Assembly (NCBI GenBank): GCA_002269645.1
Contig: NIVC01001912.1
Location: 124,001-188,000 of the forward strand
Length of the DNA stretch: 64,000 bases
Reading direction: 5' to 3'
Source of the DNA: Macrostomum lignano
Lineage: Eukaryota
In this document: positions 1 to 64,000 of the stretch, in pieces
How the letters are laid out: each line of letters begins with the position of its first letter
How positions within the stretch are numbered: the stretch's first letter is position 1
Made by a program: the position numbers and the translations under genes
Notes under the pieces: generated by a model
The model's database searches: none
Told to the model about the DNA's origin: nothing
Seen by the model: only the letters and a program-made list of their open reading frames with translations

Positions 1-509
1 CAGCAAGTTTACCATATGCACCCCCACTTTTTGAGCGACCCTTGACACATTTTCATGCCTGATCGATTAGATATATATTTTTTAATTACACTGTACATCT
101 CTGACTTTATCTATGACTATTGCGCTACCCCCCGGTCGTTAACAGAATTGTTGTCTACCCCATCCCCTCACTTTTTAAAACGTTCCGACGCTTATGAAAC
201 AACTTAAACGAATTTGATGGATCATGTGAAATTTAGAGCTTATGCGCATATGAAGTCAAATTTTGCTATCGTCGTGAAAAGTATGAAAAATACTTTTCGA
301 CGATTTGTAGTTTTCGAACTAGTGAAACTGACTAAAAATTTGTCTTTTGTCCTTTTCTCTGGTGGGGAGTATAAGGTCAGCCGATCCCTTGAGCAAATTG
401 ACTCCCCTTGGATCCGCGCTAGTGTCGTCCTCGATCTGGTTCCAATGCAAAAATTGGCAAAAATTAAAGTATACCCTGCTGAGTCACCTTGACATACGGG
501 AGCACGAGA

Positions 510-692
510 CAGTAGCGGATCCAGAAAATTTTGAACGGGGGGCGCAGACTACTAATTAAGGCTCATATATATATGCATATCATGTACAAGTATATGTACA
601 TGATAATGTGTATTTTCAGTAGGCCTATAAAAAAATCGAACTCAACGGGGGGGGGGGCGTGCCCTGTGCGCCCCCCTCTAAATCCGCCATTG
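510..692. mobile_element. 183-bp MITE, hAT-like (8-bp TSD)
   Basis: Imperfect TIRs CAGTAGCGGATCCAG (510-524) / CTAAATCCGCCATTG (678-692); exact 8-bp direct repeat GCACGAGA at 502-509 and 693-700. An 8-bp TSD with CAG-starting TIR is typical of the hAT superfamily. Confidence 0.8.
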
Positions 693-1988
693 GCACGAGA
701 ACGAATTGCCTGCCGAGTTTTTCCCGCAATGCTTTTTTCCCGCAGCACATTTTGAGGAGCATTTGATCGGAGTGGCGGCGGCACGCTGAAAGACATTTAT
801 ATGCCTACTAGACTACTAGGACTACTAGACTTGAAGGACGCAAGCAACACTTGCAAATCGTGCAAAAATAGTTGAAGGCCGAAGGCCGAATTAAAATGTC
901 TGCTGTATCTCCGAATCGGTTGCATGTAGAAGGTTCATTTTTTCGCCAGATTGTTGAGATTGTTGACAATTTATAACCTGTAAATTGAAGTGGCTTGCGA
1001 GTGGCAGCAGAATTTTGCAAGCAAACATAGTTGTACCGAGTTTATTTGCTTATAGCTAAACTTATAAACAGCAGTCTGTCCGCCACAAAATTCAGTAGGT
1101 ATGGTAAAACTATATTGAGCAGATTTAATCGTCTGTCGAACAGCGTTGCAAAGTGATAAAACAACAAAAACAAGAAGGAAAATGGAAAAAGTAAACAAGC
1201 AAAACAAGCAAAATGCTTCTATAAATGCCCAAAACGTCTTTTAACGCATTTTGCATTGTAAAAGTGGTAAAAGTGGTGGCTGACCTGGGCATCTCAGTTC
1301 TGGATATCCAAGAGCATCATAGGAGGATAGACAAGTGTGGATCTGCATGGGCCTCAAGTGGTAATTCAAGACCTTCGAAAATCGGCCTTTAACTATTTTT
1401 ACACGAATCGAGTGTTACGTCCATATATAACGAAGTGTTCCTAGTGGTCCTTGTTATATTGGCCCCGCAAACTTTGAATTCAGGCATATGCGTACATCAT
1501 GATGTGGCAACGAACTGCAACTTGGTCTTGCATACGGCTGCCGCGACAGCACTTAACAGCTAGCCAGATTAGTTCTGCTAATGAGAGATTCTTCTTAAAT
1601 TAACAAAGAAAAAATATATAGGTCGTTAACGTTATAATACTGGCATCGAGTTGTGAGTCATTGAAACGCAAATCAAGGTAAAAAGAAAGTTGCGTGCTCC
1701 TACTTTCAGTAGCGCTATTTGCACATTCCGTCCATTAAATCGTAAAACTGTATTTTGTAAGTTATCAGTACAAAATATATAGATTCTTTTACAGAAAAAG
1801 ATTTAGGTTTTAGGTTTTTTTTACTATAAGACGCCTTTTAGACAGGCAATTTACCGTGTTTCTGTACGAATTTTCCAGATTGAGCGCTATTTATGTGTCT
1901 AGACAGTAGATGCTACGAAAACAAGAACTTTTGCTTTGTATATGATTGAGTTTTCTTATTAAAGATGTTGCAAACCTAAAAATTCTTT

Positions 1989-2179
1989 ATCGCTTCTCGG
2001 CCTTATTGGCTAAGATCAAAGTGTAGTTTCTGTTCTTTAGAGATTAATTCCTCTAACGTAGACCATTGGTCTACTAAGTAATTAATCCGGTTTTTGATAA
2101 GTCGGGCCAGTGCTTCGTGTTCACACGACCTGGTCCACGCGTAGGCCTTGCGCTGCAGTACAGCAAGGATCTGCGCATC
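1989..2179 (+). ncRNA. U2: U2 spliceosomal snRNA, full length, variant sequence
   Basis: Starts ATCGCTTCTCGGCCTTATTGGCTAAGATCAAAGTGTAGT. Stem IIa TTAGAG/CTCTAA (2037-2056), its loop complementary to AATTAAT (2080-2086), stem IIb GTAGACC/GGTCTAC, U5 tract at 2091-2095, stem III, stem IV CCTTGC/GCAAGG with loop GCTGCAGTACA. 3' end approximate. Confidence 0.95.
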
Positions 2180-2285
2180 TAAGAAATCTTAAATATCGAA
2201 GGCGAAGCCATGGTAGTATCAAGGAGTACTGTACATGTATATAGCCATGTAGGGTGGTCCTTTGTGTGGTAGGAAGAAGGTAGAA

Positions 2286-2440
2286 TACCGACGTCAGATA
2301 CAAAACTCTGCTCATCTCAGCCCACCCTGTTAACTTTACTTTTACAGCTTTTACCTCGTGACAGCGATCAACCGCGCTGCAGCCTGGGTCGGCCTAGAGA
2401 TCAACCTGGGTGGTTTCTTTCTGGGTGGTTTCAAGTGCGC
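2286..2440 (+). other. Mosaic 5' junction of retroelement 1 (short shuffled element fragments)
   Basis: 2301-2345 copies the element 3' UTR (5433-5475); 2358-2406 copies RT region 3795-3843 (3 mismatches); 2421-2440 matches 12109-12127 of element 2. Confidence 0.8.
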
Positions 2441-5414
2441 ACCGGCGGAAGCAGCATCGGCGGCAGCAGCATCGGCGGCAGCAGCATCGGCGGCGGCTCC
2501 AGCAGCACCCGCGGCTCCAGCAGCACCCGCGGCTCCAGCAGCACCCGCGGCTCCAGCAGCACCCGCGGCTCCAGCAGCACCCGCGGCTCCAGCAGCACCC
2601 GCGGCTCTGGCTCCAGAAGCGCCAACCACAGCCGCGGCGGCAGCATGCCTTCAAGCGATCGCCAACCTACCAGAGGACGACGCAACAGCCTGGCCAGAGT
2701 TCTGCACCGCCTGCGACAGCTTCATCATCGCCGCACAGCCCGAGAACAACCGCAGAGGGAGGGGCGGACCAAGGCGCAACGACAACCTTGCCGCACGGTA
2801 CGCGAGAAACCGTCGCGAAGCCATGCGCGAGATCCTCGGCGAAGCCCGAGTCGAATGCGCGGTCCCCCTCGCTGACGTCGAAGCCGACTTCCGCCGGAGG
2901 TACGCCGACAGAGGACCCCGCGACTGGGACAGTGACGCGGCATACATCCCAACGGCGACCACCGCAGACCACAGCACAGCGGAACCGATAACGGCAGCGG
3001 ACGTACGGCGCGCCCTCAAGGGTCGGACGGACTCTGCGCCTGGCAACGACGGCCTACGGTACTCCGACCTGACCAAGGCCGACCCGTCCGGACGAGCACT
3101 GGCCGCAATCTCCGACCTCTGCCTGCGCCGATTCCACCGCGTCCCGCCCAGCTGGAAGAGCTACCGCACCATCCTGCTGTTCAAGAAGCCGGACCGGTAC
3201 ATCGCCGGCCAAGAATCCGACCTGTCCAAATGGCGGCCCATCACCCTGCTGGACACGTGCTACAAGATCCTGGCAGCCATCCTGGCGGAGCGGGTCACGC
3301 GGTGGGCGTCCGACGCCGACCTGATCAGCCCAGGACAACGTGGCGGACTCCAGTATGAAGGCTGCGCCGACCACAATTATGTTCTGAGAGCATGCCGCGA
3401 CGACGCGCGCCGCCGCAAAGCCGTCCTCGACGCCGCCTTCGTGGACCTCCGCGACGCCTTCACAAGCGTCCCGCATGACCTCCTGTTCGGCCAGCTCGAG
3501 CGAGGCGGCCTAGACGCAGTCACACAGGCCCTCATCCAAGACATTTACGCCGACAACGTCACTGCGGTGTACACCGGCCCTGATCAGGCGACTGCCGACA
3601 TCCCCGTCGAGAGCGGTGTCCGGCAAGGGTGCCCGCTGTCCGGAGTGCTGTTCGCCCTCTGCATGGAGCCGCTACTGCGTGCGCCAAACCAGGCTGACGG
3701 CTACAACCTCCTGGGGCACAGCAGGCAACTCAGCCTCGCCTACGCCGACGACGCTGCGCTCTTAGCCAACAGCGGCGAGGCCCTGCAGCGCACGGTGACA
3801 GCGATCGACCGCGCCGCAGCCTGGGCCGGCCTAGAGATCAACCCCGACAAGTGTGGCCGCCTCACCATCAACGGCGGGCCCGGGGAGGACTTCCAGCTGC
3901 GCGTACAGGCAGGCGCGATCCGGGCGCTCGCAGAGGACGAATTCTACGAGTACCTGGGCGTGCCGGCCGGCGAACGCCGCTCTGCATCCGTGGCGGCGCT
4001 GCTGGAACGCGCGCTCAACGACCTGACGGCCGTGGCGAACAGCGACCTGCTACCGTGGCAGAAGCTCGACGCCTACAACACCTTCATTGCGTCGCGCCTG
4101 CCATTCCACCTCCGCCTGCGCGACGCCGACTGGACGAAGCTCGGCAACCCAAGGCGCAAACTGCAAGGCCATCAGAGAGCGGAGCTGGGCTACGACGAGC
4201 GCGCACGCCAAATCCTCCGCCGCATCGTCTACCTTCCGACGCAGTCCTCGACAGACTACCTTTACGCCGACAGATGCCACGGCGGCCTTGGCCTGTCCCT
4301 AGCGAAGGAGGAGGCAGCCGTCCAGAAGGTCACCGAGGCCGTCAGGCGACTCTGCTGCACCGACGCCGCGCTCAGAGAGCTAGCCTGGGCCGAACTGCGC
4401 GGTTTGGTCCAACGCCGCCTACGGCTCCGGGCTGCACCTGTCCGACCCCGCGACGTCGCCGACTTCCTTAATGGCGCAGCACTCCCACCCAGCGGAGAAA
4501 CGGCCAGCTGGTGGTTCCAAGTCCGCCACGCCACCCGCGAGGTGCTCCACGCGACCGGGCTGCGCTTCACCATCAGCAACGACTGGACGGCCAGCCTAGA
4601 GTGGCGCGACCCGCTGTCCGGTACAATCCAGCGATGCGACAGAGCGGCAGCAATCACCCGGAGGCTTCACCAGGCGGTCAGGGCAGCGCACACGGCGGCC
4701 TGGCGCGGGTGCCACTCCCAGGGCCGATTCGCCACGACTGCCACGCACATCGGCAGCCACACCTGGCTGTTCAGCAGCACCGGCATGCGCGCCTGCGACT
4801 GGCGCTTCATCCACCGAGCGCGGCTGAACCTGGTGCCCACCAACGCGCTCCGGAGACTGGCCGACCCGACATCCGACCCGCGATGCCGCCGCTGCGGAGC
4901 CGGCGTCGAGACGCTCGGCCACGTCATCAACAGCTGCCCGGTGCACGCGGCCAGGTGGAGGGACCGCCACGACGGCATCGTCAACGCCGTCGCCACCGCC
5001 ATCAGCGAGGCCCGCCCAAACGCGACCATCACCACCGACCAGGAGGTCCTCCCCGGCTCTGATCTGCGACCTGACATCAGCATCATGGATCCAGACAGAG
5101 GCCGCCGTCTCCTGATCGAAGTCAAGTCGCCGTTCGAGGTCGGGCCGGCCACGTTCCCACGCAAGCACCGAGCCGTATGCCAAAAGTACGCCGGCATCAC
5201 GCAGCAGCTCAGCGCAGAGGCGCCAACGGCCCTGGCCACTTTCTGCATCGGCTCGCTGGGCGCCTGGTCGCCCTTCAACAACGCCATCCTGCGCGCTGCA
5301 GGCCTGCGCGAGCGCGACATCCGGCACCTCCAACGTCGACTGGCGCTGCACTGCATCCACTGGAGCCGCAACACGTGGGTGGAGCACTGCACCGGCGCAC
5401 CTCAAATCCACTGA
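2358..5414 (+). CDS. Non-LTR retrotransposon polyprotein (RT + CCHC knuckle + RLE), 1018-aa open frame lacking its native N-terminus
   Basis: APGNDGL, WRPITLL, DLRDAFTSVPH, GVRQGCPLS, YADD (3741), YEYLG; CRRCGAGVETLGHVINSC; RHDGIV, PD and IEVK endonuclease motifs. No stops or frameshifts. The first ~28 codons come from the mosaic junction. Confidence 0.93.
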   Translation: MTAINRAAAWVGLEINLGGFFLGGFKCAPAEAASAAAASAAAASAAAPAAPAAPAAPAAPAAPAAPAAPAAPAAPAAPAAPAALAPEAPTTAAAAACLQAIANLPEDDATAWPEFCTACDSFIIAAQPENNRRGRGGPRRNDNLAARYARNRREAMREILGEARVECAVPLADVEADFRRRYADRGPRDWDSDAAYIPTATTADHSTAEPITAADVRRALKGRTDSAPGNDGLRYSDLTKADPSGRALAAISDLCLRRFHRVPPSWKSYRTILLFKKPDRYIAGQESDLSKWRPITLLDTCYKILAAILAERVTRWASDADLISPGQRGGLQYEGCADHNYVLRACRDDARRRKAVLDAAFVDLRDAFTSVPHDLLFGQLERGGLDAVTQALIQDIYADNVTAVYTGPDQATADIPVESGVRQGCPLSGVLFALCMEPLLRAPNQADGYNLLGHSRQLSLAYADDAALLANSGEALQRTVTAIDRAAAWAGLEINPDKCGRLTINGGPGEDFQLRVQAGAIRALAEDEFYEYLGVPAGERRSASVAALLERALNDLTAVANSDLLPWQKLDAYNTFIASRLPFHLRLRDADWTKLGNPRRKLQGHQRAELGYDERARQILRRIVYLPTQSSTDYLYADRCHGGLGLSLAKEEAAVQKVTEAVRRLCCTDAALRELAWAELRGLVQRRLRLRAAPVRPRDVADFLNGAALPPSGETASWWFQVRHATREVLHATGLRFTISNDWTASLEWRDPLSGTIQRCDRAAAITRRLHQAVRAAHTAAWRGCHSQGRFATTATHIGSHTWLFSSTGMRACDWRFIHRARLNLVPTNALRRLADPTSDPRCRRCGAGVETLGHVINSCPVHAARWRDRHDGIVNAVATAISEARPNATITTDQEVLPGSDLRPDISIMDPDRGRRLLIEVKSPFEVGPATFPRKHRAVCQKYAGITQQLSAEAPTALATFCIGSLGAWSPFNNAILRAAGLRERDIRHLQRRLALHCIHWSRNTWVEHCTGAPQIH

Positions 5415-5831
5415 TTTTGCGCCGAACTCTGCCAAACTCTGCTCATCTCAGCCCACCCTGTTACCTTTACTTTTACCTGTTTTATTTATCTTCCCCTCTG
5501 CATTTTTGTTTTACTTTGTTTTTCTTTAATATTTTACTTTTTACTATTTCGTAGTACACGCACTCTGTAAGCATTTTTCGCTGTGATTCCGCCTCTCGCG
5601 CTCATCCCCGCCGCCATCCCGTCTCCTGCGCCTTCACTTTTTCCCACTGTTTTAATTGCATTTACTTCAATGTTTTACTGTTTTACGCATCCTGCGAACC
5701 CGTTTTTTAGCTACTTTCAGTAGCATCATCGGCTCTTGGCCAAATATTTCTGCTTATATCGCTTATTGTGTTTAATACTTAAATATATTGCCCGACCGTC
5801 GGATACTCGGCCGACGGGCAGGGCCTTTCGC
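2441..5831 (+). mobile_element. Utopia-type (NeSL group, RLE) non-LTR retrotransposon, family 1, 5'-truncated
   Basis: RT plus restriction-like endonuclease ORF, ~415-bp 3' UTR, and 3' end (..AGGGCCTTTCGC) joined directly to U2 nt 41 onward (TCTGTTCTT), the known Utopia target position. Confidence 0.9.
5789..5820 (+). other. Subterminal hairpin in element 1 3' UTR
   Basis: CCGTCGG (5796-5802) pairs with CCGACGG (5811-5817), 8-nt loop, 14 nt before the U2 junction. Confidence 0.55.
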
Positions 5832-5982
5832 TCTGTTCTTTAGAGATTAATTCCTCTAACGTAGACCATTGGTCTACTAAGTAATTAATCCGGTTTTTGA
5901 TGAGTCGGGCCAGTGCTTCGTGTTCACACGACCTGGTCCACGCGTAGGCCTTGCGCTGCAGTACAGCAAGGATCTGCGCATC
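5832..5982 (+). pseudogene. U2: U2 snRNA 3' portion (nt 41-end) downstream of element 1
   Basis: Near-identical to 2029-2179; lacks the 5' 40 nt; the 3' flank 5983-6088 also duplicates 2180-2285. Confidence 0.92.
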
Positions 5983-6088
5983 TTAGAAATCTAAAATATC
6001 GAAGGCGAAGCCATGGTAGTATCAAGGAGTACTGTACATGCATATAGCCATGTAGGGTGGTCCTTTGTGTGGTAGGAAGAAGGTAGAA

Positions 6089-6490
6089 GGAAGGAGGCTT
6101 CACCAGGCGGTCAGGGCAGCGCACACGGCGGCCTGGCGCGGGTGCAAAACTCTGCTCATCTCAGCCCACCCTGTTAACTTTACTTTTACCTGTTTTATTT
6201 ATCTTCCACTCTGCATTTTTGTTTTACTTTGTTTTTCTTTAATATTTTACTTTTTACTGTCTCAAAGTTAATGCACTCTGTAAGCATTTTTCGCTGTGAT
6301 TCCGCCTCTCGCGCCCATCCCCGCCGCCATCCCGTCTCCTGCGCCTTCACTTTTTCCCACTGTTTTAATTGCATTTAAAACGAGCACTGGCCGCAATCTT
6401 CGACCTCTGCGTGCGCCGATTCCACCGCGTCCCGCCCAGCTGGAAGAGCTACCGCACCATCCTGCTGTTCGCTTCGCTTCGCTTCACTCC
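6089..6490 (+). other. Second mosaic of element 1 fragments
   Basis: 6093-6145 = 4660-4712; 6146-6377 = 5433-5664 (3' UTR); 6380-6470 = 3092-3182; then TTCGC reiteration. Confidence 0.85.
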
Positions 6491-7763
6491 GGTGGTGACG
6501 TCGGCGGCACCAGCAGTCCCCGCGGCTCCAGTAGCATCAGTGGTGGCAACAGCAGCAGTACCGGCGGCAGCTGCAGCGGCGACAGCAGCAGCACCGGCGG
6601 CAGCAGCACCGGCGGCAGCGGCAGCGGCGTCAGCAGCAGCACCGGCGGAAGCAGCACCGGCGGCCGCGGCAGCGGCGACAGCAGCAGCACCGGCGGCAGC
6701 AGCAGCGGCGACAGCAACAGCACCGGCGGCAGCAGCAGCACCGGCGGCAGCAGCACCGGCGGCAGCGGCAGCGGCGACAGCAGCAGCACCGGCAGCAGCA
6801 GCACCGGCAGCAGCGGCAGCGGCGACAGCAGCAGCACCGGCGGAAGCAGCACCGGCGGCCGCGGCAGCGGCGACAGCAGCAGCACCGTCGGCAGCAGCAG
6901 CGGCGACAGCAACAGCACCGGCGGCAGCAGCAGCACCGGCGGCAGTAGCACCGGCGGCAGCGGCAGCGGCGACAGCAGCAGCACCGGCAGCAGCAGCACC
7001 GGCAGCAGCGGCAGCGGCGACAGCAGCAGCACCGGCGGCAGCGGAAGCGGCGACAGCAGCAGCACCGGCGGCAGCAGCACCGGCGGTAGCGGCGGCGTCG
7101 ACAGCAGCAGCTCCGGCAGCGGTAGCGGCGCCAGCAGCTTTGGCGGCGGCTCCAGCGGCACCCGCGGCTCCAGCAGCACCCGCGGCTTTGGCTCCAGAAG
7201 CACCAACCACAGCCGCGGCGGCAGCATGCCTCCAAGCGATCGCCAACCTACCAGAGGACGACGCAGCAGCCTGGCCAGAGTTCTGCACCGCCTGCGATAG
7301 CTTCATCATCGCCGCACAGCCCGAGAACAATCGCAGAGGGAGGGGCGGACCAAGGCGCAACGACAACCTTGCCGCACGGTACGCGAGAAACCGTCGCGAA
7401 GCCATGCGCGAGATCCTCGGCGAAGCCCGAGTCGAATGCGCGGTCCCCCTCGCTGACGTCGAAGCCGACTTCCGCCGGAGGTACGCCGACAGAGGACCCC
7501 GCGACTGGGACAGTGACGCGGCATACATCCCAACGGCGACCACCGCAGACCACAGCACAGCGGAACCGATAACGGCAGCGGACGTACGGCGCGCCCTCAA
7601 GGGTCGGACGGACTCTGCGCCTGGCAACGACGGCCTACGGTACTCCGACCTGACCAAGGCCGACCCGTCCGGACGAGCACTGGCCGCAATCTCCGACCTC
7701 TGCCTGCGCCGATTCCACCGCGTCCCGCCCAGCTGGAAGAGCTACCGCACCATCCTGCTGTTC
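6491..7763 (+). pseudogene. Internal fragment of family-1 element (long Ala/Pro linker + pre-RT region)
   Basis: GCA/GCG-rich repeats encoding (A,P,T)n, followed by a near-exact copy of ~2590-3182; breaks at CTGCTGTTC before RT motif 1. Confidence 0.88.
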
Positions 7764-7770
7764 GCTTCGC

Positions 7771-7800
7771 TTCGCTTCTCGGCCTTATTGGCTAAGATCA
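7771..7800 (+). pseudogene. U2: U2 snRNA 5' fragment (nt ~1-30) upstream of element 2
   Basis: TCGCTTCTCGGCCTTATTGGCTAAGATCA matches 1990-2018; U2 nt 31-40 are missing at the junction. Confidence 0.88.
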
Positions 7801-8602
7801 CGGCTCGTCATGTCTCGGCTTGGGTGCTCCACTTCACAGTAACATTGTCGTCTCGGCCTTTGGATTCACTGCTCGGAATATGTACACATGCAAGTGCGGC
7901 CGTCAATTTAGGTCCGAGCGCAACCTTAACGCCCATGCCGGCATCTGCAAGAACTCGGCTACCTCGCCCAGCGGCAGCAGTCCAGAGCTGCCTCGATCGA
8001 CCTCAACAGCGTCGAATCAAGGGACTGATGCAGCGGCTACCAGCAGCAGACGACAGTTTGGAGCAGCGCTGCCGAGGGAGGTTTGCCCGGCCTGCCGTAA
8101 GACACTGACAGCCAAAGGCATGTCTCGGCACTTAAACACCTGCGCAGAGAGGCAACGCGCGGCCGGTAACTACGAGGCTGCGGCCAAGGCAAAAGCAGCA
8201 ACGGACGCGCGGCATCGGTGCACGTATTGCGGCGCCAACTTTGAACGCCTTGCGCGCCACGCTGCCGTCTGCCCGGCGCGCAGTCGGGTTGGCGGAAGCC
8301 AGACTACAGCCAACGCCCCAGCCAGTCAACTGGAAGGAGCGACGCACACCTGCGACAGATGCGGCGCGCGCTTCATGTCAACCAGAGCACGCAACATCCA
8401 TGCCAGTCGGTGCCGTCCACTCGAAGGGCCCGCCCTGGTGGGCACTGTCGCGTGCCGGTTCTGCCGTGGCGTCCCTACCGTCGGCCGCTGGGCTCGGCAT
8501 GCCAGTAGCTGTACAGCACGCGCGGCACTGGCCGCGACTCTGGAAGGTGCGGCAACGGCTACGGCGACTCTGCAGTCCGGCCAGACAGCGGCAATGGCCG
8601 CG

Positions 8603-9110
8603 ACCCCGGAGGATGCGGCACCAGCTACGGCGACCCAGCAGTCCCGTCGGCCAGCGGCACAGGTCGCGACCCCGGAGGATGCGGTACCGGCTACGTCGAC
8701 TCAGCAGTCCGGCCGGCCAGCGGCCCTAGTCACGACCCCGGAGGATGCGGCACCGGCTACGGCGACCCAGCAGTCCGGCCGGCCAGCGGCCCTAGTCACG
8801 ACCCCGGAGGATGCGGCACCGGCTACGGCGACCCAGCAGTCCGGCCGGCCAGCGGCCCTAGTCACGACCCCGGAGGATGCGGCACCGGCTACGTCGACTC
8901 AGCAGTCCGGCCGGCCAGCGGCCCTAGTCACGACCTCGGAGGATGCGGCACCGGCTACGTCGACTCAGCAGTCCGGCCGGCCAGCGGCCCTAGTCACGAC
9001 CCCGGAGGATGCGGCACCGGCTACGTCGACTCAGCAGTCCGGCCGGCCAGCGGCCCTAGTCACGACCCCGGAGGATGCGGCACCGGATACGGCAACTCAG
9101 CAGTCCGGTT
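8603..9110 (+). repeat. Coding 66-bp tandem repeat (TPEDAAPATSTQQSGRPAALVT), 7 full units + 1 partial
   Basis: Read directly in DNA and in ORF 7820..10258. Confidence 0.95.
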
Positions 9111-10477
9111 CGTTCGGGCCTGCAGAACTGACGCCAGCCGAACTCTGCTGTGCTGCCCTCGACAACCTGCCTGAGGATGACGAGCAAGCATGGTCTGAGT
9201 TTTGCACGGCCTGTGACTCCCTCGTTGCCGCCGCTGTCCCGGATGAGCGCCGCGGTGGTGGAGGGTCTCATGGACGACGTGGAGCCCCCAATACCAGCCT
9301 GGCGGCTCGTTACGCTGAGAATCGAAAGCGCGCGATGCGGGAAATCCTTGGTGAGGTTCGCGTCGAATGCGCAGTGCCCATTGCAGACGTCGAGACCGAC
9401 TTTCGACGACGCTATGCAGACCGTGGCCCACGAGACTGGGACTGTCCAACCGCCCACCGGCCCGCCCCTGCTTGCCGCGACAGCTTTACGGCGGAGCCAA
9501 TAACTCCGGCAGAGGTCAAACGGGTCATCCGCGGCCGCTCCGATACGGCCCCTGGCAACGACGGGCTGCGCTACTCGGATCTGGGAAAAGTCGACCCACA
9601 CTGCTTCGCTATGGCCAGGATCTTCGACATGTGCCTACGCCGGTTTCGTCGCATCCCGACCGCCTGGAAACGGTACCGCACGGTGCTATTATTCAAAAAG
9701 CCGGACAGGTATGAGGCCGGGCAGGAATCTGACCTCTCCAAATGGCGCCCAATAACCCTGCTGGACACCATCAATAAAATCTTTGCGGCGGTTCTAATCG
9801 AGCGTGTTCTACAATGGGCGACTTCGGCGGTGCTCATCAGCCCGGGGCAGCGCGGCGGCCTCCACTATGAAGGTTTTGCCGACCACAACTACGTGCTGCG
9901 CGCTTGCCGCGACGACGCCCGACGCCGCAAGGTGACGCTGGACGCCGCCTTCCTAGACCTCCGTGACGCCTTCACCAGCGTGCCTCATGACCTGCTATTT
10001 GGTACTCTGGAGCGGGCGGAAATGGACGGGGACACCTTAGCGCTCTTTTGGGACATTTCCGCGGAGAACGTGACCGCTATCCATTCCGGTGAAGACCGCG
10101 TCACCCCCGACATCACGGTTGAGAGCGGAGTGCGCCAGGGCAGGCTCCCTCTCAGGAGTCCTCTTCGCGTTGTGCATGGAGCCCCTCCTACGCGCGCCGG
10201 ATCCTGTCGACGGCTACCTACTGCACAGACACCGGCAGCTCAGCCTTGCGTACGCTGATGACGCGGCGTTCGTCACGAGCAGCGGGGCCGCCCTTCGGCG
10301 CGTTGTCGCGGCGGTCGACAAGGCAGCAGACTGGGCAGGCCTCACCATCAACCCGGGCAAGTGCGGCCACCTTACCATCAACGGCGGCCCGGCCGAGTAA
10401 GCGGAGCTACATGTCGCTGCGGGCCCCATCCGGAGCCTTGCCGAGGACGAGACCTACGAGTACCTGGGCGTCCTGGT

Positions 10478-11566
10478 GCTAAGCGGAACCTTGTCCCGCA
10501 TAGCGATCTGTGCCTCAACTTTCTCAACGAGTGTCAGGCCAATCGCGTCTTCACCGATGGCATTGCCTCAACGCTCAACCTGAGACAGCGCTACTCCGTA
10601 GCTATCGACTCGCGCGATAACATCAATGACCATTGGAACCCTGGTGAGCTTCATTGCTACACCGACGGTTCTAAGCAGTCAGCCAACACCGGCTTTGGTG
10701 TTGGAATCTTTCTGAACGGGAGGGTCATCGCTACCCACGCTCAATACACTGGGGTCAACTCCAGTGTTTTCCAAAATGAAGTTCTGGCCATCAGCTCCTG
10801 CACTGCAGAGCTTCTCGCCACTGGCGTTACTGGTAAGAACATCATTTTCCATTCGGACAGCCAAGCTGCCTTGCACGCCATCAGTGGCTGCAGCACCAAC
10901 TCTGCTACAGTCCTTGACTGTATCAAACTCCTCAATGTGTTGGGTTCCGCCAACAAAATTACCCTTAAGTGGGTTCCGGGGCATGTGGGGATCCGAGGAA
11001 ATGAGTTGGCTGACACCCTTGCAAAAGTTGGTGCCTCCGGCTCCTCTCTCGGCCCCGAACCTCTTGTCCCGATCCCTGGCTGTGTCATCGACTCGCGCAT
11101 CAAAGCGTGGATCAGGACTCAGCACCGCTCGACTTGGGCGAACCGCACGAACTGCAGGCAATCCAGAGGCGCTGTCCCTCAGCCCTCTCCCCAGCTCCGG
11201 AAGCTCCTCTTGCGCCTCTCGCGCAGAGACATCCGGGCTGCCACCATGACCCTCTCTGGTCACGGCTGCTTCTCCAGGCACCAGTACCTGCAGGGCAACG
11301 CCACCAACGCCACCTGTAGTTTCTGCAACTCAGGTGACGAAACCGCTGAGCATTTCGTCAGCATCTGTCCCGCCTTCACGCGGGCCAGACTCACTTACCT
11401 CGGGCCACACACATCTATTACTGAAGCGTGCAAACCCGAAAACTTTAATCAGCTCATGCGCTACCTTCGGGCCACCCGCAGGGCTGAACTCTCCTTTCCA
11501 GAGAGCACCATAGCTGCTGGCGACACTGGGGGACCTCCCTGGGCGGCGCCAACCCTCCGTCCATAG
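10478..11566 (+). CDS. C-terminal part of LINE ORF2: RNase H domain + CCHC knuckle
   Basis: YTDGSK, FQNEVLAI, SDSQAAL, WVPGHVGIRGNELADTLAK (acidic catalytic residues present); CSFCNSGDETAEHFVSIC. The ORF-track start at 10361 is a read-through from host element DNA. Confidence 0.85.
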   Translation, partial: AKRNLVPHSDLCLNFLNECQANRVFTDGIASTLNLRQRYSVAIDSRDNINDHWNPGELHCYTDGSKQSANTGFGVGIFLNGRVIATHAQYTGVNSSVFQNEVLAISSCTAELLATGVTGKNIIFHSDSQAALHAISGCSTNSATVLDCIKLLNVLGSANKITLKWVPGHVGIRGNELADTLAKVGASGSSLGPEPLVPIPGCVIDSRIKAWIRTQHRSTWANRTNCRQSRGAVPQPSPQLRKLLLRLSRRDIRAATMTLSGHGCFSRHQYLQGNATNATCSFCNSGDETAEHFVSICPAFTRARLTYLGPHTSITEACKPENFNQLMRYLRATRRAELSFPESTIAAGDTGGPPWAAPTLRP

Positions 11567-11660
11567 CGACGCGTCGGCCGTTCAGGGACTAGCGGAATGG
11601 GCGCCCGCGCCTTCCCGCTGTGTCCCCTCCGGGACAGCCCTGCAGCTAAGTCAAGTCAAG
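10478..11660 (+). mobile_element. 5'-truncated RNase H-bearing LINE (I/R1 group, LOA-like) nested in element 2
   Basis: 13-bp TSD TGGGCGTCCTGGT at 10465-10477 and 11661-11673; 3' tail TAAG-TCAAG-TCAAG; clade assigned from domain order (RNase H then C-terminal CCHC). Confidence 0.88.
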
Positions 11661-13252
11661 TGGGCGTCCTGGTAGGTGAACGACGTTCTGCGTCTGTCGG
11701 CGCCTTACTCAAGCGGGCGCTCCGAGAGCTGACAGCGGTGGCGAACTGTGACCTCCTGCAATGGCAAAAGCTGAACGCTTACCGCACCTTTGTGGTCTCC
11801 CGCCTGCCTTTTCATCTCAGGCTACGCGACGCCTGCAAGGCGGACAGCGCGCGTAGCTGGGCTATGACGAGAGGGCACGCCAGATCATCCGGCGCGTCGC
11901 CTACCTGTCAGCGGAGTCGACGGTCGACTACCTTTACGCCGACAAGCGCCATGGTGGCCTAGGGCTGCCGCTGCTCAAAGAGGAAGCCGCCATCCAGAAG
12001 GTCGTTGAGGCGCTGAAGCGTCTTGGAGGCAGCGACGAGATACTGCGCGACATTGCCTCGACCGAGCTACCGTGACGTCACCGACTCACCAAGCGGTGAG
12101 ACATCCATCTGGTGGTTTCAAGTGCGCCACGCTGTCCGAGAGGTCCTGCAGCCGCTCGACCTGAAGTTCCGCATCGAACAAGACTGGACTCTGCGTCTGG
12201 AGTGGCGGCACCCGCTGTCTGGGGCGGTCGAGCAGCTCCACCGGATCAGCGCGGCTACGTGCAAGCTGCACGAGGTTGTCCGATCGGCGAACACGGCCGC
12301 ATGGCGCCAATGCCGCTCCAAGGGCTGCTTCGGGACGACGGTGATGCACATCGACCGACACACTTGGCTGTTCAATAGCACCGGGATGCGCGTATGTGAT
12401 TGGCGCTTTGTACAACGAACCCGCCTCAACCTCATTCCAACGAATGCGATGCGGCGGCTTGCTGACCCGACAGCCGAAGCCCGCTGCAGGCGATGCGGCA
12501 CAGAGTCGGAGACTCTCGGCCACGTCCTTGGCGCCTGTCGTGTGCACTCGGGCGGTGGAGGGATCACCACGTCGGCGTCGTCAGCGCGATCGCCGGCGCC
12601 ATTCAAAAGGCGTGCGCGAGCGACTGCGACGTTGCTCAGCGACCAAGATGTGCTGCTGGCTCTGGCCTACGTCCCAAAATAAGCGTGGATGACCCGGCCC
12701 GAAGACGGCACTTGCTGATCGAAGTCAAAACATGGAGACCGGCCCGGCTACCTACTCGCGACAACACCGCGCCATCTCGAGAATTACACTTGCCGCAGAC
12801 ACACCTACGGCCCTTACGTTTGCCGCGTCTGCGTCTTGTGATGTCCTTGTCTTCCCCGCTGGCCGCGGAGGCGCAGGACACGAACGAGGTTGTCTGGCTG
12901 GGCGGGCGGCGTATCTCCGGAAGGTCTGTGCTTGTGCGGACCATTGGTCGTTCCCATTCAAGGCCTGAGTCCAGGGGCCTTGGGGCTCTGACTGGTTGCT
13001 CATGTCAGTGGGAGTCCCTTCTTGGAGGGTGTGTGTCGTGCGCTTGGCTCTTTGTCACCGCACAACAGCACTATCCTGCGTGCTGCCGGGTTCGCCGAGA
13101 GCGTCATCCGCAGCCTTCAGCGTCAGCTTGCGCTCCATTGCATCCACTGGAGCCGCAATACGTGGGTGAGAGCACTGTACGGGTGCACCGCAAGCTTTCT
13201 TACGCACCCGACCTCCCTATGCCTTCGACTGGTCGCCCGCAGTCTCCAAGCT

Positions 13253-13923
13253 TGTTGTGAAACGAGGGTAGGAAGCAGTGCTGTGTGCTGACCGCGGATC
13301 AGCCCGGGGAGGGGCTCTGCCGCTGGATTACAGGGGCCTATCTACCAGGGGCATAAAGCCCGAGCGGCCCAGGTTGAGACCAGGACTCATGGCCTGGAAA
13401 AATATCTTAATTGGTGCTACTAGCCCAAGCCTATGGACTAAGACACCGCCAACCCATAGTGGAATCAGGGACGGTGCTAGGACCGAGTCCACTCAAGCCA
13501 CCCCCCCCCCCAACGACAAAACCCAAGTGTGCGCGCGAAAAATTTTCCCAAATTTTGGAAAAGCGGTCTGAGAGTGGGGAAAACCCCGAAGTCTACGGAA
13601 AAGGCTTTAGATTGGAGCGAATCTGGGCAGCTTATTTACCAAGGGCGAGTCTCCTATCAGAAGGCCGAATTGCACAAAGCTCCTCCTATGGGGCTGCGAG
13701 CCTCAAGGCTTTTTCACTAACCAGCTCTAAACAATTGGAGAATGCTTAAGCGGTCCGAGAGAGGAAATATTCTAGTCTATTGGAGCGAGTCTGGAAGATT
13801 ATTGCGATGGGCGAGTCTCCTATCAGGCAGTTGACCAAAACTACCTATAGGGCTGCGAGCCTCAAGGCTTTTTCGCTATTAAGCTCAGTATAAAGGCCAG
13901 GCCAAGGGGTTGGAGAGGGGCAC
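13253..13923 (+). repeat. Copy 1 of ~670-bp diverged direct repeat with LTR-U3-like features
   Basis: Aligns with 15017-15687; begins TGTTG; internal sub-repeats ATTGGAGCGAGTCT...GGGCTGCGAGCCTCAAGGCTTTTT; TATAAA at 13889. Confidence 0.75.
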
Positions 13924-14524
13924 AATCACTTCTAGCACTTAGCTAGGCAACCCAGTATTCAAATGAAGGTATTTATTACCTTGACTCCTGGTCAGTAAAT
14001 CTCGTCCTTGAGTAGATCTATTTCTTGAGCTTGGTTCCTCTGGATTAGACTCTTACAGTCTTTTCGATCTGGATCCGGATTGGTTAGCGTTGATTCCTGA
14101 ACAACGGTTGCTGCTGAATTTCTCGTCAGCCGGTATCTGTCGTGTAGACCGATAGGAAGCTTCGAATTAACAATGGGATCCCTGCGCCAAACTGCGGTAT
14201 CAAATAAGCCTTCTCCTTCTAGCAGTGACTTAATGCACTCTAGGTAAAGCTCCGGTAATCACTGATAGTCTTCTAAGATCTATCAGAGCAGTCCTTCTGG
14301 AGACTGCAACCAATGGAGTCTAAATAGACCCAAGAGTCTCAACAGACTCAAACTAAACTCAAATGAGACGTCTCAACAACAGGCGCAAATGAGTAAGGCT
14401 TACCGCAAGAATTCAGCCGAGTCTCGTTTGACTTGGGCTTCAGGAAGTCCTGTTAAGGCTTCCTCTTCGGAGCTCTTCTCCTTCCGGAGGATTTCTTGGC
14501 TCTGGGTCCGCTTCGGACCACTTG

Positions 14525-14820
14525 TATTTATAGGCAAATGGACCTCTCTCGAGGTCGTCCATCACCTTTTTCGTAAATGTCAACTGGTCACATTTTGGTG
14601 GCTGTCAAGCATGGCAGGACAGAAAATTGCGCAACTAGTCTACTGTAAAAGCGCATGATTGGTTATCGTAGCTGGTAGCCTTTGATTGGTTCATCCGGGT
14701 GCAAGCCAAATGATGAATCGTAGGTGGGGTTTGAACTGACAAATGTAGGTCGCACGTGACCAATGATGAATCGCAGATGGGGTTTAACTTGACAATTGTA
14801 GGTCACGCATGATTGGTCGG
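14525..14820 (-). promoter_or_regulatory. Putative minus-strand Pol II promoter (TATA + CCAAT cluster)
   Basis: TATAAATA on the minus strand at 14525-14532; ATTGG/CCAAT boxes near 14658, 14685, 14760 and 14811; minus-strand AATAAA near 13975. Motif-level only. Confidence 0.4.
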
Positions 14821-15016
14821 TTGCAAAAAATAACATGTTCGACTTTACTCTCTTGTGGTTGGCTGACTAGAATATACTTGTGATTCAGTACTTAATTTTA
14901 TACATGCTAATTATCTTACTACTGAATAAAAATGTATAAGTAGTATGTTAACCTTATTTACGGATTTTTGAGGAAGGCAGAATACTCTACAGGTAAAAAC
15001 AGTCAGATACCGTCTT

Positions 15017-15687
15017 TGTTGTTGTTAATCGAGGGTGGGAAGCCAGGGGCCCCGCGGATCAGCCCAAGTAGGGCTCTGCCGCTGGGATCTACCAGTGGGC
15101 CATACTGCCAGGGGCATATAGCCCGAGAGGCCACGATTGGGACCAGGGCCTAAAGGCCTGGACATACCTAATTGGGGCTACTAGCTCAAGCCTATGGACT
15201 AAGACACCGCCAACCCAAGGTGGAATCAGGGACGGTGCTAAGACCGAGTCCACCCAAGCCGGCCCCCAACGACAAGACCCGGGAGTGCGCGCAAAAAGAT
15301 TGGAGTTTAGAAAGCGCGGTCCGAGAGTGGGGAAACCCCAAAGTCTACGGAAGTAGTGCTTTAGATTGGAGAGTCTGGGCAGCTTATTTACTAAGGCCGA
15401 GGCTCCTATCAAGAGTAGATTATTGCAAGACCTCCTATAGGGCTGCGAACCACAAGGCTTTTTCACTACCCAGCTTTAAACAGTATTGGAGAATGTAAGC
15501 GGTCCGAGAAAGAAATATCCTAAGTCTGTGGAATAGGGCTTATCTATTGGAGCGAGTCTAGAAGCTTATTGCCAAGGGCGAGTCTCCTGTCAAGCAGGAA
15601 GACCGTCTACCTACAGGGCTGCGAGCCTCAAGGCTTTTTCGCTATCCAGCTCAATAAGGGCCAGGCCAAGGGGTCGGAGAGGGGCAC
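15017..15687 (+). repeat. Copy 2 of ~670-bp diverged direct repeat
   Basis: Same blocks as 13253-13923 (e.g. AAGCCTATGGACTAAGACACCGCCAACCCA identical); followed by AATAAA near 15932. Confidence 0.75.
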
Positions 15688-16027
15688 CAGGGGCAAGAGG
15701 AACCCGGACTCAGCCGGTATTCCCCGATTCGGGACGAACTTATTCCCTAGGACTCCAATCCAACTGTCAGTGATGAGAGCCATGACACATTAAGCAGGGA
15801 GACTACCAGAGGAGCCAGCAGATGGACCAAGGCAAGCAAGATGAACCAGGCAGGGAGGGCAGAGCTCATTACTCCAAAGATTGGATGGCTTCGAGGCCGG
15901 GGATAAAAGCACAAAGCTAAAACACAAAGGAATAAAAAATGGGAGGAGCACCTGAACCCTCAACCTGGGGCTCAGACTCAGGGCTGGCATCAGACTAATT
16001 CTATCAACTGGGTAGGGCCTTCTTCGC

Positions 16028-16145
16028 TCTGTTCTTTAGAGATTAATTCCTCTAACGTAAGCCTTTGGTCTACTAAGTAATTAATCCGGTTTTTGATGAG
16101 TCGGGCCAGTTGGTCCACGCGTAGGCCTTGCGCAGCAGCTGCGCC
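16028..16145 (+). pseudogene. U2: Degenerate U2 snRNA 3' portion downstream of element 2
   Basis: Begins TCTGTTCTTTAGAG; stem IIb mutated, ~19 nt deleted from stem III, stem IV broken. Confidence 0.88.
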
Positions 16146-19100
16146 TCAGGACCAGGACGATAACCATATGCTGGCCCAGCGTGCGTGCGCACGCAAACAA
16201 ACTGTGGTGCTGAATAGCTGAGCTCTAGTGTGCACGCACTAGCTAACTAACTTTTATTATGTACTTGCATTGTAGATGCACACTATTCTTTCCTCTCCCC
16301 TCGCTCTGACTGGCCATAGCTACCCCTAAGTTTCCATATATTCGTAGTTTATTGTAATCACGTGACTCTAATTTCGGTGTTCTCTTAGCCCGCTGCTCAT
16401 GTCACTAATAAAATAGGCTAACTTGCAATTTAAAATAAACCTTAAGTTCTTTATGACAACTACACGGCACGACACAAACAAATAAATTGAATTAGAACTC
16501 TGTAGATAAAAAATTGCGAAAGTAATTAAAGAACAGAAACAGACAATAGCATTAAAATTAACACTGCTTTTAAATATCCTCATTAAAGTAGAAGTAAGTC
16601 AAACCAGATATTTTGTCAACAACAACTTGATGATGTTAACAACTTGTTAGCTGATGTGGTGTATCTCAGTCCAGGCAGTACAGCACGTACGTGATTTGGA
16701 AGCTTTTCTTAGAAAAGTTCATAGAAAAGATCATACATTAAAGTATTTAAACCTAAACGAAACTTATTCAAGAGCCTTTGTTCTAAAATATGTACAAAGC
16801 AACCCATATTTTCATTATATTAATTGTCACAGGTTGCAAAAGCAATGTTAATTAACAATTCTACATGACTTAACCAGGTAGACTCGGACATAATTGTTCC
16901 CTATGCCCTTGGCCTTAAATTTAATTTTTAAGATACTGTTACATTTTTATCAACCAAGGGCAATGTTCAGTTTTTGTTTTGATCTTTAGATTTTAAAGAT
17001 AGCCTACCAATATTGTATTAGGCTATCAGTCATATTACTTATCACTTATTTATCAATGATTAGATCAATGATATTGCCTATCACTTAGGCCCTATCTATG
17101 GTATAATATATAATAATGAATTTATTTAATCAGCTGAAATATTTTGTATGCTATAGTATAGAATATAGGTGTCCTATACTTTGATCTTGATCATAATATA
17201 ATAGGCCAATTAAGTGTATGTTGGAATGCATATAGAGGATTTTTTGTTTGCATTCTTATTGTAAACCATGTAGCAGCTTACCAATCTTGGTCAAATCAAA
17301 TGTATATACTTCTTGCCAATTATATACCAAATTAACACCTTGACTCTTTACTAAAAGTGACAAAAGTAAAAAATAATATAATTAAAAGATTTTTAAACTG
17401 CAAAAAGTAGTTTCTTTCAAAATTTAAAATGTTAGTAATATTCAATTATTTTCTTTTTTTTAAGTTATAATTGCCTATAAATATATAGTATAGATATTGC
17501 ATAGTAGCTAAAGTTTTTTTTTGCTAGCTAATTAGTTACAGACAATTCTTATTGCTGCAGTATATAAATAGTAAACATTATATTTGAATATTGTTTTTTG
17601 GCTAAGAGCAATGGAATATACTTAAATTTAATAACTAACTTTATTCTGCAAGTATATATCTATTTCAATTAAGAGTATACATGTACATAAAAATAAAAAA
17701 CTAACATAGTATGCTGTGCAGATGCAAACTTACTCATAGACATTGCTAATAAACTAAACACAGAATAGAACTTAGTTCCCAGGAATGATCTTTACCTTAC
17801 CTATAGTTTTTATATAAACATATGGCCAAATCCAAAAATAAGGAATATAAAAATAGATCACTTCAATTAAAATATTAAGACAAATTAAGCTAGCCTTATG
17901 TAGGCCTACTCTTCAATTGGTTTTATATCTCCAAAGTAGTAGAAAGCTTAGAGTGCAGAGAGCCCATGATTTTGCTAGCAGTTCAATTAGAAAAAAGGCA
18001 GTTGTGCCATTTTTAAAGCCATTTTTTATCTGGCAGCAAAGCCATTTTTAGAAATTTGCTTTACTATTTCTGGCATAGAAAAAACCAATAGAGGCAGGCA
18101 CCATGCTAAGTGGCTTCTTAGTTCAAGGGTTTCATCTAACTAGAGTGCTCCTTGTCAGTGGCTCAACCAAGGGCAATTGCCCCCCTCAGGCAGAGATCTA
18201 AAAAACAACAATATAACTATAGTGACAAACCTTAGCTTATTGATGCAAAAGTTCTATATACTAGTTCTTATTCCAAATTTTCTAATCTGGCTCATTTTCT
18301 AACTGACATTTTTTTCTATTGTTTCAAATGCTTTAGTTTTAGAAATCATTGACACCTAGCCATATATTGAATAATTGCTACTTTTGACATACTACTAATT
18401 AGGCAAGGTTCAATAGGACATTCAAGCATGAATATCATACATTAGGAATTCAAATGGAGAATCAACTTCATTAATGAAATTTGCATTAGCAAATTTCCTA
18501 AAATCAATCAAATATAATTACTGCATCTAAAAACTAGAAGTTAATTTGTTTATACTTACTTTAATTTTTCTCAGAAACTACATTTATGATATTAGCACTT
18601 ATTTGGATTTCAATTTTACAAAGGTATTTTGCACAAGTAGCCACTATTATCATTGCTTCATAAAAACATGATCACAAGTTTTTCAAATGCTATTTTTGCA
18701 ATATAGTAGGGTATATGTTATAATAATGACATGATATAATAATAATAGACCATGTTTTAAATGTTGTTGAAATAATTAACACTATTGCAGCCACTTACAA
18801 TTTACAATAAAGAAAGCAAGGCGAGTCACTAGTGAAACCACCAGTGACCACTAGACAGGGGTAGCTATGGCAGAGAAGCCTAGTGGCTGCAAACAGAGAA
18901 CAAAGCATAGACAGGGTGGGCAGGGAGCAAACAGTGTGGCACTAGGGTGGCTGAGCAGGTAGGTTAAAAGGAGGGAGCTGTGCCCAATAGTTAAGAGCAA
19001 GGGTGGAGATGCTGCTGACCAAACAGCTAATCTAGTGGCTTACTACAATATGAAAATAAGTATGAAAGTAATGTATAAAAGTGATTGAAAGTATTATTTT

Positions 19101-20028
19101 TTTCTTGGAAGAAGTTACTCTTGATTAATTGACCTGGATAAGATAATGGGTTTCAAAAGTTACTTTTTATAGTATCAGAAGTTAGTTTATTGCAAATAGA
19201 AAGTACTTTGTTGAATAAGTTGTTTAACATTGATTTGCCAAATTTATATATGTATATATACTATTGACTACTTATATTAGTATTAGCAATATAATATAGT
19301 CTATATATTATGCTATTGTGAATTTTTTATTACTTTTTACTTCTATAGAGTATGAAGTGTGGTAAAATAGTAGGCCTAGCTATTTATATTAGTAATAATA
19401 TAACAATTAGCATTTATAATTGGGAAATGCAAGTAATAGGCCTAGCCAATGATGAGATAATGACTATGCAGTTTACTATGACTAGATTAAATTCAAGAGC
19501 ATTGACATATCAATACACCTTTAATGAATCAAGTACTACAAAAAACAATTAACAATGCTCAATAGTTAGTCAGGTGGTCAACAGTAGTTAGCTAACAAGT
19601 GAAATGTCTATACTCAGTGCTGTCAGAAGGCAGAAGACCTGTGGTACCAGTACAACTAGCATGAGCATTTTGAGTGGCATTAATCATCTTACTAAATTTC
19701 TATTCTTTCTTATTTTATCTATTCTTAACTAAAGCCAGCGATGTCAAAGGGGGTTTAACAGAGGAACACGTTAAATACTTCTATATAAAAAACAACATTA
19801 AAATGCATTTAAACTACTCACAAGAATTCCTATACTACTCATGCCGTCAACGCTCAGCCGTTTGTTGACGGCCCAGCTTGAAGATTAGGCATTCGCATTT
19901 TCGGCAGGCTTGCAGCTGAGGCTGTGCGCGCTGCTGCCGCATCTAATCGGGCTTTGTTTGCTTCCAGGCTCGCTTTCTGTTATTCTTTATCATCGATTCG
20001 ATTAATTAACACCACTGTCTGCGTTGCT

Positions 20029-23000
20029 ATGCCGTTGCCAAGCAAAGCGCGCGCCTATCCTGACGCGAATTCGTTGCGCAGCCGCGAATACTGGGACTAC
20101 GAGGCTCACGTAGTAGAATGGGGCAATCAGGACGATTATCAGGTGGTGCGAAAACTCGGCCGCGGCAAATACTCCGAAGTGTTTGAAGGTGTTAACGTTA
20201 CTAATCAGGAGAAAGTAAGCATTTTGAAGCAATAAATGTGTTGTAAAAGTTTCCACATAGCAACTCGCTAGGTGACGAGTCATTTGTGTATCTCACGACA
20301 GTCATAGTTACTCTAGCCGTTTACTAGATCCATATACTAAAAATAGTTTACTACTAAATAGTTGTATATATACTCAGCAACATCGAAAAGTCGCCATCAC
20401 AAAAGATTCTGCAGTCGCCTCTTGAGAGTGCAAGGAAAAGTCAAGGGTAAAATCAAGAGTGCAAGGGTTTGGACAGGTCAAAGCTACCCTTTAACCGGAT
20501 TTGCGGATTACATGCAGATTTGCCTTGCGATAGGGTGCCAGCAACTCCCCTGTGAATATATTTTATTTTTATATATGCAAACATCCTTGATATAGTTGAG
20601 GTAGTTGGTCCTCGTGAATTTCTCGACAAGCCTCGAGAGGCTATCATGACGGACCCCAGCTAACCCTAACCATTGCTTTAATTTGCATCACTAGGTTGTC
20701 ATCAAGGTGCTGAAGCCGGTGAAAAAGAAGAAGATCAAGCGAGAAATAAAGATTCTGGACAATCTAAAAGGCGGTATTAATATTATTACTATGCAGAGCA
20801 TAGTGAAGGATCCGGTGTCGAGGACCCCGGCGCTTATCTTCGAATACGTGAACAACACGGACTTCAAGCTGCTGTACTCTGGCCTATCCGACTATGATAT
20901 CCGTTATTATATATTCGAACTATTGAAAGCGTTAGATTTCTGTCACAGTATGGGCATTATGCATAGGGATGTTAAGCCGCATAACGTTATGATTGATCAC
21001 GAGCATCGGAAGGTGAGTGTCTGTAATTCTAGTTAGCATTTAGATTAGTTAGTGTATGATTAAACATCTGAAATTTAAATAAAATGTGCTTTTAGCGCCA
21101 AATTTTAGTATATAGGATTGGATGTAGCGCCAAAGTGGTTGGGTTTAGCCCCAAAGTGGTTGAATTTGGCGCCAAGGGTTGCATTTAGCTCCAAAGTGGT
21201 TGGATGTAGCGCCAAAGTGGTTGGATGTAGCGCCAAAGTGGCTGGGTTTAGCCCCAAAGTGGTTGAATTTGGCGCCAAGGGTTGCATTTAGCTCCAAAGT
21301 GGTTGGATGTAGCGCCAAAGTGGTTGGATGTAGCGCCAAAGTGGCTGGGTTTAGCGCCAATGTGGTTGAATGTAGCGCCAAAGTGGTTGGGTTTACCAAA
21401 GTGTCGGGTTTAACGCCAAAGTGGTTGGGTTTACCGCCAATGTGGTTGGATGTAGCGCCAAAGTGGCTGGGTTTAGCGCCAATGTGGTTGGATGTAGCGC
21501 CAAAGTGGTTGGGTTTACCAAAGTGTCGGTTTTAACGCCAAAGTGGTTGCATTTAGCACCAAGGGTTGCATTTAGTGCCAAAGTGTCTGGGTGCATTTAG
21601 AGCCAAGGTGGTTGAATTTAGCGCCAAAGTGGTTGAATTTGGCGCCAAGGGTTTCATGATTTAGCGCCAAAGGTTGCATTTAGCGCCTATGTAGTTGGGT
21701 TTAGCGCCAAAGCGGTTGGGTTTAGCGCCAAAGCGGTTGCTTTTTAGCAAAATCATAGAAACTCACTACGGCTAATCAAATCGAAAATTTGCGTTTCCAT
21801 AGCAGAAACCCAGTTTTAGAACTCGGTGCCCAACCAGCCCCATCTAATCTCAACTCGCATCTACCTGACACAGCTGCGCCTGATAGACTGGGGCCTGGCC
21901 GAGTTCTACCATCCCGGCCAAGAGTACAACGTGCGCGTGGCGTCTCGCTACTTCAAAGGACCAGAATTGCTGCTGGACTATCAAGTGAGTTAGTCGGCAT
22001 TTGAAATGGCAGTCTTTGTGCATTCTAAGCAAGTTTTAATTGCAATTCTGGCGACCTGGCGACCTCCCCAGATGTACGACTACTCCTTGGACATGTGGAG
22101 CCTCGGCTGCATGTTCGCCTCGATGATCTTCAAGAAGGAGCCGTTCTTTCACGGTCACGACAACTACGACCAGCTGGTGCGCATCGCCAAGGTGCTGGGC
22201 ACCGACGAGCTGTACGCCTACATCAGCAAGTACCAGATTGACTTGGACCGGAGGTTCAACGAGATCTTAGCCAGGCACAGTCGCAAGCGTTGGGAGCGAT
22301 TTGTGCACAGCGAGAATCAGCATTTAGTGAGCGCCGAAGCTCTGGACTTTCTTGATCGGCTGCTCCGCTACGATCACAATGACCGGCTCACCGCTAGGGA
22401 AGCTATGGAGCATCCGTACTTTAGTGAGTCCGCTTTAAGAGGCTGCGAGTCCGCACCTTAAGATCCCGAAATCCCCAGAACCCCTACTTTGATCCCCAAG
22501 TGAAGAATCCCCATTCTGATCCCATATCGAAGAATCCCCATTCTGATCCCCGAGTGAAGAATCCCCATTCTGATCCCATATTGAAGAATCCCCATTCTGA
22601 TCCCATATTGAAGAATCCCCCATTCTGATCCCATATCGAAGAATCCCCATTCTGATCCCATATCGAAGAATCCCCATTCTGATCCCATATCGAAGAATCC
22701 CCATTCTGATCCCATATCGAAGAATCCCCCATTCTGATCCCATATTGAAAAATCTCCATTCTGATCCCATATCGAAGAATCCCCATTCTGATCCCATATC
22801 GAAGAATCCCCATTCTGATCCCATATCGAAGAATCCCCATTCTGATCCCATATCAAAGAATCCCCATTCTGATCCCATATCGAAGAATCCCCATTCTGAT
22901 CCCATATCGAAGAATCCCCATTCTGATCCCATATCGAAGAATCCCCATTCTGATCCCATATCGAAGAATCCCCATTCTGATCCCATATCGAAGAATCCCC

Positions 23001-24308
23001 ATTCTGATCCCATATCGAAGAATCCCCATTCTGATCCCATATCGAAGAATCCCCATTCTGATCCCATATCGAAGAATCCCCATTCTGATCCCATATCGAA
23101 GAATCCCCATTCTGATCCCATATCGAAGAATCCCCATTCTGATCCCATATCGAAGAATCATATCCCCCATTCTGATATTCTGGAACATTCGCAACGGAAC
23201 ACTCAACGCCACCGACTCCCTATCGCAGCGCCCATCGTCCGCGACCAGGGCGGAATTCAGCAGGCTGCCGCCAGTCCAAAGTCGCCGTTCAATCCCACTG
23301 CAGCCGGTGAGTGGCGCAGTCCGCTGATTTCTTTATTTTACAGGATTCCTGCTTGCCTACTACTAGTAGCTGCATAAGTCTTAAAAGAGAAGCGGTTTTT
23401 AATATGAACATTTATATAAATGATCGAAAGCCCCAGATCCTCAGATAAAGAAGCCACCCTCCCAGTCCCAGGTCTTCAGTGGCTGCGCCAGCTTCCCAGA
23501 TCCTCAGTTGCTGATTCAGCCTTCCAGATCCTCAGTTGCTGGGCCAGCCTCCCAGATCCTCAGTTGCTGGGCCAGCCTTCCAGATCCTCAGTTGCTGGGC
23601 CAGCCTTCCAGATCCTCAGTTGCTGGGCCAGCCTTCCAGATCCTCAGTTGCTGGGCCAGCCTCCCAGATCCTCAGTTGCTGATTCAGCCTTCCAGATCCT
23701 CAGTTGCTGATTCAGCCTTCCAGATCCTCAGTTGCTGGACCAGCCTCCCAGATCCTCAGTTGCTGATTCAGCCTTCCAGATCCTCAGTTGCTGGACCAGC
23801 CTCCCAGATCCTCAGTTGCTGATTCAGCCTTCCATATCCTCAGTTGCTGGGCCAGCCTCCCAGATCCTCAGTTGCTGATTCAGCCTTCCAGATCCTCAGT
23901 TGCTGATTCAGCCTTCCAGATCCTCAGTTGCTGGGCCAGCCTCCCAGATTCTCAGTTGCTGGGCCAGCCTCCCAGATTCTCAGTTGCTGGGCCAGCCTCC
24001 CAGATTCTCAGTTGCTGGGCCAGCCTCCCAGATCCTCAGTTGCTGGGCCAGCCTCCCAGATTCTCAGTTGCTGGGCCAGCCTCCCAGATTCTCAGTTGCT
24101 GGGCCAGCCTCCCAGATCCCCAGTTGCTGGGCCAGCATCCCAGATCCTCAGTTACTGGGCCAGCCTCCCAGTCCTCAGAGAATTTCTACCAGCCTGATGA
24201 CTGCTACACTATGTACTATCTGATCTATCCTTAGTATAACTTGTGAAGCCATGCACTTTTTCCATTCAAGCAGGCGGCAACGGCTCCCTGGGGTCTCACC
24301 AGAGTTAG
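20029..24308 (+). CDS. CSNK2A1: Casein kinase II subunit alpha, six coding exons, ~360 aa
   Basis: Exons 20029-20214, 20695-21012, 21874-21984, 22072-22423, 23229-23306, 24271(or 24274)-24308, all GT-AG and phase-consistent. Motifs [60 protein letters not shown]; AATAAA at 24336. Confidence 0.96.
21093..21745. repeat. 21-bp minisatellite (TAGCGCCAAAGTGGTTGGATG) in CK2alpha intron 2
   Basis: Tandem units read directly. Confidence 0.92.
22490..23180. repeat. 27-bp minisatellite (GATCCCATATCGAAGAATCCCCATTCT) in CK2alpha intron 4
   Basis: Highly homogeneous tandem units. Confidence 0.95.
23485..24175. repeat. 27-bp minisatellite (CCCAGATCCTCAGTTGCTGGGCCAGCCT-like) in CK2alpha intron 5
   Basis: Tandem units read directly. 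Confidence 0.93.
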
Positions 24309-24708
24309 CGAGTGCGCGGACCAAGCAGCGGCAGCAATAAAAAAGACCCAATCAGTGACCTTAGTAGAGAATGCGGTGTGGTGTACAGCTGGAAAATTTT
24401 CCTTTGTTACATTTTTTCTTGTCTCGGAGTAGAACCTGCATTACTGCGTTATTTCTAAAGTCAACTTGTACGAATTACTATTGATGAAAACATTGTACAC
24501 GCTGTGCTACTCTAAATTGAAATTCATATTCAGTTTACACTAGAAACACTGAACAGTTGCTCCATAATTAATTTATGATTAACTACTTGTCAGTTGTCAC
24601 TTTGCTGTTTGTGTTTTTTAACGAAGTTATTTAATCAAAATAACAGATTTAATTTGTTTGTTTCACTTTACTTTCCTTCTACAGTCGTGTTATAATGATA
24701 ATTGATGT

Positions 24709-24812
24709 TTATTATTATTATTATCATTATTATTATTATTATTCAATAGCAGCAGTCGCTGGAATCGAACCTGGGACTTCAGTTTGCATTGCCTCAGACC
24801 TTAGAGGCTAAA
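24709..24812 (-). mobile_element. Possible short tRNA-derived SINE relic
   Basis: Minus-strand B-box GGTTCGATTCC (24761-24771), weak A-box near 24799-24810, followed by an (AAT)n tail. T-stem does not pair fully. Confidence 0.35.
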
Positions 24813-24984
24813 ATATACTACTGCGACATAAATAATTGCGCGTTTTAATCTTTTTAAAAACACGTTTTATTATGGCGAATTGTGCATGAGTGGGCGGCCT
24901 GAATTGTTTTAGTTCGTTTATTGCAGTTTTTTAGCCTGTAGAAACTAGACATCTACACCCTCAGAAAGACGAGTAGATGCTGTC

Positions 24985-25582
24985 CTCCCAGATCCTCAGG
25001 TTCTGAGCTACTGCCAGCCTCCCAGATCCTCAGGTTCTGAGCTACTGCCAGCCTCCCAGATCCTCAGGTTCTGAGCTACTGCCAGCCTCCCAGATCCTCA
25101 GGTTCTGAGCTACTGCCAGCCTCCCAGATCCTCAGGTTCTGAGCTACTGCCAGCCTCCCAGATCCTCAGGTTCTGAGCTACTGCCAGCCTCCCAGATCCT
25201 CAGGTTCTGAGCTACTGCCAGCCTCCCAGATCCTCAGGTTCTGAGCTACTGCCAGCCTCCCAGATCCTCAGGTTCTGAGCTACTGCCAGCCTCCCAGATC
25301 CTCAGGTTCTGAGCTACTGCCAGGCTCCCAGATCCTCAGGTTCTGAGCTACTGCCAGCCTCCCAGATCCTCAGGTTCTGAGCTACTGCCAGCCTCCCAGA
25401 TCCTCAGGTTCTGAGCTACCACGGGCCTCCCAGATTCTCAGGTTCTGAGCTACTGCCAGCCTCCCAGATCCTGAGTTTTTAAGCTACCGCCAGCCTCCCA
25501 GAGCCCCAGTTGCTGGGCTGCCAGCCTCCCAGAGCCCCAGTTGCTGGGATGCCAGCCTCCCAGAGCCCCAGTTGCTGGGCTG
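24985..25582. repeat. 34-bp minisatellite (CCCAGATCCTCAGGTTCTGAGCTACTGCCAGCCT) plus three ~31-bp variant units
   Basis: Tandem units; shares core GCCAGCCTCCCAGATCCTCAG with the intron-5 array. Confidence 0.93.
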
Positions 25583-25713
25583 CCATTATATTTCGCCCGC
25601 CAACCTGTCCGATTGCAGGCCAGCCCCAGGACTGACGCATTTTCTCAGCCACAGCGGCTGCTGTAGCCAATCCGGCAATCCAAAATCATCAGCCTCCCCT
25701 CCCCCCGCGCCGG

Positions 25714-26424
25714 ATGTCCTCCTCGTCTTCTTCCGGCCGCCTTCCCGTGCCGCAGGACCTGCTGGCGATGCCTGGCGGCGTCGGAGGCGCCTCGGCGGCA
25801 GCGGACGATCCCTTGGCGCATCAGGGCCGGACGCGCAGTTTCCCGGCCGAGCGCGGCCAGTGGGCAACCAGCGTGCACTGTCCGGCTGGCGAGCTGCTAG
25901 ACGAACTCGGCGAACACCGCGTCGAGTCCTGGCGCTCCGCCCTGTCCGCCGCGTGTCACGGAGCCGAGGTGCACCCGGTGGACTCGCCGCATTTGTCTCT
26001 CTCCCGCACCGTGATCCTCCGGCACCACCAGATTGCCGCCTACACCGATGCACTCCGCTCTAAGCTGGCCGACTCAGCCTGCTGTCCGGTAGTAGCCGAC
26101 AAGCTCATCGCGCTGCCCAATGACGACTGTACAAGGACATTTTTTGCTCTGCGCCTGGCCGAGCACAGCGCGCCGGCTTGCGAACAGCTGGTGGCTCGGG
26201 TGGACTCGGCCATGTCGCTGTTTGGCCTGCCTGTTTATTACGACCAGCCGCAGTTGCACGTGTCACTGCTGTGGACTCTGGGCGATCGCAGTCAGGACCG
26301 GTCGGTTCAACGACTGCTAGATGACATCAGCGGAGACCTGGCCTCGTCTGGCGGCGTCGGCTTCTTGGCGGATCAGGTTGTCTGCCGGTCTGGTAACAAG
26401 GAGTTCATGTTCAGCCTGTCCTGA
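25714..26424 (+). CDS. USB1: U6 snRNA phosphodiesterase (2H family), single exon as seen, 236 aa
   Basis: HQGRTRSFP..RGQWATSV N-terminal motif; two HxS catalytic motifs (HLSLSRT, HVSLLW); NDDCTRTFFAL; C-terminal CRSGNKEF. True start could be upstream. Confidence 0.9.
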   Translation: MSSSSSSGRLPVPQDLLAMPGGVGGASAAADDPLAHQGRTRSFPAERGQWATSVHCPAGELLDELGEHRVESWRSALSAACHGAEVHPVDSPHLSLSRTVILRHHQIAAYTDALRSKLADSACCPVVADKLIALPNDDCTRTFFALRLAEHSAPACEQLVARVDSAMSLFGLPVYYDQPQLHVSLLWTLGDRSQDRSVQRLLDDISGDLASSGGVGFLADQVVCRSGNKEFMFSLS

Positions 26425-26597
26425 TCGCCTGATGTCGATTGGCTACTGTCAACAGTACTACTAAGATTCCGCTTTGCTTTGTATTGGCTCTCTGCTTGCC
26501 AAGGAACTGTTTGTTAATTATAAATTCACTTCCAATTCAATTGAAAATTTATGGAAGCTTAAGTTCACTTCTAGCTTTAATTTGATGATTTATTGAT

Positions 26598-27272
26598 GGT
26601 TGATGATCCCTGTGGCATCCCCCGGTTGATGATCCCTGTGGCATCCCCGGTTGATGCTCCCTGTGGTACCCCGGTTGATAATTAGTGTGGCATCCCCTTT
26701 TGTTGATGCTCCCTGTGGCATTCCCGATTGATGATCCCTGTGCCACCCCGGTTGATGCTCCCTGTAGCATCCCCGGTTGATGATCCCTGTGGCATCCCCG
26801 GTTGATGATTAGTGTAGCATCCCCTTTTGTTGATGCTCCCTGTATCATCCCCGGTTGATGATCCCTGTGGCATCCCCGGTTGATGATTAGTGTAGCATCC
26901 CCTTTTGTTGATGCTCCCTGTATCATCCCCGGTTGATGATCCCTGTGGCATCCCCGGTTGATGATTAGTGTAGCATCCCCTTTTGTTGATGCTCCCTGTA
27001 TCATTCCCGATTGATGATCCTTGTGCCACCCTGGTTGATGCTCCCTGTGGCATTCCCGATTGATGATCCATGTATCACGCCGGTTAATGATCCCTGTGCC
27101 ACCCCGGTTGATGATCCCTGTGACATCCCCGGTTGATGATCCCTGTGACATCCCCGGTTGATGCTCCCTGTGGCATCCCCGGTTGATGCTCCCTGTGCCA
27201 CCCCGGTTGATGCTCCCTGTGGCATCCCCGGTTGATGCTTCCTGTATCATTCCTGGTTGATGATTAGTGTGG
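26598..27272. repeat. ~25-26-bp minisatellite (CCCCGGTTGATGATCCCTGTGGCAT)
   Basis: Tandem units with variants. Confidence 0.9.
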
Positions 27273-27984
27273 CAGTTGATTTTCAGCTTCGCTTCTTCCT
27301 AATTAGTATCTTAAAGTAGTATCTGATATCTGCGGCTTGTCTTGTAACAGTCCTGTTTATTTATAGGCACAACTTTCGCTAAATCACGCGAGTCGTGTAC
27401 AGTTGCTGCCCATTAACATTCTCTCTGCTCCAGCAAGTCTTCTATTAATAGCATTTCGTATTGCAATAGTTAATTTGCTCCAGATTACTGAGTATCACTA
27501 CCGTTGCGTTGCGCTGTGGGTAGCATCTTATATTTTACTGTATATCTACATGTATCTCTATTGTATGTAAAGCAACGCGAATTAGTGACTAACCTGTCAA
27601 AACACACGTCGGGAGTTTTTTTGAAAGTATACCCTAGCTCAACTTGATTATAGTTATAGTTATTCGTTTGTAATAAAGCCGAATTGCTTAAACCCGATAA
27701 GTATAATTGTCGCATTAATAAATAAATTAAATTTTGTGGCAGATATTATTATTATTATTATTTTAAGGCCTTTCTTCGAATTGCCTGCGTCTCTAAACTG
27801 GGTCTATTGTCCAGCCTAGATCTTGGATAAAAAATTGTCAAGATTTTTCGTTTGTCTTATTGTTCATTTTTTGTCTGTAAAGGTTTCATACCTAGTATTA
27901 CTACTTATAGCATAGTAGCGAAGTAGCAAGTCGATATTTATATTATGTCCTTTCTATTTATATGATTAGTACCCACAATCATTT

Positions 27985-29177
27985 GGAATCATTCTCCAAT
28001 CATTCTAGAATGGCCCTCCTATCATTCTAGAATGGCCCTACTATCATTCTAGAATCTCCCTCCTATCATTTTAGAATCGCCCTCCTATCATTCTAGAATC
28101 GCCCTCCTATCATTCTAGAATCGCCCTCCTATCATTCTAGAATCGCCCTCCTATCAGTCTAGAATCGCCCTCCTATCAGTCTAGAATCTCCCTCCTATCA
28201 TTCTAGAATCGCCCTCCTATCAGTCTAGAATCTCCCTCCTATCATTCTAGAATCACCGTCCTATCATTCTAGAATCACCGTCCTATCAGTCTAGAATCTC
28301 CCTCCTATCAGTCTAGAATCTCCCTCCTATCAGTCTAGAATCTCCCTCCAATCAGTCTAGAATCTCCCTCCTATCATTCTAGAATCGCCCTCCTATCATT
28401 CTAGAATCTCCCTCCTATCATTCTAGAATCGCCCTCCTATCAGTCTAGAATCTCCCTCCTATCATTCTAGAATCGCCCTCCTATCAGTCTAGAATCTCCC
28501 TCCTATCATTCTAGAATCGCCCTCCTATCATTCTAGAATCGCCCTCCTATCAGTCTAGAATCTCCCTCCTATCATTCTAGAATCGCCCTCCTATCAGTCT
28601 AGAATCTCCCTCCTATCATTCTAGAATCTCCCTCCTATCATTCTAGAATCTCCCTCCTATCAGTCTAGAATATCCCTCCTATCAGTCTAGAATCTCCCTC
28701 CTATCAGTCTAGAATCGCCCTCTTATCATTCTAGAATCTCCCTCCTATCATTCTAGAATCGCCCTCCTATCATTCTAGAATCACCCTCCTATCATTCTAG
28801 AATTGCCATCCTATCAGTCTAGAATCACCCTCCTATCAGTCTAGAATCGCCCTCCTATCATTCTAGAATCACCCTCCTATCATTCTAGAATCTCCCTCCT
28901 ATCATTATAGAATCTCCCTCCTATCATTCTAGAATTGCCATCCTATCAGTCTAGAATCACCCTCCTATCAGTCTAGAATCGCCCTCCTATCATTCTAGAA
29001 TCTCCCTCCTATCATTCTAGAATCTCCCTCCTATCATTCTAGAATCTCCCTCCTATCATTCTAGAATCGCCCTCCTATCAGTCTAGAATCGCCCTCCTAT
29101 CATTCTAGAATCGCCCTCCTATCATTCTAGAATCGCCCTCCTATCATTCTAGAATCGCCCTCCTATCATTCTAGAAT
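27985..29177. repeat. 22-bp minisatellite (TCTAGAATCGCCCTCCTATCAT)
   Basis: About 50 tandem units, each with TCTAGA. Confidence 0.95.
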
Positions 29178-29549
29178 GTCCCCCAACCATTTTAGTCTGG
29201 CACTTGTACATGTAGATAGTACAGTGCGCACATTTACAAGGGGCAACGAGCTAAGCGATAGAAAAGCCGCTGCAGCCCCATGCTGCCTCAAATATAGAAG
29301 CATCTTACAATGCATAAACCGAATCGTTGCGAGCGTCAGCTTCCTTCGGGTGCCACAATAATAAGTGCTAGACATTTGCTCGTAACTCCAGTCTGAACTT
29401 GAAGTGGTGTTAGCAATTTAGAAAAATAGCTCCTGCATCTGTTAAATCAGTTGCTTTTTTTTTAAACTTCATCTCTGTGTTTTACATGTATGCGTACCTA
29501 TTGTTATTAGCATCTAATTTGATTCGCTTAAATTACTATTTTAAAGTCC

Positions 29550-30185
29550 TCATGAGAATTCCCCTCTCGCTCTTTCTAATCCACATGAGAATTTCCTTCT
29601 CGCTCTTTCTAATCCACATGAGAATTCCCTCTCGCTCTCCCTAATCCACATGAGAATTCCCTCTCGCTCTTCATAATCCACATGAGAATACCCTTCTCGC
29701 TCTTTTTAATCCACATGAGAATTCCCTCTCGCTCTTCCTAATCCACATGAGAATTCCCTCTCGCTCTCCCTAATCCACATGAGAATACCCTTCTCGCTCT
29801 TTCTAATCCACATGAGAATACCCTTCTCGCTCTTTCTAATCCACATGAGAATTCCCTCTCGCTCTCCCTAATCCACATGAGAATACCCTTCTCGCTCTTT
29901 CTAATCCACATGAGAATTCCCTCTCGCTCTCCCTAATCCACATGAGAATTCCCTCTCGCTCTCCCTAATCCACATGAGAATTCCCTCTCGCTCTCCCTAA
30001 TCCACATGAGAATTCCCTCTCGCTCTCCCTAATCCACATGAGAATACCCTTCTCGCTCTCCCTAATCCACATGAGAATTCCCTCTCGCTCTCCATAATCC
30101 ACATGAGAATACCCTTCTCGCTCTCCCTAATCCACATGAGAATACCCTTCTCGCTCTCCCTAATCCACATGAGAATACCCCTCTC
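29550..30185. repeat. 32-33-bp minisatellite (TAATCCACATGAGAATTCCCTCTCGCTCTCCC)
   Basis: Tandem units read directly. Confidence 0.95.
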
Positions 30186-30739
30186 CCCGGTCTTGATTAG
30201 AATTCCCCTTCAGTTTTTATTACAATTTGAGTCTTCTCAAAAATTTCTTCAGTAGTGCTTATCCCTTGCGTAATAATCTGTCGTTAAATTGACTCCCAAT
30301 AGAAAATATAAGGTAAATATTTCAGACGCAATATTAATCAAACTCTGCGCAGCGCAGAAGCTACGGCAGCAATTTAATTTTTTTAGAAACTTCTAGAAGG
30401 TTCTTCAACAGTCGGTAGGCGCGGCCCACCGTTCATTTTTATGGGGTTCAACTCCCTAGCAACTAAATGCTCCACCAGTCTCATTGGCATGGGTTCCAGT
30501 CCACAGCCAGGAATTCTTACAGCACCGCACTTCAGTGGGATTCCGGTTCCTCTTTGTTCAAGTTGCTACAGAAGCAGATTCTTTCTTGTAGCGACAAACT
30601 TTGCTGGAATGTTTTGCTAATCTGTAAGATTGTCTTTTAACAATTTTGGATTCGGAATTCACTTTTGGAATGCCCGCCGAAGCTTTTGCCTCTGTTGTGA
30701 TTGTAGAACACATGTAGCTGCGGCAGAGACATCAATTTT

Positions 30740-31135
30740 GCTTCAGATCTCTCTGGAGTGACCAATTCATTTCAGATCTCTCTGTTGATGGACCAATTCA
30801 TTTCAGATCTCTCTCTGGAGTGACCAATTCATTTCAGATCTCTCTCTGGAGTGACCAATTAATTTCAGATCTCTCTCTGGAGTGACCAATTCATTTTAGA
30901 TCTTTCTCTGGAGTGACCAATTCATTTCAGATCTCTCTGGAGTGACCAATTCATTTCAGATCTCTCTCTGGAGTGACCAATTCATTTCAGATCTCTCTGG
31001 AGTGACCAATTCATTTCAGATCTCTCTCTGGAGTGACCAATTCATTTCAGATCTCTCTGGAGTGACCAATTCATTTCAGATCTCTCTCAGGAGGGACCAA
31101 TTAATTTCTAATCTATCTGGAGTGACCAATGTGTT
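30740..31135. repeat. 29/31-bp minisatellite (TTCAGATCTCTCTGGAGTGACCAATTCAT)
   Basis: Units differ by one CT dinucleotide. Confidence 0.93.
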
Positions 31136-31629
31136 TCAGTCTTAACATTTTTATTAAAGTTCAAGCTTCGTTTTTTGAAAATTATGCAGGAATAAATGAG
31201 TCACGAATCAGTCAAATATAGATGTTAAAAAACATAATGTTTGACGGATTTACACCAGACGGGTGTCTCTTATCAGTTTACATAATTTGTGCTCACTCCC
31301 TGCCTCGCTCCACTATTGAGTCTGGCTTGGGTGGAATAGCAGATAAACTTTAGTGGAGTCTTTGTCAAGCTGACTGCCTTTAAAAGATTAATACTCGTAT
31401 ATACAGCTCTTTGTCGTGCCGCACAGACTGCTCCACACTGCAGCTGATAAAGAGACCGTGTGGCCCATGGATCGAATATGAGTACTGTTGATTCTCGAGT
31501 TGCAGTAGATTCTACGAGTATATATGCGCTATGCTAGCTTAATCATGCAATTAAACAAATTTTCGGTCTCTGTGGGAACTGCTTGGATGTATTTGATGAG
31601 AGGGAGAGAGAGAGGAGGGGGATAAAACA

Positions 31630-48849: not shown

Positions 48850-51800
48850 AAGACGCTGCCTGAAGGGCTGAAGGATTGGGGTAGACGCCCTGAAGGGCTA
48901 AAGGATTGGGGTAGACGCCCTGAATGGTTGAAGGATTTAGGTAGACACCCCTGAAGGGCTGAAGGATTGAGGTGGACGCCCCTGAAGGGCTGAAAGATTG
49001 GGGTAGACACCCTGACTGGTTGAAGGATTTAGGTAGACACCCCTGAAGGGCTAAAGGATTGGGGTAGACGCCCTGAAGGGCTAAAGGATTGGGGTAGACG
49101 CCCTGAAGGGCTAAAGGATTGGGGAGACGCCCTGAAGGGCTAAAGGATTGGGGTAGACGCCCTGAATGGTTGAAGGATTTAGGTAGACACCCCTGAAGGG
49201 CTGAAGGATTTAGGTAGACGCCCCTGAAGGGCTAAAGGATTTAGGTAGACGCCCCTGAAGGGCTAAAGGATTGGGGTAGACGCCCTGAATGGTTGAAGGA
49301 TTTAGGTAGACACCCCTGAAGGGCTGAAGAATTGAGGTGGACGCCCCTGAAGGGCTGAAGGATTGGGGTAGACACCCTGACTGGTTGAAGGATTTAGGTA
49401 GACACCCCTGAAGGGCTGAAGGATTGGGGTGGACGCCCCTGAAGGGCTGAAGGATTGGGGTGGACGCCCTGAAGGGCTAAAGGATTGGGGAGACGCCCTG
49501 AAGGGCTAAAGGATTGGGGTAGACGCCCTGAAGGGCTAAAGGATTGGGGAGACGCCCTGAATGGTTGAAGGATTTAGGTAGACGCCCCTGAAGGGCTAAA
49601 GGATTGGGGTAGACGCCCTGAATGGTTGAAGGATTTAGGTAGACACCCCTGAAGGGCTGAAGGATTGGGGTGGACGCCCCTGAAGGGCTGAAGGATTGGG
49701 GTAGACACCCTGACTGGTTGAAGGATTTAGGTAGACACCCCTGAAGGGCTGAAGGATTGAGGTGGACGCCCCTGAAGGGCTGAAGGATTGGGGTAGACAC
49801 CCTGACTGGTTGAAGGATTTAGGTAGACACCCCTGAAGGGCTAAAGGATTGGGGTAGACGCCCTGAAGGGCTAAAGGATTGGGGTAGACGCCCTGAATGG
49901 TTGAAGGATTTAGGTAGACACCCCTGAAGGGCTGAAGGATTGAGGTGGACGCCCCTGAAGGGCTGAAGGATTGGGGTAGACACCCTGACTGGTTGAAGGA
50001 TTTAGGTAGACACCCCTGAAGGGCTGAAGGATTGGGGTGGACGCCCCTGAAGGGCTGAAGGATTGGGGTAGACACCCTGACTGGTTGAAGGATTTAGGTA
50101 GACACCCCTGAAGGGCTAAAGGATTGGGGTAGACGCCCTGAAAGGCTAAAGGATTGGGGTAGACGCCCTGAATGGTTGAAGGATTTAGGTAGACACCCCT
50201 GAAGGGCTGAAGGATTGAGGTGGACGCCCCTGAAGGGCTGAAGGATTGGGGTAGACACCCTGACTGGTTGAAGGATTTAGGTAGACACCCCTGAAGGGCT
50301 AAAGGATTGGGGTAGACGCTCTGAAGGGCTAAAGGATTGGGGTAGACGCCCTGAATGGTTGAAGGATTTAGGTAGACACCCCTGAAGGGCTAAAGGATTG
50401 GGGTAGACGCCCTGACTGGTTGAAGGATTTAGGTAGACACCCCTGAAGGGCTGAAGGATTGAGGTGGACGCCCCTGAAGGGCTGAAGGATTGGGGTAGAC
50501 ACCCTGACTGGTTGAAGGATTTAGGTAGACACCCCTGAAGGGCTGAAGGATTGAGGTGGACGCCCCTGAAGGGCTGAAGGATTGGGGTAGACACCCTGAC
50601 TGGTTGAAGGATTTAGGTAGACACCCCTGAAGGGCTGAAGGATTGGGGTGGACGCCCCTGAATGGTTGGAGGATTTAGGTAGACGCCCCTGAAGGGCTAA
50701 AGGATTGGGGTAGACGCCCTGAATGGTTGAAGGATTTAGGTAGACACCCCTGAAGGGCTGAAGGATTGGGGTGGACGCCCCTGAAGGGCTGAAGGATTGG
50801 GGTAGACACCCTGACTGGTTGAAGGATTTAGGTAGACACCCCTGAAGGGCTGAAGGATTGAGGTGGACGCCCCTGAAGGGCTGAAGGATTGGGGTAGACA
50901 CCCTGACTGGTTGAAGGATTTAGGTAGACACCCCTGAAGGGCTAAAGGATTGGGGTAGACGCCCTGAAGGGCTAAAGGATTGGGGTAGACGCCCTGAATG
51001 GTTGAAGGATTTAGGTAGACACCCCTGAAGGGCTGAAGGATTGAGGTGGACGCCCCTGAAGGGCTGAAGGATTGGGGTAGACACCCTGACTGGTTGAAGG
51101 ATTTAGGTAGACACCCCTGAAGGGCTGAAGGATTGGGGTGGACGCCCCTGAAGGGCTGAAGGATTGGGGTAGACACCCTGACTGGTTGAAGGATTTAGGT
51201 AGACACCCCTGAAGGGCTAAAGGATTGGGGTAGACGCCCTGAAAGGCTAAAGGATTGGGGTAGACGCCCTGAATGGTTGAAGGATTTAGGTAGACACCCC
51301 TGAAGGGCTGAAGGATTGAGGTGGACGCCCCTGAAGGGCTGAAGGATTGGGGTAGACACCCTGACTGGTTGAAGGATTTAGGTAGACACCCCTGAAGGGC
51401 TAAAGGATTGGGGTAGACGCCCTGAAGGGCTAAAGGATTGGGGTAGACGCCCTGAATGGTTGAAGGATTTAGGTAGACACCCCTGAAGGGCTAAAGGATT
51501 GGGGTAGACGCCCTGACTGGTTGAAGGATTTAGGTAGACACCCCTGAAGGGCTGAAGGATTGAGGTGGACGCCCTTGATGGGCTGAAGGATTGGGGTAGA
51601 CACCCTGACTGGTTGAAGGATTTAGGTAGACACCCCTGAAGGGCTGAAGGATTGAGGTGGACGCCCCTGAAGGGCTGAAGGATTGGGGTAGACACCCTGA
51701 CTGGTTGAAGGATTTAGGTAGACACCCCTGAAGGGCTGAAGGATTGGGGTGGACGCCCCTGAATGGTTGGAGGATTTAGGTAGACACCCCTGAAGGGCTG

Positions 51801-52810
51801 AAGGATTGAGGTGGACGCCCCTGAAGGGCTGAAGGATTGGGGTAGACACCCTGAATGGTTGAAGGATTTAGGTAGACACCCTGAAGGGCTAAAGGATTGG
51901 GGTAGACGCCCTGAAGGGCTAAAGGATTGGGGAGACGCCCTGAAGGGCTAAAGGATTGGGGAGACGCCCTGAAGGGCTAAAGGATTGGGGTAGACGCCCT
52001 GAAGGGCTAAAGGATTGGGGAGACGCCCTGAAGGGCTAAAGGATTGGGGTAGACGCCCTGAATGGTTGAAGGATTTAGGTAGACACCCCTGAAGGGCTGA
52101 AGGATTGGGGTGGACGCCCCTGAAGGGCTAAAGGATTGGGGTAGACACCCTGAATGGTTGAAGGATTTAGGTAGACACCCCTGAAGGGCTGAAGGATTGA
52201 GGTGGACGCCCCTGAAGGGCTGAAGGATTGGGGTAGACACCCTGAATGGTTGAAGGATTTAGGTAGACACCCCTGAAGGGCTAAAGGATTGGGGTAGACG
52301 CCCTGAAGGGCTAAAGGATTGGGGAGACGCCCTGAAGGGCTAAAGGATTGGGGAGACGCCCTGAAGGGCTAAAGGATTGGGGTAGACGCCCTGAAGGGCT
52401 AAAGGATTGGGGAGACGCCCTGAAGGGCTAAAGGATTGGGGTAGACGCCCTGAATGGTTGAAGGATTTAGGTAGACACCCCTGAAGGGCTGAAGGATTGG
52501 GGTGGACGCCCCTGAAGGGCTAAAGGATTGGGGTAGACGCCCTGAATGGTTGAAGGATTTAGGTAGACACCCCTGAAGGGCTGAAGGATTGAGGTGGACG
52601 CCCCTGAAGGGCTGAAGGATTGGGGTAGACACCCTGACTGGTTGAAGGATTTAGGTAGACACCCCTGAAGGGCTGAAGGATTGGGGTGGACGCCCCTGAA
52701 GGGCTGAAGGATTGGGGTGGACGCCCCTGAAGGGCTGAAGGATTGGGGTAGAAGCTCCCTGAAGGGCTGAAGGATTGGGGTAGAAGCTCCCTGAAGGGCT
52801 GAAGGATAGG
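48850..52810. repeat. 30-31-bp satellite (CGCCCTGAAGGGCTAAAGGATTGGGGTAGA), ~4 kb, with higher-order duplication
   Basis: Tandem variants; identical ORF translations 1101 bp apart (49635/50736). Confidence 0.95.
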
Positions 52811-54044
52811 GATAAAATCCTCGGAATGTCTGAGAGAATGGCGGCAGAAGTCCCTGTAGGAGGAATTAAAGAAAATTAGCGAGATGAAAATGAGAAGTTC
52901 TAAAGGCTCGTCCAAGGTCGCCATCGAATGAGCCAAAAAAGTACAAAGCAAAAATTCATTATATATTTACGCTCATACTCCAGGTAGTAAATCGTAACCA
53001 GAAAAATATATACTGCAAAATAATACTAAAAATCATTTACCTGCGCTCTTGTACTCAAAGCCTGGCCTCGCGGGGTGGGGTTTACTGCGTGGTCGCCAGC
53101 CATTGCGTCATTTTTCTCGCATTGTCTCTTGCAGGCGGTGATCGGATCGAACACAGAGACACACGTTGCGTCAACACACAGATAACTCACCTACCCCGCA
53201 AACAGATAGCTAGCCCAATCTCGCCAGTTGCTCAACAATGCCTATAGGCGGGGTAAAATCGTACATTTATGAGCACACGCATCTTACTCATCTGGTTGAA
53301 ATCAGTTCAGTTCAAAGTGTGGCGTGTTCTATCTGTACCTGCTCGAGACTAATAAGACAGTGCTCATCTGTCTGTCTGGGGCTGCTTTTTGCCCCATCCG
53401 CGATACTCTGGCGCAGCTGACTCAGTTTTCAACGATTTATCCGCACTGACCATCAGCAGCAGAAACAACAGCCAGCCTAGAAAGATCCTTCATAACTAAT
53501 TCCGTCTGCCTCATCCAGGTAAGGTCATCTCTGTCGCCTGTTTCAGCCGGGCAGCGATGGGTAGTCAGAGAGAGAGAGAGAAACTGTCCAGAATCATTCC
53601 AACCGATGATGTCAGTTGCTGACTTGATTACGTAATAGAAGTAAGTTTTCCTACCTCTATCTGTCTCTCATGTGTTTCTGTCTGAAATCGAATGAGGAAG
53701 TGTATAGATGGGTCTGTCCTGTCCGTCCACTCAACTCTTTCTGTTGTCTTTTGCCGGTTTCAAAAAATTCTGTCCCAGGGGTAGGCGGGTCACTGAGGGA
53801 GGGGCTTCGCATCCGTTTGCTGATGTTCAGGTGTGTGCAAAGGTGTGTGCGTGCCCCATTGTGTGTCCGAGTTGACTGCTAGTTGCCAACGCAAAGAATT
53901 ATAGATCCCGGTTGGGGAGGTTGAGGGATGATTCTCATTTATCTAATGCGATTAAACTTGAGCTGTCAAATGAGTCGAATTTAACTGCTGATTTGCGAAG
54001 CTAATAAAGACTCTGCTTTCAGATAGATGTACGGTAATTTTCTG

Positions 54045-54838
54045 ACAGACTTGCAGACATATAGATACAGACATTTTTACAAGGACTTACCCTAATGTTC
54101 GGACACAGATATTTACACTACAGATACCTTAGGAAATTTAAGAATACTTACAGGCTTTCAACTTGCAGACCCTTACAGACACTTACAGACACTTATAGAC
54201 GCTGTAGACATATGCTTACAGACGTGTACAGATGCTTACAGACACTTACGGACATTTATAGAAACTTACAGACACTTATAAACACTTGAAGATGCTTACA
54301 GGCGTGTACAGACGCTTACAAGCGTTTACAGACACTTACAGACACTTACGGATACTTATAGACACTTACAGACACTTACAGACACTTACAGACGCTTACA
54401 GACACTTACAGACACTTACAGATGCTTACAGACGCTTGCGGTAACTTACAGATACTTAAAATTAACTTACAGACACTAACAGACACTTACAGATACTTAC
54501 AGACACTTACAGACACTTATAGACACTTACAGACATTTACAGAGACTTACAGACACTTACAGACACTTACAGATACTTACAGATACTTACAGGCACTTAC
54601 AGACGCTTACAGACACTTACCGACACTTACAGACACTAACATACACTTGCAGACACTTATAGACACTTACAGACATTTACAGAGACTTACAGACACTTAC
54701 AGACACTTACAGATACTTATAGATACTCACAGACACTTACAGACACTTACAGACACTTACAGACACATACAGACGCTTACAGACACTTACAGACACTTAC
54801 AGACACTTATAGACACAGACACTTACAGACACTTAAAA
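54045..54838. repeat. 10-bp minisatellite (GACACTTACA)
   Basis: Tandem units with degenerate 5' edge. Confidence 0.92.
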
Positions 54839-57059
54839 GACGCTGCGTTAAGCGATAAGACTGAGATGAGCTTGGACATACGAGTACATATAAATTCCAT
54901 AAAAATCTTTCCCAATCAAAATGGTAACATTAGGAAACTCACTATGCACCTACTTGGCTTTAATTGATTTATTAAACTAGAATTCTCCCGAAATTGACCT
55001 CCTTAGTAGAAATATAAATCCTTACAAGATCATACGCAACCCTCTGCCTTAATTCCCTTTTTAGTTCCATAGAGCTTATCGCTGACCGAATCCGCGATGC
55101 GCAGACAATGAAATTTTGCATTCAATTAGATAGATAATTAAAATGCGCTCAATGTTGCCACCTTGTGAGGAGAAGGCCCGCATAGACACGGTGCAGTGTG
55201 AATCAATACTACACGGATATCACTGCACTCAATTATCACTGTACAAGTCATGCATTGTTACATAAATGCTTATAATTGACTGTAAATATTAAGCACGGAC
55301 ACAATGCGCGGCTCCTCACACACAAGACACAGCGGGAAGTCCCGACTATTATTCAGAGCTGGAAATTGAAACATCAGCACTGCATTAGGAGCGTATATAG
55401 GGGGCCGATTCTCGCCAGTGTTTGCGCTGCTCTTCGCACTGCAATAACGGGTGGTCACTGCCGGGTTCTGCACCGATCAACTCAGCGGGGGTCGGGCGGT
55501 TTATGATTATTCAGTGCTGCTGCTATTCTCTCTTACTTTCTGCAAGATCTCAGACCTGTCATGTACACCGCCACCCCCACCCCGCGCGGCTATTGTTGTG
55601 AGTCTGCGCGGCACTGGCGTCAGTGGCGGTGGCGGCGGCGGGTCAAGATGGCGACATTGGTCTGGCGGCCTGTCAGTCACGGGATCTCCCGAAGCCTACA
55701 GTGTGAGTCCTTCACCAGTGTGAGCTGATGCACCAGCGTGTCTGCGTGCCAATTTTTGATTAGTCTTTGATCAGGTGACCCCGTCGTGACAGACAGGAAG
55801 GTCGGGCAAGCAGCCTATTATGCTAGGTTTCTCTTTTCTATTTAGTAAGTAACTTTCCCTTTAAGCACAATTGCAGCATTCATCTTACTAACTGCCTTTA
55901 CTCAACTGGGAGCTCAGCTTCACAAAAACCTGTTTTTCATCTTTACAACTTTGGAGGGCGATGCCCACTTGATGCCCCTGTCTGATTGCGCAATTCAATT
56001 GGTTGGATAGACCGGTCTGAATTGGATGTCAGTCTCGTCCCATCTACAAACGGTAGGCGGAGATATGAGCAAGATAAATAAAGCAAGACACGGTACAACC
56101 CCTCAACTGAGCTGTTTACAACCAAAATCCGCAATTTCACGGATGAGGCATTGTCGTGTCATTTGAGTCTGTTCGACTTCTGACCTTCGAATAGCTCTAA
56201 ATAGCTCCTGCTCTCGAACAAACGCACACCCTAGGGGGTTATACGTGGGCGCGAATATAGACCTCCTGAAGATGAGACAGCTTGAACTCCGAACCGAACC
56301 GTTCTCAATCGAGACCAGTTTCCCTACCTCACCCACACTGTATCTGTTTCTCACCCAGTCTCAAAGGTGTCGCTCCAGAGAAGTAACTCAGCAAAAGTGG
56401 CCAGTCCAGTGAAATTGGCAGGTAAAAGTAGAGGAGGGGGAGGGGTAGCGAGAAGCATTGAAAAAACCCGAGGCTGAGAAATGGGGACCAAAGCGGAGCA
56501 GCTCATTAATTATGCAGACAGATTATGGTTGTGCCGGCCGAGTCCCAAATGGCACCAAGCCAACACGATCCACTTCACTTTTCACACCTCATCAGCAGCA
56601 CAAAAATTTTATTTTCCCCGCTGTTTCGAGCTGAGCGAGGCCACCAAGTCCTCCGTGGGCAGCGTGTGCGAGCGTCTGGAAGGTGCTGGAGACAATTAAC
56701 CTGTTTGAATGGCAAGTGTCCGTCCTTGGGCCACTGGGGAGACTCCTGTGTCCGGTGGGAGGGGCCGCTCCCCACTGAAGCATATGGGAAGTTGTCCCTT
56801 TCCTCACCCCCAGCGGCCCTTCTGCGCCAGTTCCCAGCGGATGTTATGGGAGTTTGGGGCTGGGAGACCACTGGGAGAGGAAGTGAAAGATTCTGCATCG
56901 TCTGGGGGATGCATGAGATTCTGCTGTAGGCAAGGACAGGTAGGGCCGTTGCAGAAATTTGGAGTGAATTTCATGTTTGAGGAAACTCGTTCTTGCAAAA
57001 TGTAATATTACTATAGCTCTGATTATGTTCACGGAAGTATTGTTACACTGGATTGATAC

Positions 57060-57495
57060 TTCAGACTGTGATACTGTAGAGAGACATACTGGAGAGTGAG
57101 AAACTGGAGAGTGAGATACTGAAGAATGAGTTACTGTAGAGCGAGATACTTAAGAGTGTGATACTGTAGAGAGACATACTGGAGAGTGAGAAACTGGAGA
57201 GTGAGATTCTGAAGAATGAGTTACTGTAGAGTGAGATACTGTAGTGACATACTGGAGAGTGAGATACTTCAGAGTAAGATACTGTAGATTGAGATGCTGG
57301 AGAGAGAGATGCTGGAGAGAGAGATACTGGAGAGTGAGATACTGTAGCAGTGAGATACTTCAGAGCGAGATACTTCAGAGTGAGATACTTCAGAGTGAGA
57401 TACTTCAGAGTGAGATACTTCAGAATGAGATGCTTCAAAGTGAGATACTTCAGAGTAAGATACTGTAGAGTGACATACTGGATAGTGAGAGACTG
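57060..57495. repeat. ~15-bp degenerate minisatellite (GAGTGAGATACTTCA)
   Basis: Tandem variants. Confidence 0.85.
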
Positions 57496-59540
57496 GTGAA
57501 AAGTGACTGATTTATTATGTTTTTGTGACAGACCGCACAGAGCAAGCATCAGTTATTGATCAGCGCCAGCTTTCACATTACACCCAACCCGCTCTGCGCC
57601 CACCTGCGAACAAAGGTGGCTCGTGCCACAGTCGCAGGTTTCTCAGCCTCTCCGGCTCATCGCATGGGCGGGGCAGGCTGACCCCCCTATTGCGCAACAA
57701 GTTCGCGCGTGCGAGGACCGCAAGGCATTACAGTTTAGCACCCCATTTCCTATGGTTGAGCAATTGTTGAAAAACAACTGGATGGATGTGGCCAAGCTGT
57801 GGCAGAGCAGTCCGAGTCTACTAACTCCCCACCCCCTGAGGCAGCGCTGCTTGCGCATGCAGATAGGATAGACATGAACTGGCTTTTTCCTATGCAGCTC
57901 ATCCTCTGCTTGAGCTTGCGCAATCCAGCTCAACTCTCGGCTTTATTGAATGGAATTCCCTAATTTTGTGTCTCCCTACTTTCGCACCTCTAACAGAGCC
58001 AACAGACAGGCAGAGGGCATATGGCGGGGCTCATCAGCTGGTTTTGAGGAGGTCAGGCAGGACAAGGATGATGTGCGCAGAGCACTGAGATGGCGCCCTG
58101 TCTATTTTACTAATTGGATAGAAGTGTAGACAGAGTTCGAGCGAAACATGCACTGCTGCTTGGCTTTATAGTTTAGGCGCCAGAAACTGCTTGCGAAGCA
58201 TTTCAGTTTTTGAAAGGCTTTGCATGTCAACCATCGGAAGGCAAGAGGCCGAGGTGAAGTCATCTTCTGCCGCGCAAGCAGATTACGGTGATTAGAAATT
58301 GATTGGGTCACTCTCTTTTTTTCAAATCGGTTAGCAACGAGAAGTTTTGTCCGTTGGCATTAAATTAGATAATCTCTTGAGTCAATTTTCTTATTTTATT
58401 AACTAAGTGTATAATAGATCTAATCGCTTGGGGGTATCCGAGGCCCGAGGTATCCAAGGTAAAGGTGAAAAACGTTCGGATTATATTTTTTAGAATGCGC
58501 AAGGTGGAGAGGAAGTGAGGATTTATAATCCCTCTTGAACCTCGGTAGTGGTGAAGCAATGGGCTGCAGGTATTTAACTGCAATCCCCCCGGCTCCGCCC
58601 AATTTTCGGTGGGTTGAAAACTTTTTTTCGGCATTTTTCGGGCTTCTTTTCGGCACACAGAAACTCGGGCCGGTTCGCCTGGCGGTTGGGGGGGGGGGAG
58701 TTTAAAACCGCTCAGCTTCACGCCCCATCAGATAATGGGCCCAAACACCCCCTTACCGGTCTGAAAAAGTTTGTAATTTAGCCAGCCTGTAGACTTCACT
58801 ACGATTCTCATTAACAAGCTCGGGCAGAAAATGCCTGTAAAAAAACTTTATTTTTGTTTTCATTCCGATCTCGAGTTTCATCTCCCAACCTTGCATCGCT
58901 AGAGTTCAAGATTGGGTCACAGTTCATGCTGCACAATGACTCATAAAATATTCATCAATCGTACTATTATAGCGATCACAATGCACTGATGTCCCTCTGC
59001 AGCTCTGGATATTGATAGCCGCTCTTTCATTCATTTGCACTAAAAGCAAGTAGAGGGAAGGATATACAGAGAAAATGCTTTATCCTCTCTGGCACTATCA
59101 TCCTCCCCTGACCGCCCATGCAGCCTCCCGCATAGTACCCCACGCGCTGCATCATTTCTCGGCCAGTTTTTCCTACAGGAATACCAAGCTTGGGGAGGTG
59201 GCGTCGGGAGGTTCCTTTTTGTGCTGCCTCGCTCGCTTGTGGAATCATTTCAGCGCATCCATTTCACTTCCCCTATCTCCGCTTTCTCCATTGCCCACCT
59301 CTCTCTCTCTCTTCCCTGAAGTTCCTTCCAGACACTTTGATGTGAAAGCAACCGCATGGCTGGCAGAGTGAAAAACCGCTTTAATACGCAAATATCTATT
59401 GCAAGCCTTTTTCGTCCCGTCCCAGTTGCGGTGCACAAAACTGTTTTCATTACCACTTGCTCACTGCAGTTTGTCAGCGTATAAACAAAGTATATAGCAT
59501 CCGTGGCATAAAAGTTCAACGTTTCTGACAGAAAGTCTGC

Positions 59541-61120
59541 GTCACTGACAACTGACACTAGTTTAGCATCACTGACACTAGTTTAGCACAACTGACACTG
59601 GTTTAGCATCACTGACACTAGTTTAGCACAACTGACACTGGTTTAGCATCACTGACACTAGTTTAGCATCACTGACACTGGTTTAGCATCACTGACACTA
59701 GTTTAGCACAACTGACACTGGTTTAGCATCACTGACACTAGTTTAGCACAACTGACACTTGTTTAGCATCACTGACACTGGTTTAGCATCACTGACACTG
59801 GTTTAGCATCACTGACACTGGTTTAGCATCACTGACACTGGTTTAGCATCACTGACACTAGTTTAGCATCACTGACACTGGTTTAGCATCACTGACACTA
59901 GTTTAGCACAACTGACACTGGTTTAGCATCACTGACACTAGTTTAGCACAACTGACACTTGTTTAGCATCACTGACACTAGTTTAGCAGCACTGACACTT
60001 GTTTAGCATCACTGACACTGGTTTAGCATCACTGACACTAGTTTAGCATCACTGACACTGGTTTAGCATCACTGACACTGGTTTAGCATCACTGACACTG
60101 GTTTAGCATCACTGACACTGGTTTAGCACAACTGACACTGGCTTAGCATCACTGACACTGGCTTAGCATCACTGACACTGGTTTAGCATCACTGACACTA
60201 GTTTAGCATCACTGACACTAGTTTAGCATCACTGACACTGGTTTAGCATCACTGACACTGGTTTAGCATCCCTGACACTGGTTTAGCATCACTGACACTG
60301 GTTTAGCATCACTGACACTTGTTTAGCATCACTGACACTGGTTTAGCATCACTGACACTGGTTTAGCATCACTGACACTGGTTTAGCATCACTGACACTG
60401 GTTTAGCAGCACTGACACTTGTTTAGCATCACTGACACTAGTTTAGCATCACTGACACTAGTTTAGCATCACTGACACTGGTTTAGCATCCCTGACACTG
60501 GTTTAGCATCACTGACACTAGTTTAGCAGCACTGACACTTGTTTAGTATCACTGACACTGGTTTAGCATCACTGACACTAGTTTAGCATCACTGACACTA
60601 GTTTAGCATCACTGACACTGGTTTAGCATCACTGACACTGGTTTAGCATCCCTGACACTGGTTTAGCATCACTGACACTGGTTTAGCATCACTGACACTG
60701 GTTTAGCAGCACTGACACTTGTTTAGCATCACTGACACTAGTTTAGCATCACTGACACTAGTTTAGCATCACTGACACTGGTTTAGCATCCATGACACTG
60801 GTTTAGCATCACTGACACTGTTTTAGCATCACTGACACTGGTTTAGCAGCACTGACACTTGTTTAGCATCACTGACACTGGTTTAGCATCACTGACACTG
60901 GTTTAGCATCACTGACACTGGTTTAGCATCACTGACACTGGTTTAGCATCACTGACACTGGTTTAGCATCACTGACACTAGTTTAGCAGCACTGACACTA
61001 GTTTAGCAGCACTGACACTTGTTTAGCATCACTGACACTGGTTTAGCATCACTGACACTAGTTTAGCATCACTGACACTGGTTAAGCATCACTGACACTA
61101 GTTTAGAATCACTGACACAA
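59541..61120. repeat. 20-bp minisatellite (ACTGACACTGGTTTAGCATC)
   Basis: About 78 homogeneous units. Confidence 0.96.
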
Positions 61121-61139
61121 AACTTAGTATCTTTGACAC

Positions 61140-61440
61140 AGAAAATCAAGCTTTCCTGACTCAACTTCAAGCATTCCTGATACAACTTCAAGCATTCCTG
61201 ACACAATTATAAGCAATCCTGACACAATTATAAGCAATCCTGACACAACTTCAAGCCTTCCTGACACAATTATAAGCAATCCTGACACAATTATAAGCAA
61301 TCCTGACACAATTATAAGCAATCCTGACACAAAGTCAAGCAATCCTGACACAACTTCAAGCCTTCCTGACACAAATTCAAGCAATCCTGACACAAAGTCA
61401 AGCAATCCTGACACAAATTCAAGCATTCCTGACTCAAAGT
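61140..61440. repeat. 21-bp minisatellite (CCTGACACAATTATAAGCAAT)
   Basis: Tandem units abutting the 20-bp array. Confidence 0.9.
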
Positions 61441-64000
61441 TATTGCCATCAATCAGAGACCACTTCTTCATTTAATTTCAACAGTATGAGCTTAGGCGCA
61501 CCGCTACATTGTCAATGGCCTTCTCATTAATTTTACTGAAATAATAATCTTATTGAATAGAATTTTCAATGACAAAGAGAGGTCCACAGTGCCCACCCAC
61601 TCTCTAATCCTAGCCAAGCCGCCCCATTCTTCTCGGGGGGTTCAGGATTTAAGCGACTGGCTGCCATTGGCTCAGGCGCCTGGCCAATAGGAAGCGGTCC
61701 CAATTATAATTGGGGACTTTAAGCTGTGCAGAGTATTAATAGATAACCCACACCCGTTGGGGGAGCGAGGCCCAGATCAAGGCAGGGAGGAGTCGAACTC
61801 TAATTAGGGAATACAAGCTTCCATTGTTCGAACAGACCGTATCAGAGCGCTGCACACCACAATGCTGGCTGTCTGCATTTAATTGTCATTTGGACCTGAC
61901 TATTAATTGTTCATCAAGATCTTGTCATCAAGAACTCGGCGATTCGCACAATTGGATCAAAGGTGAGTTGTGCTCAGATAGAAAATTAACATAATTGTGT
62001 ATGATTTGATTAAATTTATACGGGCCAAGTTGACCAGCACAATAATTCTGATCAGCTCTACCGGCTTCTGTTTCAAGTTGTTTTCATTTCGAAAAGCAGA
62101 AAAATCTGCTGATAGGATAATTCTGCTTTTGTGCTGATTTTTTTTACCTGCGGGTCAAAATCACGGGGAGCGGAGATGTGGCTGCAGATTTGCCTTCGTA
62201 TCTGTCACAGTTGACCAATACTGGCTGCTAGTTATGTAGTTAAAGGAATTATAAAAATTATATGTTCAATTTCCCAGCAAGCTGATCAACATTTTACAGC
62301 TTACTGGTATAATGCAATTTTGTGGCTTAGGTAGAGGTATGGTAAAAAAATACGCAAAGTGTGATTGACCTCTATGCCGTCTATCTAGTGCTTGACAGAC
62401 GACAGAAGTCCTTTCATAGGCTATGGGTTGGCTGGCCCAGTGCTACTTTATTAATACCAGGTGCCATAGCCCTTCCTGGCACCAAAAATACGCTTGAATT
62501 TCCTCTCGCCAAAGTCATTTATTTCACGACTGGGGTTTTATTGCCTGCAAAGCGCTCCCGCGTTGTGGCCTCTGTCAGATCAGGAAGGTGCTAAAACTGC
62601 GGGGATTTAATCCCCTTCTCCAGCACAAAAGTCGGATTAACGATCTTTTGGAAATCTACAAAACCATTGAATGAGTCTGAGATTGGGAAAAAGTTGAAAT
62701 TTCTCCTATTTGTTTCTTTGAATAGAACCAGCAAAGTATTAATAGATTTTCTAGGGAATCTTTGAGTTCTCAGAGGAATCAGCCATGCTCAGTGGCCCTT
62801 CAGCCCGGCAACTTCTACAGATGAAGTATGAAGGGATTTGCTTTCACTGCACAAGCAGGGAGTTAAATCACAGGCTTGGTTGCTGGGTGGGGGTGTTAGC
62901 TGGGAAGATATCCCAGATCCCCAGTGGTATGCTGCGGAGCTGCGCGAATCCAAGGGCGGGGGGAGAAATGAAAAATTCATTTTCCAAGAAATTGACTCGG
63001 GCAGCTCGGGCAGAAGAATCGGGTGCGGGGAGGGAGATGCGGAATTGAGGATTTTGAAGGGGATTTAGAAGGACTTATTAAAGCAGCTAGGGATTGCTGT
63101 GCACTACGGCATCAAAAAGTGTTTGGTTCCCTCAAGCACCACCAACAGCAATATTATGGGCAAGCAACTGAAGAAAACTGGAAGCTAGTGGCAAAGTCTC
63201 TTCAAAAAAAGTCGTTAACCGGAATTTCGGCCACAAATAATGGCACTGCGCTTCTGCCGTTGGCCCGCTCGGCTTCTGTTGCGCAAAATGCCACACGGAA
63301 AGGAGGAAGGGTCTTCATCGTAAATCTTCAAATAGCAATGGAAAATAAATTGGCAAGGAGGCAAATATAGATTGGATTTGCAGAGCTGTTGGAACCTGGG
63401 TTGTGGCGTTGCCATGCGGCGGAGCTCTATTTCAGTGTAAAGTGCTTTTTGAGCTTCTCTATATTAGCTGAATGGAGACTGGTAGAATTCCGTAGATCAT
63501 AGGGGGGGGGGGGAATTCGAATTCGAGTTCGAATAGCGGAAGTGCCGAGGCTGCAAACCCGTAAAAGAGTGATTTGTTGCAGTTGCATGTGTCTCGGTCT
63601 CGCACTGATGCGGCCAGGCCCAGATGCACAGATAAACTAACTGCATTCATTACCAAGGCTCAATTATGTCTGTCGCATTCTGGCTATCAGCTGAGAGCAG
63701 AGCGGCCTGGGACCAGCAGGAATGCCAAATGTTGAGGACTAGGAATGAAGTGAGGAACATTTTAAACGGCTGTCTCTCAGGCGGCCCGCCGGGACTCCCC
63801 CCCCCCCATACTGCTAGTGAATATCATTATGCAAAGTGTGTTGCTGCGGCCGCTGCACCGGTGCATGAAATGACTCTATGGCCGGAGCTGGCCGGAGCTG
63901 GCCGGAGCTGGCCGGCCGAGCAGATTGCCTGCTCAGGTCCGAACTGGGCAAGTGTCGCTGGAGGGGAGGGGCCGCGTTGTCCTCCTGTTTTGCGGAGACA

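What the first reader, a model, noticed from the sequence alone, without database searches (positions are those of the whole stretch)
1989..16145. U2 snRNA locus colonised at the same nucleotide by two distinct RLE retrotransposon families
Seen: both elements end immediately before U2 TCTGTTCTT (5831|5832 and 16027|16028), and element 2 is preceded by U2 nt 1-30. The two polyproteins are clearly different families (roughly two-thirds identical by eye over RT). Known: Utopia is the RLE-type, U2-specific non-LTR lineage with this target. Inference: two coexisting Utopia lineages compete for one U2 cluster, with one intact gene left, possibly in a host lineage where they are undescribed.
Basis: partly seen in the sequence, partly recalled or inferred. 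Interest (0 to 1): 0.8.

Follow-up and report, generated by a model that had tools for sequence, protein, structure and literature searches.

The report
Utopia retrotransposons in flatworm U2 genes
Two related but long-separated families of a known site-specific jumping gene (Utopia type) have inserted at the same nucleotide of U2 snRNA genes in the flatworm Macrostomum lignano; this is a known behaviour seen in a host group where I found no earlier report.

Summary
The window is Macrostomum lignano contig NIVC01001912.1. It holds one intact U2 gene (1989-2183) and two U2 genes disrupted at the same bond (U2 nt 40|41, before TCTGTTCTT) by non-LTR elements in U2 orientation.

- **Element A (2286-5831):** a young copy with an open 1018-codon RT-CCHC-endonuclease frame. 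It has no start codon and no N-terminal zinc fingers, and its 5' end is a patchwork of its own fragments.
- **Element B (7801-16027):** full length, flanked by U2 nt 2-30 and nt 41 onward (10-bp target deletion). It is decayed by frameshifts, stops, an RPD>RPK change and a nested LINE.
- **A versus B:** 69-73% identical over RT, with saturated synonymous sites (Ka/Ks about 0.2). They are each other's closest relatives.
- **Relatives:** the nearest (37-40% identity) sit in U2 with the same geometry. Nasonia Utopia lies in the same superfamily. R2 is far more distant. Another related clade (33-37% identity to A) targets 5S rRNA genes.

Several Utopia families sharing one U2 array, with intact U2 upstream of copies, was already described in Phytophthora (Kojima and Jurka 2015). 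This is therefore a new member of a known kind in a new host phylum. "Competition" is untested, and both copies here are dead. Repeated identical breakpoints remain unexplained.

The parts
1989..2183 (+). Intact U2 snRNA gene (U2#1)
   Evidence: Rfam RF00004 at 143.4 bits, model positions 1-192. The branch-point box reads GUAGUU and the Sm site GGUUUUUG.
2184..2285 (+). 102-bp U2 3' flank, first copy; it ends ...GGTAGAA
   Evidence: 2029-2285 matches 5832-6088 at 98.4% over 257 nt. Sequence read.
2286..5831 (+). Element A: a 5'-truncated and rearranged Utopia-type element.
- 2286-2300: unknown origin.
- 2301-2353: copy of A-family 3'UTR.
- 2358-2406: copy of its own RT segment 3795-3843.
- 2464-2632: Ala/Pro-coding 18-bp repeats.
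- 2358-5414: open frame of 1018 codons without an ATG.
- 5415-5831: 3'UTR, ending GGGCAGGGCCTTTCGC.
   Evidence: Pfam RVT_1 E=1.6e-28. YADD, the CCHC motif (CRRCGAGVETLGHVINSCP) and RPD...IEVK are read. R2 alignment.
5832..5986 (+). U2 nt 41-195 (U2#2), the 3' half of the gene disrupted by A
   Evidence: 99.3% identical to U2#1. The Rfam alignment shows the true match starts at model position 39.
5987..6088 (+). Second copy of the 102-bp U2 3' flank, ending at the same base as the first
6089..7771 (+). Patchwork of A-family fragments.
- GGAA.
- A 4660-4712 (100% identical).
- A 3'UTR 5434-5664 (95.7%).
- A 3092-3182 followed by (TTCGC)3.
- GC-rich 33/48/195-bp repeats at 6545-7138.
- A 2439-3182 (93.4%) followed by TTCGC repeats.
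7772..7800 (+). U2 nt 2-30, the 5' fragment of the gene disrupted by B
   Evidence: 29/29 identical, E=4e-11. Sequence read.
7801..16027 (+). Element B: a full-length but decayed Utopia-type element.
- 7801-7879: 79-nt leader.
- ATG at 7880.
- 7880-8547: five N-terminal CCHC-type fingers.
- 8548-9108: 66-bp x 8.5 repeats.
- RT, linker, CCHC and RLE run to about 13193.
- 3'UTR runs to 16027, ending GGGTAGGGCCTTCTTCGC.
- Breaks: frame changes near 10150-10198, 12550-12655, 12732 and 13169; 3 in-frame stops; an extra ~225 nt at 12816-13039; RPD changed to RPK.
10478..11661 (+). Nested 5'-truncated LINE of another kind (RNase H domain, (AAGTC)n tail) inside B's RT. It has a 12-bp target-site duplication, GGGCGTCCTGGT, at 10466-10477 and 11662-11673.
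   Evidence: Pfam RNase_H E=1.7e-11. Sequences. The tblastn gap falls between A aa 535 and aa 533.
16028..16138 (+). U2 nt 41-123 plus nt 143-170 (U2#3), a degenerate 3' part with an internal deletion. Its downstream flank is unrelated to the 102-bp flank.

Best explanation
The region is a U2 snRNA locus of the flatworm Macrostomum lignano. It has been hit repeatedly by two sister families of Utopia-type (NeSL-clade) non-LTR retrotransposons.

Each family encodes one protein: N-terminal zinc fingers, reverse transcriptase, a CCHC knuckle and a restriction-like (PD..ExK) endonuclease.

Inferred mechanism, by analogy with R2:
- The endonuclease nicks the bottom strand of a U2 gene between nt 40 and 41 (canonical nt 38|39).
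- The freed 3'-OH primes reverse transcription from the element RNA's 3' end, which in both families carries the motif GGG(C/T)AGGGCCTT(C)TTCGC.
- The top strand is cut 10 bp upstream. A full-length insertion therefore deletes AAGTGTAGTT, the branch-point-binding box, and leaves U2 nt 1-30 upstream.
- That arrangement lets the element be co-transcribed from the U2 promoter.

Shown: domain content, exact junctions, orientation, the 10-bp deletion, divergence of A and B under purifying selection, U2-flanked nearest relatives, and host identity.

Inferred: the nicking positions, co-transcription, and the role of the 3' motif.

Element B is an old, dead, full-length copy. Element A is a recent 5'-truncated copy with a scrambled 5' end. 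A further scrambled block of A-family fragments lies between them. One U2 gene remains intact in the window.
For: - **Host:** the USB1 ORF is found exactly on GCA_002269645.1 contig NIVC01001912.1, and that locus is identical to the window. The assembly is M. lignano Mlig_3_7.
- **U2 pieces and junctions:**
- **Domains:**. R2 structures match at only 167 bits against 400-520 bits for the best relatives.
- **A and B as sisters:** 60/60 and 200/200 NJ bootstraps. With P0036 and P0038: 53/60 and 90%.
- **P0036 locus:** U2 nt 1-28 | element | U2 nt 39 onward, the same 10-nt deletion. P0038 locus: 3' flank is U2 nt 39 onward.
- **Other U2-flanked relatives:** Nasonia P0023 (U2 nt 1-38 upstream), P0016 and L012.
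- **A versus B divergence:** pS 0.61-0.76, pN 0.18-0.30.
- **Published description of Utopia,** its site and multi-family U2 arrays: PMC4640811.
Against: - Only one locus of the host genome could be examined, so family-wide site specificity in M. lignano is not demonstrated.
- No Repbase reference sequences (Utopia, NeSL-1, R5/LIN, YURE, HERO, R4) were available.
- Deep nodes of my NJ trees are unstable. The A/B clade groups with a 5S-rRNA-specific clade in the 152-taxon tree (50/60). It groups with other U2-associated lineages in the 36-taxon tree (50%).
- Neither copy in the window is functional, so activity is inferred.
- No ribozyme or conserved 3' structure was detected.
- The scrambled 5' regions and the repeated breakpoints are not explained by simple target-primed reverse transcription.
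Confidence: 0.85

Rival explanations
1. A and B belong to a U2-targeting lineage that acquired, or re-acquired, U2 specificity independently of classical Utopia, inside a radiation that switches between small-RNA gene targets. Its closest differently-targeted relatives insert in 5S rRNA genes. On this reading, 'Utopia' is a target-defined grade rather than the clade these elements belong to.
For: In the 152-taxon NJ tree, the A/B+P0036/P0038 clade joins the 5S-specific clade to the exclusion of Nasonia Utopia in 50/60 bootstraps. Four of four tested members of that neighbouring clade sit in 5S genes. The 10-bp target deletion differs from arthropod Utopia (no change) and reptile Utopia (20-bp duplication).
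Against: With 36 taxa, the same clade joins the other U2-associated lineages (Nasonia, P0016, turtle, barnacle) at 50%, so the node is unresolved. The insertion bond is exactly the Utopia one. Kojima and Jurka already argue that differently targeted lineages such as NeSL branched from within Utopia.
Confidence: 0.15
2. The array was built partly by the reverse transcriptase itself through serial end-to-end template jumps. In this model the cDNA of a U2-promoter co-transcript reached U2 nt 1/2 and jumped onto the 3' end (TTCGC) of an A-family RNA. Other jumps landed on the 3' end of a U2 read-through RNA ending 102 nt past U2. The last of these rebuilt an intact U2 gene upstream of element A.
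For: - Two junctions use exactly the same end of the 102-bp flank: 2285|2286 and 6088|6089.
- TTCGC repeats, the element's 3'-terminal pentamer, abut U2 nt 2 at 7771|7772. They abut the start of an A-family unit at 6485|6486.
- Segment joins have 0-3 nt overlaps.
- The upstream region of U2#1 is unrelated to the flank, which argues against simple 297-bp tandem units.
- Intact U2 upstream of Utopia copies was an unexplained observation in Phytophthora.
- End-to-end template jumping is an established property of R2 reverse transcriptase (my knowledge; see also the title of PMC8594491).
Against: - The 45 nt that follow both flank ends are 100% identical to each other (2301-2345 = 6145-6189). That fits duplication of one pre-existing junction at least as well.
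- There is no evidence that a U2 RNA ends 102 nt downstream.
- Unequal recombination between the 257-bp U2+flank repeats could generate the same order.
- This is a single locus from a long-read assembly of a repeat-rich neopolyploid genome.
Confidence: 0.1
3. There was a single insertion followed by segmental duplication and decay, so A and B would be copies of one event rather than two colonisations.
For: The U2 3' half plus flank is duplicated at 98.4% identity, so local duplication does occur at this locus.
Against: A and B differ at 27-44% of amino acids. Synonymous sites are saturated and Ka/Ks is about 0.2. Their 3'UTRs are unrelated except for the last ~18 nt. The flanking U2 3' halves differ: U2#3 is 95% identical with an internal deletion and has a different downstream flank.
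Confidence: 0.02

Closest known systems
Utopia (NeSL clade, RLE-type non-LTR retrotransposons; Kojima and Jurka 2015, PMC4640811)
   Same: Single ORF with N-terminal zinc fingers, RT, a C-terminal CCHC finger and a PD..ExK endonuclease. The 3' junction falls exactly before U2 TCTGTTCTT. Orientation matches U2. The 5' junctions are variable. A verified Nasonia Utopia copy lies in the same protein superfamily (E=1e-80).
   Different: - Host phylum: Platyhelminthes, not in the published host list.
- Only 33-40% identity to any protein in a 15-billion-protein collection.
- 10-bp target deletion, against no change in arthropods and a 20-bp duplication in reptiles.
- Five N-terminal fingers, against the one to three reported.
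- GC-rich 3' terminus GGGCCTT(C)TTCGC.
- No RNase H (oomycete trait) and no Ulp1 protease (nematode trait).
Phytophthora U2 arrays carrying several Utopia families (same paper, S2 Fig and Tables 2-3)
   Same: Different families occupy the same U2 array at the same site. An intact U2 gene, rather than a 5' U2 fragment, lies upstream of a copy. Disrupted U2 genes outnumber intact ones.
   Different: Here the two families are sisters within one host lineage. One full-length copy does retain the U2 5' fragment. The oomycete elements carry an archaeal-type RNase H upstream of RT.
Keno (Tx1 clade, APE-type, U2-specific)
   Same: Identical 3' flanking U2 sequence, so the same insertion bond.
   Different: Keno has an apurinic-like endonuclease. 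A and B have no APE domain and carry a restriction-like endonuclease.
R2 (28S rDNA-specific RLE element; cryo-EM structures 9nl2, 9nl3, 9dou, 8gh6)
   Same: RT-linker-CCHC-RLE architecture aligns over RT and RLE (167 bits). It is the model for target-primed reverse transcription, 5'-junction variability and co-transcription with the target gene.
   Different: Different target, no Myb domain detected, and much lower similarity than to Utopia-like proteins.
Unnamed 5S rRNA-specific RLE elements in metagenome and Logan contigs (P0003, P0004, P0008, P0009)
   Same: 33-37% identical to A over 89-99% of the query. Same architecture, and the same habit of sitting in a small RNA gene in the gene's orientation with the 5' gene fragment retained.
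   Different: The target is the 5S rRNA gene (insertion before ACTTGGATGGG, about nt 79) with a 1-3 nt deletion. The 3' ends are AT-rich with AATAAA.

Membership tests
Utopia | Non-LTR element with one ORF: N-terminal zinc finger(s), RT, C-terminal zinc finger and a PD..D/ExK restriction-like endonuclease | tested here: met
   B has five CCHC-type fingers, RT, CCHC and a degenerate RLE. A has RT (RVT_1 1.6e-28, YADD), CCHC and RPD..IEVK, but lacks the N-terminal part.
Utopia | 3' end abuts U2 snRNA gene at TCTGTTCTT (canonical nt 39), in U2 orientation | tested here: met
   Junctions at 5831|5832 and 16027|16028. Only two junctions in one locus were available.
Utopia | Family-wide preference for U2 across genomic copies | not testable with these tools
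Utopia | RT phylogeny places it in the NeSL clade with Utopia families | tested here: inconclusive
   The nearest relatives are U2-flanked (P0036, P0038; 88-90% bootstrap). Nasonia Utopia, turtle, ant and barnacle proteins lie in the same group, and R2 is a distant outgroup. No Repbase references were available, deep nodes are unstable, and a 5S-specific clade is interleaved.
Keno (Tx1 clade) | Apurinic/apyrimidinic-like endonuclease N-terminal to RT | tested here: not met
   No PF03372 hit in A or B; an RLE is present instead.
R2 | Insertion in 28S rDNA and an N-terminal Myb domain | tested here: not met
   The target is U2, Pfam finds no Myb domain in B's N-terminus, and similarity to R2 structures is 167 bits or less.
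NeSL-1 / Utopia-1_TSP type | [quoted passage not shown] | tested here: not met
   No PF02902 hit in A or B, although relative P0013 has one. The target is U2.
Oomycete Utopia | Archaeal-type RNase H upstream of RT | tested here: not met
   The only RNase H in the region belongs to the nested foreign LINE at 10478-11661, which has its own target-site duplication.

The most novel reading that the evidence does not exclude
The repeated breakpoints record serial template jumps by the Utopia reverse transcriptase, including a jump onto a U2 read-through transcript. The breakpoints are the same end of the 102-bp U2 flank used twice, and the element's TTCGC tail butted against U2 nt 2. On this reading an insertion can rebuild an intact, promoter-linked U2 gene upstream of itself. 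Such parasite-mediated target regeneration would explain two open points from Kojima and Jurka (2015): why intact U2 genes rather than 5' fragments lie upstream of Utopia copies, and how several families persist in a handful of U2 genes.
Probability: 0.1. Interest if true: 0.7.

Novelty: new member of a known kind. Interest (0 to 1): 0.3.

Why it matters
It extends the U2-specific Utopia retrotransposons to free-living flatworms, in a regeneration model organism with a sequenced genome. It shows the coexistence of two families at one U2 site, previously documented in oomycetes, recurring in an animal. An unidentified marine host shows the same thing. It also defines a sublineage with a fixed 10-bp target deletion that removes the branch-point-binding box of U2.

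Site-specific RLE elements are currently being mined as genome-insertion tools (PMC13580325). U2- and 5S-specific relatives with clear junctions add natural examples of target switching among small-RNA genes. The finding does not reveal a new kind of system.

Tried and rejected
- **First homologue search:** the full A frame was swamped by its Ala/Pro low-complexity words and gave 2 hits. I repeated it without the first 100 residues.
- **Other M. lignano copies:** no protein above 40% identity exists in either protein collection. The host's TE frames appear not to be in them, so a genome-wide tabulation of flanks was impossible.
- **5' self-cleaving ribozyme or any other RNA family:** Rfam at E<=1 over 1-17500 and over relatives' loci found only U2 and 5S.
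- **Conserved 3'-terminal RNA structure:** A's last 80 nt fold slightly better than shuffles (z = -2.6), but B's do not (z = +0.5). B's leader does not either. Only the last ~18 nt are alignable.
- **A second internal 3' end in B's 2.8-kb 3'UTR (tandem non-autonomous element):** the terminal motif occurs only at the two true ends.
- **297-bp tandem U2 units (U2 + 102 bp):** the 300 bp upstream of U2#1 has no similarity to the flank beyond shuffled controls. This is not excluded for downstream units.
- **Metagenome scan with a clade profile:** it returned mostly generic RTs. Only L012 was informative (U2-flanked). L013-L015 and L008 had no recognisable flank.
- **Supplement of PMC4640811:** it holds no protein sequences, so no Repbase references could be added.
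Full report
**Host and context**

An intronless USB1/HVSL reading frame at 25714-26424 (Pfam E=1.5e-38) is found letter for letter on NCBI assembly GCA_002269645.1, contig NIVC01001912.1. The 4.7 kb fetched from there is identical to window 23714-28424. The window therefore corresponds to about 124001-188000 of that contig. The assembly is Mlig_3_7 of the free-living flatworm Macrostomum lignano (PMC10733133). The rest of the window is dominated by minisatellites.

**The observation**

Rfam finds one complete U2 at 1989-2183 (143 bits) and a second match whose genuine part starts at model position 39. BLAST of the intact U2 against the window gives four further pieces:

| U2 positions | Window coordinates | Identity |
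|---|---|---|
| nt 41-192 | 5832-5983 | 99.3% |
| nt 41-123 | 16028-16110 | 95.2% |
| nt 143-170 | 16111-16138 | 96.4% |
| nt 2-30 | 7772-7800 | 29/29, E=4e-11 |

This U2 has two extra bases relative to the Rfam consensus. Its nt 41 therefore corresponds to canonical nt 39, the first T of TCTGTTCTT.

The two 3' junctions read ...GGGCAGGGCCTTTCGC|TCTGTTCTT (5831|5832) and ...GGGTAGGGCCTTCTTCGC|TCTGTTCTT (16027|16028). The only correction is that the upstream fragment is nt 2-30, not nt 1-30.

**Element B (7801-16027)**

- After U2 nt 30 comes a 79-nt leader, then an ATG at 7880.
- Five CCHC-type zinc fingers follow, then a 66-bp x 8.5 coding repeat, then RT, a linker, a CCHC knuckle and the endonuclease region.
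- Compared with A by tblastn, the frame changes at least four times (near 10150-10198, 12550-12655, 12732 and 13169). It contains three in-frame stops in the pieces used and an extra ~225 nt at 12816-13039.
- The nuclease motif reads RPK...IEVK instead of RPD...IEVK.
- A foreign 5'-truncated LINE with an RNase H domain and an (AAGTC)n tail sits in the RT at 10478-11661. It is bracketed by a 12-bp duplication, GGGCGTCCTGGT.
- B is flanked by U2 nt 2-30 and nt 41 onward. The insertion therefore removed the ten bases AAGTGTAGTT, the branch-point-recognition box.

**Element A (2286-5831)**

- An open frame of 1018 codons (2358-5414) carries RVT_1 (E=1.6e-28), YADD, CRRCGAGVETLGHVINSCP and RPDISIMDPDRGRRLLIEVK. 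It aligns with R2 cryo-EM proteins over both RT and endonuclease.
- It has no start codon and no zinc-finger region.
- Its 5' end is a patchwork: 15 nt of unknown origin, 45-53 nt of A-family 3'UTR, a 49-nt copy of its own RT segment 3795-3843, and Ala/Pro repeats.
- A is therefore a recent insertion that was probably non-functional from the moment it inserted.
- Directly upstream is the intact U2 plus a 102-bp flank, not a U2 5' fragment. Directly downstream is U2 nt 41-195 plus the same 102-bp flank (98.4% over 257 nt).

**The block between the elements (6089-7771)**

This block is made of A-family pieces in the following order:

1. A 4660-4712 (100% identical).
2. A 3'UTR 5434-5664.
3. A 3092-3182 followed by (TTCGC)3.
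4. About 600 bp of GC-rich repeats.
5. A 2439-3182 (93%), again followed by TTCGC repeats that run into U2 nt 2.

TTCGC is the 3'-terminal pentamer of both elements.

**How different A and B are**

| Region (A residues) | Amino-acid identity |
|---|---|
| aa 100-442 | 69% |
| aa 427-535 | 73% |
| aa 533-865 | 56% |

Proportions of synonymous differences are 0.61-0.76 (saturated), against 0.18-0.30 non-synonymous. The two lineages therefore diverged long ago while under purifying selection. They are distinct families, not decayed copies of each other. Their 3'UTRs share only the last ~18 nt.

**What they are related to**

A full HMMER scan of 1.84 billion representative proteins finds 750 relatives at E<1e-30. 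The best is only 40% identical. R2 structures score 167 bits or less, against 400-520 bits for the best relatives.

In neighbour-joining trees of the RT and linker columns, rooted on R2:
- A and B are sisters in 60/60 and 200/200 bootstraps.
- They join P0036 and P0038 in 53/60 and 90%.

I fetched the DNA around the relatives. Results by flank:

| Relative | Locus | Flank found |
|---|---|---|
| P0036 | L005 (Tara metagenome) | U2 nt 1-28 upstream, U2 nt 39 onward downstream; same 10-nt deletion as B |
| P0038 | L007 | U2 nt 39 onward downstream |
| P0016 | L011 | U2 nt 1-43 upstream |
| Nasonia LOC116416772 (P0023) | L004 | U2 nt 1-38 upstream |
| unnamed | L012 | U2 nt 39 onward downstream |
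| P0003, P0004, P0008, P0009 | L003, L002, L009, L010 | 5S rRNA gene |

- P0036 and P0038 are 67% identical and lie in identical U2 sequence. A second, unidentified marine host therefore also carries two families at this site.
- Nasonia is a published Utopia host.
- The four 5S relatives have 5S nt 1 to about 75 upstream and ACTTGGATGGG... downstream.

Whether the A/B clade is closer to the 5S clade (152 taxa, 50/60) or to the other U2-associated lineages (36 taxa, 50%) is unresolved.

**Comparison with the literature**

Kojima and Jurka 2015 (PMC4640811) define Utopia as RLE-type NeSL-clade elements inserted at this U2 site, the same site as the APE-type Keno. They report several points that bear on this finding:
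- The 5' junctions vary: no target change in arthropods and a 20-bp duplication in reptiles.
- In Phytophthora, several families share the same U2 arrays.
- In Phytophthora, intact U2 genes rather than 5' fragments lie upstream of copies, and disrupted U2 genes outnumber intact ones.

The central pattern of this finding is therefore already described. What I did not find in the literature:
- **The host.** Their host list and supplements contain no flatworm. No paper in the held library pairs Macrostomum with Utopia. Later R2/Utopia surveys do not mention it. Repbase itself could not be consulted.
- **The fixed 10-bp deletion geometry.**
- **The five-finger N-terminus.**
- **The GC-rich 3' motif.**

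**Mechanism**

By analogy with R2 (established knowledge, supported by the alignment), I infer the following:
- Bottom-strand nicking at 40|41.
- Target-primed reverse transcription from the RNA 3' end.
- Top-strand cleavage at 30|31.
- Expression as a co-transcript from the U2 promoter, since full-length copies retain U2 nt 1-30 in the sense orientation.

None of these steps is demonstrated here.

**Unexplained features**

- Two junctions use exactly the same end of the 102-bp flank (2285|2286 and 6088|6089).
- Each is followed within 15 or 56 nt by the same 45-nt A-family segment (100% identical).
- TTCGC repeats abut U2 nt 2.

Serial end-to-end template jumping by the RT would account for all of these, and it would imply regeneration of an intact U2 gene. 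Duplication of one junction by unequal recombination, short tandem U2 units, or assembly error are at least as likely. Only the whole genome and raw reads can decide.

**Verdict**

This is a real, correctly observed feature. It is best filed as two new sister families of Utopia-type U2-specific retrotransposons in a new host phylum, repeating a published pattern. Interest is modest. The breakpoint pattern and the 5S-specific relatives are the parts worth following up.

Noticed in passing
L002, L003, L009, L010 (metagenome and Logan contigs encoding P0004, P0003, P0008, P0009): A clade of RLE-type elements, 33-37% identical to A, is inserted in 5S rRNA genes. 5S nt 1 to about 75 lies upstream and ACTTGGATGGG(T)GACCGCC... 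downstream, with a 1-3 nt deletion. All four tested members show this. The only 5S-gene LINE listed in a 2024 review (PMC10946416) is the APE-type Mutsu, so this lineage may be undescribed.
   Followed up: partly
L005/L006 and L007: P0036 and P0038 (67% identical) lie in identical U2 sequence from an unidentified marine host. This is a second case of two diverged families sharing one U2 site. L005 shows the same 10-nt target deletion (AAGTGTAGTA) as element B.
   Followed up: yes
window 10478-11661: A 5'-truncated LINE of another clade is nested in B's RT. It has an RNase H domain, a C-terminal Cys/His motif, an (AAGTC)n tail and a 12-bp target-site duplication. Its clade was not determined.
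   Followed up: partly
window 1989-2183: The intact U2 reads GUAGUU instead of the near-universal GUAGUA in the branch-point-binding box, and GGUUUUUG at the Sm site. I could not check whether this is the species' functional U2 or a variant copy.
   Followed up: no
window 25714-26424 and 22006-22461: An intronless 236-aa USB1/HVSL (U6 snRNA phosphodiesterase family) reading frame lies about 10 kb from the U2 locus. A protein-kinase C-terminal exon lies upstream of it. Both correspond to called genes on the M. lignano contig.
   Followed up: partly
window 21100-61450: This stretch is almost continuous arrays of minisatellites (units of 4-34 bp, arrays of 0.3-4 kb, more than 20 different units) with strong strand-composition skews.
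   Followed up: no
window 13252-13923 and 15019-15687: B's unusually long 3'UTR (about 2.8 kb) contains a ~670-bp direct repeat (79% identical) spaced 1.77 kb apart. It could be an internal duplication or two copies of an unrecognised small element.
   Followed up: no
L011 2095-2213 and 3087-3129: In the contig carrying P0016, an intact 5S rRNA gene lies about 900 bp upstream of the U2 gene that the element has disrupted. The two targets used by the related clades are physically linked in that host.
   Followed up: no

What the first reader, a model, noticed from the sequence alone, without database searches (positions are those of the whole stretch)
1989..2179. Variant U2 snRNA: branch-pairing hexamer GUAGUU, A-less Sm site, altered loop IV, but fully compensated stems
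Seen: 2023-2028 reads GTAGTT where U2 normally has the near-invariant GTAGTA. The Sm site is GGTTTTTGA (2089-2097; same in all three copies) instead of RAU5GR. Loop IV is GCTGCAG instead of ATTGCAG. Stems IIa, IIb, IIc, III and IV all pair, which implies selection on structure. Inference: either a lineage-wide deviant U2 or a specialised paralog that would pair best with AACUAAC rather than UACUAAC branch sites.
Basis: partly seen in the sequence, partly recalled or inferred. Interest (0 to 1): 0.72.

Follow-up and report, generated by a model that had tools for sequence, protein, structure and literature searches.

The report
Variant U2 gene beside U2-targeting retrotransposons
This is a real, well-folded U2 spliceosomal RNA gene carrying a rare change in the six bases that recognise intron branch sites, and it is the only unbroken copy in a U2 gene cluster otherwise split by Utopia retrotransposons, which insert exactly next to the changed base.

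Summary
Window 1989-2183 (+) is a full-length U2 snRNA gene (Rfam RF00004, 143 bits against a cut-off of 46). It reads GTAGTT at 2023-2028, GGTTTTTGA at the Sm site and GCTGCAGTACA in loop IV, and every stem pairs.

The other two "copies" (5832-5986, 16028-16147) are 5'-truncated stumps that start at canonical U2 nt 39, the insertion site of Utopia non-LTR retrotransposons. Two such elements lie between the copies. Only one copy in the window therefore carries the branch-site box, and the variant T sits at position -1 of the retrotransposon junction.

- **Sm and loop IV variants:** all copies that retain those parts share them, so they predate the insertions.
- **Loop IV:** the variation is not unusual; other eukaryotic U2s show it too.
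- **Sm site:** one without A is rare.
- **GUAGUU:** 0 of 91 U2 copies in an unbiased sample have it. A targeted scan found it in at least four other uncultured lineages, twice shared by diverged, structure-compensated sequences. It is therefore a viable natural state.

Whether T2028 is fixed in this organism, belongs to one paralog, or is a private mutation cannot be settled here, because the source species is absent from the searchable collections. Interest is moderate.

The parts
1989..2183 (+). Full-length U2 snRNA gene, the only copy in the window with an intact 5' end
   Evidence: RF00004 143.4 bits, E 2.4e-29, model positions 1-192. Fold z-score -4.2.
2023..2028 (+). Branch-site recognition box reading GTAGTT (canonical GTAGTA). 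T2028 corresponds to canonical U2 nt 38.
   Evidence: Read directly. 91 of 91 U2 copies in an unbiased sample have A here. Seven metagenome loci share T.
2089..2097 (+). Sm site GGTTTTTGA, with G where A normally precedes the U run
   Evidence: Read directly. Identical in copies 2 and 3. All of about 35 other distinct U2s sampled have A before the U run; a further Utopia-disrupted copy (L065) has C.
2152..2162 (+). Stem-loop IV loop GCTGCAGTACA (consensus aUUGCAgUAcc)
   Evidence: Identical in copy 2. The same GCUGCA start occurs in L041, and GUUGCA or CUUGCA in other lineages.
2184..2285 (+). U2 3' flank. With 2029-2183 it forms a 257-bp direct repeat with 5832-6088 (98.4% identical) that brackets element A.
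   Evidence: Self-BLAST; alignment.
2286..5831 (+). Utopia-type non-LTR retrotransposon A. Its ORF (2358-5414) has an Ala-rich N-terminus, a reverse transcriptase, a CCHC zinc finger and a PD..(D/E)xK restriction-like endonuclease. Its 3' end abuts U2 nt 39.
   Evidence: Pfam RVT_1 E 1.6e-28 and no AP-endonuclease domain. CCHC, RPD, (E/D)VK and KY are invariant with U2-flanked relatives. Junction read.
5832..5986 (+). U2 copy 2, 5'-truncated, starting at TCTGTTC (canonical nt 39). Followed by the same 102-bp flank, to 6088.
6089..7770 (+). Mosaic of A-family fragments: pieces matching A 4660-4712, 5430-5664, 3092-3182 and 2450-3182, plus an expanded GC-rich repeat
   Evidence: Self-BLAST; tandem repeats.
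7771..7800 (+). U2 5' fragment (nt 1-30, ending GATCA) that forms the 5' junction of element C
   Evidence: Related elements have the same type of junction: L008 (U2 nt 1-28 | element) and L061.
7801..16027 (+). Utopia-type element C, 71-80% identical to A where alignable and lightly degenerate. Its reading frame (C2H2 fingers, RT, RNase H) is continuous apart from two stops, and a frameshift precedes the C-terminal part homologous to A.
   Evidence: Pfam RVT_1, RNase_H (E 1.7e-11) and weak C2H2 hits. Homology blocks. ORF frames.
16028..16147 (+). U2 copy 3, 5'-truncated at the same nt 39. Decayed, with internal deletions in stem III and stem-loop IV.

Best explanation
Window 1989-2183 is a genuine U2 snRNA gene. 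It is the one uninterrupted unit of a U2 gene cluster colonised by U2-specific Utopia retrotransposons, probably in an arthropod-like animal.

The lineage's U2 family has a deviant Sm site (GUUUUUG) and loop IV (GCUGCAG). Both were already present when the retrotransposons split the neighbouring copies.

The intact copy also carries U instead of A at nt 38 of the branch-site box. I take this as most likely a tolerated, functional state. Nt 38 forms the outermost pair of the U2/branch-site helix, facing the intron base 5 nt upstream of the branch adenosine. That position is weakly constrained in animals. The change would shift preference there from U to A without abolishing branch-site recognition.

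**Shown:**
- identity as U2
- the three variants
- their sharing among copies
- the Utopia anatomy
- the recurrence of U38 elsewhere

**Inferred:**
- that this copy is expressed
- that U38 is functional here
- the arthropod-like host
For: **Identity and structure**
- 143 bits to RF00004 with all stems paired.
- 29 of 44 pairs covary across 14 U2s that include this one.

**Sm and loop IV variants**
- Both are identical in copy 2, and the Sm variant also in copy 3.
- They therefore predate at least two independent insertions.

**Utopia context**
- Both stumps start at nt 39.
- The elements encode RT + CCHC + PD..ExK and no AP endonuclease.
- Relatives at 29-39% identity sit in U2 genes with the same junctions.
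- Kojima & Jurka 2015 report that intact U2 genes lie directly upstream of Utopia copies, and that disrupted genes outnumber intact ones in the same arrays (PMC4640811). A retrotransposon-ridden neighbourhood is therefore normal for working U2 genes in such genomes.

**U38 is viable**
- A targeted scan found 7 metagenome loci with full-length U2 of 95-138 bits carrying GUAGUU.
- L003 and L005 are only 74% identical, have swapped and compensated stem IIa arms, and both keep U38.
- L004 and L007 are 95.8% identical, their changes preserve pairing, and both keep U38.
- L006 and L007 lie in U1-U2-U5 gene clusters.

**Precedent**
- Human U2 variants with one substitution in the box enter snRNPs and spliceosomes (PMC8457000).

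**Host**
- The named protein hits are a spider, an amphipod and a wasp.
- The extra A in GAUCAAAGUG is shared with several canonical U2s, including ones from an insect-gut-type MAG.
Against: - T2028 is seen in one copy only, and nothing in the window shows that it is fixed or expressed.
- In an unbiased sample, 91 of 91 U2 copies (about 35 distinct sequences) have A38. Every Utopia-host relative with an intact box has GUAGUA. A lineage-level U38 therefore has a low prior.
- Copy 1 carries at least one private derived substitution in the mature RNA (A2100, where copies 2 and 3 have G). It differs from the dead copy 2 at 4 of 257 positions, so it shows no measurably slower evolution.
- At that divergence, a neutral hit somewhere in the 40-nt 5' segment is not improbable (expectation roughly 0.3).
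- No promoter element could be recognised or compared, because the window has no other snRNA gene.
- The A-less Sm site might reduce Sm-ring loading.
Confidence: 0.5

Rival explanations
1. T2028 is a private, neutral or mildly harmful mutation in a copy that is unexpressed or redundant. This would be a young pseudogene or decaying array member, with canonical GUAGUA genes elsewhere in the genome supplying U2.
For: - Only one copy shows it.
- A38 is invariant in 91 of 91 sampled copies and in Utopia-host relatives.
- Copy 1 has a private A2100 next to the Sm site.
- It diverges from dead copy 2 at 1.6%, with no sign of slower change in the RNA body than in the flank.
- The locus lies in repeat-dense DNA with more than 25 minisatellite arrays downstream.
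Against: - The gene is complete, scores 143 bits and every stem is intact.
- Its 5' flank is unique host DNA rather than element sequence.
- Intact genes adjoining Utopia copies are the norm for working U2 genes in such genomes.
- U38 is maintained in other lineages under structural selection.
Confidence: 0.35
2. U38 is a target-site escape allele. The A-to-T change lies at position -1 of the Utopia (and Keno) insertion site, and it lowers recognition or cleavage by the element's endonuclease. U2 copies carrying it would then survive uninterrupted in an infested array.
For: - The variant base is immediately 5' of the junction used by both elements in the window (2028|2029).
- The only intact copy is the one that carries it.
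- In relatives the insertion deletes exactly nt 29/31-38, so the box lies inside the processed target.
- Disrupted copies outnumber intact ones in Utopia hosts, which gives a selective motive.
Against: - No test of cleavage was possible.
- The state of nt 38 in the disrupted copies before insertion is unknown.
- If the 257-bp repeat around element A is a target-site duplication, element A inserted into a gene that may already have carried T2028. That would contradict resistance.
- The metagenome contigs with U38 are too short to show whether Utopia is present.
- Adjacency of one variant base to the site has roughly a 1-in-20 chance under neutrality.
Confidence: 0.07
3. T2028 is an assembly or sequencing error, and the true base is A.
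For: It is a single-base difference from an almost invariant motif, and it creates a TTT run.
Against: - It is a substitution, not a homopolymer-length error.
- The window resolves multi-kilobase tandem arrays cleanly, which suggests accurate long reads.
- The same variant exists independently in seven metagenome contigs.
Confidence: 0.05

Closest known systems
Canonical U2 spliceosomal snRNA (Rfam RF00004)
   Same: - Full-length match with the same 5' end (AUCGCUUCUCGGCC...GCUAAGAUCA).
- Stems I, IIa, IIb, III and IV, and the IIa-loop/downstream complementarity.
- Sm site position and an 11-nt loop IV.
   Different: - GUAGUU instead of GUAGUA.
- GUUUUUG instead of AUUUUUG at the Sm site.
- GCUGCAG instead of AUUGCAG in loop IV.
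- One extra A before GUGUAG and a 5-nt stem I loop. The stem I loop is shared with the 7771 fragment, and the extra A with other arthropod-like U2s.
[quoted passage not shown] 2021, PMC8457000)
   Same: Each is a U2 paralog with a single change in the box that can still assemble into snRNPs and spliceosomes.
   Different: The human variants are minor species alongside abundant canonical U2. Here it is unknown whether a canonical U2 exists. The Sm site and loop IV also differ, and those differences are shared by the whole local family.
Utopia, U2-gene-specific non-LTR retrotransposons of the NeSL clade (Kojima & Jurka 2015, PMC4640811)
   Same: - The 3' junction lies at U2 nt 39.
- Domains are RT + CCHC + restriction-like endonuclease, with N-terminal zinc fingers.
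- Several families sit in one U2 array, and an intact U2 gene lies upstream of an element.
   Different: - Protein identity to the nearest relatives found is only 39%.
- Element C has an in-frame RNase H downstream of RT. The paper reports RNase H only in oomycete Utopia, and there it is upstream of RT.
- A 257-bp direct repeat brackets element A.
Keno, AP-endonuclease non-LTR retrotransposons that use the same U2 site
   Same: The 3' flanking U2 sequence is identical.
   Different: Keno encodes an AP-type endonuclease. No Exo_endo_phos domain is present here, and a CCHC/PD..ExK module is.

Membership tests
U2 snRNA (RF00004) | Covariance-model score above the curated gathering score over the full model | tested here: met
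   143.4 bits against 46, model positions 1-192, E 2.4e-29.
U2 snRNA (RF00004) | Conserved 5' region that pairs with U6, and stem I | tested here: met
   AUCGCUUCUCGGCC..GGCUAAGAUCA is identical to the consensus apart from a 5-nt loop.
U2 snRNA (RF00004) | Branch-site recognition box GUAGUA | tested here: not met
   It reads GUAGUU, matching 5 of 6 bases. A is found in 91 of 91 copies of an unbiased sample. The same variant occurs in other high-scoring U2s, so the deviation does not exclude membership.
U2 snRNA (RF00004) | Stems IIa, IIb, III and IV with covariation | tested here: met
   All are paired. 29 of 44 pairs are compensatory across 14 sequences.
U2 snRNA (RF00004) | Sm site RAU(3-6)GR | tested here: inconclusive
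   GGUUUUUGA has the U run and the flanking G/A but lacks the A. All local copies share this. It is rare elsewhere. Sm binding is not testable here.
U2 snRNA (RF00004) | Loop IV binding site for U2B'' (AUUGCAGUACC) | tested here: inconclusive
   GCUGCAGUACA keeps UGCAGUAC. The first two positions also vary in other lineages (L041, L016, L043, L045).
U2 snRNA (RF00004) | Transcription from an snRNA promoter, and presence in snRNPs | not testable with these tools
   The window holds no second snRNA gene for promoter comparison, and there are no expression data.
Utopia retrotransposons | 3' end joined to U2 at nt 39 (TCTGTTC...) | tested here: met
   Junctions at 5831|5832 and 16027|16028. Relatives L008, L011 and L065 show the same.
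Utopia retrotransposons | Reverse transcriptase plus C-terminal CCHC zinc finger and PD..(D/E)xK restriction-like endonuclease, with no AP endonuclease | tested here: met
   RVT_1 E 1.6e-28 and no Exo_endo_phos hit. Invariant columns are C79, R80, R81, C82, H91, C96, P141, D142, K179 and Y180.
Utopia retrotransposons | Placement within the Utopia/NeSL lineage in an RT phylogeny | not tested
   No tree was built. The nearest relatives (29-39% identity) are themselves U2-flanked.
Keno retrotransposons | AP-like endonuclease domain | tested here: not met
   No Exo_endo_phos domain in either element.

The most novel reading that the evidence does not exclude
U38 is an escape allele in a conflict between U2 genes and U2-specific retrotransposons. 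A change at the base next to the Utopia/Keno nick site protects the gene from insertion. The cost is altering only the outermost, weakly constrained pair of the U2/branch-site helix. This would explain why this particular substitution recurs in unrelated eukaryotic lineages and why the one unbroken copy here carries it.
Probability: 0.07. Interest if true: 0.8.

Novelty: new variant of a known kind. Interest (0 to 1): 0.4.

Why it matters
The GUAGUA box is among the most conserved RNA sequences in eukaryotes. If U38 is the working U2 of this organism, and of the other lineages found here, it offers natural experiments on several questions:
- how far branch-site recognition can drift
- whether intron branch sites co-evolve at the -5 position
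- whether an Sm site without its A still loads the Sm ring

The position of the change, directly beside the insertion site of two independent families of U2-targeting retrotransposons, also raises a testable idea: that selfish elements shape the sequence of a core spliceosomal RNA. If T2028 is instead a private mutation, the locus is simply a clear new example of a Utopia-colonised U2 array.

Tried and rejected
**Searches that gave nothing**
- A protein search with the whole element A ORF found nothing at E <= 1e-10. The Ala-rich N-terminus probably swamped the word filter. Repeating it without that region worked.
- Exact look-ups of three window ORFs were not on record: the 1018-aa element ORF, and the 64-aa and 34-aa ORFs overlapping U2. 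The best protein relative is only 39% identical. The source species therefore appears to be absent, and its other U2 copies could not be retrieved.
- A lineage-specific U2 pattern had no match in viral contigs or metagenome contigs. A general U2 pattern also had no match in viral contigs.
- Literature searches for GUAGUU or GUGUAGUU with U2 found no report of this variant. The hits were microRNA sequences or unrelated.

**Analyses that were uninformative**
- Predicted branchpoint-interacting stem-loop energies differ by only 0.2-0.3 kcal/mol between A38 and U38.
- The promoter could not be assessed. The upstream 100 nt were read, but there is no same-species snRNA gene to compare with.

**Readings rejected**
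- U12 or another snRNA: rejected, because Rfam clan competition returns U2 only.
- Keno instead of Utopia: rejected for lack of an AP endonuclease.
- The mir-339 and mir-7180 hits are sub-threshold matches inside tandem repeats and were dismissed.

Full report
**1. The observation**

Window 1989-2183 (+) matches the Rfam U2 model end to end at 143.4 bits. The gathering score is 46 and the E-value is 2.4e-29. Reading the sequence confirms three features:
- GTAGTT lies at 2023-2028, where U2 normally has GTAGTA.
- GGTTTTTGA lies at 2089-2097, where the Sm site normally has an A before the U run.
- The loop GCTGCAGTACA lies at 2152-2162, closed by CCTTGC/GCAAGG.

All stems pair.
- cmscan flags only two non-standard pairs, both in stem III.
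- The single-sequence fold is far more stable than shuffles (z = -4.2; 0 of 200 shuffles fold as well).
- That fold recovers stems I, IIb, III and IV. The centroid structure shows an 8-bp complementarity between the stem IIa loop (GAUUAAUU, 2042-2049) and AAUUAAUC (2080-2087).
- In an alignment with 13 other U2 sequences, 29 of 44 consensus pairs show compensatory double changes.

**2. What surrounds it**

The window holds one whole U2 gene, not three.
- The second Rfam hit (5806-5986, 82.7 bits) and a third fragment (16028 onward, 25.6 bits) both begin their U2 homology exactly at TCTGTTC.
- A separate 30-nt piece at 7771-7800 holds U2 nt 1-30 and stops at GATCA.

GC-rich elements lie between these pieces (60-66% GC, against 40% upstream).

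Element A spans 2286-5831.
- Its 1018-codon frame has a reverse transcriptase (RVT_1, E 1.6e-28).
- The frame ends in a CCHC zinc finger and an RPD...(E)VK...KY endonuclease motif.
- Those residues are invariant in an alignment with seven relatives.
- There is no AP-endonuclease domain.

Element C spans 7801-16027. It is a second family, 71-80% identical to A where alignable.

The segment 6089-7770 is a mosaic of A-family pieces.

This anatomy is that of Utopia, the U2-gene-specific non-LTR retrotransposons of Kojima & Jurka (2015). The paper describes four matching features (PMC4640811):
- The downstream U2 sequence starts at nt 39.
- Several families share one U2 array.
- Disrupted genes outnumber intact ones.
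- Intact U2 genes, rather than 5' fragments, lie upstream of elements.

The nearest protein relatives of element A are 29-39% identical.
- They come from marine and other metagenomes, and from a spider, an amphipod and a wasp.
- Their contigs show the same junctions. L008 has U2 nt 1-28 | element ... element | U2 nt 39+. L061 is a U2 array with several such insertions and one intact gene.
- In these relatives, as in element C here, the insertion removes nt 29/31-38, which is precisely the branch-site box.

Two consequences follow.
- Only one copy in the window can report on nt 38.
- The variant T2028 is the base immediately 5' of the junction used by both elements.

**3. How unusual each deviation is**

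A scan of prokaryotic genome bins used a U2 5' pattern with N at nt 38. It returned 49 stretches of contaminating eukaryotic DNA holding 91 U2 copies, about 35 distinct sequences. All have A. Every Utopia-host relative with an intact box reads GUAGUA.

A targeted metagenome scan for the T variant found seven loci. All hold high-scoring U2s; the full-length ones score 120-138 bits and two are cut by contig ends. They fall into at least four lineages:
- L001 and L002 share an identical 5' part.
- L003 and L005 are only 74% identical, with swapped and compensated stem IIa arms, and both carry U38.
- L004 and L007 are 95.8% identical, their differences keep pairing, and both carry U38.
- L006 stands alone.

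These groupings rest. L006 and L007 lie in U1-U2-U5 gene clusters. GUAGUU is therefore rare, but it recurs and is maintained in other lineages under structural selection.

The Sm site is also rare. Across the sample, an A precedes the U run in every sequence except the window (G) and one Utopia-disrupted copy, L065 (C).

Loop IV is the least remarkable deviation. L041 has the same GCUGCA, and GUUGCA or CUUGCA occur in several lineages.

**4. Which deviations belong to the lineage**

Copies 1 and 2 are 98.4% identical over 257 bp, which covers U2 nt 41 to the end plus 102 bp of flank. They share the Sm site and loop IV. Copy 3 shares the Sm site. Copies 2 and 3 were split by different elements. 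These two variants therefore predate at least two insertions and are family-level traits of this genome's U2.

The same reasoning cannot be applied to T2028.

Copy 1 has one clearly derived private substitution in the mature RNA (A2100, where copies 2 and 3 have G). It differs from copy 2 at three further positions, at or beyond the 3' end. The numbers are too small to show either constraint or its absence.

**5. Mechanism**

From established knowledge of the U2/branch-site duplex, U2 5'-GUAGUA-3' pairs with intron 5'-UACUA(A)C-3', and nt 38 faces the first U. A U at nt 38 would therefore favour A at the position 5 nt upstream of the branch adenosine.

That is the outermost pair of the helix and lies outside the short animal branch-site consensus. 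A modest shift in preference is more likely than a new specificity.

Nt 38 also pairs with U32 in the predicted branchpoint-interacting stem-loop of free U2. The predicted energy cost of losing this pair is only 0.2-0.3 kcal/mol.

Human U2 variants with single changes in the box are known to enter snRNPs and spliceosomes at low abundance (PMC8457000).

My weighting of the explanations is as follows.

| Explanation for T2028 | Weight |
|---|---|
| Functional U2 gene, with U38 tolerated and possibly fixed | about 0.5 |
| Private mutation in a redundant or silent copy | about 0.35 |
| Selected escape from Utopia cleavage | about 0.07 |
| Sequencing or assembly error | about 0.05 |

**6. What could not be done**

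The source species is not in the searchable collections. The best protein relative is 39% identical, and three exact look-ups failed. Its other U2 genes, its U2 expression and its branch sites therefore remain unknown. The promoter could not be judged, because the window has no second snRNA gene.

**7. Verdict**

- **Observation:** confirmed.
- **Interpretation:** partly supported.
- **Classification:** a U2 gene with a rare branch-box and Sm-site variant, embedded in a new but typical Utopia-colonised U2 array. It is a variant of a known kind.
- **Interest:** moderate as it stands. It would rise if U38 proves to be the organism's only U2, or if the link to the retrotransposon target site is real.

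Noticed in passing
window 7801-16027 (RNase H at about 10650-11035): Utopia-type element C carries an RNase H domain (PF00075, E 1.7e-11) in the same reading frame as, and downstream of, its reverse transcriptase. It lies before the part homologous to element A's C-terminal endonuclease region. The 2015 Utopia paper states that only oomycete Utopia have RNase H, that it lies upstream of RT there, and that families outside oomycetes lack it.
   Followed up: partly
window 2029-2285 and 5832-6088: A 257-bp direct repeat (98.4% identical) brackets element A. It consists of U2 nt 41 to the end plus 102 bp of 3' flank. It could be an unusually long target-site duplication that regenerates an intact U2 gene upstream. 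Alternatively, both 5' junctions (2285|2286 and 6088|6089) fall at the same point of adjacent array units. The Utopia paper left this question open for Phytophthora.
   Followed up: partly
window 2286-2410 and 6089-7770: The 5' end of element A and the region after copy 2 are mosaics of short pieces copied from the element's own 3' UTR and RT region. For example, 2301-2345 = 5434-5476, 2358-2406 = 3795-3843 and 6093-6145 = 4660-4712. At 7763-7780 an A-family sequence joins U2 nt 3 through a TTCGCTTCGCTTCGCTTC microhomology. This pattern suggests template switching at 5' junctions.
   Followed up: no
window 21118-61437: About two thirds of the window consists of more than 25 different minisatellite arrays (periods 10-34 bp, each 0.4-4 kb), plus (TCTA)n of 2.1 kb and (TAAC)n of 0.8 kb. 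No convincing protein-coding gene is present. The sub-threshold mir-339 hits at 25074-25370 fall inside one such array.
   Followed up: no
L012-L060 (for example CAWUFA030000004.1, a 'Hormoscilla sp.' MAG contig of 51.7 kb): Forty-nine stretches in bacterial or archaeal genome bins carry eukaryotic U2 genes. Some are long tandem arrays, such as a roughly 1378-bp period across a 51.7-kb contig. This is host or eukaryote DNA mis-binned into prokaryotic MAGs.
   Followed up: no
L010 2095-3185; L061 14807-14998: In L010 a related Utopia-like element sits about 900 bp downstream of a 5S rRNA gene, and it interrupts U2 after nt 42 (GTAGTATCTG|) rather than at nt 38/39. The intact U2 of the L061 array reads GAUCAUGUGUAGUA, with U instead of A two bases before GUGUAGUA. 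This is another deviation in the normally invariant 5' region of a Utopia host.
   Followed up: no
window 1697-1713 and 5710-5726: The same 15-nt hairpin-forming motif, CTACTTTCAGTAGC (preceded by G at 5710), occurs about 290 bp upstream of the intact U2 and inside the 3' UTR of element A. It may be chance or a remnant of an older element upstream of the gene.
   Followed up: no
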